From: Synechococcus sp.
GTDB taxonomy: Bacteria > Cyanobacteriota > Cyanobacteriia > PCC-6307 > Cyanobiaceae
NCBI GenBank assembly: GCA_047285805.1
Contig: JBJBCN010000002.1
Location: forward strand, 1,280,001-1,344,000
Reading direction: 5' to 3'
DNA: 64,000 nt
How positions within the stretch are numbered: the stretch's first letter is position 1; every line of letters begins with the position of its first letter. The translations under genes were made by a program, and so were the position numbers. Below are positions 1 through 64,000 of the stretch, one piece after another. A model generated the notes under the pieces. The model was not told the origin of the DNA. It worked only from the letters and a program-made list of their open reading frames with translations, and did no database searches.

Positions 1-544
1 GTTAAAGCTTTGAGCCTCTCAGCCTCATTGCTCAGATGCGGCGGGTTGATCAAAGCAAACTCCTATCCAAGGTTTAACCTACATCAACAATGGCGAATAT
101 CAACTCTTCAACATAAAGCTTAATTCAGCCTGCCTAAACTTGCGCGGGCTCATCGACGAAATAAGACTTTGACTAGTGCGCCTTTAGATACGCTCTTCTC
201 TCGCCTTAAATTGATGATTAACTATTCCTGACCCTCACGGGTGGCTGCTTTGCCTATCTGTTGGAGTTGGTGATCGCTGAATTGTGAGAGTAGTGATTGT
301 GATTGGTTGTTCATTTGCTTGAGTCAGTTTTTGTCGATTGTTGGTTTGTCTGACTCGAGTTCAAGCTGAATTGATGCTGTTGGAGCTGGTGAAGCTAGTT
401 GGTCTTCGAGCCATCCAACGTGGCTTCCTCCGTTCTTGCTGATGAGTGCGAGGCGTTGGCTTCTACCTGTGGCTTTATTGTTCATTTTTGTGTGATTGAC
501 TTTTTCTTTATCAGGTTCAGACTGGCTTTAACCGCTCAAGTGAA

Positions 545-721
545 GTGCCTCCAATTGCTCTTCTGATCTCTACTTTTGTGTTTTGTGTGATTTACGGATC
601 TGCTTACGGAGCAGCTCTTAACAGTAAGAATGAGAAGGTGGTCTTCCTGAACAAGGACTCTATGCTCGTTGCTATTGGCTTCTCTGCGCTTCTATTCCTT
701 CTGAATAAGCCATTCGACTAA
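545..721 (+). CDS. small hypothetical protein with two hydrophobic segments (58 aa)
   Basis: GTG...TAA ORF read from the sequence, MPPIALLISTFVFCVIYG...MLVAIGFSALLFLLNKPFD; below the ORF-track cutoff. Confidence 0.35.
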   Translation: MPPIALLISTFVFCVIYGSAYGAALNSKNEKVVFLNKDSMLVAIGFSALLFLLNKPFD

Positions 722-1384
722 GCACTTATTACCGGTTAATGCCAGCTATCTCTGCCAAAAGGGCAGTGGGTATTTCACCTAGATTCGCTTGGGAAGTATT
801 CCCGTAGGCTCCGCCTACAACACACTCCTGAAACACGAACCTAGACCCATACATAATTGGAAGAGGTTTCACAGGAGTTTTTGCTGCCGCCACTATGTCA
901 TCGTGTCGAGATAAAGGGGTTGGAAACGGCTACTACTGACGAGTGCCTACAGCCCGTCTCTCCCAGGCGTCCAAGGAACGAACAACGACCTACTCCAACC
1001 AAGCTTTTGGTTGGCATTCAGAGTTGCACCTTTCTTTAACGACGTTCCCAATGGTCCGCTTTTATTGCCTTTTGCTGGCTTTGACTACTTTTGCAGTTGA
1101 AGGGGTTGTTTCCTCATCTATAGGGAAAGGATCAAGACCTAGTCTTTGTTCGCGTCTCTCGCCTATATAGATAAGGGATCACCAGATGCACCCAGAAGGA
1201 CCTGAAAGGCGGCTCTGGGTAGCCTGCAGGGCAGATTAAGTATATTCTGGCCCCCTTGCAGGCAATCGTGGCCGGCACAGAGATTTCATGACTGCTCTAT
1301 CGAGGCAAGTCAAAATTACTCTAAAGGGCAGATCTAGTTTATTTGCCGAATGACTTACTATCCTTAACTTACTTCACCCTTATA

Positions 1385-2842
1385 TTAAGTCCATCCGAGG
1401 GGTGATTGTGAACCAACCTTTTCCAGGTCTACCAGCTTTTCGTCAGATATTTTCCGCGCATAGCTCCTTGCTGTCGCTTCTGAACAGCGCTTCTTGACAG
1501 CACTCCGGCCATAGTGAGGAATCAAGATCTCAAGGCTGTGACCTGTGAGCTGCTTGACCAAGTAAATGTCCTTACCTTCCTCAATCTTATTAGTGATGCA
1601 GGAGGAGCGAAGGGAATAAGTTGTGTAGTCTTTATCTCCTCTTGTTGGAGTGAGTTTGACTCCGAGCTCTTGCCGCATTTGTTTCCAGGTCTCATGGAAC
1701 TGGGTATAGGTGTATGGCTTCTCCGTGTAAGGGTTGAAAAAGACATGGTCCTTCTGGATCAAAGCACGGAGTGAGTGCTTACGTCTGAACTCATCACAGA
1801 ACTGCCGCCAACAGATGAAGAAGTTTGCTGTGTTGCAGGGGACGTCTCGTGGCACTCCTGTTTTGGTGTGACGGATGTGGAGTGTTGCCTCAGGAAATTC
1901 AACAGTCTTACTGGACTCGCTTAAGTGATCCGCCATCTCAACCTTCACGTCGTCCCAGCGCAGACCAGCAAGCAGCACCTCTTTGATGGTGATCGACGCA
2001 TCAGTCTCGTACTTACGACGCTTCTCGATCTTTCCCAGCAACTCTGTCGGCCGAGTACCCGCGTTGTACGAGATCAGCACGAAGTGTCTGAACAGCTACC
2101 GCCAGTAGCCAACACGAGGGTTCCCAAACGCCTCGCCTGCCTTCGCCCAGCGCTCCAAGTACTGGTAGATCAAACGCCAATCAGGCTCCAGCGGGATTGG
2201 CGGGTTGGCATCGAGCTGGTCCTGACGAGTGACGAGCTTGGGGATCGTGGGAAGGATTTCCGTGTAACAACGAGGAATCAAGAAGTTCTGAAATCAGTCC
2301 TTCACATGGACCAGATCTTGCTTGACCGTCGATTCCTTAGGCGGCTTGCGCTCCGCCGTAGCGGAGATCAACTTCCAACCCTTAGTCAGTCTCCAGTTGG
2401 CGTAGTCAAGGAACGTGTCTCTATTGATCTCCCCGATGCTTGTGAGGCGCTTGTAGTTCAAGTGGTAGATCCGAACAGCACCAAGCAGATGGGAAGTAGT
2501 TCCCCTAACCGCGCTCTCACTGAGCTGACCAGTGGCCTGTCTCTCCTCTTTGACCTTGACCCAGGCCTTCAACAGATCGCTGATCGCATAAGTAGCCAAC
2601 GCATTCTGACCGCTCGCGTCCATCTCCTGCTGCAACGCCAGGAACAGGTGCTCTGCCTCCCGTAAAGCTACTTGCTGAGTCTTGGAGTTGAGCTGACGAC
2701 TGATGTAGCGCTTAGTGCCTTTGATCAGCTGCCTGTAAACCCAGACGCCAAGCTTCAGGTCGTACTGAACAATCTGCGCTCGACCAACCAGTATTTGATG
2801 CCTGAGCTGGTTTCCGTCAGCATCAAGACGCAAGCCACGCAT
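1385..2842 (-). pseudogene. tyrosine recombinase/phage integrase pseudogene
   Basis: Three ORF pieces in one frame separated by TGA (2294-2296) and TAG (2096-2098); motifs GTRPTEL, TKTG, YSLRSS, LTGHS, HY. Confidence 0.85.
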
Positions 2843-2981
2843 GACCCGGAGAAGCGGGGTTCAGGCCTAGGCCAGTTGGAATGAGTTGGGTGCCCCCCTA
2901 AGAACGCACTACTTGACTTACCACTTATGTCCTGGAATTACACGGATGCTCTGAACAAGGTTCGGCGTGCGGGGATTCTCG

Positions 2982-3956
2982 CTAACCGCCCGCCAGGCGA
3001 ACCTCGTGCACCCGCCGCTCTGCGTCCACCCGCAGCACGACATCAGCGGAGCGCCCGGCCACCAAGGCCGATTCCGGGATACAGACCTGAAGACTGCGCG
3101 TCATGGTGTCGAGCTCGTGCTCAGCCAGTCCAAACCCTGACTGTTGCTGCTGGCTCTGGTTCTGTTGACGCTTCCAGGCCATCACCGTGGAGAGGGTGGT
3201 CGGGCTCAGCTGCCAGAGACCGTCCAGGAGCCGCCAGACCTCCTGATAGGGGGCAAGGTTCCGTTCGATGACGGGCCGATAAGCCAATTCCGAAGGAGAA
3301 AGGGGAGTTAGGTCAGCGCTCAACTCCCCGTGACGGGACGCAGGCCAGGACCCGGCTCCGACAAACCAGCCCTCCAGGATCAACCGATCAGTGTTGAGCA
3401 GCCGAGTGCCCGCCCGATCGCCACGGCCCTGCCGCAGAGCCTTGTCAAACACGGGGACCTCGCAGGTCCCTTCATTTCGCCATTGCTGCAGAGCCCGGAG
3501 CAACAGCTCGACGTCGTGACTTCCCGGAATGCCCCGGGGCGCCTGCCACGGGTTGCCGGCCATCGCCGACTCCAGCTGCTCCCCTGGAAAATAGAAGTCG
3601 TCCAAAGAGAGAACCTCAACGACCATCCCCAAGCGGGCCGCGGCTGCCTTGATCCAGGCACAGAGGGTGGATTTGCCGCAGCCCGGCATCGCCGCCAAAC
3701 CCAGGAGAGAGCAAGGCGGGGACTGCTGGACTTGGTCCAGCAGGGGCAAGCCCACCGAGGCAATCCAGCGGGGATCCACCCCAACGGGCCAAGCCTCGCG
3801 GGCCAAGGACAGTCCATCGATGGCTGTCCAACGCGCCAGCCAATCAACCAGGGAGTCGTAGCCCAAGGCGGCGACCAGGGCCTCAAAACCACCGATCTCC
3901 CGGCAGCGATTCAGCTGCTCTGAGGCGGTCAGATCAAAGTCATGGTTGGCCGGCAT
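2982..3956 (-). CDS. P-loop kinase, uridine kinase/phosphoribulokinase/glycerate kinase-like
   Basis: Walker A MPGCGKST, SLDDFY, RGIPGSHD, PVFDKAL..GRGDR, LILEGWF; ATG at 3956 just after the ubiE stop. Confidence 0.8.
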   Translation of the reverse strand: MPANHDFDLTASEQLNRCREIGGFEALVAALGYDSLVDWLARWTAIDGLSLAREAWPVGVDPRWIASVGLPLLDQVQQSPPCSLLGLAAMPGCGKSTLCAWIKAAAARLGMVVEVLSLDDFYFPGEQLESAMAGNPWQAPRGIPGSHDVELLLRALQQWRNEGTCEVPVFDKALRQGRGDRAGTRLLNTDRLILEGWFVGAGSWPASRHGELSADLTPLSPSELAYRPVIERNLAPYQEVWRLLDGLWQLSPTTLSTVMAWKRQQNQSQQQQSGFGLAEHELDTMTRSLQVCIPESALVAGRSADVVLRVDAERRVHEVRLAGG

Positions 3957-3958
3957 TG

Positions 3959-4693
3959 TTAGGCGATCAACTTCAGCAGCCCCATCTGCCCGCCCGCCAG
4001 AAGCTGATGATGAGCCTGGCTGAAGCCAGCATCCCGAGCCAACTGCTCTTGCTGGGGGCCGGTCGGGAAACGCGCGAGGCTGTCCTCCAGGTAGGCGTAC
4101 TGGGCCTCGAGGCCCGCCCGCTTGGCAAGGGGCACTACCAACTGACGCAGGTAGAAGCGTTGGAACTGAGCCGTCATCCCCTGGGGGTTGAGGGCTCGGT
4201 TGAAATCGAGAACTGCCGCCCGCCCGCCGGTACAGAGCAACCGCCGCAGTTCCCGCAGCCCTGCCGCGGGTTCCGCCAGGTTGCGCAGGCCGTAGGCCAT
4301 CACTGCACCATCGGCCCAGCCATTCGCCAGCTTCGTGGCCTGGGCATCGGCCTGGCGAAACTCGAGCGGCAACCAGGGGCAACGGGCGGCCCGCCGCCGG
4401 GCCTGCACAAGCGGCGCTGCCGCCGCATCCAATCCCAGGACGAGGCCAGCCGGCCGCACCTTCTCCGCCAGCAACAACGCCAAATCGCCGGTGCCGCAGC
4501 AGAGGTCCAGCAGCCTCAGCCCGGGGGCCGGTTGCAGCCAGGCCACCGCCTGACGCTTCCAGAGGCGATGCAAGCCCAGGCTGAGCAGGTCGTTCAGCCG
4601 GTCGTATTCGGGAGCAATCCGGTCGAACAGCTCACGGACCGCTTCGGGATTCCCGGGTGGAATCGCAGTGGAGGACTCAGGGCTCGGCGGCAT
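3959..4693 (-). CDS. ubiE: demethylmenaquinone/phylloquinone methyltransferase (UbiE/MenG)
   Basis: FDRIAPEYDRLNDLLSLGLHRLWK, LDLCCGTGDL, YGLRN motifs; start uncertain (4693 or 4726). Confidence 0.9.
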   Translation of the reverse strand: MPPSPESSTAIPPGNPEAVRELFDRIAPEYDRLNDLLSLGLHRLWKRQAVAWLQPAPGLRLLDLCCGTGDLALLLAEKVRPAGLVLGLDAAAAPLVQARRRAARCPWLPLEFRQADAQATKLANGWADGAVMAYGLRNLAEPAAGLRELRRLLCTGGRAAVLDFNRALNPQGMTAQFQRFYLRQLVVPLAKRAGLEAQYAYLEDSLARFPTGPQQEQLARDAGFSQAHHQLLAGGQMGLLKLIA

Positions 4694-4994
4694 CCCAGGG
4701 CAACGAGATCGCGTCGAGACTGACACCTGCTGCCATCAACTCGGACTGATTGGTCTCCAGCGCAGAGAAGTAGCCCTGGGCTTCGAGTCGGTCAGCAGTG
4801 GTGAAGGTCATCACCATCACCGTGGCTAAACCGATGGCCGCCGAGCAAACCATGCAACCGGCAAGCATCAAGGAGAACTCCTTACGGTCACTGGCCGCCT
4901 GCATCAACTGCAGGGCCCAAGCAACCATCGCCAGCACCACGAGAACGATGGCTCCTGCCAGCACTGGGGAATGGCTCTGGTCGAGGGCCAGCAA
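4677..4994 (-). CDS. small hypothetical membrane protein
   Basis: Two hydrophobic helices; co-oriented between hisF and ubiE. Confidence 0.6.
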   Translation of the reverse strand: MLALDQSHSPVLAGAIVLVVLAMVAWALQLMQAASDRKEFSLMLAGCMVCSAAIGLATVMVMTFTTADRLEAQGYFSALETNQSELMAAGVSLDAISLPWDAAEP

Positions 4995-5032
4995 TGGTGT
5001 GGTACCAAAACTGCAACAACTGTAACGGCGCG

Positions 5033-5824
5033 TTAAGCAGCGTGTGGCCCCAGCTCCAGTGGACGAATGGTGAGTCCACGGCCCAGCAGGTCGGCCTTGA
5101 TCTCCTCCACCGTCAGCACTCCGTCATGCAGCAGGGAGGCCAGCAGGGCTGCCGAGGCGTGCCCGCCACTTGCTGAGGGATCCAGGGCCTGGGCGATGTG
5201 GTCGATGCAACCGGCACCACCGCTGGCAATCACTGGCACATCCACCGCATCCGCGACCGCCCGGGTCAGATTCAGCTCGTAGCCTGACTGGGTGCCATCA
5301 CCATCCATGGAAGTCAGCAGGATCTCCCCGGCGCCGAGCTCCACCACGCGCCGGGCCCACTCGACCGCATCCAGACCGGTGTTCTCACGCCCGCCTTTGA
5401 CGTAGACGTCCCAGCCGCCCTCGCGCCGGCGAGCATCGATGGCCACAACGATGCACTGACAACCAAACCGTTCTGCGCCGCGGGCCAACAGTTCGGGATC
5501 GCGGACCGCCGATGAGTTCAGGCTCACCTTGTCGGCACCGGCACGCAGTAATTCGGTGATGCCCTCCACCGAACTGATGCCACCGCCCACGGTGAAGGGG
5601 ATCGTGACCGCCTCAGCGGTGCGCCGCACTAGGTCCACTAAGGTATCTCGCCCCTGGTGACTGGCGGCGATGTCCAGGAACACCAACTCATCGGCCCCGG
5701 AGGCGCTGTAGCGGCAGGCCAGCTCGACGGGATCGCCGGCATCACGCAGGCCGACGAAGTTCACCCCCTTGACCACCCGGCCATCAGCCACATCTAGGCA
5801 GGGAATGATCCGTTTGGCGACCAT
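5033..5824 (-). CDS. hisF: imidazole glycerol phosphate synthase subunit HisF
   Basis: [50 protein letters not shown]. Confidence 0.98.
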
Positions 5825-5878
5825 GGGGGCAAGGCTTGCAACGGGTTAGCCTGACGCAACTTTTTCGTCGCGCCGGAC

Positions 5879-6091
5879 ATGTCCCAGGCTGCCATCACCG
5901 TCGGCTCGAAGGTGCGGGTCACCCGGGTGCGCGATCGCATCCCCGCCGACCTGGTTTCCGCCCTGCAGAGCGATTCCACAGGCACCGTCAAGGACTTCAA
6001 GGTCACCGATGGCCAGGGCATCGGTGTGGTGGTTGAGCTGAGCAACGGCACCACCATCTGGTTCTTCGACGACGAGATCACCGCCGCCTGA
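5879..6091 (+). CDS. petP: cytochrome b6f-associated PetP (DUF2862)
   Basis: 70 aa with KVRV.RVRDRIP, DFKVTDG.GIG, WFFDDEI; lies between hisF and chlG. Confidence 0.85.
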   Translation: MSQAAITVGSKVRVTRVRDRIPADLVSALQSDSTGTVKDFKVTDGQGIGVVVELSNGTTIWFFDDEITAA

Positions 6092-6102
6092 AGCCCCCGT
6101 TC

Positions 6103-7086
6103 GTGAGCGAATCCCCCAACCCCACCGCCTCCACTGGTAGCGGTGCCCGGCAACTGCTGGGCATGAAAGGTGCCAGCGGCACCGCCAACATCTGGAAGAT
6201 CCGTCTTCAGCTCATGAAGCCGGTCACCTGGATTCCCTTGATCTGGGGGGTTCTCTGTGGAGCAGCGGCCTCCGGGAACTTCCACTGGAGCATCTCTGAG
6301 GTCGGCGCTTCGATCGCCTGCATGGTGATGAGTGGTCCGCTGCTTGCTGGGTTCACCCAGACCATCAACGACTATTACGACCGCGAAATCGACGCGATCA
6401 ACGAGCCCTATCGGCCGATTCCCTCCGGAGCCATTCCCCTCTGGCAAGTGAAAGCACAGATCTTGGTCCTGCTGCTGGCCGGTCTGGGTGTGGCCTACGG
6501 CCTCGACCTCTGGGCCGGCCACGACACCCCGGTGCTCTTCCTGCTCGCCTTGGGCGGCTCGTTTGTCAGCTACATCTATTCGGCGCCCCCGCTCAAGCTC
6601 AAGCAGAACGGCTGGCTGGGGAACTACGCGCTCGGGGCCAGCTACATCGCGCTGCCCTGGTGGGCGGGCCAAGCCCTCTTTGGCCACCTGTCCTGGACCA
6701 CCGCGGTCCTGACCCTGGCCTATTCCCTGGCTGGTCTTGGCATTGCGGTGGTCAATGACTTCAAGAGCGTTGAGGGCGACCGTGCACTGGGTCTCCAGTC
6801 CCTGCCGGTGGCCTTTGGCATCGAAAAGGCCAGCTGGATCAGCGCCGGGATGATTGATGTCTTCCAGCTAGCAATGGTGGCGGTTCTGATCGCCATCGGC
6901 CAACATTTCGCTGCGGTGCTGCTGGTGCTGTTGATCGTTCCCCAGATCACTTTCCAGGACATCTGGCTGCTGCGCGATCCGGTGGCCTTTGACGTCAAGT
7001 ACCAGGCCAGTGCCCAACCCTTCCTGGTGCTCGGAATGCTCGTCACCGCTCTGGCGATCGGGCACAGCGACCTGGTGGTGATGTGA
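6103..7086 (+). CDS. chlG: chlorophyll synthase
   Basis: RLQLMKPVTWIPLIWG, NDYYDREIDAINEPYRPIPSG, NDFKSVEGD. Confidence 0.98.
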   Translation: MSESPNPTASTGSGARQLLGMKGASGTANIWKIRLQLMKPVTWIPLIWGVLCGAAASGNFHWSISEVGASIACMVMSGPLLAGFTQTINDYYDREIDAINEPYRPIPSGAIPLWQVKAQILVLLLAGLGVAYGLDLWAGHDTPVLFLLALGGSFVSYIYSAPPLKLKQNGWLGNYALGASYIALPWWAGQALFGHLSWTTAVLTLAYSLAGLGIAVVNDFKSVEGDRALGLQSLPVAFGIEKASWISAGMIDVFQLAMVAVLIAIGQHFAAVLLVLLIVPQITFQDIWLLRDPVAFDVKYQASAQPFLVLGMLVTALAIGHSDLVVM

Positions 7087-9152
7087 AGCAACGGCGCCAG
7101 CGGCAGCTGATCTCAGCCGGTCTCGTTGGAGCGGGCGCCGGTCTGGCCGTGGGTCTGGCCCAGACGGTCGTGACACGTGGCGTCGACAGCCTGCTGCCGA
7201 GCGTGCGCGGCGTCAGCAGCTACAACCGGCCGGGCACCTTGACCCTGCTGGCGAGCGATGGCCAGGTGATCCAGAAGCTGGGCCCCGCAACGCGAGAAAA
7301 GCTGGTCACTGGCAAGATGCCCCTGCTGGTGCAACGGGCCTTCATCGCAGCCGAGGACCGGCGCTTCTACCAACACCACGGCATCGATCCCATCGGCATC
7401 AGCCGGGCGATGGTGCGCAACATCTCCAGCGGCTCGGTCGAAGAAGGTGCGAGCACGATCACCCAGCAGCTGGCCCGGACGGTCTTCCTAAGTCAGGACC
7501 GCACGATCATCCGCAAGCTCAAGGAGGCCTTGCTTGCTGGAAAGCTCGAGCGTCAGCTGAGCAAGGAGCAGATCCTTCAGCAGTACCTGAACTACGTCTA
7601 TTTGGGAGCAGGGGCCTACGGGGTCTCCGATGCGGCCTGGATCTACTTCTCCAAGACCCCCTCGGAGCTGAACCTGCCGGAGGCTGCCTTGATCGCAGGC
7701 TTGCCGCCGGCGCCCTCGATCTACTCCCCCCTGGTCAATCCCAATCTGGCTCTGCAGCGCCGGGCAATCGTGCTGCGCCGGATGCGCGAAACCGGATTCA
7801 TTGACGACCTGCAGTTCGCGAGCGCCAAGGGCTCCCCGTTGTTGCTGAAGCCCGCGGAGCCGAAGTACTTCACCAGCCGAGCCCCCTACTTCACCAGTTG
7901 GGTGGCGCAAGAACTGCCTTCGATCCTCTCCAAGGAGCAGCTGGAAGTGGGCGGCCTCACGATTCGCACCAGCTTGAACATTGACTGGCAGGAGAAGGCC
8001 CAGAGCACGATCAACCGCCACACCCCGGGGGCGATGGAAGGGGCCGTGGTGTCGATGGAGCCCGGCACCGGTCTGGTCCGCTCAATGGTAGGGGGCAAGG
8101 ACTTCAACGACAGCCAGTTCAACCGCGCCTCCCAGGCGTTGCGCTCCCCTGGCTCCACGTTCAAGTTGTTCGTCTACCTCAGTGCCCTGAAAGAAGGATG
8201 GAGACCTGAAGACAAGATCACCGACCGCAAGGTCTGCTACCGCGGCTATTGCCCGAAGAATTTTAAGGACAAGTACTTCGGAACCGTTCCGCTCTGGAAG
8301 GCCCTGCAGAACTCCCTCAACACGGTCTCGGTGAGCCTTCTGAAGCAGGTGGGCTTTGACAAGGTGATCAGCACCACGAACAGCCTGGGTATCACAAAGG
8401 GGCTGGGTCGCTTCTACCCGCTGGGGGTGGGCGCCACCGAGCAAACCGTGCTGGACATGACCGCGGCTTATGCGGGAATATTCAACCGCGGGGTGTACAT
8501 CAAGCCAACACCGTTTGAGGAAATCCTGGGCCCGGGCGGCGAACTGCTCTGGAGCCGGCGGGTCAATGGCGATCAGGGCAAGCGCGTTGTCCCCAGCGAC
8601 ATCGCCGACTCGATGCTTTGGATGCTACAAAAAGTCGTCAGCGGCGGTACGGGCTACGGGGCTGTTCCCCCAGGGCGCCCCGCCGCCGGTAAGACAGGCA
8701 CCTCCGAGGGAGGCCGAGACCTGTGGTTCATCGGCGGCATCCCCCAGCTCGTCACCGGCCTCTGGCTCGGCTACGACGACAACAAGGAGACCAAGAGCAC
8801 CAGCTCCCGCGCCGTCATCGCTTGGTCGGAGTACATGGCTCCGATCCTCAAGGAACTACCGGTGGAGCAGTTCCCGCCAAAGCCGGTGCTGAAGGCCAAG
8901 TTCAATCCCCTCAAGGCCCTCACCGAGAACCTCAAGTTGGTAAAGCCAGAGGACGGGGAGACCCCGCTCGAGGAGACCACTGAAGAGACCACTGCACCCA
9001 CAGCCCCCAGGCAGCCCAGCATGAGCACGCCGGTCCCGGTCCGTCCCGCGAAGCGCCTGGACCCCTGCGGAAGCATGCAGACCAACCCGCGCTACGTGGA
9101 CTGCCGCTTCGATTTGCTGGACCGGCGCAGCAGACCCACGCCGACTCCTTAA
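7083..9152 (+). CDS. class A penicillin-binding protein (transglycosylase/transpeptidase)
   Basis: EDRRFYQHHGID, GASTITQQLAR, GSTFK (SxxK), SLN, GKTGT. Confidence 0.95.
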   Translation: MKQRRQRQLISAGLVGAGAGLAVGLAQTVVTRGVDSLLPSVRGVSSYNRPGTLTLLASDGQVIQKLGPATREKLVTGKMPLLVQRAFIAAEDRRFYQHHGIDPIGISRAMVRNISSGSVEEGASTITQQLARTVFLSQDRTIIRKLKEALLAGKLERQLSKEQILQQYLNYVYLGAGAYGVSDAAWIYFSKTPSELNLPEAALIAGLPPAPSIYSPLVNPNLALQRRAIVLRRMRETGFIDDLQFASAKGSPLLLKPAEPKYFTSRAPYFTSWVAQELPSILSKEQLEVGGLTIRTSLNIDWQEKAQSTINRHTPGAMEGAVVSMEPGTGLVRSMVGGKDFNDSQFNRASQALRSPGSTFKLFVYLSALKEGWRPEDKITDRKVCYRGYCPKNFKDKYFGTVPLWKALQNSLNTVSVSLLKQVGFDKVISTTNSLGITKGLGRFYPLGVGATEQTVLDMTAAYAGIFNRGVYIKPTPFEEILGPGGELLWSRRVNGDQGKRVVPSDIADSMLWMLQKVVSGGTGYGAVPPGRPAAGKTGTSEGGRDLWFIGGIPQLVTGLWLGYDDNKETKSTSSRAVIAWSEYMAPILKELPVEQFPPKPVLKAKFNPLKALTENLKLVKPEDGETPLEETTEETTAPTAPRQPSMSTPVPVRPAKRLDPCGSMQTNPRYVDCRFDLLDRRSRPTPTP

Positions 9153-10474
9153 GCCAGCGAGAGCCGCGCCGCAAAGAAGCCATCACCGGCTCCCGTCAGT
9201 TGTCCCGGCCAGAGCTGCCAGCTCTTCTCAAGCCGCAGCTGGGGGTGATCCTTCAGGAACGTCTCCAACAGCTCGCCATTCTCCTCGGGATGCACCGTGC
9301 AGGTGGCATAGACCAGGCGACCACCGGGCTTGAGCAGGGGCAGCAGCCCCTCCAGCAGCTGGCGCTGCAGGGTCACCAGCCCTGCAATGGCAGCGGGGTC
9401 GATCCGCCAGCGGGCATCGGCATGGCGCGCCAGGGTGCCTAACCCAGAGCACGGCGCATCAATCAAGAGGGCATCGAATTGACCGACCAGTTCCGGCACC
9501 TCCGACGCCAAGGCGACGGCATCCCCGTGCCGGGTCTCAATGCAGCCCAAGCCCAGGCGTTCGCTGTTGCGGGCCACCCTGCGCAAGCGCGCCTCGCCGC
9601 GGTCAAGTGCCAGCACCTGCCCTTGATCACCCATCAGTTCCGCCAGATGCGTGCTTTTACCCCCCGGGGCTGCGCAAGCATCGAGGACCCGCTCACCTGG
9701 CTTGGGATCGAGCAACGGCGCAATCCGCTGAGCCGATCGGTCTTGAACGCACCAGTGGCCTTCGTCGTAGCCGGGCAGATGGCGCAGATCACCGGAGCGG
9801 CCTTTAATGGTCAAGCCCGCCGCTAGGCCCTCGATCGGCTCAGCGACCAACCCCGCCGCGGCGAGGGCCGCCTGAACCACTTCCGGGGTGGCGCGCAGAC
9901 GATTGACCCGCAGGTCCAGGGCCGGAATGGTATTGCAGGCCAGCGCGAAGGCTTCGGCCTGCTCGGGGCTCTGCCACTGAAGCAGGCCCGCCGCGAGCCA
10001 ATCCGGCAGGGACTGGCGGATGGCCAGGGCCGCCGCGGGGTCACTCGGCAGAGGCAGGGCTTCACCGGCCTCCTGGCGACGCAGGAACGCCCGCAACATG
10101 CCGTTGACCACTGGGGCCAGTCGGCTCAAACCACCGCGCTTGGCGAGCTCCACCGTGGTGCTGACCGCCGCCGAGGCAGGAATGCGGTCACTGCTGAGCA
10201 GTTGATAGAGCCCCAGGTGCAACAGCCAGCGCAACTTGGGGGGTTGACGCTCCGCTGGCACCTTGCCTAGTTGATCCAGCCAGGCATCCAGCAGTCTCCG
10301 CTGACGGATCGCGCCGTAGGCCAGTTCAGTGGCGAGGCCCCGGTCTGGGGCAGAGAGGTCCGTCCGGCCCAGCTCCCGCTCGAGGGCGCCGTCGGCGTAG
10401 GCCCCGGCCGCGACCGCCTGCAGCACCTGCCATGCGACCTGACGGGAGGCCAATCCAGGAGGGGTGCTGCTCAT
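9149..10474 (-). CDS. rsmB: 16S rRNA m5C967 methyltransferase
   Basis: NusB-like N-terminus, VLDACAAPGGKS, DAPCSGLG, LVYATCT. Confidence 0.95.
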   Translation of the reverse strand: MSSTPPGLASRQVAWQVLQAVAAGAYADGALERELGRTDLSAPDRGLATELAYGAIRQRRLLDAWLDQLGKVPAERQPPKLRWLLHLGLYQLLSSDRIPASAAVSTTVELAKRGGLSRLAPVVNGMLRAFLRRQEAGEALPLPSDPAAALAIRQSLPDWLAAGLLQWQSPEQAEAFALACNTIPALDLRVNRLRATPEVVQAALAAAGLVAEPIEGLAAGLTIKGRSGDLRHLPGYDEGHWCVQDRSAQRIAPLLDPKPGERVLDACAAPGGKSTHLAELMGDQGQVLALDRGEARLRRVARNSERLGLGCIETRHGDAVALASEVPELVGQFDALLIDAPCSGLGTLARHADARWRIDPAAIAGLVTLQRQLLEGLLPLLKPGGRLVYATCTVHPEENGELLETFLKDHPQLRLEKSWQLWPGQLTGAGDGFFAARLSLA

Positions 10475-10803
10475 CCCCCACAACTAGCGCCCGGCGACCA
10501 GCGGAACTCAGCCAAGGGGAGCCGGCCCTCGGCATCCACTGGGATGCCCTCGGCGATCAGCAAGTCCCGCTGCATCCAGTCGGAGCCCTCGCGGCTGAGG
10601 CTCAAGGCGATACAGCCCTTGGCATTGACCACCCGCTGCCAGGGGACCTCGGACGGCAGGGGCAGGCGGCGCAGGGCCCAGCCCACCTGGCGGGCGCAGC
10701 CATAGGCCCCGATCAGCTCCGCGATTTGGCCATAGGTGGCCAGCCGTCCTGGGGGAATCTGGGCCACGGCCTGCCAGACCCGCTCATCGAAGCTCCGCTC
10801 CAT
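10471..10803 (-). CDS. MGMT/alkyltransferase-like (Atl/YbaZ) protein
   Basis: IPPGRLATYGQIA, ARQVG, PWQRVVN (no catalytic PCHR cysteine). Confidence 0.9.
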   Translation of the reverse strand: MERSFDERVWQAVAQIPPGRLATYGQIAELIGAYGCARQVGWALRRLPLPSEVPWQRVVNAKGCIALSLSREGSDWMQRDLLIAEGIPVDAEGRLPLAEFRWSPGASCGG

Positions 10804-10852
10804 GGGCTACGAAGCCAATCAGACACCATGGATGTTGGCCCCTGCCTCGCCG

Positions 10853-11548
10853 ATGCCGCTGCTTCCCCGCCGCTTTAAGCGCCTCCGGTCGGTGCTGAAC
10901 CACCGGATGAGCGATCTGACGGTGGTGATGGAGCAGGTTGACAAGCCGCACAACCTCTCGGCGATCCTGCGCACCTGCGACGCCGTCGGGGTGCTCGAGG
11001 CCCATGTCGTGAGCCTGCCCGGCCGACCGCGCACGTTCAACAACACCGCCAAGGGCAGCCAGAAATGGGTGCCGCTCCACCCGCACCCGAGCATCGAGGG
11101 CTGCCTGCAGGGGCTCAGGGACCAAGGCTTCCGCATCTACGGAACCCACCTGAGCGTCGACGCGGTGGACTACCGCGATTGCGATTTCACCGGTCCCAGC
11201 TGCTTCCTGATGGGGGCCGAGAAGTGGGGCATGAGCGCTGAGGCCCTGGCCCTAGTGGATCAACCGCTCTTCATCCCGATGACCGGGATGGTCCAGAGCC
11301 TGAACGTCAGCGTCGCCGCGGCCACCCTGCTCTTTGAAGCCCTGCGCCAACGGGAGCGCGCCGGCAAGGTCCCCAGCGCCGGCGAGGGCATCCCGGGGGG
11401 CGAAGACGCCTACCAGCGCATCCTCTTTGAGTGGGCCTACCCCCAAGTGGCGGACTGGTGTCGCCGCGAGGGGCGCACCTACCCGGCCCTGACCGAGGAG
11501 GGCGAGATCGCCGAGGACCTCCCCCGCACCCTGAAGCTGCGCTACTGA
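10853..11548 (+). CDS. trmH: tRNA Gm18 2'-O-methyltransferase (SpoU family)
   Basis: KPHNLSAILRTCDAVG, GAEKWG, IPMTGMVQSLNVSVA. Confidence 0.93.
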   Translation: MPLLPRRFKRLRSVLNHRMSDLTVVMEQVDKPHNLSAILRTCDAVGVLEAHVVSLPGRPRTFNNTAKGSQKWVPLHPHPSIEGCLQGLRDQGFRIYGTHLSVDAVDYRDCDFTGPSCFLMGAEKWGMSAEALALVDQPLFIPMTGMVQSLNVSVAAATLLFEALRQRERAGKVPSAGEGIPGGEDAYQRILFEWAYPQVADWCRREGRTYPALTEEGEIAEDLPRTLKLRY

Positions 11549-12441
11549 GACGAGCGCAGGTTGTTGCTGCTGCCGCTCAACCAACTCTCAAGTCCCTCCC
11601 CAAGGAACGAGAGGCCCAGCACGAGAACAAACATCGCCACCCCGGGGTAGAGAGCCGTCCACCAGACCCCGGTGGGCAGGGCATTAAGGGCCTGCTGCAG
11701 ATCACTACCCCACTCCGGCACGGTCTCGGGCAGACCTAGGCCGAGGAAGCCCAGACCGCCGAGCACGAGCACCGCGTCAGCAGCGTTCAGGGTCAGCAGA
11801 ACCGGCACCGAGGTGATGACGTTGCGGAAGAGGTAGCGGCGCAGGATCCACCAGGGACTCGCCCCTAGGGAGCGGGCCGCTTCCACGTAGAGCTCCGCCT
11901 TGACCTGGGCGGTCTGGTTGCGGACCACCCGGAAGTACTGCGGGATGTAGACGACACAGAGGGCGGCGGCGGCATTGGGCAGGCCCTTGCCCAGCAGGAA
12001 GGCCAGCACCACCGACAAAAGCAGAACGGGCAGCGTGTACAGCGTGTCCATCAGCAGCACCAGGACCCGGTCGAGCCAACCGCCGAGGTAGCCGCTGACC
12101 ATCCCCAGGGGAACACCAATCACCAGGGCCGAGACCAGGGCCACCACCACCACCTGGAGGGCCACCCCGCTGCCCGCCAGGGTCCGGCTACAGACGTCGC
12201 GGCCGAGGCGATCGGTGCCGCACCAGTGCTGCCAGGACGGCGGCGCATAAATCGGGTTCTCCAGCCCGCCATTCACCTCGGGCAGCAGACCCAAGTGAAT
12301 GAACAGCGGCGTCAGCACCGCCACCAGGGCGTACACCAGAACGATCACCACACCCCAGCGGGCCATCCGGGCCGCCAGGCTGCGGGGGCGCCAGGCAAGA
12401 AGGCGCGATGCCGCAGATGTGGGTAAGAAAGGGGGAGTCAT
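11542..12441 (-). CDS. peptide ABC transporter permease (DppC/OppC family)
   Basis: HWCGTDRLGRD, YVEAARSLGAS EAA loop, LGFLGLG..PEWG; start uncertain. Confidence 0.9.
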   Translation of the reverse strand: MTPPFLPTSAASRLLAWRPRSLAARMARWGVVIVLVYALVAVLTPLFIHLGLLPEVNGGLENPIYAPPSWQHWCGTDRLGRDVCSRTLAGSGVALQVVVVALVSALVIGVPLGMVSGYLGGWLDRVLVLLMDTLYTLPVLLLSVVLAFLLGKGLPNAAAALCVVYIPQYFRVVRNQTAQVKAELYVEAARSLGASPWWILRRYLFRNVITSVPVLLTLNAADAVLVLGGLGFLGLGLPETVPEWGSDLQQALNALPTGVWWTALYPGVAMFVLVLGLSFLGEGLESWLSGSSNNLRSSQ

Positions 12442-12452
12442 TGCGGCACACC

Positions 12453-13259
12453 ATGCCACCGATGGCTCCAGGCAGCCAAGCCACCCGCCTGCTGCTCGCG
12501 GACGACGATCCCAAGCTGCGGCAGTTCCTGGAGCTGGAGCTCAGCGAAGAGGGCTATGCGGTCCAGAGCGCCGCGAGCGGGATGGAGGCCCTACTGGAGA
12601 TTCGCCAGGAGAAGCCAGAGCTGGTGATCCTCGACTGGATGCTCCCGGACCTCAGCGGCGTCGAGGTCTGCCAGCGGCTGCGCTCCACCGGACTCGGGAT
12701 GCCGGTACTGATGCGCACCGGCCGTGATGCCGTGGCCGATCGGGTCGAGGCCCTCGACGCCGGAGCTGACGACTACCTGGTGAAGCCGTTCTCGATCGAA
12801 GAGCTCCTGGCGCGGCTACGGGCCCTGGCCCGGCGCGGGGCGAGCAGCGAGCCCGGCCTGCTGCAGATCGACGACCTAGTGCTGAACAACGCCAGCCATG
12901 AGGTCAGCCGAGGCAGGGCCGCGATCCACCTGAACCTGACGGAATTCAGCCTGCTGCCGGAGCTGATGCGCAAACCGGGGCGGGTCAAGAGCCCCGAACA
13001 GCTGCTCCACAGCGTCTGGGGCGAGGGCTTCGTCGGCGACAGCGACGTCCTGGATACCTACGTGCGCCAACTGCTCCGCAAGCTGGAGTCCGAGGGGCAG
13101 CCGACGTTGATCCAGACGGTGCGCGGCGTCGGCTTCCCACTCAAATCCGGGCCCCCGAAGGCCATGGCGGCATGCCCCCACTGTTGGCCGTGGTTGATGA
13201 CGACCCGGGCATCCGCGAGGTCTTGGCCTGCGAGCTGGAGGACAAACGGGCCGAGGTGA
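12453..13259 (+). CDS. OmpR-family response regulator, possibly degenerate, with a read-through tail
   Basis: LLLADDD, ILDWMLP, GADDYLVKPF, IQTVRGVG; extra tail overlaps the next remnant. Confidence 0.8.
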   Translation: MPPMAPGSQATRLLLADDDPKLRQFLELELSEEGYAVQSAASGMEALLEIRQEKPELVILDWMLPDLSGVEVCQRLRSTGLGMPVLMRTGRDAVADRVEALDAGADDYLVKPFSIEELLARLRALARRGASSEPGLLQIDDLVLNNASHEVSRGRAAIHLNLTEFSLLPELMRKPGRVKSPEQLLHSVWGEGFVGDSDVLDTYVRQLLRKLESEGQPTLIQTVRGVGFPLKSGPPKAMAACPHCWPWLMTTRASARSWPASWRTNGPR

Positions 13260-13330
13260 GGCGCTGCCTCGAAGGAGGCGAGCTACTGGCGAATGCCCGG
13301 CTGAATGAGTGGAGCTAGTGCTGCTGGATT
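13172..13330 (+). pseudogene. truncated, frameshifted receiver-domain remnant
   Basis: ATG at 13172 reads MPPLLAVVDDDPGIREVLACELED...; after a frameshift VELVLLD, then the homology stops. Confidence 0.65.
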
Positions 13331-13711
13331 GTGATCGTGGGCTTGCTCACGGCCCTTGCCCTACCTAATTTCACCGGTCAAGCAGCCAAAGCGAAGATGA
13401 CTGAGTCGAAAACGCTGGCTGCTTCGTCTCTGAAGCAAGCAGCAGCGGCCCACGCCGAGAACAGCGCGACTGGGGTTCTGCAATGGCAACGCAAAGAGCG
13501 CCCAGCCACAACGCGTTATTTCTCCTTTAACTGCAACGGAGCAGCTGGAACGCTGCCTCGTGTCATCGCCGTTGGCACAAACCAATCAGGCGAACTCGAA
13601 AACAAATGGCTGATGGCACAGTTGGACCTCGACACCAAGGACTCCAGCTTTGGCCAAATCAAGATGTGCGGAACCATGCCAGGGCTTCCCAGCTGCTGCC
13701 CAGGTGGCTAA
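13331..13711 (+). pseudogene. type IV pilin-like gene lacking the prepilin leader and GFTLxE motif
   Basis: Begins VIVGLLTALALPNFTGQAAKAKMTESKT (pilin alpha1 helix); in-frame TAG at 13316-13318 upstream; C-terminal cysteines. Confidence 0.7.
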
Positions 13712-13720
13712 GCCAAGGTC

Positions 13721-14434
13721 ATGATGAGCGGCGGCCACGGTGGAGTGACTCGGGAGCAGCTTGCCCGCTGGGGCCTGTTTCATCAGGTGCGGCGAGAAGC
13801 TTGTATCGACCAACTCATATCGGAAGTCGAACAACCCGACTCCAACCAGCTGAAGATCTTGCAAGAGCAATGGCTCCAGGCGCATGAAATAACTAACCGG
13901 CAGGCACTACAAAACTGGCTGCAGAATGAGGGGCTCACCCAAGAGACATGGACCGAGCTGATCAGCCGCCCCTGGCGCTGGCAGCAGTGGTGCCAGCGCC
14001 ATTTCAAGGACCAACTCACGACCTACTACCTCAAGCGCAAACCGCTCCTCGATCGAGTGAGCTATTCCCTGCTACGCGTTAAAGACAAAGCGCTGGCAAC
14101 GGAGCTATACCTACGTATCAAGGAAAGGGAAGCGACCTTTGAGCAGGTGGCCTCCGAATATTCAGCCGGCCCCGAACGCAACAGCGGCGGCCAACTCGGC
14201 CCGGTCCCGATGCAGCAGCCCCACCCGGTCCTGGCCCGGCTGCTGCAGGTCAGCAGCCCCGGTCAGCTCTGGTCCCCGCAGCAGCTGGAGAACTGGTGGA
14301 TCGTGGTGCGCCTAATCCAACTCCACACGACCGAGCTCGATAGCAACACGGCCCAACAGCTCGCCCTAGAGCTAGGCGAACAGCATCTGGAGCAGATCTT
14401 GGAACTTTCAAAAACAACAACACCAAACTCCTGA
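13721..14434 (+). CDS. PpiC-type peptidyl-prolyl isomerase associated with T1SS
   Basis: LDRVSYSLLRV, ELYLRIKE..ATFEQVASEYSAGPER.SGG.LGP. Confidence 0.9.
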   Translation: MMSGGHGGVTREQLARWGLFHQVRREACIDQLISEVEQPDSNQLKILQEQWLQAHEITNRQALQNWLQNEGLTQETWTELISRPWRWQQWCQRHFKDQLTTYYLKRKPLLDRVSYSLLRVKDKALATELYLRIKEREATFEQVASEYSAGPERNSGGQLGPVPMQQPHPVLARLLQVSSPGQLWSPQQLENWWIVVRLIQLHTTELDSNTAQQLALELGEQHLEQILELSKTTTPNS

Positions 14435-14452
14435 AGCCGCCAATACCATGTA

Positions 14453-17410
14453 GTGATGGTGGATGCCCCTCCTCGACGGGTCTTTCAAGGCTGGGGGCCC
14501 CTCGAGACCCTTCCTCAAAACCTGCAGGAGCAACTGCAACCCCAGCTACAGAGCATCAGCCTGCAGCCCGGCGAGATGCTCTATGACTTTGAGCATCTCC
14601 CCCCCGGTGTTCTCTATCTCCAGCAGGGACAACTGCGTCTGCTAGGGCTGGATCAGCGCAAAGAACCCTTCACCCTGGAGCGCTACAACAGCGGTCAACT
14701 TGCCGGCGCCGAATTACTGCTCCGTGGCATCCCCGGCCAAGCCATGGCGGCCTCCACGGCGCTGCAGGCCTCCCTGCTACCGGCTGAACTCTTTATGCAG
14801 CTGATCCAGCAGCACCCGGCGCTGCTCAGCGGCTTCCGGGAGCTCCGGCCAGCTGAGCTCTACGCGGTGACGGCATCCCGCAACGATCCGCGGCTACCGG
14901 CCGCCCAGGAGCTGCTGCAATGGGCCCGCCAGGAATGCAGTCAGGCAAACGAGATTGAACTCCTTCCGCCGGGGGAACAGCAGCTCAGCGATGCCGCCGG
15001 CCGCTGGCTAATCAGCAGCGGAAATATCATGGGCGTGACCCCAGGCACCCTGCTGAAGGGCACCGCCAAGCTCACCGTGCTGGGCCGGCTTCCAGCGCGT
15101 TTATTGCCGGTCCCAGCCCACTGGCCACCCCAACGACAACAGGAACCGAGCAATCTGGCGGCGGCCCCAGCCCCAAGCGAGCCCGCCCGGAGCCTGCAGC
15201 TCCAGCGGGAGGCCCTTGAAGACTGGTATGGCCGGCTGCGTGATGACGGCACCTTCCCCCAACACAACGGCACGGGGCCCGTAGAAGAGCCCCTGGCCTG
15301 CCTGCGGATGCTCTCGCGGTACTTCGATCTGCCCTTCCGCCGTGATGTCCTGCGGCGGGTGCTCTACGACCAGGTGCAACGGGCCGAGACTGCCGGACTC
15401 GGCCTGCAACAAATGGCAGCCATCTGCGATCTGCTTGGCCTGCGCTGCACGCCGCTGCGACCCTCCGCCACCCAACTACTGGAGCGCCTGCCGCTGCCGG
15501 CCCTCTGCGTCCTCAGCGGCCACCCGGTGGTCTTCTGGCAGCAAAAGAGCAGTCAAATCCTCGTTGGCGATCCCCTGCGGGGTCAGCAGTGGGTTCCCTG
15601 TGATGAGCTCCTGGGCCAGAGCCAGGGAGAGGCCCTTCCCTTGCTCTATCTCGAGGCCAACGCCAGCACCCCCAAGGCCCGCTTTGGCCTCAGCTGGTTC
15701 ATCCCCGCCATCCGCAAGCACCGCAACAGCCTGATCCAAGTGGTGGTGGCGAGCTTCTTTGTTCAGCTGCTGGGTCTCTTCAACCCGTTGCTAATCCAGC
15801 AAATCATCGACGCGGTGATCAGCCAGGGGAATTTCGCCAGCCTCAACGTCCTCGGCACCCTGTTGGTGGCGATGGCGCTCGCCCAGGCCCTAATGGGTGC
15901 CCTGCGCACTTATCTCTTCTCGGACACCACCAACCGGATCGACATCTCGCTTGGAGCGACGATCATCCACCACCTGTTGCGGCTGCCCCTGGGCTATTTC
16001 GCCAAGCGGCCGGTGGGCGAAGTCAGCAGCCGCATTTCTGAGCTGGAGAAGATTCGCCGCTTCCTTACCGGCACCGCCCTGACAGTGCTGCTGGATGCAG
16101 TCTTCTCGATGATCTACATCGGCGTGATGCTGCTCTATTCGGTGCAGCTGACCTTCTGGGCCCTCGCCGTTCTGCCCCTCTTTGTCGCGCTAACGATAGG
16201 GGTAGCGCCGGTCATCCGCCGGCAACTGCGCCAACAGGCGGAAGCCAATGCTCGGGTCCAGAGCCATCTGGTGGAAACCCTCTCCGGCATGGAGACCGTG
16301 AAGGGCCAGGGGATGGAATTGCCCAGCGAGTGGCGCTGGGAGCAGCTCTATGGCAGCCAGATCCAGGCCGGCTTCCGCAACACCGTCACCAGCACCGCGG
16401 CGGGCTCCGCCAGCCAATTCCTCGAGCAGATCTCGGGCCTGCTCGTGATCTGGATGGGCGCAATCCTCGTGCTCAAAGGCCAACTCACCCTGGGGCAACT
16501 AATTGCCTTCCGGATCCTCTCGGGCTACGTCACCAGCCCCCTCCTGCGGCTGGCCAGCCTCTGGCAGAACTTCCAGGAAACGGCGCTTTCGCTGGAGCGG
16601 TTGTCCGACATCGTCGATCACCGCGAGGAGATCGAGATCGCCGGCGAGAACCTGCCGCCGCTGCCGCCGATTCAGGGCGCGATCACCTACGAGGGCGTCA
16701 ATTTCCGCTTCGCCAGCAGCGGGCCGCTGCAGCTGCTGAACGTCAGCTTTGAGATCAAGCCCGGTGAGTTCGTCGGCATCGTCGGCAGCAGCGGGTCCGG
16801 CAAGAGCACCCTGCTCAAGCTGCTCACCCGGCTCTTTGATCCGCTGGAAGGAACAATCCGCGTCGACGGCTACGACATCTCCAAGGTGGACCTCTACTCC
16901 CTCCGCTCCCAGATCGGCGTCGTGCCACAGGACAGCCTGCTCTTTGACGGCACCGTGCAGGCCAACATCGCCCTAACCCGGCCTGAGGCGAACTTCGAGG
17001 AGATCTGCGGCGCGGCCCAGGTGGCCTGTGCACACGACTTTATTCAGGCCCTCCCAGCTGGTTACAGCAGTTCTGTCGGTGAGCGGGGGTCAGCCCTCTC
17101 CGGCGGCCAGCGCCAACGGATTGCCATCGCCAGGATGGTACTGAAACGTCCCCGGCTGCTCGTGATGGATGAGGCCACCAGTGCCCTCGATGTGGACACT
17201 GAGCGCCAGGTCACCCGCAACCTCGCCGAGGTCTACCGCGGCAGCACCGTGCTGTTCATCACCCATCGTCTTGGCAGCCTGCGCCATGCCGATCGAATCC
17301 TCGTGATGCACCAGGGCGCCCTGGTCGAGCAGGGGACCCACAGCGAGCTCATGGCCCTGGCGGGGCGCTACGCCACCTTGTACCAACAGCAGGAGGCCGG
17401 ACTGGAATGA
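14453..17410 (+). CDS. HlyB-family type I secretion ABC transporter (cNMP-binding + C39-like + TM + ATPase)
   Basis: LACLRMLSRYF C39-like region, GSSGSGKST, LSGGQRQRIAIAR, MDEATSALD. Confidence 0.95.
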   Translation: MMVDAPPRRVFQGWGPLETLPQNLQEQLQPQLQSISLQPGEMLYDFEHLPPGVLYLQQGQLRLLGLDQRKEPFTLERYNSGQLAGAELLLRGIPGQAMAASTALQASLLPAELFMQLIQQHPALLSGFRELRPAELYAVTASRNDPRLPAAQELLQWARQECSQANEIELLPPGEQQLSDAAGRWLISSGNIMGVTPGTLLKGTAKLTVLGRLPARLLPVPAHWPPQRQQEPSNLAAAPAPSEPARSLQLQREALEDWYGRLRDDGTFPQHNGTGPVEEPLACLRMLSRYFDLPFRRDVLRRVLYDQVQRAETAGLGLQQMAAICDLLGLRCTPLRPSATQLLERLPLPALCVLSGHPVVFWQQKSSQILVGDPLRGQQWVPCDELLGQSQGEALPLLYLEANASTPKARFGLSWFIPAIRKHRNSLIQVVVASFFVQLLGLFNPLLIQQIIDAVISQGNFASLNVLGTLLVAMALAQALMGALRTYLFSDTTNRIDISLGATIIHHLLRLPLGYFAKRPVGEVSSRISELEKIRRFLTGTALTVLLDAVFSMIYIGVMLLYSVQLTFWALAVLPLFVALTIGVAPVIRRQLRQQAEANARVQSHLVETLSGMETVKGQGMELPSEWRWEQLYGSQIQAGFRNTVTSTAAGSASQFLEQISGLLVIWMGAILVLKGQLTLGQLIAFRILSGYVTSPLLRLASLWQNFQETALSLERLSDIVDHREEIEIAGENLPPLPPIQGAITYEGVNFRFASSGPLQLLNVSFEIKPGEFVGIVGSSGSGKSTLLKLLTRLFDPLEGTIRVDGYDISKVDLYSLRSQIGVVPQDSLLFDGTVQANIALTRPEANFEEICGAAQVACAHDFIQALPAGYSSSVGERGSALSGGQRQRIAIARMVLKRPRLLVMDEATSALDVDTERQVTRNLAEVYRGSTVLFITHRLGSLRHADRILVMHQGALVEQGTHSELMALAGRYATLYQQQEAGLE

Positions 17411-18570
17411 GCACACCAGACGACCAATCCCTCGTCCCCCAGTCCGGGGGTTCCATCTCGCCACTGGAGCACCACGAGGTCCGTTACCTGGCCTCCCCCA
17501 CCTGGGCCCGGGCCCTGCTCTGGGCGATGGTCGGCAGCGTGGGCTTTGGGATCGTCTACGCCTGCATCGCTCGGATTGACGAGGTCGTCACCGCTACCGG
17601 CGAACTCCAGGCCCTGGGGGCCGAACGGCCGATCAAGGCCCCCGCACCTGGGGTCGTGAGCACCATCCCCGTCAAGGAAGGGCAGCTGGTGGGAAAGGAC
17701 CAGGTGGTTCTCCAGTTCGATCCCGAGGTCAACGACAAGCGCCTGCGCTCTCTTGAGGAACAAGAACGGCTGGAGAAGCGCCGGCTGAGCGAGCAAAACC
17801 TAGCCTTCAAAGCGCGGGAAGAGAGCCTGGCCGCCAAGATCCGGAGCCTGAAGGCCACGGCCAACACCGAGCGGGAAATCCTCAAACGCGTCGCCCCCTT
17901 GGCCGAGCAGGGCGGGATCCAGATCGTCCAGTTCCTGCAGCAGAAAAACCGCCTACAGGAACTGCAATCAGAGATCGCCCAAACCGAGGCGAACCGCCGG
18001 GAGGTGCAATCGGAAGCCCTGAAGGCCAAGCAGGAGAGCCTCAAGGAGCTGTCCAACATCGAGCGACAGCTCACCGAAACCCGCAAAGCGAGCGAATACG
18101 AATCCCTGCGCTCCCCCCTGAAGGGCCGGGTGTTTGACCTGGTGCCAGCCAGCCCGGGCTATGCGGCCGCCAACGGAGAGACCCTGCTGAAGGTCGTCCC
18201 GGATGGGGCCGTGGAGGCCAAGGTCTTCTTGACCAACGCCGATGTGGGCTTCGTCAAACCCGACATGGCCGCACAGGTGCGGGTCGATGCCTACCCCTTC
18301 ACCCAATTCGGTGACATCCCTGGAGTTCTCAAATCAATCGGGACGGAGGTACTGCCGGCCGATCAACAGCACCCGCAACCCCGCTTTCCGGCTCTGGTGG
18401 TGCTCAAGCAGCAGTACCTCGAGCGCAACGGAAGGCGGTACGACGTGCGCCCCGGTCAAAGCGTCTCGGTGAATCTGATCGTACGCGACAAACCCGTGAT
18501 CAGCCTGCTGACCGATGCGGTGGAGAAGGCCTGGGATGCCCTGCGCGGCATCAAGTCCGATCAGAGCTGA
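17407..18570 (+). CDS. HlyD-family membrane fusion protein
   Basis: N-terminal TM helix, IDEVVTATGEL, coiled coil, VRVDAYPFTQFGDIPG; ATGA overlap with the transporter. Confidence 0.93.
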   Translation: MSTPDDQSLVPQSGGSISPLEHHEVRYLASPTWARALLWAMVGSVGFGIVYACIARIDEVVTATGELQALGAERPIKAPAPGVVSTIPVKEGQLVGKDQVVLQFDPEVNDKRLRSLEEQERLEKRRLSEQNLAFKAREESLAAKIRSLKATANTEREILKRVAPLAEQGGIQIVQFLQQKNRLQELQSEIAQTEANRREVQSEALKAKQESLKELSNIERQLTETRKASEYESLRSPLKGRVFDLVPASPGYAAANGETLLKVVPDGAVEAKVFLTNADVGFVKPDMAAQVRVDAYPFTQFGDIPGVLKSIGTEVLPADQQHPQPRFPALVVLKQQYLERNGRRYDVRPGQSVSVNLIVRDKPVISLLTDAVEKAWDALRGIKSDQS

Positions 18571-18573
18571 GCC

Positions 18574-18762
18574 TTAAGCCACCGCGAGGGCCAACTCGGT
18601 GCGATTGCTGACGTTGAGCTTGCGGAACAACTGGTGCACGTGGCTTTCGACGGTGCGCTGGGACAGACACAGGAGCTGGGCGATGGCCTTGTTACTGAGA
18701 CCCTCCTTAAGCAACTCAATCACCCGCCGTTCGGCCTTGCTGATGCTGGGGCCCTCCGCCAT
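18574..18762 (-). CDS. stand-alone LuxR-type HTH protein
   Basis: SKAERRVIELLKEGLSNKAIAQLLCLSQRTVESHV..LFRKLNVSNR. Confidence 0.85.
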   Translation of the reverse strand: MAEGPSISKAERRVIELLKEGLSNKAIAQLLCLSQRTVESHVHQLFRKLNVSNRTELALAVA

Positions 18763-18864
18763 CCGGTGTGCTGCCGGTGTTGCTGACGGTAGTCCCTGAG
18801 TTCATGGGCCAGAAGCTGCAAGGGGTGCAGCCGCCGAGACGCCCGCGTCGCTGCGCTCCGCAGG

Positions 18865-19089
18865 GAAACCGCCGGCAGCTACAGCTGGGCCGGCAGCTCT
18901 GGCGTGCGCAGCGGCTGAGGCAACTGGAGCGGCGCCTACTCGTACAGCGGCAGCTACGGCTACCAATGGAACTGGAGTGGCCGCGCCGCCTACAGCTCGA
19001 ACTACAGCTACGACAGCGGTATGCGTGCCACGGGTGATGCCACTGGCGTCCAGAACTCCAACAACGATTCCGGCAGCGGGGATGACTAG
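18865..19089 (+). pseudogene. Gly/Ser/Tyr/Trp-rich secreted-protein-like remnant
   Basis: Frame reads ETAGSYSWAGSSGVRSG*GNWSGAYSYSGSYGYQWNWSGRAAYSSNYSYDSG...DD*, internal TGA at 18916-18918. Confidence 0.4.
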
Positions 19090-19441
19090 GTTGTTCTACC
19101 GGCCGACGGCAATGCAAACCCATCGACGGCAGCGAACTCTTCTCTCCCCCCTGGATCAACCCCGCTCCTACGGCGGCAGCACCCTGAAGGCCCGCACCCA
19201 AGCGGCCCAGTGGCTCGTCTCCTACGCCGGCAACCTCGTCTGCAAAGCCGTCGGTCAGCACCGCTTCTAGTGGAACCGCAACGCCATCAAACGCGCTGAG
19301 CTCTACCTCAGCTGCACCGAGAACTTGCGCCTCGAGGCCCAGAACAACTTCAGCAAGAGCGCCCATCAACTGGGCCGCCGGGACTACTGCGCAGAAGAGC
19401 GGGCCCTGCTCGCCCGCGATCAGATCAACCGCCAGGGCTGG

Positions 19442-20029
19442 TTAGCCGTTCATCGCCGCGGCCTGGAGGCAAGCCGGCAGGAAGATCCACCAGCTCAGCA
19501 CCGAGCGGCACTGCTCTTGCTTGTCGCAGGGCAGCGACGAGCAGCGCACGATCGGCGGACCGCTCATGTTGAAGGCCATCGGCACCGGCAGCTGCTTCAG
19601 GATCCCCATCGCCGAAAGCGTGCCGGACTTGGCGTTCTCGAGGATCGCGTAGCGCATCGCTTGAATCCCGACCGTGCCGCTGGCCTTAAGCGGCTTGTAG
19701 GCCTGGCTCTGCCGCACCAGAAACGCCTCGCCCGCCTTGGAGTTCAAGAGGCGCGAAAGGGCCAGGTAATCAACGCTGTAGGGCTTGGCCAGGGCCACCC
19801 GCAGGTCTTCCTCGGGCCAACCCGACCGGATCACCAGCTGCATCAAGCGCTGGTCGCTGAAGGTGCCCTCGTTGATGAACTGCTCGAGCGCGGCGTAGGG
19901 AATGCTCCAGACATCGGCTCCCTTGGTGAGCTGAAGGGCCGGGTATGGCTCCCGGGGAGCCGCCATGGCCGGAGCGAGACCGGTGGAGGCGGCGAGCAGG
20001 GCCGCCAGAGTCAGAACACGCCGCATCAC
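19442..20029 (-). CDS. DUF1400-type cyanobacterial alpha/beta-hydrolase-associated domain protein
   Basis: Signal peptide, SIP.AALEQFINEG, RLLNSKAGEAFL, AMRYAILE..G.LS. Confidence 0.7.
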   Translation of the reverse strand: MMRRVLTLAALLAASTGLAPAMAAPREPYPALQLTKGADVWSIPYAALEQFINEGTFSDQRLMQLVIRSGWPEEDLRVALAKPYSVDYLALSRLLNSKAGEAFLVRQSQAYKPLKASGTVGIQAMRYAILENAKSGTLSAMGILKQLPVPMAFNMSGPPIVRCSSLPCDKQEQCRSVLSWWIFLPACLQAAAMNG

Positions 20030-21834
20030 TAGTTCAGCTTCAGCACAGCCATGAAGGCCTCTTGAGGCACTTCGACCTTGCCCATCGCCTTCATCCGCTT
20101 CTTGCCTTTGGCCTGCTTCTGCAGCAGCTTCTTTTTTCGGGAGATGTCACCGCCATAGCACTTGGCGAGCACGTCCTTGCGCATCGCGCTGATGCTCTCG
20201 GAGGCGATCACCCGGCTGCCGATGGAGGCCTGGATCGGGATCTTGAACTGCTGGCGGGGAATCAGCTCCTTGAGCTTCTCCACTAGAGCCTTACCGACGT
20301 TGTAGGCCTTGTCCCGGTGCACGATCGTCGTCAGGGGGTCGGCCCGTTCGGCGTTGATCAAGACATCCAGGCGCACCAGGTCGTTCTTGCGGTAGCCGAT
20401 CAGGGAGTACTCCATCGAGGCGTAGCCCTTCGTGCGCGACTTCATCTGATCGAAGAAGTCCGTCACCACCTCCGCCAGGGGCATCTCATAAAGCAGGGTC
20501 ACCCGCTCGGTGGTGATGAACTTCATGTCGATAAACTCACCTCGGCGCTCCTGGCAGAGCTCCATCAAGGTGCCGTTGTAGGTGTTAGGCGTGTAGATCT
20601 CGAGCTTCACGTAGGGCTCTTCGATCGATTCACGCTTCTGCGGATCAGGCAGGGTCGCCGGGTTGTCGACCATAACGATCTCACCGTCGAGCATGTTCAC
20701 CTGGTAGATCACCGAGGGCGCGGTGACGATCAGATCGAGGTTGTACTCGCGCTCCAGCCGCTCCTGGACGATCTCCATGTGCAGGAGGCCCAAGAAGCCG
20801 CAGCGGAAGCCAAAGCCCATGGCGCTGCTGGTTTCCGGCTCGTACTTCAGGGCCGCATCGCTCAGCTGCAGCTTATCGAGGGCTTCGCGCAGGTCCGGGT
20901 ACTGGTCGGCGTCGGTCGGGAACAGGCCGCAGAACACCATCGGCTTGGCCTCGGTGTAACCCGGCAGCGGCGCCTCAGCGGGGTTGTTCACCAGGGTGAT
21001 CGTGTCGCCAACGCGGGCATCAGCCACGGCTTTGATCGAGGCCGCCAGATACCCCACTTCACCGGCTTGGAGGCTGTCGACCTTGCGCTGGTCGGGGGCC
21101 ATCACCCCCACCTCATCGAGCTCGTATGTCTTCTTGCTGGCCATCAGCAGCACCTTGTCCTTGGTGCTGATCGAGCCCGAGATCACCCGGAAGTAGACGA
21201 TCACCCCGCGATAGGGGTCGTAATAGGAGTCAAAGATCAGGGCCTGGAGGGGCTCCTGCACACGATCCTGCGGCGGGGGAACCCGATCCACCACGGCCTG
21301 CAGGATCTCGGGGACCCCCAGGCCACTCTTGGCCGAGCAGGGGATCGCCCCAGTGCAGTCCAGGCCAATGATCGCTTCGATCTCTTCGCTAATCCGATCG
21401 GGATCGGCACCAGGCAGGTCGATCTTGTTGAGGACCGGGATGATCTCCAGGTCGTTCTCTAAAGCCAGATAAACGTTGGCCAGGGTCTGCGCTTCAACGC
21501 CCTGGCTGGCGTCAACCACCAACAGAGCCCCTTCACAGGCCTGCAGGGAGCGGCTGACCTCATAGGAGAAGTCAACGTGACCAGGGGTGTCGATCAGGTT
21601 GAGGATGTAGGTCTCGCCGTCGGCCGCCTTGTACTCCATGCGCGCGGCCTGCAGCTTGATGGTGATCCCCCGCTCCCGCTCAAGATCCATGTTGTCGAGG
21701 AACTGCTCCTGCATGTCCCGGACCGCCACCGTGCCGGTGTCCTGGAGCAGGCGATCGGCCAGGGTCGACTTCCCGTGGTCGATGTGAGCAATGATGCAGA
21801 AATTGCGGATCCGTGAAGCGGGGACGTCGGTCAT
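20029..21834 (-). CDS. lepA: elongation factor 4
   Basis: [43 protein letters not shown]. Confidence 0.99.
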
Positions 21835-21921
21835 TCGCTGTTGAGAGTCCCGGCTCGGACGGCCTTGATCCTAGGGAGCGGCGCTGCGTTCCTAAGCTCA
21901 GTGCAACAACGTCTCAGCGCG

Positions 21922-22200
21922 ATGAGCACCGAAACCCCAGCAGCAGCGGCCACCGAGAACGCTGATCCCCGCGCCCTCACCATCGAGAATGTGGAGCGCA
22001 CCCTCGATGAGCTCCGTCCCTATCTGATGGCCGACGGCGGCAACGTTGAAGTGGTGGAAATCGACGGACCGATCGTGAAGGTGCGCCTGCAGGGCGCCTG
22101 CGGCTCCTGCCCCAGCAGCACCATGACTTTGAAGATGGGAATCGAGCGCAAGCTGCGCGAAGCCATCCCCGAAGTCAGCGAAGTCGTGCAGGTGCTCTGA
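21922..22200 (+). CDS. nfuA: NifU-C/Nfu Fe-S carrier
   Basis: [23 protein letters not shown]. Confidence 0.92.
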
Positions 22201-22243
22201 ACCCCTCCCCGTAGGCTCAGCGAACTCTTGAACCTTTGGGCCC

Positions 22244-23524
22244 GTGCTGGATCAGCGCCTGCTGCGCGAGAACCCTGAGCTGATCACCGAGCAGCTCGGG
22301 CGGCGCGGCATGAAGCTCGATCTCACGGGCCTTCAGTCGATGGCGCGCCAAGAGCGCGACCTCGAAGAAAAGCGCAGCAACCTCCAAGCCGACGGCAACC
22401 GGATCGGCAAGGAGGTGGGCCTCAAGATCAAGGGCGGCTCAGCTCCGAAAAGCCCCGAGGTCCAGGCCCTGCGGGACGAAGGCAACCGGATCAAGCAGCA
22501 GGTCGCGATCCTCGAAGAAGAAGAGAAGACCCTGGAGGCCAAGCTCCGCGAAGAGCTACTGACCCTGCCCAACCTGCCCTCAGCCCAGGCGCCCGACGGC
22601 AAGGACGAGAACGACAACGTCGAGATCAAGATCTGGGGCAGCCCCCGGGCCAAGGAGGACTGGCTCGAAGAGCACTGGCAGATCGCCGAGCGCCTGGGCC
22701 TTTTTGAAACCGAGCGCTCCGTGCGCATCGCCCAGAGCCGCTTTGTGACCCTGATGGGTCTCGGGGCGCGGCTCGAGCGCTCCTTGATCAACTTCATGCT
22801 CGACCTACACGGCGGCAAGGGCTACCGCGAGGTCCTGCCGCCGATCCTGGTCAACAGCGCCAGCCTCACCGGCTCCGGCCAGCTGCCCAAATTCGCCGAG
22901 GAGAGCTTCCGCTGCGCTGAGGACGACCTCTGGCTAACTCCCACCGCCGAGGTGCCCGTCACCTCCCTGCACCGCGGCGAGGTCATCCCCGCCGAGCAAC
23001 TTCCGCTCAAGTACGTCGCCTACACCCCCTGTTTCCGCCGCGAGGCCGGCAGCTACGGCCGCGACACTCGGGGGCTGATCCGCCTGCACCAGTTCAACAA
23101 GGTGGAGCTCTACTGGTTCTGCCACCCCGACCACTCCGCGGACGCCCACCAACAAATCACCGCGGACGCCGAAGCCGTCCTCGAAGCCCTGGAGCTGCCC
23201 TACCGCAAGATCGAGCTCTGCACAGGCGACATGGGCTTCTCCGCCACCCGCACCTATGACCTCGAGGTCTGGCTGCCCGGGGCCGGCGCCTACCGCGAGA
23301 TTTCCAGCTGCTCGGTCTGCGGCGACTTCCAGGCGCGCCGCTCCGCCATCCGCTGCAAGGAGGGCAAAACCACCCAGCTGCTGCACACCCTCAACGGCAG
23401 TGGTCTGGCAGTGGGGCGCACCATGGCCGCCCTGCTGGAGAACGGCCAGCAGATCGACGGCTCGATCGAGATCCCCGCGGCCCTCGTGCCCTACTTCGGC
23501 GCTGAGACCATCCCCGCCGCCTAG
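22244..23524 (+). CDS. serS: seryl-tRNA synthetase
   Basis: PTAEVP, FRREAGSYGRDTRGLIRLHQF, YREISSCS, HTLNGSGLA. Confidence 0.99.
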   Translation: MLDQRLLRENPELITEQLGRRGMKLDLTGLQSMARQERDLEEKRSNLQADGNRIGKEVGLKIKGGSAPKSPEVQALRDEGNRIKQQVAILEEEEKTLEAKLREELLTLPNLPSAQAPDGKDENDNVEIKIWGSPRAKEDWLEEHWQIAERLGLFETERSVRIAQSRFVTLMGLGARLERSLINFMLDLHGGKGYREVLPPILVNSASLTGSGQLPKFAEESFRCAEDDLWLTPTAEVPVTSLHRGEVIPAEQLPLKYVAYTPCFRREAGSYGRDTRGLIRLHQFNKVELYWFCHPDHSADAHQQITADAEAVLEALELPYRKIELCTGDMGFSATRTYDLEVWLPGAGAYREISSCSVCGDFQARRSAIRCKEGKTTQLLHTLNGSGLAVGRTMAALLENGQQIDGSIEIPAALVPYFGAETIPAA

Positions 23525-24960
23525 GCGTTCAGCCCCAGCAGGCCGTTGCTTCGCTGACGGATCTGGGCCAGGCGCTCAGCGCTCGCCCCCAGCTCCTCAC
23601 CCCAAGAGGGAATCAGGGACTTGAGCTTCTTCTGCCAGGCCTCACTGGTGAAACGCTCTCCCATGCAGCGCTGCAGCACCTGCACCATCGTCTCCACAGC
23701 GGTCGAGGCACCGGGGGACGCCCCCAGCAGGGCCGCCAGGGAGCAATCGGCGCTGCTGACCACCTCGGTGCCCATCTGCAGGCAACCGCGGCCGTCCACC
23801 TGCTTGATGATCTGCACCCGCTGGCCCGCCACCGCCAGCTCCCAGTCGTTGGCGTTAACCTCGGGTAGGAAGTCGCGCAGGCTGTCGATCCGCTGCTTCG
23901 GGCGCTGGACGACCTGCCCGACCAGGTAGCGGACCAGATCAAAGTCATTGGCCCCCACCTGCAGGGTAGGAAGCAGGTTGTAGGGCTTGATCGAGCGCCC
24001 CAGATCCCAGAGGGAGCCCTGCCTCAAAAAGCGGGTGCTGAATCCGGCGTAGGGACCAAAGAGCAGCGCCCGCTGGCCATCGATCCAGCGGGTGTCCAGG
24101 TGGGGGACGGACATTGGCGGCGCGCCGACCGCGGCCTTGCCATAGACCTTTGCGTTGTGGGCCTTAATCACCTTGGGGTTGCGACAGACCAGCCACTGGC
24201 CGCTAACCGGGAAGGCGCCATAGACCCGGGCCTCGGGGATGCCGGAGCGCTGCAGCAGCGGCAGGCTGCCGCCCCCCGCCCCCAGGAAGACAAACGGTGC
24301 CTCCAGCTCTCCGGAGCTGGTCTGCACCCGCCAACCGGCACCGCCCCGCTCGAGCCCGAGCACGGACTGGCCCAAGCGCAGATCGACGCCCTGCAGCAAG
24401 GCCCGGGTGAGGGCCCCGAAGTTCACATCGGTACCGCGGGCCACCCGGGTGGCCGCCAAGGGTTGATGCATGCGGCGGCCGGCCATCACCAGAGGCATCC
24501 ACTCCCGCAGTTGCTCCGGATCGGTACTCCAGGCCATGTCGGCGAACTGGGGCGCCGCCTGCAGGGCGTCAAAGCGGCGGCGCAGGTAATCGACGTTGGT
24601 CTGCCCCCAGACAAAGCTCAGGTGCGGCACCGCGCGAATGAAACCGGCCGGATCACTGAGCTGCTGGCTCTCCACCAGGGAACTCCAGAACTCCAGGCTG
24701 CGCTCAAAGGAAGCGTTGATCGCCAGGGCCTTCCCGGTGGGAATGGAGCCGTCCTCGGCAGCCGGGCTGTAGTTGAGCTCGCAGTTAGCAGCGTGGCCGG
24801 TGCCGGCGTTGTTCATCGGCCCACTGCTTTCGCAGCCCAGCTGGGGGAGCCGCTCCAGCACCACCACCTTCAGGCTGGGATCAAGCTGCCTAAGCAGGTT
24901 CGCCAGGGTGGCGCCCATGATCCCGGCGCCCACCAAGAGGGCATCGCAGCGTTCACTCAT
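23521..24960 (-). CDS. mqo: malate:quinone oxidoreductase
   Basis: VGAGIMGAT, NNAGTGHAANCELNY, GAPPMSVPHLDTR, AGQRVQIIK, LLGASPGAST. Confidence 0.97.
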   Translation of the reverse strand: MSERCDALLVGAGIMGATLANLLRQLDPSLKVVVLERLPQLGCESSGPMNNAGTGHAANCELNYSPAAEDGSIPTGKALAINASFERSLEFWSSLVESQQLSDPAGFIRAVPHLSFVWGQTNVDYLRRRFDALQAAPQFADMAWSTDPEQLREWMPLVMAGRRMHQPLAATRVARGTDVNFGALTRALLQGVDLRLGQSVLGLERGGAGWRVQTSSGELEAPFVFLGAGGGSLPLLQRSGIPEARVYGAFPVSGQWLVCRNPKVIKAHNAKVYGKAAVGAPPMSVPHLDTRWIDGQRALLFGPYAGFSTRFLRQGSLWDLGRSIKPYNLLPTLQVGANDFDLVRYLVGQVVQRPKQRIDSLRDFLPEVNANDWELAVAGQRVQIIKQVDGRGCLQMGTEVVSSADCSLAALLGASPGASTAVETMVQVLQRCMGERFTSEAWQKKLKSLIPSWGEELGASAERLAQIRQRSNGLLGLNA

Positions 24961-25047
24961 GGAGCCGGAATCAAGCGGGGCGCACGGTCACCCAACGCTA
25001 TGGCCGTGCCTTCCCCCCCACAATGGACGCACTTTGGATCTGCAGAG

Positions 25048-26136
25048 ATGGGCGTCCTGACGGCTCTGGCGATCCTGGCCGGCCTGATCGTGGTACATGA
25101 GGCCGGGCACTTCTTTGCGGCCACCTGGCAGGGAATTCGCGTCAGTGGTTTCTCGGTTGGCTTCGGCCCGGTGCTGCTCGAGAAGCAGCGGCGGGGGGTG
25201 CAGTTCGCTCTACGGGCGATCCCACTGGGGGGCTTCGTGTCCTTCCCCGATGACGACGAGGACAGCGCGATCCCGACCGACGACCCGGACCTTCTCAGCA
25301 ATCGCCCCCTGCATCAGCGCGCCCTGGTGATTGCCGCTGGCGTGATCGCCAACCTGCTGCTGGCCTGGGCCGTGCTCCTCGCCCAAGGCGCCTTCGTTGG
25401 CATCCCGGCCGGCTTCAGCGCCACCCCCGGCGTCCTGGTCTCCGGCGTCCAGCAGGGCAATGCGGCAGCGGCCTCCGGCCTGAAGGCCGGCGACCGGATC
25501 CTGGCGGTGGACGGTCGCGACCTCGGGGGCGGACAAACCGCGGTCAGCCAACTGGTGGAGTTGGTGAAGGGGGCCCCGGATCAAACCCTGCGCCTGCGCG
25601 CCGAGCGCCAAGGCCAGCCCCTCGAACTCAAGCTGACCCCGGCGGACCTGAGCGGCATCGGCCGAATCGGCGCCCAACTGCAACCGAGCGGCATCGAGGC
25701 CTTCCGCCGGCCCCGCAGTCCGATCGAGGTGATCAAACAGGCCAACCATGACCTCGTCCTGCTGACCAAGCGGACGGTGGACGGCTTTGTGACTCTGGTG
25801 ACCCACTTCGGTGAAACCGCTGGCCAGGTCTCCGGTCCGGTGAAGATCGTCGAGATGGGGGCATCCCTGGCCAAACAGGGCGGCAGCAGCCTCTTCCTCT
25901 ACACCGCCTTGATTTCGATCAACCTGGCCGTGCTGAATTCCCTGCCCCTGCCGATGCTCGATGGCGGGCAGTTCGCCCTGCTGCTGCTGGAGGGTCTGCG
26001 CCGCAAACCCCTACCCGAGAAGTTCCAGATGGCCTTTATACAGTCGGGCTTTGTCCTGCTCGTAGGCCTCAGCGTGGTCCTGATCGTCAAGGACACGAGC
26101 CAGCTGGCGGCGGTTCAGCAGTTGCTGGGACGCTAA
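25048..26136 (+). CDS. rseP: RIP metalloprotease RseP
   Basis: HEAGH, AIPLGGFV, PDZ domain, NSLPLPMLDGG. Confidence 0.95.
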   Translation: MGVLTALAILAGLIVVHEAGHFFAATWQGIRVSGFSVGFGPVLLEKQRRGVQFALRAIPLGGFVSFPDDDEDSAIPTDDPDLLSNRPLHQRALVIAAGVIANLLLAWAVLLAQGAFVGIPAGFSATPGVLVSGVQQGNAAAASGLKAGDRILAVDGRDLGGGQTAVSQLVELVKGAPDQTLRLRAERQGQPLELKLTPADLSGIGRIGAQLQPSGIEAFRRPRSPIEVIKQANHDLVLLTKRTVDGFVTLVTHFGETAGQVSGPVKIVEMGASLAKQGGSSLFLYTALISINLAVLNSLPLPMLDGGQFALLLLEGLRRKPLPEKFQMAFIQSGFVLLVGLSVVLIVKDTSQLAAVQQLLGR

Positions 26137-26177
26137 GAGGTAGTCTTTCTAGTCACTGCTAACGAGATCCAGGCCGC

Positions 26178-26480
26178 ATGGCGAAGAAGTCGATGATTGC
26201 GCGCGACGTCAAGCGCCAAAAGCTTGTTGATCGCTACGCCGCGAAGCGCGCAGCTCTGATGGCCGCCTTCGAAGCCGCCGGCGATCCGATGCAGCGCCTG
26301 GAAATCCACCGCAAGATCCAGAACCTGCCCCGCAACAGCGCCCGCGTGCGTCTGCGCAACCGTTGCTGGGCCACCGGCAAGCCCCGTGGGGTGTACCGCG
26401 ATTTCGGCCTGTGCCGCAACCAGCTGCGTGAGCGCGCCCACAAAGGCGAACTGCCCGGCGTGGTCAAGTCCTCCTGGTGA
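26178..26480 (+). CDS. rpsN: 30S ribosomal protein S14
   Basis: [10 protein letters not shown]..., [23 protein letters not shown]. Confidence 0.99.
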
Positions 26481-26504
26481 GCTCCACGATCCTCTGATCG
26501 ACCT

Positions 26505-26530
26505 AAAGGGCGCCTTAGGGCGCCTTTTTT
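26505..26530 (+). terminator. intrinsic terminator after rpsN
   Basis: GGCGCC-TTAG-GGCGCC hairpin followed by T6. Confidence 0.8.
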
Positions 26531-26639
26531 GTTGCCGGCCTGCGTTGTGGCATTCCGGAAGAGATTGCGCCAGTTTTCCGCACGTCTTCGGGCTCAGATG
26601 CAAGAATTACTCTTGACAACAAACAAGACATAAGCCCAC

Positions 26640-28772
26640 GTGCAAGGTCACACTCAGTCGGTCTCCTTCGATGGTCGGGAGATCCGGCTGACCACAGGTC
26701 GGTTCGCCCCGCAAGCCGGGGGTTCCGTGATGGTCGAATGCGGAGATACCTCTGTTCTCGTCACTGCCACCCGCTCCGGCGGCCGTGAGGGCATCGATTT
26801 TCTGCCGCTGATTTGCGACTACGAGGAGCGCCTCTACGCCGCTGGCCGCATCCCCGGCAGCTTCATGCGCCGGGAGAGCCGTCCCCCTGAGCGCGCCACC
26901 TTGATCGCGCGCCTGATCGACCGCCCGATGCGTCCGCTGTTCCCCAGCTGGTTGCGGGACGACCTGCAGGTCGTCGCCACCTGCATGTCCCTCGATGAGC
27001 GGGTTCCGCCCGATGTCCTGGCAGTGACCGGCGCCTCCCTCGCCACCCTGCTGGCCAAGATCCCCTTCAACGGACCCATGGCCGCCGTGCGGGTGGGTCT
27101 GCTGGGTGATGACTTCATTCTGAACCCGAGTTACCGCGAGATCGAGCGCTCCGAGCTAGATCTGGTGGTCGCCGGCACCCCACAGGGCGTGATCATGGTC
27201 GAAGCGGGTGCCAACCAGCTGCCCGAGCAGGACGTCATCGAAGCAATCGACTTCGGCTACGAGGCCGTCTGCGAACTGATCAAGGTCCAGCAGACCCTGC
27301 TAAAGGAGCTCGGCATCGAGCAGGTCATCCCCGAGGCCCAGACCGTCGACGCCACCCTGCCCAGCTTCCTGGAGAAGGAGTGCAGCAAGGGCATCGGCGA
27401 TGTCCTCAAGCAGTTCAGCCTGACCAAGGCTGAGCGCGACGAGCAGCTCGATGCGATCAAGGCCCAGGCGGCCGAGAAGATCAGCGGCCTCAAGGACGAC
27501 GACGACGTGAAGTTGGCCGTCAGCAGCAACGGCAAGGCCCTGGGCAACAACTACAAGGCGCTCACCAAAAAGCTGATGCGCGCCCAGATCGTCCAGGACG
27601 GCAAGCGCGTCGACGGCCGCAACCTCGATGAGGTGCGTCCGATCAGCGCCGCCGCCGGTGTGCTGCCCAAACGCGTGCACGGCTCCGGTCTGTTCCAGCG
27701 CGGCATGACCCAGGTTCTCTCCTGCGCCACCCTCGGCACCCCGAGCGACGCCCAGGAGATGGATGACCTGAATCCGTCCAACGAGAAGACCTATCTCCAC
27801 CACTACAACTTTCCCCCCTACTCCGTCGGCGAAACCCGCCCGATGCGCAGCCCCGGCCGCCGCGAAATCGGCCATGGCGCCCTGGCCGAGCGGGCTCTGA
27901 TCCCCGTCCTGCCCAGCAAGGAGAGCTTCCCCTACGTGCTTCGCGTGGTGTCGGAATGCCTGAGCTCCAACGGCTCCACCTCGATGGGTTCGGTCTGCGG
28001 CAGCACCCTGGCCCTGATGGATGCCGGCGTGCCCCTGAAGGCCCCCGTGAGCGGCGCCGCCATGGGCCTGATCAAGGAGGGCTCCGAGGTGCGGATCCTG
28101 ACCGACATCCAAGGCATCGAGGACTTCCTCGGCGACATGGACTTCAAGGTGGCCGGCACCGAGAAGGGCATCACGGCCCTTCAGATGGACATGAAGATCA
28201 CCGGTCTCGAAGTGAAGACCGTGGCTGAGGCCATCAACCAGGCCCGCCCGGCCCGTCTGCACATCCTCGAGAAGATGCTCGCGGCGATCGACAAGCCCCG
28301 CGATGTCATGAGCCCCCACGCCCCTCGCCTGCTCAGCTTCCGGATCGACCCCGAGCTGATCGGCACCGTGATTGGCCCCGGCGGCCGCACCATCAAGGGC
28401 ATCACCGAGCGCACCAACACCAAGATCGACATCGAGGACGGCGGCATCGTCACGATCGCCAGCCACGACGGTGCAGCGGCTGAGGAAGCCCAGCGCATCA
28501 TCGAAGGCCTCACCCGTCGCGTTTCTGAAGGCGAAGTCTTCAGCGGTGCCGTCACCCGCGTGATCCCTATCGGCGCCTTCGTCGAGATCCTGCCCGGCAA
28601 GGAAGGCATGATCCACATCTCCCAGCTCAGCGAAGCCCGCGTGGAGAAGGTGGAAGACGTAGTCAAGGTGGGCGACCAAGTCACGGTGCGCGTCCGCGAA
28701 ATTGACAACCGCGGCCGCATCAACCTCACCCTGCGTGGGGTTCCCCAACAGGACGAGCCGGCCCAGGCCTGA
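26640..28772 (+). CDS. pnp: polyribonucleotide nucleotidyltransferase
   Basis: [38 protein letters not shown] and S1 domains. Confidence 0.99.
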
Positions 28773-28779
28773 TCCAGCC

Positions 28780-28800
28780 AAGCCCCCGCAAGGGGGCTTT
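28780..28800. terminator. hairpin terminator between convergent pnp and cysQ
   Basis: AAGCCCCC-GCAA-GGGGGCTT perfect stem. Confidence 0.75.
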
Positions 28801-28808
28801 CTTATGAC

Positions 28809-29729
28809 CTAAACCGTGAAGCCCGGATCGATGCGGCCCATCGCCTCGGCCGCTTTCGCGCAGAGCTCCCTGTGACTCATGCCGTGGCTGGCGATCAGGC
28901 AGCCGGCCTGGCGCACATCACCAGTGTTGTAACGAAGGGGGGCACCGTCAGCGTGGGTGAAGGCGCCACCCGCCGCCTTGAGCACGGCCGCGGGAGCCGC
29001 CATGTCCCAGTCCTTCGGAGCGCTCTTGCCCGAGAGGGAGATGTAGACATCGGTCTCACCGCGCAGGATCGTGGCGACCTTGCCGCCGACGCTGCCGATA
29101 GCCTTGGTGTCGCCGAGGGCCAGGGCCTCCAGCAGCTTCTCGAGCCGTTGGTCCCTGTGGTTGCGGCTGGCCACCAGGACCATCTCGCCAAGGGCCTGGC
29201 GGCGGCTGAACTGGGCGGGCTGCTGGTCACCGGCGCGGTTCTCGCGCCAGGCGCGGCCCTCGGGCACGAGGCCGAACCAGAGGTCCTCCAGCAGCGGTTG
29301 CAGCACCACCCCCAAGACGGCCTCCCCGCGGTGCACGAGTGCCAGATGCACGGCGTACTCGCCAGTGCCCTGAAGAAAGTCCTTGGTGCCATCAAGGGGA
29401 TCCAGGATCCAGAGCCACTCGGCATGCAAGGGCTCCCCAGCGGTGAGCTGCTCCTTAGCGGTCTCCTCGCTGAGCAGGGTCCAACCGGCATCGGGATAGG
29501 CCTTGGCCAGCCCCTCAAGCAGCCACTGATTAACCGCAAGATCGGCCGCACTGACGGGCCCCTCGCCCCCTTCATCCACGCTCAGGGCCTTGGGAAAGCC
29601 GTAGGGGGGCTGCTCCCCGCGACCGTAGGCCAACAGGATGTCCGCGGCGCCCCAGCAGAGCCGGCGTAGATCCGCCAAGAGCTGCTCCTCCGCGATGCCA
29701 GGGGGGAAGCAAGCGGCGGCGGGCATCAT
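28809..29729 (-). CDS. cysQ: 3'(2'),5'-bisphosphate nucleotidase (inositol monophosphatase family)
   Basis: LLSEE, WILDPLDGTKDF, VASRNH, WDMAA. Confidence 0.92.
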   Translation of the reverse strand: MMPAAACFPPGIAEEQLLADLRRLCWGAADILLAYGRGEQPPYGFPKALSVDEGGEGPVSAADLAVNQWLLEGLAKAYPDAGWTLLSEETAKEQLTAGEPLHAEWLWILDPLDGTKDFLQGTGEYAVHLALVHRGEAVLGVVLQPLLEDLWFGLVPEGRAWRENRAGDQQPAQFSRRQALGEMVLVASRNHRDQRLEKLLEALALGDTKAIGSVGGKVATILRGETDVYISLSGKSAPKDWDMAAPAAVLKAAGGAFTHADGAPLRYNTGDVRQAGCLIASHGMSHRELCAKAAEAMGRIDPGFTV

Positions 29730-29751
29730 GGAAGGGCAAAGGAGCATTGTG

Positions 29752-30609
29752 ATGCAGGGCGCTGAACCCGCTGCAGGCGTGCTCTATCTAGTAGGCACCC
29801 CGATCGGGAACACCGGGGACCTCTCCACGAGGGCCAAAACCGTTCTGGCCGGGGCGGATCGCATTGCCTGCGAAGACACCCGCCGCAGCGGCCTCCTGCT
29901 GCACAACCTGGGCATCAAGAGCCGGTTGGTGAGCTTCCACGAGCACAACCAGGCCACCCGGATCCCGGAATTGCTGGAGGCCCTAGAGAACGGCGAAGCG
30001 ATCGCGGTGATCAGCGACGCCGGCCTGCCGGGCATCTCGGACCCGGGGGAGGAGCTCGTGGCGGCAGCCCGCCAACAAGGGCGCACGGTGATCTGCGTGC
30101 CGGGCCCCTGTGCAGCGACGACAGCCCTGATCAGCAGTGGGCTGCCCTGCGGCCGCTTCTGCTTTGAAGGCTTCCTGCCGCCGAAGGCCACGGCCCGGCG
30201 AACGCGGCTGCTGGCCTTAGCCCAGGAAGAGCGCACCCTGGTCTTCTACGAGGCCCCCCACCGCCTACTGACGGTGCTCGAGGACCTGCTGGAGCTGCTC
30301 GGGGATCGCCCCATCGCGGTGACCCGCGAACTCACCAAACGCCACGAAGAGCAGGTGGGCCCGAGCGTGTCGGTGGCCCTAGAGCACTTCCGCGAGCACG
30401 CGCCCCAGGGGGAGTTCACCCTGGTGCTAGGCGGAGCGGAGGTAAAAGCGAGCGAACGCCCCAGCGATGCCGAGTTGCGGGAGCAGCTTCAGGCCCTCAT
30501 CGATGGCGGATTGAGCCGCAACGATGCCGCACGCCAACTGGCACGAAGCACGGGCATCGCCAAACGTGAGCTCTACGCTTTGCTGCATCAAGACGACAAC
30601 ACCGCCTGA
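29752..30609 (+). CDS. rsmI: 16S rRNA C1402 2'-O-methyltransferase
   Basis: LYLVGTPIGN, CEDTR, SDAGLPGISDPG, YEAPHR, RELTK. Confidence 0.96.
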   Translation: MQGAEPAAGVLYLVGTPIGNTGDLSTRAKTVLAGADRIACEDTRRSGLLLHNLGIKSRLVSFHEHNQATRIPELLEALENGEAIAVISDAGLPGISDPGEELVAAARQQGRTVICVPGPCAATTALISSGLPCGRFCFEGFLPPKATARRTRLLALAQEERTLVFYEAPHRLLTVLEDLLELLGDRPIAVTRELTKRHEEQVGPSVSVALEHFREHAPQGEFTLVLGGAEVKASERPSDAELREQLQALIDGGLSRNDAARQLARSTGIAKRELYALLHQDDNTA

Positions 30610-30851
30610 TGCTGCTGCGCCTGCGCCTACTTCTGGCCAGCCTGGGTGGTGGGGTGCTGCTGTTATTCATCCTCTGTCTGGGCGCCCAGAACCTCGACCA
30701 ACGCACCCGGCTCAACCTGGGGGTTGGCCGCACGGGTGAGCTCCCCACCGGCTTTCTGTTGGGGGTCTCCCTGGTGATTGGAGTGATCAGCGGCGGTGCC
30801 GCGAGCGCCCTACTGATCCCCGGCCGTGATCAGGCTTCGGGCAGGGAATAA
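30609..30851 (+). CDS. small membrane protein (LapA-like two-helix)
   Basis: Two hydrophobic helices around LGAQN; TGATG-coupled to rsmI. Confidence 0.65.
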   Translation: MLLRLRLLLASLGGGVLLLFILCLGAQNLDQRTRLNLGVGRTGELPTGFLLGVSLVIGVISGGAASALLIPGRDQASGRE

Positions 30852-31561
30852 AGCAGGCCGCCTTCCACCACTAGGCGGGTAATGCCCTGGGCCACCAGGT
30901 AGGAGGAGCGGCGCTGGAGCACGTCGCTATCTGGCACCTTGATCACCCGCTGGCTGCGGCCGCACTGGCGCTTGGCCTGGCGGGGGTTCGTGAAGAGCAT
31001 CAGGGCCTGGCGGGCCTGCTCGGTCTCCGGTAAGGAGCCGAGCTCCGGGAATTCGTTTAGGGGCTTGGCCTGAAGCTCCACGACTTTGTCCACGAGCATG
31101 TAGACGCTGCTGGGCAGCAGGCCGGGGAGCAAGGGGATCGGGTCGATCAGCTCAGCCGCTAATGCCGCGCCAGAGGCGGTCGCATCGGAGCTGTCATCGC
31201 AGTCCTCGAAGTTCTCCTCATCGCCGTCATCGCCGAAGTCATCAGCGTCATCGATCGCCAAAATGCCGGCGTCCTCGCCCGCCTCGTCGTCTGACTGGTC
31301 GACCTCATCGACGATGGGGGCCGCGGCTGGCTCGTCAGCTGGGGGCTCGACCTTCACCTCGATCGGCTTGGCGGCCGAGCGGCTGCGGGATTGCTTTTTG
31401 AGCGTGGCAAGCTCTTCCGGATCGATCCCAGCCTTGAGCACACGGCTCACCGTGTTGGGGCTACAGCCGTAGCTCGCGGCAAGGGCCTGGGCGGTCTCGC
31501 CCTGGCGGTAACGAGCGACCAGCTCCTCTTTTTGGCTTTCGCTCAGCCGTGGAGCGGGCAT
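30830..31561 (-). CDS. HTH-domain protein with acidic linker
   Basis: N-terminal HTH (YRQGETAQALAASYGCSPNTVSRVL), D/E-rich linker, C-terminal YMLVDK..EL domain. Confidence 0.75.
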   Translation of the reverse strand: MPAPRLSESQKEELVARYRQGETAQALAASYGCSPNTVSRVLKAGIDPEELATLKKQSRSRSAAKPIEVKVEPPADEPAAAPIVDEVDQSDDEAGEDAGILAIDDADDFGDDGDEENFEDCDDSSDATASGAALAAELIDPIPLLPGLLPSSVYMLVDKVVELQAKPLNEFPELGSLPETEQARQALMLFTNPRQAKRQCGRSQRVIKVPDSDVLQRRSSYLVAQGITRLVVEGGLLYSLPEA

Positions 31562-31629
31562 GACGACATTGATGTCCAGCACACCACAATAGAAGCCTTG
31601 GTTCACCTGGCAAAATGCGTCAGATCCAA

Positions 31630-31703
31630 GCTCCCTTAGCTCAGTTGGATAGAGCAGCTGCCTTCTAAGCAGCCGGTCGTTGGTTCGAATCCAACAGGGG
31701 GCG
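31630..31703 (+). tRNA. tRNA-Arg(UCU)
   Basis: Cloverleaf GCTCCCT.../...GGGGGCG, anticodon arm GCTGC-CTTCTAA-GCAGC, T-loop GGTTCGAATCC. Confidence 0.97.
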
Positions 31704-31704
31704 T

Positions 31705-31974
31705 CTAGAGCTCGTATTCCTCTTCAAAACGCGCCATCAGGCCGTTGTAGAGGGCGAGGGTGCCTTCGGTTTCGTCGCAGAAGCCCTTGACGCGATACGT
31801 CCCAATCAGATGGGTCAAGGAGGCGTGCACCTGGGCAAACGCCTGGGCAAATTCATTCTGAATATCTTCGTCGCGGATGTCGCGGATCTTGGCTGTCATC
31901 AGCTCAACCTTTCGCTGAGCGACGACCATCTCCGCCTCCATCTCCTTGTTGAGTTTCCGGCGCTTGGCAGCCAT
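31705..31974 (-). CDS. hypothetical helical protein
   Basis: MAAKRRKLNKEME...FEEEYEL with host-like codon usage. Confidence 0.65.
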   Translation of the reverse strand: MAAKRRKLNKEMEAEMVVAQRKVELMTAKIRDIRDEDIQNEFAQAFAQVHASLTHLIGTYRVKGFCDETEGTLALYNGLMARFEEEYEL

Positions 31975-32037
31975 CAATCCCGCTCTTATTGAGCCCCACA
32001 TCTACACCAGTGGGGCCTGCTGGCTGGGAGCGCGGCG

Positions 32038-32277
32038 CTAGTGGTAGGGGATGCAGTCAAATCCGCGAGATGTCTTGCCATCACTAGGTGAGGCAGCGAC
32101 CCAATGTTGCCCGGCCACGATGCAAGCCTTAAGGGTCGGCATGGGGACCTTGGTCACCGCGACGTCCTTGGGGCCGACCCTTAGGGGATCAAAGTTCGAG
32201 CGCACCAGCCAGGCCTCGTAGGCCACCGCGGCCGGCATCGAGACCCAGACGAACGCGACCAGCAACAGACGCCTCAC
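32038..32277 (-). CDS. small secreted hypothetical protein
   Basis: Signal peptide and two cysteines (TLKAC, FDCIP). Confidence 0.55.
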   Translation of the reverse strand: MRRLLLVAFVWVSMPAAVAYEAWLVRSNFDPLRVGPKDVAVTKVPMPTLKACIVAGQHWVAASPSDGKTSRGFDCIPYH

Positions 32278-32334
32278 AGCTCGACAGGTGCTCCGCGCAC
32301 CCTGCCATGGGTGCCCGAGACGCGCCCGACGTCG

Positions 32335-33309
32335 TTACAAACGAGCGGCGCTCATCCAGTCCGCCCGGGGATCCACACTGCGTGCCGCCCGGAGTTGCTC
32401 GAGCAGCTGACGTTCCTGGTCGCTGTAGCGGGCGGGATGCTTGAGGCTGAGGCTGAGCAGCAGGTCCCCGCGACCGCCCTTGGCCGGCCATCCCTTGCCC
32501 TTAAGGCGCAGGCTTCGGCCCACGGCCATCGCCGGGGGTACCGAGACGGTGGCTTCTCCATCGGGCGTCGCCACGCGGACTTCGCCGCCCAGGGCCAACT
32601 CGTCGAGGCTGAGGGGAAGATCCGCCTTGAGCAGATCCCCATCGAGGATCCAGACCGGGTGGTCCTGGACCTGCAGCGTCAGGTAGAGATCGCCGCGACG
32701 ACCGGTTCCGGGCTGCAGATTCCCTTTGCCCTTTAGGCGCAGGCGACTGCCCGGCTTCACGCCTGCGGGGATGCGGACCTGAACGCGTTCGTCATTCACC
32801 GCCAGGGTCCGCTCGCAGCCGCGGAAAGCCTCCGAGAACGACAGGGAGATGCTGGCATCGGCATCTAGATTGACCGGCGAGGCCTGACGGCCGGGGCCGC
32901 CCGCGAAGCCGCCACCGGGGAAACCCGATCCAAAGCCACCGAAACCACCCGGGGCTCCAGCAAATCCGCCGCCGGGGCCGCCAAAGCGACCGAGAAGGTC
33001 ATTGATGAAGTCGTCGAAATTGCCGTAACGGCCGAAGTCGACATCCACGCCACCGGGGCCAGGCCCCGCACCCGCCTGACTCCAGTACTGGCCAAACTGC
33101 TCATAACGCCGGCGCTTATCAGGATCCGAGAGAACCTCGTAGGCCTCACTGACTTCCTTGAACTTGGCCTCGGCGCCCTTGTCCCCGGGATTCACATCAG
33201 GGTGGTACTGGCGGGCGAGCTTGCGGAAGGCCTTCTTGATCGTGTCCGCATCGGCCCCACGCTCAACGCCCAGAACTTTGAAATAGTCGCGGTAACCGTT
33301 GGCGCTCAT
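32335..33309 (-). CDS. DnaJ class II/CbpA-like co-chaperone
   Basis: J domain with HPD, G/F-rich region, no zinc finger, DnaJ C-terminal domain. Confidence 0.95.
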   Translation of the reverse strand: MSANGYRDYFKVLGVERGADADTIKKAFRKLARQYHPDVNPGDKGAEAKFKEVSEAYEVLSDPDKRRRYEQFGQYWSQAGAGPGPGGVDVDFGRYGNFDDFINDLLGRFGGPGGGFAGAPGGFGGFGSGFPGGGFAGGPGRQASPVNLDADASISLSFSEAFRGCERTLAVNDERVQVRIPAGVKPGSRLRLKGKGNLQPGTGRRGDLYLTLQVQDHPVWILDGDLLKADLPLSLDELALGGEVRVATPDGEATVSVPPAMAVGRSLRLKGKGWPAKGGRGDLLLSLSLKHPARYSDQERQLLEQLRAARSVDPRADWMSAARL

Positions 33310-33457
33310 CGCAGCAGCGGGGAAGGACCGATCAACGGCCCCTCAAGTGTCCCAGCCCTGGGGTGGATTGAGCGAGGGGGCAAACAGGCGGAAGGCCGAA
33401 CGCGTAACCAGCCCCGCCATCGCCTTTAGGGTGCGGCCAACACCTTCCAAAGCAGCT

Positions 33458-33889
33458 ATGGCAGGCTTTCGCAGCGTTCAACTCCTGGGACGCTTGGGCC
33501 TGGGCCTGCTGATGTCCGCGCCAGCGCTGCTGCCGGCCGCCCAGGCCGCCGAAGAACACCCGGCCGCCGCCAGCTCGTCGACGACGCGGCAGAAACAATT
33601 GGCCGAGCACCTCAAGACCCAGGGATTTGTGGTCTACGGGGCTTGGTGGTGCCCCCACTGCAACACGCAAAAGGAACTCTTTGGCGCCGAAGCCATTGCG
33701 TTACTGCCCTACGTCGAATGCGCCCAAGAACAGGAGGGCCGCCAACGCTGCATGGCCGCCAAGGTGCGGGCTTACCCGACCTGGGACTACCAGGGCGAGC
33801 GCCGCGAAGGCTTGATCAGCCTGGAGGAACTCGAGGTGTGGAGCCGCTTCCCCGCCGCTCAATCCGAGGCGGTCACACCGAAGCAGTGA
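33458..33889 (+). CDS. exported thioredoxin-like protein (VKOR-associated type)
   Basis: Signal peptide, YGAWWCPHC, YVEC, AYPTW. Confidence 0.85.
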   Translation: MAGFRSVQLLGRLGLGLLMSAPALLPAAQAAEEHPAAASSSTTRQKQLAEHLKTQGFVVYGAWWCPHCNTQKELFGAEAIALLPYVECAQEQEGRQRCMAAKVRAYPTWDYQGERREGLISLEELEVWSRFPAAQSEAVTPKQ

Positions 33890-34113
33890 ATCAGGGCGTC
33901 GCCCAAGGTGTTGACCCTCTGAAGCTGAGCCTCGTCGGCCTGGACTAGGGCATCCCCATGGACCCAGAGCAACGCGGGCTTGCTCTGGGTGAAGCCATGC
34001 TGCTCGGCAATCGTGAGGATGTGGTCCACACCAGCGTCGGCGTGGATGTGGTCGCGAATGGCCTGATTGATCCCGACCTTAAAAAGGAAGGTGAGAAGAG
34101 CCGCGGCGGTCAC
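33859..34113 (-). CDS. Nif11-like leader peptide family protein
   Basis: LLTFLFKV..NQAIRDHIHA..GVDHILTIAEQHGF pattern; GTG start inferred. Confidence 0.6.
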   Translation of the reverse strand: MTAAALLTFLFKVGINQAIRDHIHADAGVDHILTIAEQHGFTQSKPALLWVHGDALVQADEAQLQRVNTLGDALIHCFGVTASD

Positions 34114-34176
34114 GCAGCGCATCGCGAGAGTCCTCTCCATGCTGAAGAGGACGTCCTGTTTTGGCTGCGACCGCCC

Positions 34177-34386
34177 ATGAAAATGCATGTCGCCAATACG
34201 GTCGCGGTGTCGCTCCTGTCGACGGCCGTCTTGGTGCTGGCGCTGAAGGACAAGTCATGCCCGAGCACCACGCCAGCCGCTGGCACACAAACCGCACCAA
34301 CCGCCCAAGCTGCTGGTGCGGCGAATCCCGCTCCACCGGCTCCAGCGAGCTCCCAGCGTCAACGCCGGGAGCTCGGCAAGTTTTAA
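34177..34386 (+). CDS. small membrane-anchored hypothetical protein
   Basis: N-terminal hydrophobic helix then A/P/T-rich tail. Confidence 0.5.
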   Translation: MKMHVANTVAVSLLSTAVLVLALKDKSCPSTTPAAGTQTAPTAQAAGAANPAPPAPASSQRQRRELGKF

Positions 34387-34649
34387 GAGGCCAAATCAGT
34401 GAAGTCCTTCAAGTTGAACTGACCGTCGCCGCCAAAGAAGTGATCAAACTCAGGGCTGCGCGCCACAACTGACTCGTTCGAGACGCCCAACAACAGTGCA
34501 TCTGGATCCTGGTGATGCAGCGCAAATGCACTGTCCATGAACAGTGCATAGGGACGATTGGCTGTCGCCACAAGGATGGCGCGCCCCTCAGCCAAGGCTT
34601 TGAGACGTTGGCTGAGGAGACAGAAGGCCCGGTCGAGGCGAATCATCAT
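34383..34649 (-). CDS. hypothetical protein, possibly an N-terminal fragment of an atypical response regulator
   Basis: 88-aa ORF with ILVATANR and LLLGVSNE segments; family assignment tentative. Confidence 0.35.
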   Translation of the reverse strand: MMIRLDRAFCLLSQRLKALAEGRAILVATANRPYALFMDSAFALHHQDPDALLLGVSNESVVARSPEFDHFFGGDGQFNLKDFTDLAS

Positions 34650-34744
34650 GAGGTCCAGACCTCCTCCCCCAATGCTGGCCACAGATCACCTGTCTGGCCG
34701 CAGGGTTCACGCCCTGCCTGGAGATGCGAGGAGAAAGCAACCAA

Positions 34745-35100
34745 CAAAAAAGCCGGCATCCAAGGGCACCAGCTTCGGAGAAAGTGTTGGGGTCGGAGCT
34801 TCTGAAGGAGGCACACCTGGGGCCAAGGATCCAGGCGTCGAGGGTGATTCTCCCGGGGCACCTCACGCGGCGCAGGTGGAGTGCCGACAGCTCAGACGTC
34901 GATTTGTGTCCGATCTGCCGGCCCGTTCACAATCGGTAGAAGACTGTTGGAGCATTGGCCTTCGGTCAGCTCGCTCCTGGTGACTGGTTCGGTGGAGTGT
35001 CGGTCAAATCCGCCTCCAAGATCTATGGTCCCAATATCGGAGGAATCGAGGCCATGGGCAAGCGGGATGAATACCCATTGCATCCGGGCCAACTCCGATT
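34745..35100 (-). ncRNA. candidate ~350-nt structured ncRNA, copy 1
   Basis: Colinear homology to 54061-54360, conserved stems, ends in hairpin plus T6 at 34745-34775. Confidence 0.6.
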
Positions 35101-35118
35101 GAGAGTGATCAATTGCCG

Positions 35119-35559
35119 TCAGCGCAGATCCTGGTCTCCGACCGAAGCCTGATCGGTGCGAGCCAAGACCGCCTCGCCATCGGTGTAGTGCTTGAACTCC
35201 AGCCAGTTCGCGCTGGGGTCTTGTACAAAAAAGGTGTGATGCTCCAGCGGTCCGCCGGCGTAGCGGCACTTCGGTGTAACCGCGAAGGGACATCCCTGCG
35301 CGACGAGTTGATCGCGGAGCTGCTCCCAACGGTGCAAGGGCGCAAAGACCAATCCGAAATGACGGGGATAGATCCCACCCTGCGGCAGCTCCTGGAGCCC
35401 CGGCGTGGATTGCAGGACCAGCTGATGTCCCTCGAAGTCGAGAATCGCAGCCTGATGACTACGGCGTCCCGGACGGCAGCCCAGGGTGACGACGTACCAG
35501 TCGTGGCTGCGTTGCAAATCGATCGCCGGGATCGAAAGATGAAAGCAAGGGCGCTCCAC
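35119..35559 (-). CDS. VOC/glyoxalase family protein
   Basis: FHLSIPA.DL, YPRHFGLVF, EHHTFFVQDPSANWLEFKHY; GTG start at 35559. Confidence 0.88.
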   Translation of the reverse strand: MERPCFHLSIPAIDLQRSHDWYVVTLGCRPGRRSHQAAILDFEGHQLVLQSTPGLQELPQGGIYPRHFGLVFAPLHRWEQLRDQLVAQGCPFAVTPKCRYAGGPLEHHTFFVQDPSANWLEFKHYTDGEAVLARTDQASVGDQDLR

Positions 35560-35939
35560 CGTGCGCGGCCTAGGCCAGCCCCGGCTTGCAGAGGCGACCG
35601 TTGCAGCCCTGCCAGAACTGGACATAGGGGCTCAGGAGCGCGCCATGCAAGCTGCAAAATCCATGGCAGCTCGGATCCCCTTTGACATAGGGGCAACCCG
35701 AACATTGAAGCTGCAGTTGAGAGCGCATGGAGGCGAGATGAAGATCTCCCCTGGTGCCATGGGCAGGGACTGCGTGGGGAGAGTGGAACACGAGCTTGCT
35801 CCCTTCAGGTGCGTATTCCCGGTCTAGGAACGCCCTTGGGTTTCGGCTAATGAAAAGGAGGGAATCCAAACGGGAGCCTCCAGCCGGGGTGGCCGCAGCA
35901 CGGATCTCTGGCTACGACGGAACCAGTCGAAGTGATGCA

Positions 35940-36056
35940 GTGGAAGACGGACTCTTAGGCCTCGCCGGGCTTGTGATCCTCTTGGCCCTAGCCGGTTTTG
36001 GACTGCAGGAACTGGCCGTTGAACTGCGCAATGCCCAGGACCACCCCTCCACGTAA
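35940..36056 (+). CDS. single-TM micropeptide (38 aa)
   Basis: MEDGLLGLAGLVILLALAGFGLQELAVELRNAQDHPST. Confidence 0.35.
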   Translation: MEDGLLGLAGLVILLALAGFGLQELAVELRNAQDHPST

Positions 36057-36116
36057 TAGCGCCGCGGCCGACTGGGGGAGCTAGGCGCTAGAGGTGGGAT
36101 GGCTGCTGCCCGATCC

Positions 36117-36302
36117 ATGGCCCTTCAACGACTGCGCTCAATCAAAAAGCACTTGATTCAATCAATGGACCGCCTCACCCAGGGGGGCTCCAAACGAGCC
36201 AAAACCAAACGGATCATCAGCCAGAAAAGCCAAGAGGCCTACGAGGTCGTCTGCGGCGTAGCCGGGTGTGTCCTCAAAAAACGAGCCAAGCTCAAGGCTT
36301 AA
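36117..36302 (+). CDS. CsbD-like small protein, possibly degenerate
   Basis: 61-aa basic helical ORF; CsbD resemblance is loose. Confidence 0.35.
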   Translation: MALQRLRSIKKHLIQSMDRLTQGGSKRAKTKRIISQKSQEAYEVVCGVAGCVLKKRAKLKA

Positions 36303-36935
36303 GGCATCAGACAGGTCGACCTGCAGATGACCAGAACCACCGGGCTTAGTTCGCTGAGACCAGCAATGGAACTCCCCACCGCGGCTTAAAGCCGCATTTT
36401 TTTTGCCGATGAACAGAGGAGCTGTTCGAGTGACACAAACCGCCTTACGGCCCTGGCCGCAACGATGAGCGATACGACTTTGGATCGAGGGTCTCGAGAG
36501 AGCTGGCTGGACAGTTCTCACCCGTGGCATTTGCACTGGCACATCCATCAGGGATGTATGTATCGCTTGAGACGCCAGCTCAACTGCAACCGGAGCCATC
36601 ACTGATCTATGCGCAGGCTTCGTGAGTGGAAACAACCTTCATAGCCCGTCCAAGCGACGAGGACTTAGCCCTCTTGTGGCCGACCACCCCTTATACCTGT
36701 TGGATCGGCGGCGACATTTCATTGCCGTGCAGGTGTGAGCTGTGCACTGCTCACCGACGTTTGCGCTGGGAAGAGGAAGAGGGGTGAAGCCCCACAGCCC
36801 CTCCGGCTTCAGAGAGAAACGGCAGAAGGGTGTTGTTGGCGATTGGAGGGACCCAGCCACCGCCAAACGGCTCGAAGTGTTCACCGCTCGTCGTCTGGAG
36901 TTATGGCAACGCATGCGAAATAAGGGAACCGCCCT

Positions 36936-37040
36936 CCGACTCACTGCTCAGTAGTGGGGAGTGTTGAGGTGGGGGAGATTGGCACTCCCCCTTCTCGGAC
37001 AACGACCCATGTACCAGTCGCCTACTGAACGGTTGTGACC
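36936..37040. repeat. three-hairpin repeat family, copy A
   Basis: Core GGGGAGTGTTGAG plus GGGGGAG..CTCCCCC hairpin; matches 42322-42426 and 38328-38425. Confidence 0.75.
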
Positions 37041-37238
37041 TTGGCCCTGGAGAGCTCGCAAGGATTGGTCGCGCAGCCTCTAGGACAAGCGGGGCGGTAA
37101 GAACCAGCTCAGGCTCGTGGACTGCGCACCGTGGAAGTTATGGCAGGCCTAAAACCCTAGGAGCATCAGTAGTTGTACTCAGGATTCCTCTATCTCTCCG
37201 AGAAGTGCGACCGCATGAGAAAACGCAATTCCAGCGGC

Positions 37239-37454
37239 TCACCACTCTCCTACCGGCCGCCGGATCGGCTTGGGCACTACGCAGTCACTCTTAGTGGTGC
37301 TGGGTTGTTCGCTCCGCCTGAGCACCTCTTCTGCGTTCCACAGTCCTTGAACTGATTGGCAGTGACCCTGCGGGTCACAGACCCTGAAGAAGTTGCCTCC
37401 CAAAGAATCGAGCGTTGAACCCTTGGCCGTGTCCTTGATGCGTGTGCAAGGCAT
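37239..37454 (-). CDS. small hypothetical protein
   Basis: GSTLDSLGGNFFRVCDPQGHCQSV; start uncertain. Confidence 0.45.
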   Translation of the reverse strand: MPCTRIKDTAKGSTLDSLGGNFFRVCDPQGHCQSVQGLWNAEEVLRRSEQPSTTKSDCVVPKPIRRPVGEW

Positions 37455-38327
37455 CAGTGCTTAGCCGCTACACCTGCATAAACAGAGGCGCAGGAGCTGT
37501 ACAAGGGCATTCAGCACTGTCGTGCTCCACTTTCACTGAAACCTGGTGCAGCGGCAGTGATGTGGACAAACCCAACAAGAATCAAACGATTTCAGCGGGC
37601 GCCCCAATGAGAGCCGGCAGCGCGCGTTGTGCCGAAAGGGCTACAAAAACCTGAGCTTATCAGCCGGCGAAAAGTTTCCTATCCCATTTCGTAAATCGCA
37701 CTTAGTACGCAGACGTAGCGAGACAATATTCAACTCGTCAGAAAGGAATACCCCGATCTACGTAGGCATCAAACTCGTTCATCTTCTTGAGAGCGAAGGG
37801 CTTAAGCTGAACTGACTTAGTCCTCATCTGCTTCATCATTAGAGCCTCATTGCTGTTGCAGGTTGGATTATTCGGCTGGCTCCAAGCTGTTGCCAGTTCA
37901 GCGCAATACCTCTTAACACTTCCGAGCCAGGATAGGATCCTATTGATCCTTGCTGGCAATTAAAAAGAGGATTTCAAGGGGTGATTTCTTCTCCAATTAA
38001 GTCGCCAAGAAAAAACATAAGTGGTCGACCCAAGGGGCGTGGGGCCTCCTCAGATGACGCCCCACAGGTTTATGCGGCGACTCCGGTCGGCACAAGCATG
38101 AGAACCGCCAGAGAAAGTACGGTTGTGGGAACTAACCCCAACAAGCCGACCATTAAAAAGGGCGGGGGTTAACCCACCCTTGGCACCTGACCCAAAGCAA
38201 GCGAGGCAGAGTCTGTTGGCGTCTAAACCCTTGTTAGGATTCCAATCAAGTAGGCAGCATCGGCAAAAGCGCTCAACCTCGGAGAACATAAGAAAGGAGA
38301 CGAGCCAACACCATCACTCTCTCCTGG

Positions 38328-38425
38328 CCATTGCTCATCAGCGGGGAGTGTTGAGTTAGGGGAGCTTGCACTCCTCCGCTGGGATCACGGTGAATAGCTC
38401 GACCGTCTCATTAGCGATTGTGGCC
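38328..38425. repeat. three-hairpin repeat family, copy B
   Basis: GCGGGGAGTGTTGAG core, GGGGAG..CTCCTC hairpin, ACGGT..ACCGT hairpin. Confidence 0.7.
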
Positions 38426-38450
38426 TAGATGCTTGAAGGGAGCTAGGACC

Positions 38451-38510
38451 TCAGTAATGAGCCAGTACCCAGCCCAGGGTCAACACACCGACCAGCAGTA
38501 TCCAAAACAT
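38451..38510 (-). CDS. 19-aa hydrophobic micropeptide MFWILLVGVLTLGWVLAHY
   Basis: ATG..TGA ORF; shares LGWVLA with the adjacent ORF. Confidence 0.5.
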   Translation of the reverse strand: MFWILLVGVLTLGWVLAHY

Positions 38511-38520
38511 TTGATTGGGC

Positions 38521-38586
38521 TCAGGCCTCCGCTAGCACCCATCCCAGTGCGATTATGCCAAACACGAGTAGCGGCAGAACTCCCAT
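38521..38586 (-). CDS. 21-aa hydrophobic micropeptide MGVLPLLVFGIIALGWVLAEA
   Basis: ATG..TGA ORF ending 10 nt upstream of its paralog. Confidence 0.5.
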   Translation of the reverse strand: MGVLPLLVFGIIALGWVLAEA

Positions 38587-38960
38587 GACTTCGATCCGTC
38601 GTGAAGGTCGCTAACCCTCTCAGATTCGAGCCTAAAAGACATCAGCAATTGTGCTCAAGCATTCTGTCTCTCACTGGGCAATAAGCGCACACAGAGAAGG
38701 GCGGCGTCCCCACCGCCCCCTCGACACCTACCCGTCAGAACGAAGGCAGGCCTTGTAGGTGGCGGAGCCTTGACAGGTGGGGCATCAGGAACTGACATCA
38801 GTAGAAACACCTGTTCAAAGCTTGCGATCCATCAAACGGCGTCCGGCAAGCCCGTCATCGCAGTTTTCTGCTGATCCACCTCTGATCGTCACACCCGACA
38901 GAAGGAGATGGGTCGATCCCCCGAAGCTGGCTAGAAAAGGATCAGACCTACCGAAAAACA

Positions 38961-39215
38961 ATGAACAACGCACGTGATCTCATCAACGCCCACCTCTACC
39001 CTGTGCTGGCAACGGCTGGTACCATTTTTCTTGCGGTTGGAATGGCAAACGTTATCCAGATCAATCAAAGAATGCACGCTGTTGAAGAAGAGGCCAAGTA
39101 CTTCAACCATTGCATCAAGGCTCATATCGAGGAGAACTCCAAATACCTGATTGATGAGATCGTCGTCCACTGCAATGGCAGCTACAGAGAGCCAAAGACA
39201 TCTTTGGCTCAATAG
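38961..39215 (+). CDS. small single-TM hypothetical protein
   Basis: INAHLYPVLATAGTIFLAVG helix, FNHCI and VHCNG cysteine pair. Confidence 0.65.
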   Translation: MNNARDLINAHLYPVLATAGTIFLAVGMANVIQINQRMHAVEEEAKYFNHCIKAHIEENSKYLIDEIVVHCNGSYREPKTSLAQ

Positions 39216-39721
39216 AAAACGTCAACGAGGAAATGCGGTAACAGTTGAGCATGAGGAACCAGGGTTTTACAGGCTTTGTTCTTGCCTACAAACGGCCCCA
39301 CTGGCTTCACAAGCGCTGCATTTGAGGGGTGTTGATGGGCGACTGGGGGAAGCCAGCCACCGCCACAAGGATCGAGGAGTACGCGTCTCCTCCTACCCGC
39401 CACCTGAAATCGCGTTGACATTCTGAACGCCAGAAGCACTGTCGTCGAAGCCTTCTTTAAGCAACTTGCTCATTCCTTTGTGTTTGCCGAGTCGCGCCGG
39501 CCATATCTCGGTGAAGCCGCTAGCCCCCCGAAAAGATTACAACTCTTACAGAAAATTCTCTGGTCGAAATAAAAACCCACTTTTCTCGCCATTAATTCAA
39601 AAGTTCCGTAACTATTCTGGAATATTGATGGCGAACTTCTCTCCATCAATGGCCACAAGTGAAATTTGTGACTAATTTTTATCCAATCGTTTCTTGTGGA
39701 ACCTTGATCTCAACTACCTCT

Positions 39722-40600
39722 GTGATCACTACCTTTGGCGGCGAGCGAGCAACTGAACCAGTGGTTTCGTATGGAAATACAAAGAAGAGCGTTCCATCTG
39801 TTGATCAAGGAGAGTTTCGTCAAGCCTTATGCAACGACCTTAACCTTCCCGTCGGGCCAAGGTTTCATGAGGACTGTGGCAAAAAGGTTCAAAGGCCTGG
39901 TTTCAATGTATCAGATAGTTCTGGGGGTGAAAAAGCCATCAAAGCTGCATACAAGCATGTATACGGAAATGCTCATGTGATGGAATCTGAAAGGGATATG
40001 TTATCAGAGTCACAGCTTATGCAAGGCAACATATGCGTAAGAGAATTTGTAAGAAATATCGCAAAAAGTGACTTCTACATTCGGAATTTCTATTCAAAGT
40101 GTGCGCCCATACGCTCGATCGAGCTCAACATGAAGCACATCCTTGGACGCTCCCCAAGGTCAGCAGAAGAAATCTCGTTCTACATTCAGATCCAGGCCAA
40201 TCATGGGCATAATGCGGTTGTCGACCATATGATTGATTCAGCTGAGTATCTAGAGACTTTCGGAATGGATACTGTGCCATATATGCATTCTTGGAAGTCT
40301 TCTGCGGCAGGTTTTCAGTCCTCCTTTAATAGGACAGCCGCTTTGTCACCTGGTTTTTCCTGCTCAGATAAGGCCATTGGAAATAAAAGCCTATTTTCCA
40401 TGAACTATGGTAAAGATGCTAACTACAAGATTACTCCGCCTGCAGCTGCGGCAATCAAGTTGACAATGGCCTCAAGGACCTGGCCTGGAGGCCAGCCTCC
40501 AGCCATGGCCAAAAAAGCGGGTGCTGTTCTTGTGGTGGCTGGCTCGATCGAAGTTATTCGGATCATATTAGTTCTGATTATTTCTGCTCTCACGTCATAA
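39722..40600 (+). CDS. phycobilisome linker-domain protein with C-terminal hydrophobic tail
   Basis: Linker domain AIKAAYKHVYGNAHVMESER..VREFVR..ELNMKHILGRSP..IDSAEYLETFG.DTVPY; tail AGAVLVVAGSIEVIRIILVLISAL; start 39722 or 39659. Confidence 0.88.
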   Translation: MITTFGGERATEPVVSYGNTKKSVPSVDQGEFRQALCNDLNLPVGPRFHEDCGKKVQRPGFNVSDSSGGEKAIKAAYKHVYGNAHVMESERDMLSESQLMQGNICVREFVRNIAKSDFYIRNFYSKCAPIRSIELNMKHILGRSPRSAEEISFYIQIQANHGHNAVVDHMIDSAEYLETFGMDTVPYMHSWKSSAAGFQSSFNRTAALSPGFSCSDKAIGNKSLFSMNYGKDANYKITPPAAAAIKLTMASRTWPGGQPPAMAKKAGAVLVVAGSIEVIRIILVLIISALTS

Positions 40601-40698
40601 TCTCGCAAGAATCAATAAAGGGGCTGCCTTCATTCTTTTGTCGCAACCAGGTCTGTGTTTGCCCAAAGGCTTTGTAGACTATTTAGTAAGCAGCTAAA

Positions 40699-40756
40699 AG
40701 TGTTGAGACTTGGGGGGGGGGCAGGACCTCCCCCTCACGTATCTCAGCAAGAGACG
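40699..40756. repeat. three-hairpin repeat family, partial copy D
   Basis: AGTGTTGAG, G-run..CTCCCCC hairpin, CGTATCTC..GAGACG hairpin. Confidence 0.5.
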
Positions 40757-40814
40757 ACCGTTTCCTTAATCGTTATTGCTTAATTAATTAAGCCGCTTCA
40801 TGGGTGCTAGTGCC

Positions 40815-40876
40815 TTAGTAATACGCCAGTAGCTACCCAGGGTCAGTAGAACAACCAAGGTCCATAGGGATTTCAC
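40815..40876 (-). pseudogene. frameshifted third micropeptide copy
   Basis: Reads KSLWTLVVLLTLG then, after a 1-nt shift, LLAYY*; DNA similar to 38451-38485. Confidence 0.4.
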
Positions 40877-41548
40877 GACTCACTCCTATGGGACCATCAA
40901 TGAACCCAGCCGTGCTCACCCAAAACGACCAGCTGGAGCAGGAGTGGCAGCAGCGTCTGCTGATGAAACCCAGCATTGGCCAGGCGGACAAAAAAAGGAC
41001 GGCTTGCGCCCCGCCTCGGTTTCTGCATTGAAACCCACTAGTAGGCTTGAAAGTAATAGTGCGGCTAGGCCTTAAACAGCTAAGTGTCTTTTGTCACCTA
41101 CTGAGCACTGAGCTGGTCCAAGAGTTTCGAGAACAGTGTTGGGTCAGGGGGAACCGTCCGCTCTCGTTGACATGATTACGCGGATCTCGCCGAAACGCCT
41201 TACGAAGCCGGTCAGGAACTTCTTTTGTGGAACCGCACGCCTACAGAGCGCAAAGGCCACCGAAAACGATGTGATCCCCAAGACATTGGCGGTTAACACG
41301 ACTGTTGTTCCGCTCGTTCTCGACCGATCCGCGACAGGCTTCTCTTACCTTTCGTCAGACCTCTGTGCCCAAATTCCACAACGAAGTGATTGAGCTGACT
41401 GGTTACACGCTGGACCGCTGGGACCTACATGGCGTTCCCTGTAGCTGCCCTGAATGCACTGCTGACTATGAGACTCTGCGGGTGATGCAGCTCTCAACAG
41501 GCAAGCGTTTCCCGAGAACAGCGGGTTGACCATGGGCAGAAATCGGCG

Positions 41549-41932
41549 CTAACCCTTAAGCCAAATCCGGGAGATGATCCAGGCAAAGAGGCCGCAAGGA
41601 ATGGCAAACCCAATAAGCCCAACTGCCATCGCTATTGGCTCTAGCAATGCAGCGGGACTCCGGGGCATCAGCTGCCACACCCAGTTTTTGATCACTCCCC
41701 TGCAGAACAGGGGTAGAAAGAACATCACCGGCACGTACATCGTCGAGAGCATGACGGTGATGACGATCTTCTTGATCTTGCTGAGCTGGCGTCTTTCCAA
41801 TTTGTTGCCTGGTTCGGGAGGTGGTCCGATAGGCGTCATTCCACCTGGCCTTACAGGGCAGCCGCATTTGGGACATGCGGGAGCCTGATTCGAGAACTCG
41901 TGGCCGCACTCGCTGCAGGTTATGAGAGTCAT
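41549..41932 (-). CDS. zinc-ribbon membrane protein
   Basis: MTLITCSECGHEFSNQAPACPKCGCP followed by two TM helices. Confidence 0.8.
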   Translation of the reverse strand: MTLITCSECGHEFSNQAPACPKCGCPVRPGGMTPIGPPPEPGNKLERRQLSKIKKIVITVMLSTMYVPVMFFLPLFCRGVIKNWVWQLMPRSPAALLEPIAMAVGLIGFAIPCGLFAWIISRIWLKG

Positions 41933-42321
41933 GCAGCAATGGTGACCTTTGCTCGGAGACGCATCAACCGTCCGTCTTCACCCGTTGATAAGTCCCTTAT
42001 AGAGACGAGCCTGAAGACAAAAAACTCCGACTTCAAAACGAAGGCGTCGGAGGGGTATTGGGCGGGCTCAGGGAGAAATCGGGGAGGGAGTTAGCTCCCC
42101 GGCGGATCGCTGGGACTCGCCAATCAGCGTTCCTCGGATCATTTATGGCAAAGCCCATTGGGGTAGTGCGAGGGCTTGTAATGAAGCTCAACTGCGACTG
42201 CGCACCCACTTACTGGCATTTTGTATCTAAATGAGCCATAACCAAGGAGTGCCGTGCGGTGCACAGGGAGAGAAAGGAGCCGGTTGGTGACCGGCTTTTT
42301 TCTTGCTCGCCAAACAGCTCG

Positions 42322-42426
42322 CCGACCCACTGCTCAGTAGCGGGGAGTGTTGAGGTGGGGGAGGTAGCTGCTCCCCCTTCTCGGGTCACGGGTTCTCTCG
42401 GACCGTGTCCTCAGTGGTTATGGCTC
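42322..42426. repeat. three-hairpin repeat family, copy C
   Basis: First 63 nt match copy A except two substitutions and the 7-nt loop. Confidence 0.75.
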
Positions 42427-43834
42427 TGGTCGCCTTGGAAGTGCAAGGGGCACCATGGCGTTATGAACGCTGATGGCGGACGTGACTGTTCACGCCCAGG
42501 CCATACAAGGCATCCAGCTCCCGGCAAGCGCCGAGAACAGCACCAACGTTTTCTGCTTGAGCGCAACCCCAACGGCCGCTTTGAGCTGACTGACCACCAA
42601 GCAAAATGCTGTCGTCGCTCAGCGAGCCTCTACCACTTTAGCCTCGATCCGAGCCAATGCTTTCTGGATCAACCGATAGCCCTGACTTCTTGAGCCCCCG
42701 CCCCACCGCTGTCGCGCATAAGTGACACATGAGCTCTTGGGGCTGCCTACCAGGATCAGTCACTGCAGCTTGTCAACTCGGTCTCTGGTGACTGAGGCGG
42801 TCTAACGAGGTGTGTCACTTCTAGGTCCAGGACATAAAGCAGAATTTCCCTGTGGGCCAAGGCCGTCATCCCGACTTAAATCGGTATAACCTTCTGCAGA
42901 ATGACCGGGGTGTGGGCTGTTGTGGCCGCAATCGCTTTTGCGACCGCGCATGGATCTCTGAGTTGATCATTCATTACAGCCGCAAGCAATTGCCAGAGCC
43001 GCTGTACTGGGATCTAGCAGGGGAATAAAGAGAAATAGACATGACTGCGTTGAAAAAACAAGGCCGAGCGAGAGAGGCACTGTCAGCAGTAAATAATCCA
43101 ACAACCTATGGTTTAAAGCAGCACCCTGTCCACCGTCTTGATCGATCAGACTCGAAAAGCAGTACACCAAGACGCCTATCGAAAATCCATGAAGCGTTTT
43201 GCTTAGTGATCAATGCTTAAGTATCGGGTCCCATCCGGCAGGGGCCTTTTTTCTGACTTAGCAGAAGTCTCAAGCTTTACCCCCCTCCACCTGAGTTTAA
43301 TAATACGAGGACGAAGGCTATAGAACTAAAGGCAAGAAACAATGCCAAAAGGATTGACTCGAGCTTAAGCATAGCTAACGAGTGCTTAATCAACAAAAGA
43401 ACAATGCGAGATCCAACTTTAGCGCTTGTCGAATCGAAACCAAAACAAAAGACGCCTTTGGTAGTAATACTTGCTACATCAGAATGCACCTAAAGAGGGA
43501 TTCGATCGCATCCCATAGCAAACGAAGCAATGCTTGCCTAGAAAAAGATGCCCAAACCAAGAGGCAACAGGTGCAACATTTAACCAATGACTTGGCAGGT
43601 CATTCCGCATACCAGTTAGCCACCTAAAAGCCATCTATTTGAGCACTTGAAGGACAAATGCAACAAAGATCACGGATGGCGGGCAGAAATTAAGCGGGGA
43701 CTGAGTGACGCGAGGGGCCTAGGCAATCAACAGCCAAACGTAGTGTTTTCTGGATGGGAAAGCGAACCGACTTCCTCTTTTGGCTTGCCAGCAAGTCCGT
43801 TCTCCCATTGGGGCTGCCATCCAGTAAAGCCTCA

Positions 43835-43886
43835 CCCAACACCCTCCGACCCCGACTTCAACAAGTCGGGGTCGGAGGGTGTTGGG
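43835..43886. repeat. perfect 24-bp inverted repeat with 4-nt loop
   Basis: CCCAACACCCTCCGACCCCGACTT-CAAC-AAGTCGGGGTCGGAGGGTGTTGGG. Confidence 0.9.
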
Positions 43887-44206
43887 CCCAACTGAGTGCA
43901 TCCGATGCTTGCAGTTAAACGCTGCAGGAAGCCTAGTTTGACAACACAATATTACATACAACTCGACTCAATCATGATATTGATTGATTTTGCTCACGGC
44001 AGCCAGGTATCAGGTCGCAACCGCATGCGATACACCAGAAGGAGGACTTTCTTCGGGTTGACCGAAAATCCAGACACGTACAACAAACAATCAGGCATAG
44101 GGAGTCAAAAACAATTTCAACAAGGCCTTGCATGCAAGTCAAAGAATAAGAAGAAATAGAGCGAGGAAAGCCTGCCGAGACTGACCAATATCACTTTTCC
44201 TTAGGA

Positions 44207-45223
44207 TTACATCCTAATTGGCCGTACTCGAGAATTACGACTGATTTTGCCCGCATTACTTTCCAGGATATCAGGTAGCAAGTTCCAGGCTATGGAAACA
44301 CCATCATTAGCTGTGAAAGCCGTCTCAATAAGCTGTTGATTGGCCCAGCTGATATCGAGAGTCGAATAAGTATTCTGAGCTGTCTTTCCACCTTGAATTA
44401 GACGCCTGGGTCCACCCCCTAAAGCTCCGAGGCAAATGAGGTCCAATTGACCTTTGCGACCCGAATACCATGCGTGTTGGTGGCCACTTATGTAACCATG
44501 AACATTGCCGGTCTCAAGAACATCGTGAATTAGAGATGAATTGGCCAGATACTCGCCTGGCTTGTCGCGACCTTGACTAATGCCAACTAGTGGCAGATGT
44601 CCGACCACAAACCTAAGTTTTGCTCGGTAGGCCGCTGGGCTTGCTAATTGTCGGCGTGCCCATGAAATTTGTTGTTGAGGTATAAATGCAGAACTCGCAT
44701 CCCAAACCAACCAGAACACATCGTCCTGCAGAACGGTGTAGTGGAAAGGGAAGTCAGCAATATCTACGAAGTTCAAACCCAAGGAATCACGCTGAGAATT
44801 CCAAAAGTGCCTTAACGAGGCTCGATCAAGCTCAAATCCTGGTGCACCATCATGGTTGCCAACTGCAGGCATGAAAGGGATTCCTGATCTACTTGCTGGA
44901 AGCAACACATTTCGAGCAAAGCTACCCCACATCGCATCGAGTCGAAATGATGATAATTCGCGCTTTTGACCAGCAATCATATCACCAGCACAAACGATCA
45001 GCGAGGGACGAAGAGATATGAGATGTTGCAATCCTTGCGAAACATGGGGAATATAGGTCAAAGATCCGTAGCTACTATTGAGATCGCTAATAAGGCCAAC
45101 CTTCAAATCAATCTGATCAGCACCGACATAATTAGCGGACTGAGCCTTCAGCACAGACGCGTTCACGCTTAGACCAGCAGCCAATCCGGCAACATGTAGA
45201 AATTGACGACGGGTCAAATGCAT
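44207..45223 (-). CDS. Tat-exported calcineurin-like metallophosphoesterase
   Basis: TRRQFL twin-arginine signal; SDLN, AGDM, GNHD, VGHLP, SGHQH motifs. Confidence 0.9.
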   Translation of the reverse strand: MHLTRRQFLHVAGLAAGLSVNASVLKAQSANYVGADQIDLKVGLISDLNSSYGSLTYIPHVSQGLQHLISLRPSLIVCAGDMIAGQKRELSSFRLDAMWGSFARNVLLPASRSGIPFMPAVGNHDGAPGFELDRASLRHFWNSQRDSLGLNFVDIADFPFHYTVLQDDVFWLVWDASSAFIPQQQISWARRQLASPAAYRAKLRFVVGHLPLVGISQGRDKPGEYLANSSLIHDVLETGNVHGYISGHQHAWYSGRKGQLDLICLGALGGGPRRLIQGGKTAQNTYSTLDISWANQQLIETAFTANDGVSIAWNLLPDILESNAGKISRNSRVRPIRM

Positions 45224-45522
45224 AGCAAGACCAGAAGCAGGTGGCAGAGCAGGGCATTGAGTCAATTCCCACGGAAAGCACTATAGACATAATTGACAGA
45301 CAAAAACAAACCAAGATGCTGATGTCAATATCAAGCTGTCTTAAGACTTTCACTCATCCTTGAGAACAAGGTCAACTAAACGAATAATGCCCCTCAACTC
45401 AGTACAGGCTAATGTCTCAATTGTCACAACCTGATGCATCGATTGACGCCGCTCCCCTGATTCTGTACAGCAAGATTGATCCGAAGTCATTTTTATGACT
45501 TACCTCTTTGGTGTGAGGACCA

Positions 45523-47133
45523 ATGAAACTGTTCCAGAAGCTTCTTCTGGCGCCTGCAGCACTGGGCCTTCTGGCTCCTGTCGCTGCAAACGCCGCTGAC
45601 GTCAACATTGCTGGCCTGAGCCAGTACGGCGTCGAAGAGCAGGTGACTTCGATCACCCAGTTCTCCGACGTGCAGCCCACCGACTGGGCTTATCAGGCAC
45701 TGAGCAACCTGATCGAGCGCTACGGCTGCGTCGCTGGTTACCCCAACGGCACCTATCGCGGCAACCGTGCGATGACCCGCTATGAAGCGGCCGCACTGCT
45801 GAACGCTTGCCTCGACCGGATCACTGAGGTGACTGACGAGCTCAAGCGCCTGATGAAGGAATTCGAGCGTGAGCTGGCTGTGCTCCGCGGCCGCGTTGAT
45901 GGCCTCGAGGCCCGCGTCGGCGAACTGGAAGCTACTCAGTTCTCCACTACTACCAAGTTACGCGGCAAGGCTGATTTTGTCGTTGGTGGGGGGGCCTACA
46001 CGGGTGATACCTCAGGTCTGACAACATCCAGTGGTAAGTACACCGGTCAAGATGTTGTCACGTTCAACTACCGCTTGACCCTAAATCTCGATACAAGCTT
46101 TACGGGCAAAGACCTCCTTTACACCAGACTGCGGTCTGGCAACTTCAACAAAAACTTCTTCTCGGGCAAGGGCTACACAGGCAACCAAACAATGCTCAAT
46201 GTTGCCAAGGAGACTGGCAACATCCTTAAGGTCGACAAGCTCTGGTATCAATTCCCAGTTGGCAATGAGCTCAAGGTCTGGGTTGGACCACTGATCGAGA
46301 ATTACTACATGCTGGGCAGCACACCCAGTGTTTATCGACCCATCCTCAAACAGTTCAAGCTTGGCGGTTACTACGGAGTTTATGGCGCGAGCACATCACC
46401 TGGAGCCGGTGTCAGCTGGAAGCAAGCCTACAAAGGAAGTGGGATGCCACGCTTTAGCGTAAGTGCAAACTACACAGCGAAAAATGGTGGCAATGGTAAT
46501 GGTGGTATTGGCACAGATCAGTCCAAAGGAAAATTCTTAGCTCAAGCTGGATATGGCACCAACTTTTGGAACCTGACTGCTGCCTATGCCTACATCCAGA
46601 AGGGTGCGACTGTCGGCTACGGCACACCGCTCGGTGCAAATACCAATGTTGTGGGGAGCGGCAACAAATCCGTATCACGCGGATTTGATTCGGCAAATGC
46701 CGTTGCTCTGAATGCCTGGTGGCAACCTCAGAACCGTGGCTGGATTCCTGCAGTCAGCGCAGGCTGGGGTTTGACTGCCTTTGACAGCTCCGAAACCGAA
46801 TTCGGTACTGGTGAAAAATTCCAGACTCAGGACTGGATGGTTGGCTTGGGATGGAAAGATGCTTTCGTTAAGGGCAACCTTCTAGGCTTTGCCATCGGTC
46901 AGCCTCAGTTTGAGACAGGACGCTCCGGCAACACAACTCCCCAAGACGGGAATTACGCAATGGAGCTCTATTACCAATACGCAGTGTCTGACAACGTCAC
47001 TGTTACTCCTGCTGTCTATTACCTGTCTCGCCCCTTCGGTGAGCTGACTGGCACGAACGATACCTACGGCGGAACTGGTGCTGATTCATTCGGCGCCCTT
47101 GGCGCTTTGGTCAAGACCACCTTCAAATTCTGA
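45523..47133 (+). CDS. SLH-domain outer-membrane porin (SomA/SomB family)
   Basis: QFSDVQPTDWAYQAL..ERYGCVAGYP, TQFSTTTKL, C-terminal TTFKF. Confidence 0.96.
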   Translation: MKLFQKLLLAPAALGLLAPVAANAADVNIAGLSQYGVEEQVTSITQFSDVQPTDWAYQALSNLIERYGCVAGYPNGTYRGNRAMTRYEAAALLNACLDRITEVTDELKRLMKEFERELAVLRGRVDGLEARVGELEATQFSTTTKLRGKADFVVGGGAYTGDTSGLTTSSGKYTGQDVVTFNYRLTLNLDTSFTGKDLLYTRLRSGNFNKNFFSGKGYTGNQTMLNVAKETGNILKVDKLWYQFPVGNELKVWVGPLIENYYMLGSTPSVYRPILKQFKLGGYYGVYGASTSPGAGVSWKQAYKGSGMPRFSVSANYTAKNGGNGNGGIGTDQSKGKFLAQAGYGTNFWNLTAAYAYIQKGATVGYGTPLGANTNVVGSGNKSVSRGFDSANAVALNAWWQPQNRGWIPAVSAGWGLTAFDSSETEFGTGEKFQTQDWMVGLGWKDAFVKGNLLGFAIGQPQFETGRSGNTTPQDGNYAMELYYQYAVSDNVTVTPAVYYLSRPFGELTGTNDTYGGTGADSFGALGALVKTTFKF

Positions 47134-47149
47134 CCCTCACAGAATCACT

Positions 47150-47206
47150 GGCCTCCGAAAGGAGGCCTTTTTTATTGCCATAAAAAGCCCTCGGCTAGGA
47201 GGGCTT
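47150..47206. terminator. back-to-back intrinsic terminators for the porin (+) and the small secreted gene (-)
   Basis: GGCCTCC-GAAA-GGAGGCC-T6 and AAAAAGCCCTC..GAGGGCTT. Confidence 0.85.
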
Positions 47207-47218
47207 CAGAAGTAAGAA

Positions 47219-47449
47219 CTACCAACAATTCTCACCTTCTCCAATCGGCACACAAACCTCTTCTTGCTCGGCTTTCTCCTTGAAAGCTTTTAGCTCAGCA
47301 TCTGGCTTGGCCTCATCATCAACTTCTTGGTCAGTCGTCCACTCTTGAAAGCCTCCTTGAGGCGAAGACTGGGAGAATGCAGGAATGGCTGCCTGGGTCG
47401 AAAGAGCTGCTGTCGCCGCCAAAAGAATTGCAGCAGGGGATCTTTTCAT
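47219..47449 (-). CDS. small secreted acidic protein
   Basis: Signal peptide; C-terminal VCVPIGEGENCW. Confidence 0.7.
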   Translation of the reverse strand: MKRSPAAILLAATAALSTQAAIPAFSQSSPQGGFQEWTTDQEVDDEAKPDAELKAFKEKAEQEEVCVPIGEGENCW

Positions 47450-47518
47450 TTGGGTAATTGGTTTGACTCAATTATAGGACTTTCTGACCCATAAAGAGCC
47501 CCTGTAAACACAGTACTA

Positions 47519-48180
47519 TCAGCTTGAAAGTCTTCGTAGAGCATTGGTGTAAGCCTGAAACACAAGATCGAGTTCTTCACTCCTCCCATGCTTTGCAAGG
47601 AGTCCCTTTGCCCCTGCATTTAAAGAAAGTAGGATTTGACGATCTTCCGCCGACTTGAGGTAGCTTTTTATCCGGACGCCACAAGCGGACCTCACTCCTT
47701 CTTCTATCTTACAAAGACGATGAATCGGTGAGTTTGGGTAGATGAAGAAATCGCCTATTTGTATAAGCTAGCTTTCGTCGAAATCAAGCCTTCAACTTGA
47801 AGCTGCCCCCTCATAGGCATCAAGATCACTTACGAAAACCGTAAATGAAAGATCTCTTCTGCGATAAGCGGTGAATGGGTTGTCTAAATACCAACCATAA
47901 CCAGATTCACACTTTGAAAGGATCATGCCGTGGATTCGCTCGGTATTGAAAAACTTGTACAAGGAGTTGGGTCAGTATCTTTTCGTTGATAAATCAGGAA
48001 ATTCTTTGGCAAGACTCGCTTGAAAGATATAGCTGCTGATTCTTTTTGACGGGTAATGCCTGAGCGCTGGCCCCCAAGCATCCATCCGCCAACTGGCGAG
48101 GTTCTAGACAGGTTCTTACTTGAACTTTTTAGACTTATAGCTGGAAATTACCTCTGCGGCAAGGACATCCATACGCGCAT
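47519..48180 (-). pseudogene. piuC: PKHD-type Fe(II)/2OG hydroxylase (PiuC/YbiX) pseudogene
   Basis: Fragments in shifting frames: KKNQQL, RIHGMIL..GYGWYLDNPF..RRDLSFTVFVSD.DAYEGG, IYPNSPIHR, LDLVFQAYTNALRRL*; divergent from futA. Confidence 0.8.
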
Positions 48181-48294
48181 TAGCTTTTACAAGATTTAGT
48201 GCAGTTAACGTGGCAGATCAGACCTGAGCAGGTGATAAAAGTCACTAGAGACAAGTCTCCCCAGAGCTAAGATGAAGAAAGCAAAGGAAACTAA

Positions 48295-49296
48295 ATGAAA
48301 AGATACATCCTGCCTCTTCTTTCCCTTTGGGTTGCAGCTCCAGCACTTACACAAGCGGCGGAAGTTCGTGTTTATTCTGGTCGTCACTATAACTCGGATC
48401 GCAAAGTCTTCAAAAAGTTCTCCGACCTGACAGGTATCAGGGTTCGACTTCTTGAGGCAACAGGCATCTCATTGGTTGAACGACTCAAACGCGAAGGAGA
48501 TCGAGCTAATGCCGATGTGATCATTCTAGTTGACGCTGCACGGATTCAATCAGCGGCAGATCAGGGTCTCTTGCAGTCATCAGCGACCGATGTTCTGGTT
48601 CGCCAGGTTCCAAGTGAATATCGGGATCCAAAGGGGAGATGGTTTGGAATGACGCGCCGCATTAGGGGAATAATTGTCAATCCAAATCGTGTTGATAGCG
48701 AATTAATTCAAGGCTATGGTGATCTCACCTCTCCAAATCTGAATGGTGAGCTGTGCTTGAGAAAGCGAAAGAATGTGTACAATCAATCGCTAGTTGCCAG
48801 CCAAATCGCCCTAAACGGACAGGCCAAAACCAAGCAATGGCTTAATGGGATGCTGCGAAATGTTTCCGAGCCATTCTTTTCTAGTGACACAGCATTGATA
48901 CGAGCAGTCGCCCAGGGCAAATGCGGAGTTGGTGTTGTCAATCACTACTACTTGGCTAGAATGCAAGCTGGCGGGAATGGAAAACGGGATTCTGAATTAT
49001 CCAAGAATGTCGAACTGATACTACCCAGACCTGCACATGTCAACATTAGTGCCATCGGAATCGCGGCCTCTGCCAAGAACTACAAGGAAGCAATCCAACT
49101 TACGGAGTTTTTAACATCCAATCGCGGAAGCTCTGCCCTCTCGAGCTCTACCTATGAATACCCAATATTGGGGAATAGTTCTTCTAGCAAGCTCAAAGAA
49201 TATGGAGCTTTTACACCAGATGGGGTATCGATTAGCAATCTCTCGAAGCAGCTGAAACCAGCTCTAACTCTAATGACTAAAAGCGGCTGGAAGTAA
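48295..49296 (+). CDS. futA: Fe(III) ABC transporter periplasmic binding protein (FutA/IdiA)
   Basis: VYSGRHYNSD, DVIILVDAAR, NVYNQSL, VVNHYYLAR, HVNIS, TYEYP. Confidence 0.93.
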   Translation: MKRYILPLLSLWVAAPALTQAAEVRVYSGRHYNSDRKVFKKFSDLTGIRVRLLEATGISLVERLKREGDRANADVIILVDAARIQSAADQGLLQSSATDVLVRQVPSEYRDPKGRWFGMTRRIRGIIVNPNRVDSELIQGYGDLTSPNLNGELCLRKRKNVYNQSLVASQIALNGQAKTKQWLNGMLRNVSEPFFSSDTALIRAVAQGKCGVGVVNHYYLARMQAGGNGKRDSELSKNVELILPRPAHVNISAIGIAASAKNYKEAIQLTEFLTSNRGSSALSSSTYEYPILGNSSSSKLKEYGAFTPDGVSISNLSKQLKPALTLMTKSGWK

Positions 49297-49407
49297 CTCG
49301 GAGCTCTCCACACAATCGAATCAACAGATGGGTCGACCATGGGCGAATGCCGGTTGTGAATCAAAAATTTTCGCCAGGTTTAGCCACTGCAAATCTCTTT
49401 AGAGGCC

Positions 49408-50370
49408 TCAGCCCAACCTCAGCGACGAGCTATCTGCAGGGTTGGCGGCGACGTAGCCACCAGTCGTCGACGCCGATGAATGGGCCAGCGTGCATTGCAG
49501 AGTGAACACGTCCCACCCCCTACGAATGGTATGGGTCGCGTGAGTGTGCCGGCACCTGTACGGGTGAAGCAGGCCCCCCGCCTCTTGGCCCCACTTGGCC
49601 ATTAGACCGGCCACGGCCTGACGGGTCAGCGGACCATCCCGACGATCAGACGGGAAGAGCCATTCCTCCACCTCACCGCGGCCGAGCGACTCGAACAGCG
49701 CGAGCGTCTCCTTACTTGTACGAACGGTGCGGGCCTTTGATCCCTTCCCAAGCAAATGAATCTGGGCACCGTCTTCCAGGGGCTCGCTGTCCTGCCAGCG
49801 CAAACGGCACAACTCGGTGACGCGACAACCGATCAGGTAGCGGCCTTTGACCATGACGAAGTCGCGCGCGGCTGTCCCACGGCCCTGGCCGTCGGCCGCC
49901 TTGGCAATCGTGGCCAGCACCATGCCCAACTCGTCATCGGTCAAAGCCTTGGCGAGCTTTGGAGCGTGCAGGGTGGCTCGGCGCGGCATCAGGTTTCGGG
50001 GAACTTCCGTCACCGCAGACCGGGTGGGCTCGGAGGCCCAGCGGTACATGGCACTGACGGCAGTGATGCGGCGGTTGAAACTGCGCGGCTTGAGTTCGTC
50101 AGCCGACACCATTTCCAGCAGCGAGGACACCCAGTCATCCACGAGGGCCGGGTCCAACTCCCGTAAGTGCAGGTGGGGGTGCAGCTCATCTCGCCAGCGG
50201 ACGAACGGGCGCAGCTCGCGGGCGTAGCCGTTGATGGTCTCCTGGCTCCCGGTGCGGCTGCACTGTTCAAGGAAACGCTTCAAAAGAAGGTCGTCTCCCC
50301 ACAGCACGGCCCCTGCCGTGGCGGCGTCGAACAGACGCGAGACGTACGCCAAAGCCTCCGCCTTATCCAT
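49408..50370 (-). CDS. tyrosine recombinase (XerC/D-like, SAM-like N-domain)
   Basis: GCRVTEL, GKGSKAR, HPYRCRHTHATH, LAHSS..TT..Y; some motifs atypical. Confidence 0.88.
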   Translation of the reverse strand: MDKAEALAYVSRLFDAATAGAVLWGDDLLLKRFLEQCSRTGSQETINGYARELRPFVRWRDELHPHLHLRELDPALVDDWVSSLLEMVSADELKPRSFNRRITAVSAMYRWASEPTRSAVTEVPRNLMPRRATLHAPKLAKALTDDELGMVLATIAKAADGQGRGTAARDFVMVKGRYLIGCRVTELCRLRWQDSEPLEDGAQIHLLGKGSKARTVRTSKETLALFESLGRGEVEEWLFPSDRRDGPLTRQAVAGLMAKWGQEAGGLLHPYRCRHTHATHTIRRGWDVFTLQCTLAHSSASTTGGYVAANPADSSSLRLG

Positions 50371-50470
50371 GCCGTCGAGCAGGGGAGGAAGCTCTTTGCG
50401 TGCAGTTTTGCGTGCAACCGGTTTTCGAGCTTCTGACGTAATCGCCAGATCGGTTGCGGCGGAATGATTG

Positions 50471-50508
50471 AAGGGGCCTTCCAGCCCCAGCGGATCATTT
50501 GGTTGATA
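50471..50508. repeat. att-like direct repeat, left copy
   Basis: AAGGGGCCTTCCAGCCCCAGCGGATCATTTGGTTGATA. Confidence 0.8.
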
Positions 50509-50637
50509 AGACTGAGTGCCCCCAAAGCGGCACAGTTCTTTTCAGGCAGATGTCTTTCTAAGCCTGAGTTTACGAAAGCCACCCACAGCAAACGAAAGCT
50601 TGCGGGAGCTATTTTATCCGGAGAATTATCCGGGGAG

Positions 50638-51876
50638 ATGGCCGCCGAAGCTTGGGAAAAGGGTTTCCGCGCTGCGATAAAAACCGGGAGACAGGGGTGG
50701 GGAGTAAGCAACGACAAGAGCACAGGCCGAGTGCGCCTAAAACTCCAGTTCCCAAAGGCGGGGGACTGGCCAAGCAATAGCTCGGTCAACCTGCCTTACG
50801 CCTGGACGCCAGCGTCGATCAACCCGGTGATCCAACTCGTCAATGCGGCCTATGGACCTGTCATGGAAGGTCAGGTCCCGCTCAAGGCGGCGATTGAGAA
50901 CCTGCTAGCCATAAGCGATCAAAAAGCTGATCTGGTGCGTACAGCCTGGCCAGGCATTGCGAGATCCTTCCGCACCAAAAAGCTAAGCACAGGAAATCGA
51001 ATAGCCGATAGCACTTACAGCGCTTCCTATGGGCGCTACATAGAAGTGGCCTTGCAACACCTGCAGGGTCCCAAGTCTGCTCAAACAGGAAAAGCGCTGA
51101 TCGAGCGTGTACTAATCCATCAACGAACCAACAAGAAGCCCGGCAAGCGTTTCGGAGAGCAGCTCACCCCCTGGATCGATCAGCCGAAATCCCGCATGCA
51201 GTGCTGCCTAGCGCTGAAACTGTTCCTTGAGTTTGCGGTTGCCGAGCATCGACAAGCGCAGTCCTTTCTGATCATCGAAAAGGACTACCTCCAGCTTCGT
51301 GGTGGTGATGGAAGGACAAGAAAGAAGGCAGTCCTTACAGATGCGCAGATATGCGAGCTCATCAGACTGCTCCCAGAGCACTGGAGCAACGTAGTGAAGG
51401 TGTGCCGATTGTTTGGCGTAAGGCCATGGGAGATCAACTTCATCGAACGACGCATCAACCCGGGGGGCGAACAACAGCTATTCGTCAGGAAGGGCAAAGA
51501 AGTCACCAGCCGAAGCGGTGTCAAAGAAGAAACTGAGCCCCGCTGGTTAGAAGCGGTGGCCATTGATGGAACGACATTTGGACTTGTCGAGAAGTGGGAG
51601 AGCTTGAAGCTTCCCGCAAGAGTCAGCGGGGCGAACCTAGGCGCCAGGTTGCGAAGGCTCCAGTACTGGAATTGTCTCGTTGAGGAATTCAAGGCCAACG
51701 GAGAATGGCTGCGTCCGTACTCGTTCCGAGACACCTTCAGCGTGCGTGCGCACGACCTGAACATCAGCAGCACAAACATCGCTCAAGCAATGGGCCACAG
51801 CGTTGAGGTCCATCACCGAAGCTATAGGACTTCGGAGTGGAAGGGCGTCAGAAAAGCCTTCCTCCGAGCTAGCTAA
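50638..51876 (+). CDS. tyrosine integrase of element 1
   Basis: GVRPWEI, RPYSFRDTFS, IAQAMGHSVEVHHRSY; paralog of 60206-61495. Confidence 0.9.
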   Translation: MAAEAWEKGFRAAIKTGRQGWGVSNDKSTGRVRLKLQFPKAGDWPSNSSVNLPYAWTPASINPVIQLVNAAYGPVMEGQVPLKAAIENLLAISDQKADLVRTAWPGIARSFRTKKLSTGNRIADSTYSASYGRYIEVALQHLQGPKSAQTGKALIERVLIHQRTNKKPGKRFGEQLTPWIDQPKSRMQCCLALKLFLEFAVAEHRQAQSFLIIEKDYLQLRGGDGRTRKKAVLTDAQICELIRLLPEHWSNVVKVCRLFGVRPWEINFIERRINPGGEQQLFVRKGKEVTSRSGVKEETEPRWLEAVAIDGTTFGLVEKWESLKLPARVSGANLGARLRRLQYWNCLVEEFKANGEWLRPYSFRDTFSVRAHDLNISSTNIAQAMGHSVEVHHRSYRTSEWKGVRKAFLRAS

Positions 51877-53174
51877 TGGGACGCCCTGCAAAAAACGAAA
51901 TCGGCAACACTTATGGCTTGCTGACAGTCGTTAGCGCCGGTCCCAAAAAGGGAAGTGCTACAGCTTGGATGTGTAGATGTGCTTGCGGAAATCAAGAGCT
52001 AATCCACTGCAGTGGGACGGAGCTAAGGGGAGGAGGTCGTAAAAGCTGTGGATGTATCAACCAGACACGACTGGAAGATCTGACTGGCCAGGTATTTGGA
52101 CACCTAACGGTTGTGGAGCGGGGTCCCAACATTGGGCGAAGACCAGGCTGGTCTTGTCAATGCGATTGCGGCAGCCCAAAACTTGTTCTTCTTAGAGCAG
52201 ACCAACTAAAGAAAGGAATCCCTGGAGACTGTGGCTGCTCGAAAACACCTTATACGAAAGGTATTTATGGTCCTTTTATCGATCGCCGGACGGCACTAAA
52301 GCAGGGGTTAACGCAGTACTTCCCTGGTTCTTTATGCGCTAAAGGGCACCTATCGCCAAGAATGACCTCTGGAGGATCATGCATGGTCTGCATACGCGAG
52401 CTGGCAGCAAAGAAACAGAAGGAGGGCTATTTCCGCGAATATGCAGCCAAGCGCAGAAAAACAGATCCCGACTGGAAGGCGAATAAAGCACGAGTAGCTC
52501 GAGAGTCATACCATCGTCATAAAGACGACGAGGGTGCCAAGGAAAAGAGAAGAGATTGGTACGAAAAGCACAAGACGACTGACTGGTACAAGGAGGCTTC
52601 AAAACGAGCCAAGGCCAAGTTCGTAGCTAGTGGGAAAAAAGCCCAGGCAGATCGGGCGTATAGCCAGAGCCAGGCAGGAACGGTTGCACGCATCAAAGCT
52701 CGCAGGGCGTGGCGAGAAAAGTTTGAGGCTGAGAAGGGCATGCCCATCAGCAGCTGGAGGCTGAAGAACGACCCTCAGTTCAAATTGCATGTCCGTTTAA
52801 ATCAACGCATCAGCGACGTCTTGAAGAGGCAGGGGGTCGTGAAAGCATCAAAAACAGTTGACCTAATAGATGCTGAAATCGTCCACTTCAAGGCTTATCT
52901 CGCAGCCAACTGGGTCGAGGGCATGAGCTGGGAGAACTACGGTCGAGATGGTTGGCACGTTGATCACATACGACCTTGTGCAAGTTTTGACCTCACGGAT
53001 GAGGACCAGCAACTCGTTTGCTTCAACTGGAGAAATCTAAGGCCCATGTGGGCCACCGAGAACATCTCCAAGAGCGATAACTATGACCCTGCAGATGAAG
53101 TCGAATGGGCTGAGATGATGGTTGAGCTTGGCTTTGAGGGTGAGCTTTTTCTCCTCTATACGACCAACGAATGA
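51876..53174 (+). CDS. HNH endonuclease with N-terminal Cys-rich repeats
   Basis: Two G..(Y/F)G.LTVV..W.C.C.CG..CGC repeats, YF.G..C.KGH..R..C..C, C-terminal MSWENYG..WHVDHIRP..NL.P.W..EN..K. Confidence 0.88.
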   Translation: MGRPAKNEIGNTYGLLTVVSAGPKKGSATAWMCRCACGNQELIHCSGTELRGGGRKSCGCINQTRLEDLTGQVFGHLTVVERGPNIGRRPGWSCQCDCGSPKLVLLRADQLKKGIPGDCGCSKTPYTKGIYGPFIDRRTALKQGLTQYFPGSLCAKGHLSPRMTSGGSCMVCIRELAAKKQKEGYFREYAAKRRKTDPDWKANKARVARESYHRHKDDEGAKEKRRDWYEKHKTTDWYKEASKRAKAKFVASGKKAQADRAYSQSQAGTVARIKARRAWREKFEAEKGMPISSWRLKNDPQFKLHVRLNQRISDVLKRQGVVKASKTVDLIDAEIVHFKAYLAANWVEGMSWENYGRDGWHVDHIRPCASFDLTDEDQQLVCFNWRNLRPMWATENISKSDNYDPADEVEWAEMMVELGFEGELFLLYTTNE

Positions 53175-53380
53175 AGAGATCTGGCACCTGATCTCTTCTC
53201 AGTTTTCACCAGGCTTTAGCATGGTTAACGGGGAAGGGGGAATCTCTACCAACTGCGGATCTTTGCCCTAGCGTTAACTCACTTTTTAACCTGACGCTAG
53301 ACGAACCGTGCGCCTCCGGATGACCCACATAGATTGACCCAACAAGGACCCGACTAAACAGATTCAGTATTATGACTGAA

Positions 53381-53839
53381 TCATTCTTCGATAAACCTTG
53401 TTGTAGGCATGCCCTTGACAGAGGCAACTGTAACCCAGACGATCGTCGGCTCTTTACCGACATTTTCTACATAATGGGGCTCGTTGGCACCTTCAACAAA
53501 TGCCTCACCGGGCTTGAAAACAGTTTTAACTTCAGTCCCGTCAGGCTGAACCCGAGTGTTGAGTAATGAACCAGATCTGACACCTTGCACGTAAACCATC
53601 ATTGGAGCAGGGTGAGTATGCAGGGGAATCTTTCCTCCAGCAGGAATTTCAACTCGATAGAGGCGCAGCTCTGGTTTGCCTGAGGGGTACTTAAGAGCAG
53701 TTCCGTTCAGTGTTTCTGAACTACTAAGGATCTCCTGAATCGCAGGTTTCGTTGAAGTTGACGACGTTTCACCTTTTTGATTAGGACTACATGCAGCCAA
53801 TGCCAGGGCGACGGTTCCGAACGCGAGAAGGCGCTTCAT
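53381..53839 (-). CDS. cupin-domain lipoprotein
   Basis: Lipobox LAAC; IPLHTHP, FVEG..EPHYVEN. Confidence 0.85.
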   Translation of the reverse strand: MKRLLAFGTVALALAACSPNQKGETSSTSTKPAIQEILSSSETLNGTALKYPSGKPELRLYRVEIPAGGKIPLHTHPAPMMVYVQGVRSGSLLNTRVQPDGTEVKTVFKPGEAFVEGANEPHYVENVGKEPTIVWVTVASVKGMPTTRFIEE

Positions 53840-54060
53840 CCAAGTTGAGATGCTGGGTTGATTCTGCACCAACTAGTCGCAACAAGCTACGGAATAAGCC
53901 CGAGGGAGTGATGCTCCTCGGGCGGAACTGCACCGCTGCAGGAGCTTTCGCGGTTATGCGATCGCGTCCTGCATCGCAGCGAAGCTTTCAGGGTGTCTGA
54001 CGGGGGAACGCTCATCCGAGCCTCTGAGCGGCCTCCCAGTACAGGCACGCTGTCTTGACT

Positions 54061-54452
54061 ATCGGAGGTCCGTCCTTGAAAGGCAATGCGCATAAAGCCT
54101 GATTGCCCTCTGTTCGAATCAGGCCGATGGTGGGTCCATCGATCTCGGAGGCGTTTTGGACGACACTCCACCTCAGAAGCATCAGTGAGCTAGCTGACTG
54201 CAGACCCCTGCTCCACAGCTCTTTCTCATCCACCACGGGCACGTCCTAAATCTCGGTTCTGCCGGGGGACACTCCATCCGCACCCAGTGAGGTGCCCTAA
54301 GGAGCAAGAAGGCCCGCCAACTGGAAGCACGGCCCCAGGCGTCGAGATCAGAAGCTCCATCCATCTCTTTCGTCCATCAAGCAGTGGGTGCATCCCATGC
54401 ATGAACGACCTAGGTAGGCCGTCTCTTCCACCGGGGAGGGGCGGCCTTCCTT
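54061..54452 (+). ncRNA. candidate structured ncRNA, copy 2
   Basis: Homologous to the reverse complement of 34790-35100; ends in GC-rich hairpin AGGCCGTC..GGCGGCCT. Confidence 0.6.
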
Positions 54453-54510
54453 AATGAGTCGTAATTGGCGTTGCGGAGCGTCGGTCAAAATAGGGTGTCG
54501 CTTCAGAACT

Positions 54511-54798
54511 ATGCGCAAGCTTCTGCTCGGGACATTCGCAGTCTTGGCGGCTGCCCTTCCACTTGCGGCGCAGGAACTTTCGAGCCCCGACGGGACCGCT
54601 CCTGATGCGCCAGCACCTGCTGTCGAGCCACCCTCCATCTGGCTCGTTTTGCGATACGGAGTAGGCGGTCCTGGAGCGCTAGAAAAAATAGAGATGCGAG
54701 ACATGGCGCAATGTGAAATGCAAGGTGCCATTTGGGAGTCAAGTAAGCGCCTCAGTGAAGGTGGTTACACAGGTTTTGAGTGTATGGAAGGCAAATGA
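54511..54798 (+). CDS. small secreted hypothetical protein
   Basis: Signal peptide, P/A linker, IWLVLRYG..CEMQG..FECMEGK. Confidence 0.65.
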   Translation: MRKLLLGTFAVLAAALPLAAQELSSPDGTAPDAPAPAVEPPSIWLVLRYGVGGPGALEKIEMRDMAQCEMQGAIWESSKRLSEGGYTGFECMEGK

Positions 54799-55322
54799 AA
54801 AGATTTAGAGCCGCATTATTGGTATCCGCGTCAATCTCATGTCTTGGCATGAATCCTGCTTTCGCCGACTTTGGAGATGCAGACTTTCCTGAAGCCCTGT
54901 TTAACGACGGTCCCCGCAGCTATCACGATGCTTGGTGCCGAAGGATAAAGAACAAGTGTCGGGTGCGCTTCCAGGGAAAGGGAATGTGGGTCGAGGGGCA
55001 AGGCGGGATTCAGCGCTCGCAACTAAAAAGTTTCAGAACAGATTTTGACGGAAACGAGTTCTATAACTATGTGGACTACATATCGTCGGAAGGCCGCCTT
55101 AAAAGTGCGTTATTCATGTTTTCAAACTTTGAAGCCAACAGGGAGTTCCTTCGCGCAGTGGTGAGGTGGCAGCGAATGGATGCAAGCCCAGTGCCGAACT
55201 TTCGTTTTCCAGCAAGCCAGGGTCCACAGGACACGCATGGTCGAGATAAGAGCTACGGCAGGAACAACAATCCTTATGCCAATCCGCCAATTACTGACTG
55301 GAAAGAAAAGACCACGCCCTAG
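54795..55322 (+). CDS. secreted hypothetical protein
   Basis: Signal peptide ending PAFA, ATGA-coupled to the upstream gene, DAWCRRIKNKCRVRF. Confidence 0.7.
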   Translation: MKRFRAALLVSASISCLGMNPAFADFGDADFPEALFNDGPRSYHDAWCRRIKNKCRVRFQGKGMWVEGQGGIQRSQLKSFRTDFDGNEFYNYVDYISSEGRLKSALFMFSNFEANREFLRAVVRWQRMDASPVPNFRFPASQGPQDTHGRDKSYGRNNNPYANPPITDWKEKTTP

Positions 55323-55370
55323 CGGTAGGCCTGGTTGGTCGTAATCAGCCTTGCGGTGTCACAGACTTGC

Positions 55371-55730
55371 TCACGCCATCAGCGAATGAATGATCTTAAT
55401 CAGTTCTGCTTTGGTGAGCTTCTCTAAGGGCGGTGGTGGTGCTTGAACATTATTTTCCTTTAACAACTTACATAGAGCTGACTTGTTCAGGCCAGAGAAT
55501 CGCTTTAGTCCGTTCTCTTTACAGAGACTTCGCAGGGTCTTCACCGACTGCTTTTCAAAGCTGCCTTTGCCGAGGAGCAAACTTAGTCTGTCTTCACCCT
55601 TAAGTCGGCCTGCGCCTGAATTGCCTTGATTCGCTTTTTGAAGTTCTTCGCTGATTTCGCGCAGGCTGCGTGCATCCGATTGCGCAACCTCTCTTAAGTT
55701 GGCCCTAAGGGCTTCAGAGATCTTTCCCAT
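55371..55730 (-). CDS. HeH (Rho-N/SAP-like) domain protein B2
   Basis: FEKQSVKTLRSLCKENGLKRFSGLNKSALCKLL; paralog of 56266-56640. Confidence 0.75.
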   Translation of the reverse strand: MGKISEALRANLREVAQSDARSLREISEELQKANQGNSGAGRLKGEDRLSLLLGKGSFEKQSVKTLRSLCKENGLKRFSGLNKSALCKLLKENNVQAPPPPLEKLTKAELIKIIHSLMA

Positions 55731-56223
55731 CAGACTCCTTCAATTTGGCTTGAATCGACTGTTGCTTCTCGATAAGTGTTTCTAGCTTCTCTTTTGATCT
55801 TGTCCAGCGTGTGATGAACTCGATTACAGCCTTCATCAGGTTCCCAAGGAAGTTGCCGCCCTGATAGGTACGACGACCACTTCTGTAAGCCTCGAATTGA
55901 GTCACCAGATCATCTCCGGCATCTTCTAGCTCTCCAATAACTCCGGTCACAATCTCAAGCATTTCATAAGCCTCTGCTCGTACAGATGCTTCACGCTCGG
56001 CTATCGATCTGAGTTTCCCCTCTAGCTCAGACATGGCCGCGCGACTGCGTTGTGCTTGCCCGCGAAATTGTCCTCGACTCACCATGAGCCCCCTGTAGGA
56101 GCTTCTTAAATCCAAATAAACGGATTCCAGAGCCTCACGCTCTAGCTGACTTACCTCGGCAGGAAATGCGCTAGTTGAAGGGAGCATGCTGGTCATGGGG
56201 GTTGGTTCGTCTTTTTGATTCAT
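55714..56223 (-). CDS. coiled-coil protein A2
   Basis: SRGQFRG, ELEDAG, LMKAVIEFI; paralog of 56627-57091. Confidence 0.75.
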   Translation of the reverse strand: MNQKDEPTPMTSMLPSTSAFPAEVSQLEREALESVYLDLRSSYRGLMVSRGQFRGQAQRSRAAMSELEGKLRSIAEREASVRAEAYEMLEIVTGVIGELEDAGDDLVTQFEAYRSGRRTYQGGNFLGNLMKAVIEFITRWTRSKEKLETLIEKQQSIQAKLKESDGKDL

Positions 56224-56265
56224 GAGCTTCTAGAGAAGAATCACAAGGGGGAATGACTCATCACA

Positions 56266-56640
56266 TCAATTTGAGAATTGCCTTTGGGAATCGATCCAGT
56301 ACGCCAGGAGTTGTTCGTAGCTGGGCGCTAGGGGTGCGTGGTTGTTTATCAGGAATGTGATTATGTCTGCCTTACGCTTCGGCTTACTTCTGTTCGGTAG
56401 GTTCATTCGGGTTGCTATCGCCCTCAGCTCGCCGACCTTTAGTTTCGAGAATTGATCTTCCTTGGCTGGAGGGAGTGCACGAAATGCCTCTGGTGCGAAG
56501 GCTTTTGCATCTACCTCCTCTCTTAAAGCGGCGAGAGCCTTGTTCTGGGAGTCAATATGAGATCCAATATCTCGTGCGAGTTGTTTATCAAGACTATTTA
56601 TCTCCTCAATAGCTGCTATTAGGCCATCAGCTATCGACAT
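56266..56640 (-). CDS. HeH (Rho-N/SAP-like) domain protein B1
   Basis: FSKLKVGELRAIATRMNLPNRSKPKRKADIITFL. Confidence 0.75.
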   Translation of the reverse strand: MSIADGLIAAIEEINSLDKQLARDIGSHIDSQNKALAALREEVDAKAFAPEAFRALPPAKEDQFSKLKVGELRAIATRMNLPNRSKPKRKADIITFLINNHAPLAPSYEQLLAYWIDSQRQFSN

Positions 56641-57091
56641 TGCTTTCACCCCTCACTGCGGCGAGACGAGCTTTTTGCTCTTCTCTGGCCTCTCTGGCTT
56701 GCTGCATGGCCAAACGGAAGGTCTGAATGAAAGCCCGCACTGCTTCCACGAGTGCACTGCCTGAAAACAAGCCCCAAGCACCGTTGTTTTCAAAAGCGTC
56801 TTCCAATGCGACGCCGGCGCCCTCAAGTTCCTTGAGTACTTGGCCGTAGCCCAAGACAATCTTGTTTAACTCTGCTTTTTGACGGAGGGTGAGGTCCATC
56901 TTTTCCTGGAACTCCAGCAGCTCTGCTTGGAGCTGAGCGATATGGGCCTTTTGCCTCGTGACAGTTCCCTTGTACTGACCCCTCGCGCGATTCAGGTACT
57001 GAGCTTCGTCGAACAGACGGTTGTAGAGCTTCAGGACATCGGCCCCAGGGTGGATGGGGTACCGGTTCCGCGTGATTTGTACTGGAGTCAT
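56627..57091 (-). CDS. coiled-coil protein A1
   Basis: ARGQYKG, ELEGAG, LVEAVRAFI. Confidence 0.75.
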   Translation of the reverse strand: MTPVQITRNRYPIHPGADVLKLYNRLFDEAQYLNRARGQYKGTVTRQKAHIAQLQAELLEFQEKMDLTLRQKAELNKIVLGYGQVLKELEGAGVALEDAFENNGAWGLFSGSALVEAVRAFIQTFRLAMQQAREAREEQKARLAAVRGESNVDS

Positions 57092-57173
57092 CGCTGTTCA
57101 GCCTGGTCCTTATCCGAAGTTTCTAGCACACAAGGTGTCTACACCCCGTGCTCACCCGGGCTACACTTATTTC

Positions 57174-57332
57174 ATGCCCACGACCAAGCCCCGAGTCGGC
57201 TGGATCATTGATCCCACGCTGCTCGACAAGCTCAAGGAGCTTTCCGATAAGAGCGGCCGTACCGTTCCCAAAGAGGCTGAACAGGCGATTAAGAACTGGC
57301 TTCAGCTCCACGGGAAGCTCCCCGTCGATTGA
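57174..57332 (+). CDS. ribbon-helix-helix (Arc/CopG-like) regulator
   Basis: 52 aa, KPRVGWIIDPTLLDKLKELSDKSGRTVPKEAEQAIKNWL. Confidence 0.75.
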   Translation: MPTTKPRVGWIIDPTLLDKLKELSDKSGRTVPKEAEQAIKNWLQLHGKLPVD

Positions 57333-57559
57333 AGCTCGGTCCTGGCCGCTGATCATTCGTAGGGCTGGTTACGTCAGTGGACTTGGCCCGTCTCTGTCAG
57401 TTCAGCGGCAATAAAAAACCGCGGTGGCTTCTCCGCGGCTTAGATCTCCCTACCCGGGACTCGTCCCAGATGTCGTCATGGTGCCGGCGGTGGGAGCCGC
57501 TTCAATAGGGACGCCTACTCATCTCTGGTAGAGGTATCGCAACCGGATAGGCCATTCGA

Positions 57560-57658
57560 GAAGGTTTTGAAGGTTTTAAAGGTGCTGTCCGCACAGGCAC
57601 GTGACTCAAGGCGAGTGATGCCCTTGGGGGAGGGGCCTTCAAAACCTTCAAAACCTTC
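57560..57658. repeat. inverted iteron-like repeats, candidate replication origin
   Basis: GAAGGTTTTGAAGGTTTTAAAGG and CCTTCAAAACCTTCAAAACCTTC, 22/23 inverted match, next to the rep gene stop. Confidence 0.65.
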
Positions 57659-57664
57659 AGTCAC

Positions 57665-59035
57665 TCAGCTACTCATTGCTTTGAGCACCTCCTCGACAGG
57701 GCGAAAGAGTGATGCGGGGGCACCTCCCCGCCTCCCGTTCGAGTCTCTGAACCCGTCCTCAACGATCAGATGTTTGCGCTCTAAAGCCAGGAGCGTCTCC
57801 CTGGCCTTTTGAGGAGCATTCACCTCAATCCCCAAGGCATTGCCTAAGTGAACCGCATCCATACCCCTCTTGGTGGAGAGGTAGTGATGACATAGGTCTT
57901 TGAGCGCCTTGTACTGACGATCTGTGAGGTCGTCGAGCACTCCCTGAATTGCAGCTTGCCTTGCAACCTCCTCGCCGGATCCATGAAGGATCCAGCCAGT
58001 GTTGGTTTGCTCTATCAAGAGGTCAATTGGAGCTGACTCGCGGCCCTCTGCCATCAGCTTGCTCCGCTTGTCTCGTTGAGCGAGCGGGTTGTCATCGCCG
58101 TCCCCAAGAGACGCGATAGCAAGGGTTTGGCTCACGGCTCCGGGCAGAGCGTTATTGCCTCGACTGGCCTCTGAGGCCCGCAATGCACCAGGCCGTTTTT
58201 TTGCGTGGTGGATCAACAGCAGCGTTGCCTCGTGGGGAGCAAGTGCTTCTGTCAGATCGATGCAGGGGTCAGCAAAGGAGGCATCGCACTCCTGCAGCCC
58301 AAGCCTGCTGGTGAGTGCGTGATAGCTGTCGAGCAAAACGATCAACCCTGGGTAGCGGGTGCAGTAACCGGCAATTCGCTCGATGCCTTCCTCATCCATT
58401 GAAAGGGGCGCACCCTTATGGAAGAGGCTGACGATTGACGGGTGCATGCTCCGGTCTGGGTAAAGCAGGCCGGCACGCTTGAGGCATATCGCCCAGTCCC
58501 GTTGAGGTTGGTCGCTGCCAACGATCAGGATTTTGGGGTCCGGCCATGGATGCAGAGGCTGTCCCAAGAAGGACGTTTCACCACGGACCAGAGCGCCAAG
58601 GACGGCGCACATCAGCCGTGATTTGCCGACCTTTGGAGGGCCAACGAACAGGTTGCTCGTTGCCTTAAGCAGGACGTTCTCCCAGAGCCAAGGTGCTTCT
58701 TCGAAGGAAAGCTTTCCGCCTTGTGGGATGGGCTCAACGGCGCCCATCAGCTTTCGCCGCTCTTGCCCAAGTAGGCGGCGCATTTCGTCGTCTCGGACGC
58801 GCGTCTGAAGTTCAGATGCGGTTCGGCGTAGGTGGATAAGCCGCTGATGGCTGGGAATGGCCTCATCGCAAAGGAGATCCCGCGCCTTCCTCTGCAGGGT
58901 GCGTAGGTCCTCTGCTGCCGATGGCTTGCGTCGAGGGGTGGGGTCAACGCGTTTGAGCTGACCCTGAACGCGTTGTTGCCGTTCCCTTTGATCAAACGCG
59001 TCTGAGTTGTCGAGATATGCAAGTGGATCGCTCAT
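57665..59035 (-). CDS. RepA/AAA_25-type replicative helicase with C-terminal wHTH-like region
   Basis: PWLWENVL, GPPKVGKS, IVLLDS, LLIHHAKK, ASRG. Confidence 0.85.
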   Translation of the reverse strand: MSDPLAYLDNSDAFDQRERQQRVQGQLKRVDPTPRRKPSAAEDLRTLQRKARDLLCDEAIPSHQRLIHLRRTASELQTRVRDDEMRRLLGQERRKLMGAVEPIPQGGKLSFEEAPWLWENVLLKATSNLFVGPPKVGKSRLMCAVLGALVRGETSFLGQPLHPWPDPKILIVGSDQPQRDWAICLKRAGLLYPDRSMHPSIVSLFHKGAPLSMDEEGIERIAGYCTRYPGLIVLLDSYHALTSRLGLQECDASFADPCIDLTEALAPHEATLLLIHHAKKRPGALRASEASRGNNALPGAVSQTLAIASLGDGDDNPLAQRDKRSKLMAEGRESAPIDLLIEQTNTGWILHGSGEEVARQAAIQGVLDDLTDRQYKALKDLCHHYLSTKRGMDAVHLGNALGIEVNAPQKARETLLALERKHLIVEDGFRDSNGRRGGAPASLFRPVEEVLKAMSS

Positions 59036-59292
59036 CTCGACCTCCTCGCCCACCGGGCCATTCGGAGGCAGCCGATCGGGTCTTGGCGCTCCAGAAGCGT
59101 TGCTGCTCGGTCGTAATCCGCTGAAGACCAGGTTTGTTCGCTGGTGAGACGCAGCAGCTTGCCGGTCAGATCAACGGAGTCCAGAGGCCGCGAAAAATCT
59201 CCGTAATGCCGCCAGCGGTAGCGCTTAGCGACAATTAGGTTGTCGTTAGACATTTCTTCGCGACCCCCAGCGCCAACTGGGGGTTTTTTCAT
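59032..59292 (-). CDS. hypothetical protein in the replication operon
   Basis: Overlaps both neighbours by 4 nt; start uncertain. Confidence 0.55.
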   Translation of the reverse strand: MKKPPVGAGGREEMSNDNLIVAKRYRWRHYGDFSRPLDSVDLTGKLLRLTSEQTWSSADYDRAATLLERQDPIGCLRMARWARRSR

Positions 59293-59552
59293 GCCCGAAC
59301 CTGCACGAGGGGCTGGTGCAGACCGAAGGTTTCTACTGAAGAAGCAGGCATACGCCGAAAACCTGTAAAGGCGGCTTCAGTGGTGGCGATATTCCACTGG
59401 AGTGATCCTGCTGTTGTCATTCCAGACCATCGGTAGTGACTTCCCTCGACAAATGGGCTGCGCCCATCACGACGCAGCTTCAACAGCGTCTGCCTGTGAA
59501 TACCAAGGTGGTCAGCCATTACGGCCGAACTCACCCAACTTTGAATTTTCAT
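59289..59552 (-). CDS. excisionase-like HTH DNA-binding protein
   Basis: MADHLGIHRQTLLKLRR..SPFVEGSHYR; paralog of 61875-62144. Confidence 0.7.
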   Translation of the reverse strand: MKIQSWVSSAVMADHLGIHRQTLLKLRRDGRSPFVEGSHYRWSGMTTAGSLQWNIATTEAAFTGFRRMPASSVETFGLHQPLVQVRA

Positions 59553-59560
59553 TGGGGGGG

Positions 59561-59779
59561 CTAGATAGACCCCTTCGCCCGTAGAGCAAGCTGAAATGCC
59601 GGAACGGTCAGGAATTTCCTGAGAAGAGGATGCTCCTCTAAGGGGGGGTACAACCTGGTAGTGCGCTCCAACAGCTCAAGCGTCTGCATAAACCTTGTTG
59701 GAGTCCAACCTTTCGGAATCCGAATGGTCTGACCTCCAACGTGCACTGCATTGACGCGTTGCTTCTGCTTGCCCGCCAT
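59561..59779 (-). CDS. hypothetical protein
   Basis: First gene of the leftward replication operon. Confidence 0.5.
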   Translation of the reverse strand: MAGKQKQRVNAVHVGGQTIRIPKGWTPTRFMQTLELLERTTRLYPPLEEHPLLRKFLTVPAFQLALRAKGSI

Positions 59780-60005
59780 AGCGAAGGGGAATGAACAGAT
59801 GCCTCGCGCCCAACGGACTCATATCGGTCCATCGTGTTGAGCCTGTGCGATTTAGGAACGCCGGTGCAGAGCAGCTGCGTTCAGCAGGCTCACGATAACG
59901 GCTGTTTTCGATCGTGAAGCCAAGAGATCCTTTATCCGGAGATTTATCCGGAGACAGACCGAACGCGATCGCAACGCGCGCCAGAACTATTGCCACACAA
60001 TTAAA

Positions 60006-60043
60006 AAGGGGCCTTCCAGCCCCCATGGATCATTTGGTTGATA
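60006..60043. repeat. att-like direct repeat, right copy and junction with element 2
   Basis: AAGGGGCCTTCCAGCCCCCATGGATCATTTGGTTGATA. Confidence 0.8.
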
Positions 60044-60205
60044 GGCATGATCCACAGGATTACGGAAGGAGTGGCCGCAAGCGATTTCGCCGTAAAGCCA
60101 GTCAGAGACTAATCCCAAAGACAGTCCTTGACAGTCGTAGGCGGTCAGACAAAACTAATTTGTCGGAAATTTGTCGGAAATTTGCCCAGGCGGAACCTGT
60201 CCTCC

Positions 60206-61495
60206 ATGCCCCTGTGGGAGATGCGCCTGGTCTCCATTGCGGCCAAGTGGCCGGGATGGAGCATCACCAATGACAAGGGCTACGTCTGCGTTCGATACCG
60301 CGTAGCTGGGCAGCCAAGGCAACAAGTCAACCTGCCGAAGCTCCGGTACCGCGAAGAGGACGAAGTTGCGGCCATCACCATGGCCAGGCAGCTCTTCAAG
60401 GTTTGGGACAAGGCAGGAGGGGGGCTATCGCTGAAAGCAGCCTTAATTGAGGTCAAGGGCTCCTGCGATTCAGAGGGGTCGGCACAGGTCGTCACCTGGG
60501 GGCAGATCGTTGAGGCCATGCGCGAGGCAAAGGTCGAGAACGGCCGCAAGATCCAGCCCCAAACCTGGAAGACCAACTGGGCGCCGATCCTCAACCAAGC
60601 AGTGAGAGTTCTCAGCAGGAAGAACGCGCCGGCTGATGGCTACGAGTTGCTCAAGGCCGTTCAGAAGCATTGGAGCCACGCCCCCGCCACTCAGCGCGAG
60701 TGCGCCCGATACCTCAGTCGCTGGATGGAATTTGCAGAGCGGCGATACAAGGTCCCGCGGAGCTGGTTGATAACCGAGGCCGACAGGCAGGAGCTGGCGC
60801 CCCGAGCGCCCAAGCGAAGGAAGAAGGCCGTCCTGGAAGACGTTGAGATCTTGGAGTTCGTCGAACTGGTCGAGGCCCACAGCCCAGCCTGGTCGAACGT
60901 CTTCCGCCTGTGCGCGCAATACGGGTTACGACCGACTGAACTGCAGTACCTGTCAATCGTTAAGGACCCGATCACAGGCCAGCGGACGTTCTGGTGTTCG
61001 TACGAAAAAGACGCCGGCGGTGAGGCAAGTACAGAGCCTCGGTACCTGCGGGCCATGTACTTGCGGGACGCTGACGACAGGCCGGTGCAGTGGCCACTGA
61101 TCGATGCGTGGGAGGCAGGAACACTGGCTCTTCCTCAGGACAGGAACGGCGGGCTACGCAAGCTGAGCGGTTCTGCTGTGAATACCTACCTGGCGCGCCA
61201 GGGCAAAGACGGCGGCCCTGCCAGTGCGGTTCAACGATGGTGGAAGGCCAAGGTCGCCGAGTACGCATCAAAGCCCCAGCCCGAGTGGCTGAGGGCTTAT
61301 TCGTTTCGGGACAGCTACAGCGTCAGGTGCCATCGCGAGGGCCTTCCGCTGGATGTGATTGTCAATGCGATGGGCCATTCCCACCAGGTCCATCAGCAGA
61401 GCTACCGAACCGTCACGAACTCAATCGTGGCCCGGGCTTTCGAATCTTGTGCCACAGATTTGCGGCTCCCGTCTACACCAGATACGGAGGACTGA
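60206..61495 (+). CDS. tyrosine integrase of element 2
   Basis: YGLRPTEL, EWLRAYSFRDSYS, AMGHSHQVHQQSY. Confidence 0.9.
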   Translation: MPLWEMRLVSIAAKWPGWSITNDKGYVCVRYRVAGQPRQQVNLPKLRYREEDEVAAITMARQLFKVWDKAGGGLSLKAALIEVKGSCDSEGSAQVVTWGQIVEAMREAKVENGRKIQPQTWKTNWAPILNQAVRVLSRKNAPADGYELLKAVQKHWSHAPATQRECARYLSRWMEFAERRYKVPRSWLITEADRQELAPRAPKRRKKAVLEDVEILEFVELVEAHSPAWSNVFRLCAQYGLRPTELQYLSIVKDPITGQRTFWCSYEKDAGGEASTEPRYLRAMYLRDADDRPVQWPLIDAWEAGTLALPQDRNGGLRKLSGSAVNTYLARQGKDGGPASAVQRWWKAKVAEYASKPQPEWLRAYSFRDSYSVRCHREGLPLDVIVNAMGHSHQVHQQSYRTVTNSIVARAFESCATDLRLPSTPDTED

Positions 61496-61600
61496 CTGTC
61501 GAAAATGGCGTCAAACCGCCACAAATGGTGTACGTTGGCGATGAACTCGGAGCAGCCGTCGGCGCACGGACCGAGTCTTGATTAACCCAAGTCTTCAAGC

Positions 61601-61924
61601 GTGCCTGTCACCGAGGGGCAAATCCTCCAGATGGTGCGAAGCACTGAGAGGCAGCAACTTCCTAGCTGGCTCGAAGTTCGCCGCAGCAAGTTTCAACGCT
61701 TCGTGGTCAACATGACCCGTAGCGGTGCGGTGCCGATTAGCGACTGCAGCCGTATGACCGTCAAACTAGGCGGAGAGCTGCTGAGCCCTGAGCAACGCGG
61801 ACGGTTCTGGAAATTTGCCCAGAAGTGGCAAGACCATTTGCTGAAAGACGCGGGAGGCCAAAAGGAGGGTCGCAATGTCTATTGCGTCACCAACAACAGA
61901 GCCAGCCTTCGCGACAACAAGTGA
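61601..61924 (+). CDS. hypothetical basic protein
   Basis: 107-aa ORF between the integrase and the Xis-like gene. Confidence 0.5.
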   Translation: MPVTEGQILQMVRSTERQQLPSWLEVRRSKFQRFVVNMTRSGAVPISDCSRMTVKLGGELLSPEQRGRFWKFAQKWQDHLLKDAGGQKEGRNVYCVTNNRASLRDNK

Positions 61925-62144
61925 TGTCGCCGAAGCGGCCCAGCTTCACAAAGAGACGCTGCTCAAATTGCGGCGCTTAGGGCCCGAGGGCCCGTTCAAA
62001 CTTGGACGCGATTACGTCCACCTGGGTAGTGGCAACCGCCGACTCGGGTGGAACAAGAGCCAGGCGCTGAAAAGCCTCTGGAGTTTCAACCGGCAGAGCT
62101 GGAGAGAGGTGGAAACCTTCTCCGGTTCGCGGAACCCGCGCTGA
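61875..62144 (+). CDS. excisionase-like HTH DNA-binding protein
   Basis: VAEAAQLHKETLLKLRR..GPFKLGRDY..VETF. Confidence 0.7.
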   Translation: MSIASPTTEPAFATTSDVAEAAQLHKETLLKLRRLGPEGPFKLGRDYVHLGSGNRRLGWNKSQALKSLWSFNRQSWREVETFSGSRNPR

Positions 62145-62160
62145 GCAGAGGGCGACTCTG

Positions 62161-64000
62161 ATGCTCAATAAACAAGCGCGCCAACAATGGCGCGAGGACG
62201 TTCATCGTCTGAACGGGTTTCCACTCCTGCCTTGTGGCGGGGGTGCAAGTGGGAAGGCCCCACTAATCAAGAGCTGGCCAACAGCTAGCTGCAGCCCTGA
62301 AGAGGTGCTGGCGACACCCGGACTCCGCAGTGTCGGCATCCGCCTTGGGCCCGATGCCGGAGGGCTGGTCTGCATCGACTACGACGGCGCATCAGCCGTT
62401 GATTACGCCGCCGGCTTTGGCCATGACGCAAGGGAACTTACGTCCTGGGTCATTGGCCGCGACAGCGATGCGGATCGGTTCAAGGCCGTCTACCGCGTGG
62501 GCGAGAACGACTGGGGGGCACTCCCTGGGAAGACCGTCCACAGCACCGGTCCCGGCGAGCAAGTCGAGGTCTTCTTCAAAAGCGGACAGGTCATCGTCTT
62601 GGGCGAGCACGTCCCAAGTGGCGGCCATTACCGCTGGCTTCACGGAGGGCCTGAGTCAATCGAACCCCTCCCCCGTGAGTTGGCTGAAATGTGGTTTGCG
62701 GCCATCGCCAGCAGCCCTAGCTCAACCGCCCGCGGGGGGCGCGGCGAATGGCGGGATTGTGTGCCCTGCACGATTTGCGGCAGGACCGAACCCGACTGTC
62801 GAATCAGCGGCGACGGGCGAACGATTGCTTGCCACCGGGGCATCAGGTGGACCCCTCCATTCCTGAAGCCTGGGGAGACGATCAAACGAGGCGACACCTC
62901 CTGGGCCTACTGCGGCGAGACCCAGACAGCGGTGGGGGCAGCGGCGCTCTTCAAAATCGACGAAACGCAAGTGCCATTGCGAAAGAAGCCGATGGTCCCT
63001 CCAAGTGAGGGGCTTCGGCTGATGAGTCAGGAACTGCATGGTGTCCCACGCCTCAATGTGCGGACGCGCGCAATCCACGTCGAAGACCAGGTGTTCACCG
63101 CTGAACAAGCGGCAAACGTTTACCTCGGCCTGTCGCAACGGGGGCGGTACTGCTGGCCCAAGCAACTAGCCGTCGATTGCCTAACGGCATTGGCCTCCAA
63201 AAACGAGTTCGACCCCGTCCGGGACTATCTCGACTCGATCAGAGCGGAGCCGCTGCCAATGGAGCAGTGGGACCGTTTGGACAGGTTGCTCTTCGGAACC
63301 GACGACACCATCACCGCGGCATTCTTCAAGCGGTACTTGGTTAGCGCGGTTCAAAGGGTCTTCGAACCCGGGTGCCCGCAAAGGATCTTGCCCGTTTTGG
63401 TCGGGCCACAAGCCATCGGGAAAACCACCCTGGGCAGTGCACTATTCGGCGTTGAGTTCTACGGCGATGCCGTCAGCGGCAACGCAAAGCTCGACGTTGA
63501 TGACATCACCTCGATGGGTCTGACGTGGGCCACCGAGCTGGCCGAGCTAGACGGCCTTACTCGGAAGGCTCAAACGGCGTCGCTGAAAGCCTTCGTCTCT
63601 CGCACTCACGACCTCATCAGGAGGAAGTACCACCACGGTTCGGAGCGGGTGCCCCGGCGCAGTGTGTTGTTTGGCACTAGCAACCAGTGGCCGCTGAATG
63701 ACCCAACAGGGTCAACGCGGTTCTGCCTGATCTCGCTGGGCAAAAAACCACTCCCCTTCAACGAAGTCGCTCAGCTGCGCGACAACATTTGGGCGAGGGC
63801 TTTGGTCCAGTACCGCGACGGCTACCAGCCATTTCCAACCGCTCAAGAGGCCAAGGAAATTGCTGAACGCAATGCCTGTTACGACCCTGAGGATCCGCTT
63901 GAAGGCAAGCTCAGGCGCCTAGTCGAGCGAAAGGCGAGCGCGCCATACATCACGTTGGACGAAGTGCTCGATTTCATCGGCGCAGATCCAACAGGCTCGC
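62161..64000 (+). CDS. Prim-Pol + zinc finger + VirE/VapE helicase fusion (3' end outside window)
   Basis: Open frame from ATG 62161, absent from the ORF track: GKAP..W, VGIRLG..LVCIDYDG, CTICG..C..CH, FDPVRDYL, GPQAIGKTT, ELAEL, GTSN, DPTGSTRF. Confidence 0.9.
   Translation, partial: MLNKQARQQWREDVHRLNGFPLLPCGGGASGKAPLIKSWPTASCSPEEVLATPGLRSVGIRLGPDAGGLVCIDYDGASAVDYAAGFGHDARELTSWVIGRDSDADRFKAVYRVGENDWGALPGKTVHSTGPGEQVEVFFKSGQVIVLGEHVPSGGHYRWLHGGPESIEPLPRELAEMWFAAIASSPSSTARGGRGEWRDCVPCTICGRTEPDCRISGDGRTIACHRGIRWTPPFLKPGETIKRGDTSWAYCGETQTAVGAAALFKIDETQVPLRKKPMVPPSEGLRLMSQELHGVPRLNVRTRAIHVEDQVFTAEQAANVYLGLSQRGRYCWPKQLAVDCLTALASKNEFDPVRDYLDSIRAEPLPMEQWDRLDRLLFGTDDTITAAFFKRYLVSAVQRVFEPGCPQRILPVLVGPQAIGKTTLGSALFGVEFYGDAVSGNAKLDVDDITSMGLTWATELAELDGLTRKAQTASLKAFVSRTHDLIRRKYHHGSERVPRRSVLFGTSNQWPLNDPTGSTRFCLISLGKKPLPFNEVAQLRDNIWARALVQYRDGYQPFPTAQEAKEIAERNACYDPEDPLEGKLRRLVERKASAPYITLDEVLDFIGADPTGS

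Follow-up and report, generated by a model that had tools for sequence, protein, structure and literature searches.

A picocyanobacterial multi-copy RNA, very likely Yfr103, carries a conserved and probably translated mini-ORF next to a covarying helix

Results

Two copies of the element and their surroundings

The window analyzed here, i.e. a 64,000-nt stretch of a Synechococcus sp. genome (contig JBJBCN010000002.1, positions 1,280,001 to 1,344,000), contains two related elements on opposite strands (Table 1). Copy 1 sits behind a glyoxalase-family gene, where a lower-GC island borders on its surroundings, and its upstream flank is also kept in a relative, G023. The same relative keeps a short ORF found downstream of copy 1 (33859-34188), which has no Pfam match and looks Nif11-leader-like. 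Copy 2 lies in an integrative element with integrase-like, HNH, cupin, AAA_25, and HTH_17 genes. Two integrative elements are arranged in tandem at the tmRNA gene (window 49408-60052 and G000:C2:1340006-1349641, G000 being the host genome), with tmRNA-derived repeats at 50471-50508, at 60006-60052, and at the tmRNA gene itself. A 1.1-kb integrase block occurs twice at 90% (window numbering, 49408-50515 and 68282-69396), the second tandem element has a 657-aa ORF at 62161-64134, and the AAA_25 block (57665-59292) has an 84% copy at G000:C2:549767-551394, which suggests a related element elsewhere in the genome. The porin (SLH + OprB) region at 45503-47673 has a 99.6% duplicate over 2172 nt at G000:C2:916547-918718. 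Dispersed repeats in the island (36450-37120, 38170-38430, 39290-39395, and 41980-42460), with many 70-90% copies elsewhere in the genome, gave no Rfam match at gathering score.

A preliminary description had aligned the two copies and proposed a long structured noncoding RNA of ∼350 nt, of unrecognized family, that moves with islands and satellite elements. All 13 blocks on which this alignment was built are present in the same order in the reverse complement of 34790-35100 and in 54061-54360, and the six non-zero differences in their spacing (−4, 1, 2, 8, −2, and 2) include no multiple of 3. The similarity between the two copies is real: their local alignment score is 77 vs. a mean of 18.9 and a maximum of 32 in 1000 dinucleotide shuffles, and nhmmer aligns them with E values of ∼3e-17 to 5e-17. 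The genome holds eight copies instead of two, one with an internal deletion. The copy at G000:C2:278703-278942 (L031:3703-3942) lacks ∼75 nt of core sequence, with the invariant hairpin and in-frame stop among the parts lost, and is likely decaying.

Table 1. Features of the two copies and their neighborhood (window coordinates)
Feature	Position	Strand	Basis or remark
Copy 1, predicted transcript, yfr103 family, ∼281 nt	34746..35026	-	-10 spacing, synteny spacing, terminator
Copy 1, promoter palindrome, -55 to -32 (DNA element)	35058..35081	-	matrix scan
Copy 1, -10 box, invariant A and T	35033..35038	-	invariant columns, fixed distance to start
Copy 1, Shine-Dalgarno (SD) GGAGG	35013..35017	-	near-invariant in family
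Copy 1, putative mini-ORF 1, 13 codons, TTG start, M-T-D-T-P-P..., stop within helix P2	34966..35007	-	
Copy 1, folded domain: P1, P2, irregular helix P3, variable stem, hairpin	34795..34977	-	covariation and folding
Copy 1, long-range closing helix P1	34977-34973 with 34799-34795	-	
Copy 1, helix P3 invariant blocks	34946-34954 and 34816-34824	-	
Copy 1, hairpin in folded domain	34858-34873	-	
Copy 1, intrinsic terminator, hairpin + T6	34746..34776	-	sequence
Glyoxalase/VOC-family gene upstream of copy 1	35119..35625	-	neighbor; PF00903, E 1.4e-7
Copy 2, predicted transcript, yfr103 family, ∼316 nt	54138..54453	+	long-tail form without most of variable stem
Copy 2, promoter palindrome, -55 to -32	54083..54106	+	matrix scan
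Copy 2, -10 box	54126..54131	+	family pattern
Copy 2, SD	54147-54151	+	
Copy 2, putative mini-ORF 1, 10 codons, TTG start, M-D-D-T-P-P...	54156-54188	+	
Copy 2, putative mini-ORF 2, 6 codons, stop codon's last base = terminator stem base	54397..54417	+	
Copy 2, terminator-like GC hairpin, weak U tail	54417..54453	+	sequence
∼9.5-kb integrative element carrying copy 2 (approximate ends)	50471..60043	.	tmRNA-derived direct repeats on both sides

Distribution of the family

With copy 1 as the BLAST query, 18 of 24 genomes of the same genus were matched and none of 16 genomes of other families. A sequence model built from 35 copies matched 131 of the 151 genomes of the family, with 1-10 matches per genome. 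Two genera, g28 (0/11) and g23 (0/7), were unmatched by this model; for g28, which we infer to be high-light Prochlorococcus, a broader model that did find its positive controls matched 0 of 39 genomes. A phylum-wide search matched 4 of 151 genomes, three within the family and one marginal (E = 6.7e-4) in a genome that is 9% contaminated. These searches gave no clear match outside the family. At least 121 stretches were matched in named records, which include Synechococcus WH7803 (only two matches) and RCC307, Prochlorococcus MIT 0707 and MIT 0916, and records named Cyanobium, Vulcanococcus, and Aphanothece; among the matches listed, a few records carrying labels of other bacteria are probably misbinned. 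In one genome (L119, G095:C1:2267908-2269138), three copies are arranged in tandem with a spacing of ∼450 nt.

Viral and phage collections gave no true family match (a second viral pattern and phage blastn both returned 0), four viral pattern matches being discarded as chance since the rest of the element is absent. Copy 2 does lie within an integrase-bearing element, which fits the proposed movement with islands and satellites, but the gene is near-universal and multi-copy in the family and has no true match in the viral and phage collections searched, so that mobility is one way in which copies spread and not the defining trait. In a word search of sequencing runs no run exceeded 0.12 of the words, small shares not being evidence. 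Rfam 15 found only tRNA in the whole window at gathering score; the best E value was 1.2 for copy 1 and 0.04 for 10 homolog loci, far under gathering.

The comparisons below use 205 copies drawn from 286 hits, after exclusion of copies with short flanks or <60% cover; related copies are not independent of one another. At 97 loci examined with a crude gene caller, the next likely gene downstream was on the opposite strand in 56, on the same strand in 26, and absent in 15. Clustering of the flanking genes at these loci revealed no general partner and no downstream family beyond 7 loci. These 97 loci thus show no consistent co-oriented gene that could be regulated in cis.

Both copies very likely belong to the Yfr103 family

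Yfr103 was reportedly first described by Voigt et al. in 2014. Synechococcus CC9605 has seven Yfr103 paralogs of 290-328 nt, which make up 55.2% of the primary-transcript (mdRNA-seq) reads of this strain in a Red Sea sample; homologs occur in WH7803, RCC307, and low-light Prochlorococcus, a palindrome lies at −29 to −58 from the start site, and the function is termed enigmatic (Hou et al. 2016, PMC5069720). Ordinary RNA-seq puts the top paralog roughly on a par with psaA (5,027 vs. 5,245; PMC5069720), so the 55% share is specific to primary-end enrichment. According to the tables of the same paper, Yfr103b directly precedes the 30-aa gene Syn_n012, with a distance of 444 nt from the start site of the RNA to the ATG. 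This next gene has a start site of its own, and Yfr103g has one weak antisense start inside (14 reads).

Both window copies are very likely members of this family, which the preliminary description had not recognized. A homolog of the window element precedes the same 30-aa gene (29 of 30 residues equal), and the distance from predicted start to ATG is 451, 452, and 443 nt at the three loci measured (L301, L302, and L303, respectively), compared with the published 444. The palindromes of the window copies are at −55 to −32 vs. −58 to −29 in the literature. Length from start to terminator has a median of ∼330 nt (5-95% range 275-376) in the 121 copies with a called terminator; the transcripts predicted in the window measure ∼281 and ∼316 nt, copy 1 being slightly shorter than the published 290-328 nt. 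The likeness extends to size class, several paralogs per genome, palindrome, range, and neighbor gene and its spacing; deep cover by relatives' contigs in marine metatranscriptomes is a weak further hint. On the other hand, the Cyanobium, Vulcanococcus, and Aphanothece records lie beyond the published range, and Yfr103, which is absent from Rfam 15, is called noncoding with no ORF given in the section and table of PMC5069720 considered here, whereas a conserved mini-ORF is found here.

Promoter, transcript ends, and expression

In 201 of 205 copies, the spacing between the invariant A and T of the −10 box and a conserved start base is constant. Another −10 candidate, near 35105, was dropped in favor of the invariant box at 35033-35038 once the spacing to the published start site had been checked. 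The GCAAT/ATTGC arms fall before the predicted start, at −55 to −32, in agreement with the published palindrome, so the first blocks of the element as initially delimited are promoter DNA; its ∼350 nt are not one RNA but ∼75-85 nt of promoter followed by the predicted transcript. The ATCGG/CCGAT pair, proposed as an RNA stem, is also upstream of the predicted start and would therefore not be part of the RNA. The palindrome is likely an operator: when the genome was scanned with its matrix, seven of the top eight hits were family promoters. The eighth, the sole strong hit outside them, was the rpsU terminator and was rejected. A strict palindrome pattern is found in 115 of 205 copies, with only a half-site in many Cyanobium-type copies. 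CGRE1 was considered as the operator and discarded, as it is 21-22 nt long and flanked by GTTG/GTTA, whereas the family palindrome is 24 nt and differs.

Both copies end in a 3′ hairpin, as first described, with T6 in copy 1 and a weak U tail after the GC hairpin of copy 2. A strict scan called a hairpin-plus-U terminator in 121 of 205 copies, and a GC hairpin with weak tail is present in 65. A stop codon before type-A terminators was seen in some copies and is not general. Five loci (L105, L137, L168, L266, and L271) have, 3′ of the core, a further conserved tail type of >100 nt with no nearby terminator, and Cyanobium-type copies have yet another.

RNA contigs of relatives (mostly 80-95% alike) from four marine runs of four studies are deep over 34788-35027, which is a weak hint of expression, as contig depth gives neither strand nor level. 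In these runs the promoter bins are empty in three, and one contig of depth 8 crosses them in the fourth; uncovered parts carry no meaning in this survey. One small-RNA contig match ends at 35027.

A covarying helix closes the folded domain

Homologs do covary, and the top-ranking pair belongs to helix P1, in which the ORF end meets the 3′ end of the core. It is A:U or G:C with weighted counts of 85 and 42 (score 0.71, s.d. 0.039), and an independent 60-copy alignment has AU in 36 and GC in 22 of 60. On the tree the P1 pair shows four joint changes; stems in the variable middle show 6-14 per pair. Overall, 79.4% of the cells of the 60-copy alignment pair, vs. 76.0 ± 0.3 when shuffled (0/500), and a slide −1 control equals the covariation score (0.152). 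P3 and the 5-bp hairpin vary too little for covariation to prove them.

Folding is less distinctive. P1 has a modest predicted probability of 0.35-0.41, most of the SD site is taken up by pairing (unpaired 0.20), and the folding energies are unremarkable (z −1.23 and −1.49). The CTGG/CCAGG hairpin that had been proposed has a mean pairing probability of ∼0.17 and zero covarying pairs. RNAalifold on an alignment that included the promoter (A2) paired the SD with the 3′ end, with two-sided changes in 1 of 28 pairs, and covariation later favored P1; a flip switch between SD and 3′ end was unsupported (0.11 to 0.15 when P1-P2 was blocked). The initial view of a long structured noncoding RNA is therefore retained in part: there is an RNA gene on the proposed strands with covarying helices, but its 5′ quarter is promoter and a conserved mini-ORF lies inside.

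Conservation of two mini-ORFs

The family shares an SD site followed by 7-14 codons that would read M(T)xDTPP (mini-ORF 1). Of the 205 copies, 204 have GGAG and an in-frame start (ATG or TTG) ahead of D-T-P-P, compared with 12 and 0 in the other frames. Since 105 of these copies came from patterns allowing codon wobble, only the other 100, found by patterns blind to codons, were used for a second test, and 99 of them have the in-frame ATG or TTG. In this 100-copy set, minority bases number 8, 5, and 109 at codon positions 1, 2, and 3, respectively. On a tree built without the ORF, changes at the three positions of D-T-P-P are 7, 5, and 50, and 57 codon changes give rise to 11 aa changes. Subfamilies differ by a one-codon insertion, and an earlier in-frame stop is found in 15 of 17 frameshifted copies vs. 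26 of 187 in-frame copies. GGAG is present before only 107 of the 1668 long ORFs of the genome. A few copies lack Pro-Pro or Thr, and the third codon is CCA in 97 of 99, i.e. a nucleotide-level constraint. Taken together, this coding-type pattern argues that mini-ORF 1 is probably translated, and the transcript is likely not strictly noncoding.

After Pro-Pro the predicted peptide is free, ending within 14 codons in 203 of 204 mini-ORFs; an early stop after 7-10 codons in 41 of the 204 means that P2 does not contain the stop in every copy. Between Pro-Pro and P1 the linker sequence is hypervariable, but its length is 12 nt in 175 of 205 copies, about as far as the leading edge of a ribosome reaches.

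A second ORF of six codons touches the terminator in 65 of 205 copies, among them copy 2 and not copy 1. With the GC hairpin as sole anchor, an ATG is found at −20 in 51 of 51 distinct upstream sequences and a TAG on the first base of the stem in 49. Mini-ORF 2 varies mostly at third positions and has a weak SD site.

A literature search with five mini-ORF peptide strings gave no match, and nothing on Yfr103 was found in the literature searched on small proteins and ribosome profiling. A mini-ORF on Yfr103 was likewise not found in the literature searched; Voigt 2014, Gierga 2012, or Figure S3 of PMC5069720 may mention one.

Discussion

How the RNA might work

We tentatively favor a stand-alone structured RNA whose function is the gating of its domain by ribosomes. 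Its own promoter with a palindromic operator and its own terminator would yield a 280-330-nt RNA from the predicted start site. The strong SD and a start codon 16-25 nt from the 5′ end would recruit a ribosome. Acidic residues followed by Pro-Pro may cause it to pause or abort at codons 4-7, ∼12 nt before P1, so that the domain stays closed, whereas a ribosome that reaches the stop would unwind P1-P2 and lay the invariant core open, with altered RNA stability or hold on a partner. The geometry is supportive, in that the last codons and the stop sit within the covarying closing helix. Working in trans, the RNA may thereby sense or buffer the state of ribosomes (EF-P, Pro-tRNA, Mg2+), i.e. translation stress, with the peptide as a by-product. 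An analogy is offered by Salmonella mgtQ, an 8-codon ORF acting in cis, in which Asp2/Glu5 destabilizes ribosomes and switches overlapping stems (PMC8092293). Mini-ORF 1 has two prolines, not three, which counts against stalling, and Thr before a proline run suppresses stalling (PMC4176338). The 41 early stops, the modest predicted stability of P1, and the unsupported SD flip also weigh against the gate. More doubtful is a fuller version, in which the translation-aborting Asp/Pro mini-ORF of a free-standing switch would gate a partner-holding domain and mini-ORF 2 would gate the terminator in one third of the copies; the RNA would then play for ribosome state the part that 6S RNA plays for RNA polymerase. 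No such class of free-standing ribosome-gated RNA is described in the literature searched.

Two other functions are unlikely. The transcript might be a very stable mRNA that works through its micropeptide, M(T)xDTPP, with the conserved N terminus of the peptide binding a protein. The strong SD, the conservation of the D-T-P-P residues despite synonymous change, and the free C terminus of peptides of 7-14 residues would suit it. Some peptides would however be only seven residues long, the ∼200 nt downstream contain longer invariant blocks than the ORF, and a peptide has no need of a fixed 12-nt spacing to a covarying helix. The RNA might also base pair in trans, its invariant CUCCA-type motifs binding the SD sites of target mRNAs, in which case mini-ORF translation would serve only to shield the RNA or adjust its amount. 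We consider this improbable as well. It has three anti-SD-like motifs (one of them invariant) and an operator-controlled promoter in its favor, together with the precedent of Yfr1, which is predicted to bind at an SD site (PMC12873609). The invariant motif is nevertheless predicted to be partly paired in P3, and GGAG sites are on few host genes.

Attenuation in cis, in which the position of ribosomes on the mini-ORFs would set read-through into the downstream gene, is quite improbable. A leader-peptide anatomy (SD and short ORF overlapping a stem) speaks for it, as do the 65 of 205 copies in which the last base of a second ORF is also the first of a weak terminator, but downstream genes are mostly on the opposite strand, with no common family beyond 7 of 97 loci, and the gene after Yfr103b has its own published start site. 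It is very unlikely that the family is selfish or addictive, i.e. a toxin-antitoxin locus or a small mobile unit that islands and satellites carry along. Although there are 1-10 matches per genome, copy 2 sits in a tmRNA-bounded element, and near-identical copies share their flanks, the element is near-universal in the family with no true viral or phage match, the upstream flank of copy 1 is the same in G023, and no conserved toxin-like ORF is found in or beside the copies. The small hydrophobic ORF that is the hallmark of type I toxins was not found, only the polar 7-14-codon and 6-codon ORFs being conserved. The weak folding z-scores would speak for a protein gene in decay, or for a resemblance that arose by chance, yet such an origin is hardly credible in view of the shuffle test, the invariant blocks with out-of-frame indels, the compensatory pairs, and the pattern of promoter and terminator, in keeping with the preliminary description.

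Significance and comparison with known systems

The RNA itself is already known and named; what is new, and open to test, is the presence of the mini-ORFs and the way they are coupled to structure. The mini-ORF, its constant distance from a covarying helix, and the dedicated operator make the enigmatic function of Yfr103 testable in a culturable strain, and the start codon, Pro-Pro, and the P1 pair offer precise handles on it. If the gated-switch reading is true, marine picocyanobacteria have as their dominant primary transcript something other than a plain noncoding RNA. An Rfam model for the family is warranted and would prevent repeated rediscovery.

Translation-sensing short ORFs are known in the Mg2+ transport operons of Salmonella, mgtL being one. 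Its mgtQ, mgtM, and mgtP resemble mini-ORF 1 in having a strong SD, <20 codons, Asp/Glu and Pro codons, and an ORF over a stem (PMC8092293); they act in cis on a downstream gene, whereas here the RNA has its own terminator and no consistent downstream gene, and we claim no homology. The picocyanobacterial RNAs in Rfam, i.e. Yfr1/Yfr10, Yfr2 (Cyano-1), Cyano-2, and the Downstream-peptide, glnA, and manA motifs, differ in that no Rfam match is obtained here. Yfr2 is multi-copy and has a palindromic operator, CGRE1, starting near −55 (PMC6191309), unlike the 24-nt palindrome of this family. Prochlorococcus Yfr6 and Yfr9 have ORFs of 33 and 44 aa (PMC2518516, PMC6596454), compared with 7-14 aa here, and Yfr8/9 are described in high-light Prochlorococcus, whereas this family is unmatched in the 39 genomes of g28, inferred to be that group. 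The mRNAs of the type I toxin-antitoxin systems hok and aapA have long-range pairing between their 5′ and 3′ ends. Like the present RNA, they are multi-copy, with a long-range helix and an SD that is mostly paired, but no hydrophobic toxin ORF and, the one weak antisense start inside Yfr103g aside, no conserved antisense gene was seen here. The dual-function RNAs SgrS, RNAIII, and SR1 are likewise structured and a few hundred nt long, carry a small ORF, and often lie in islands.
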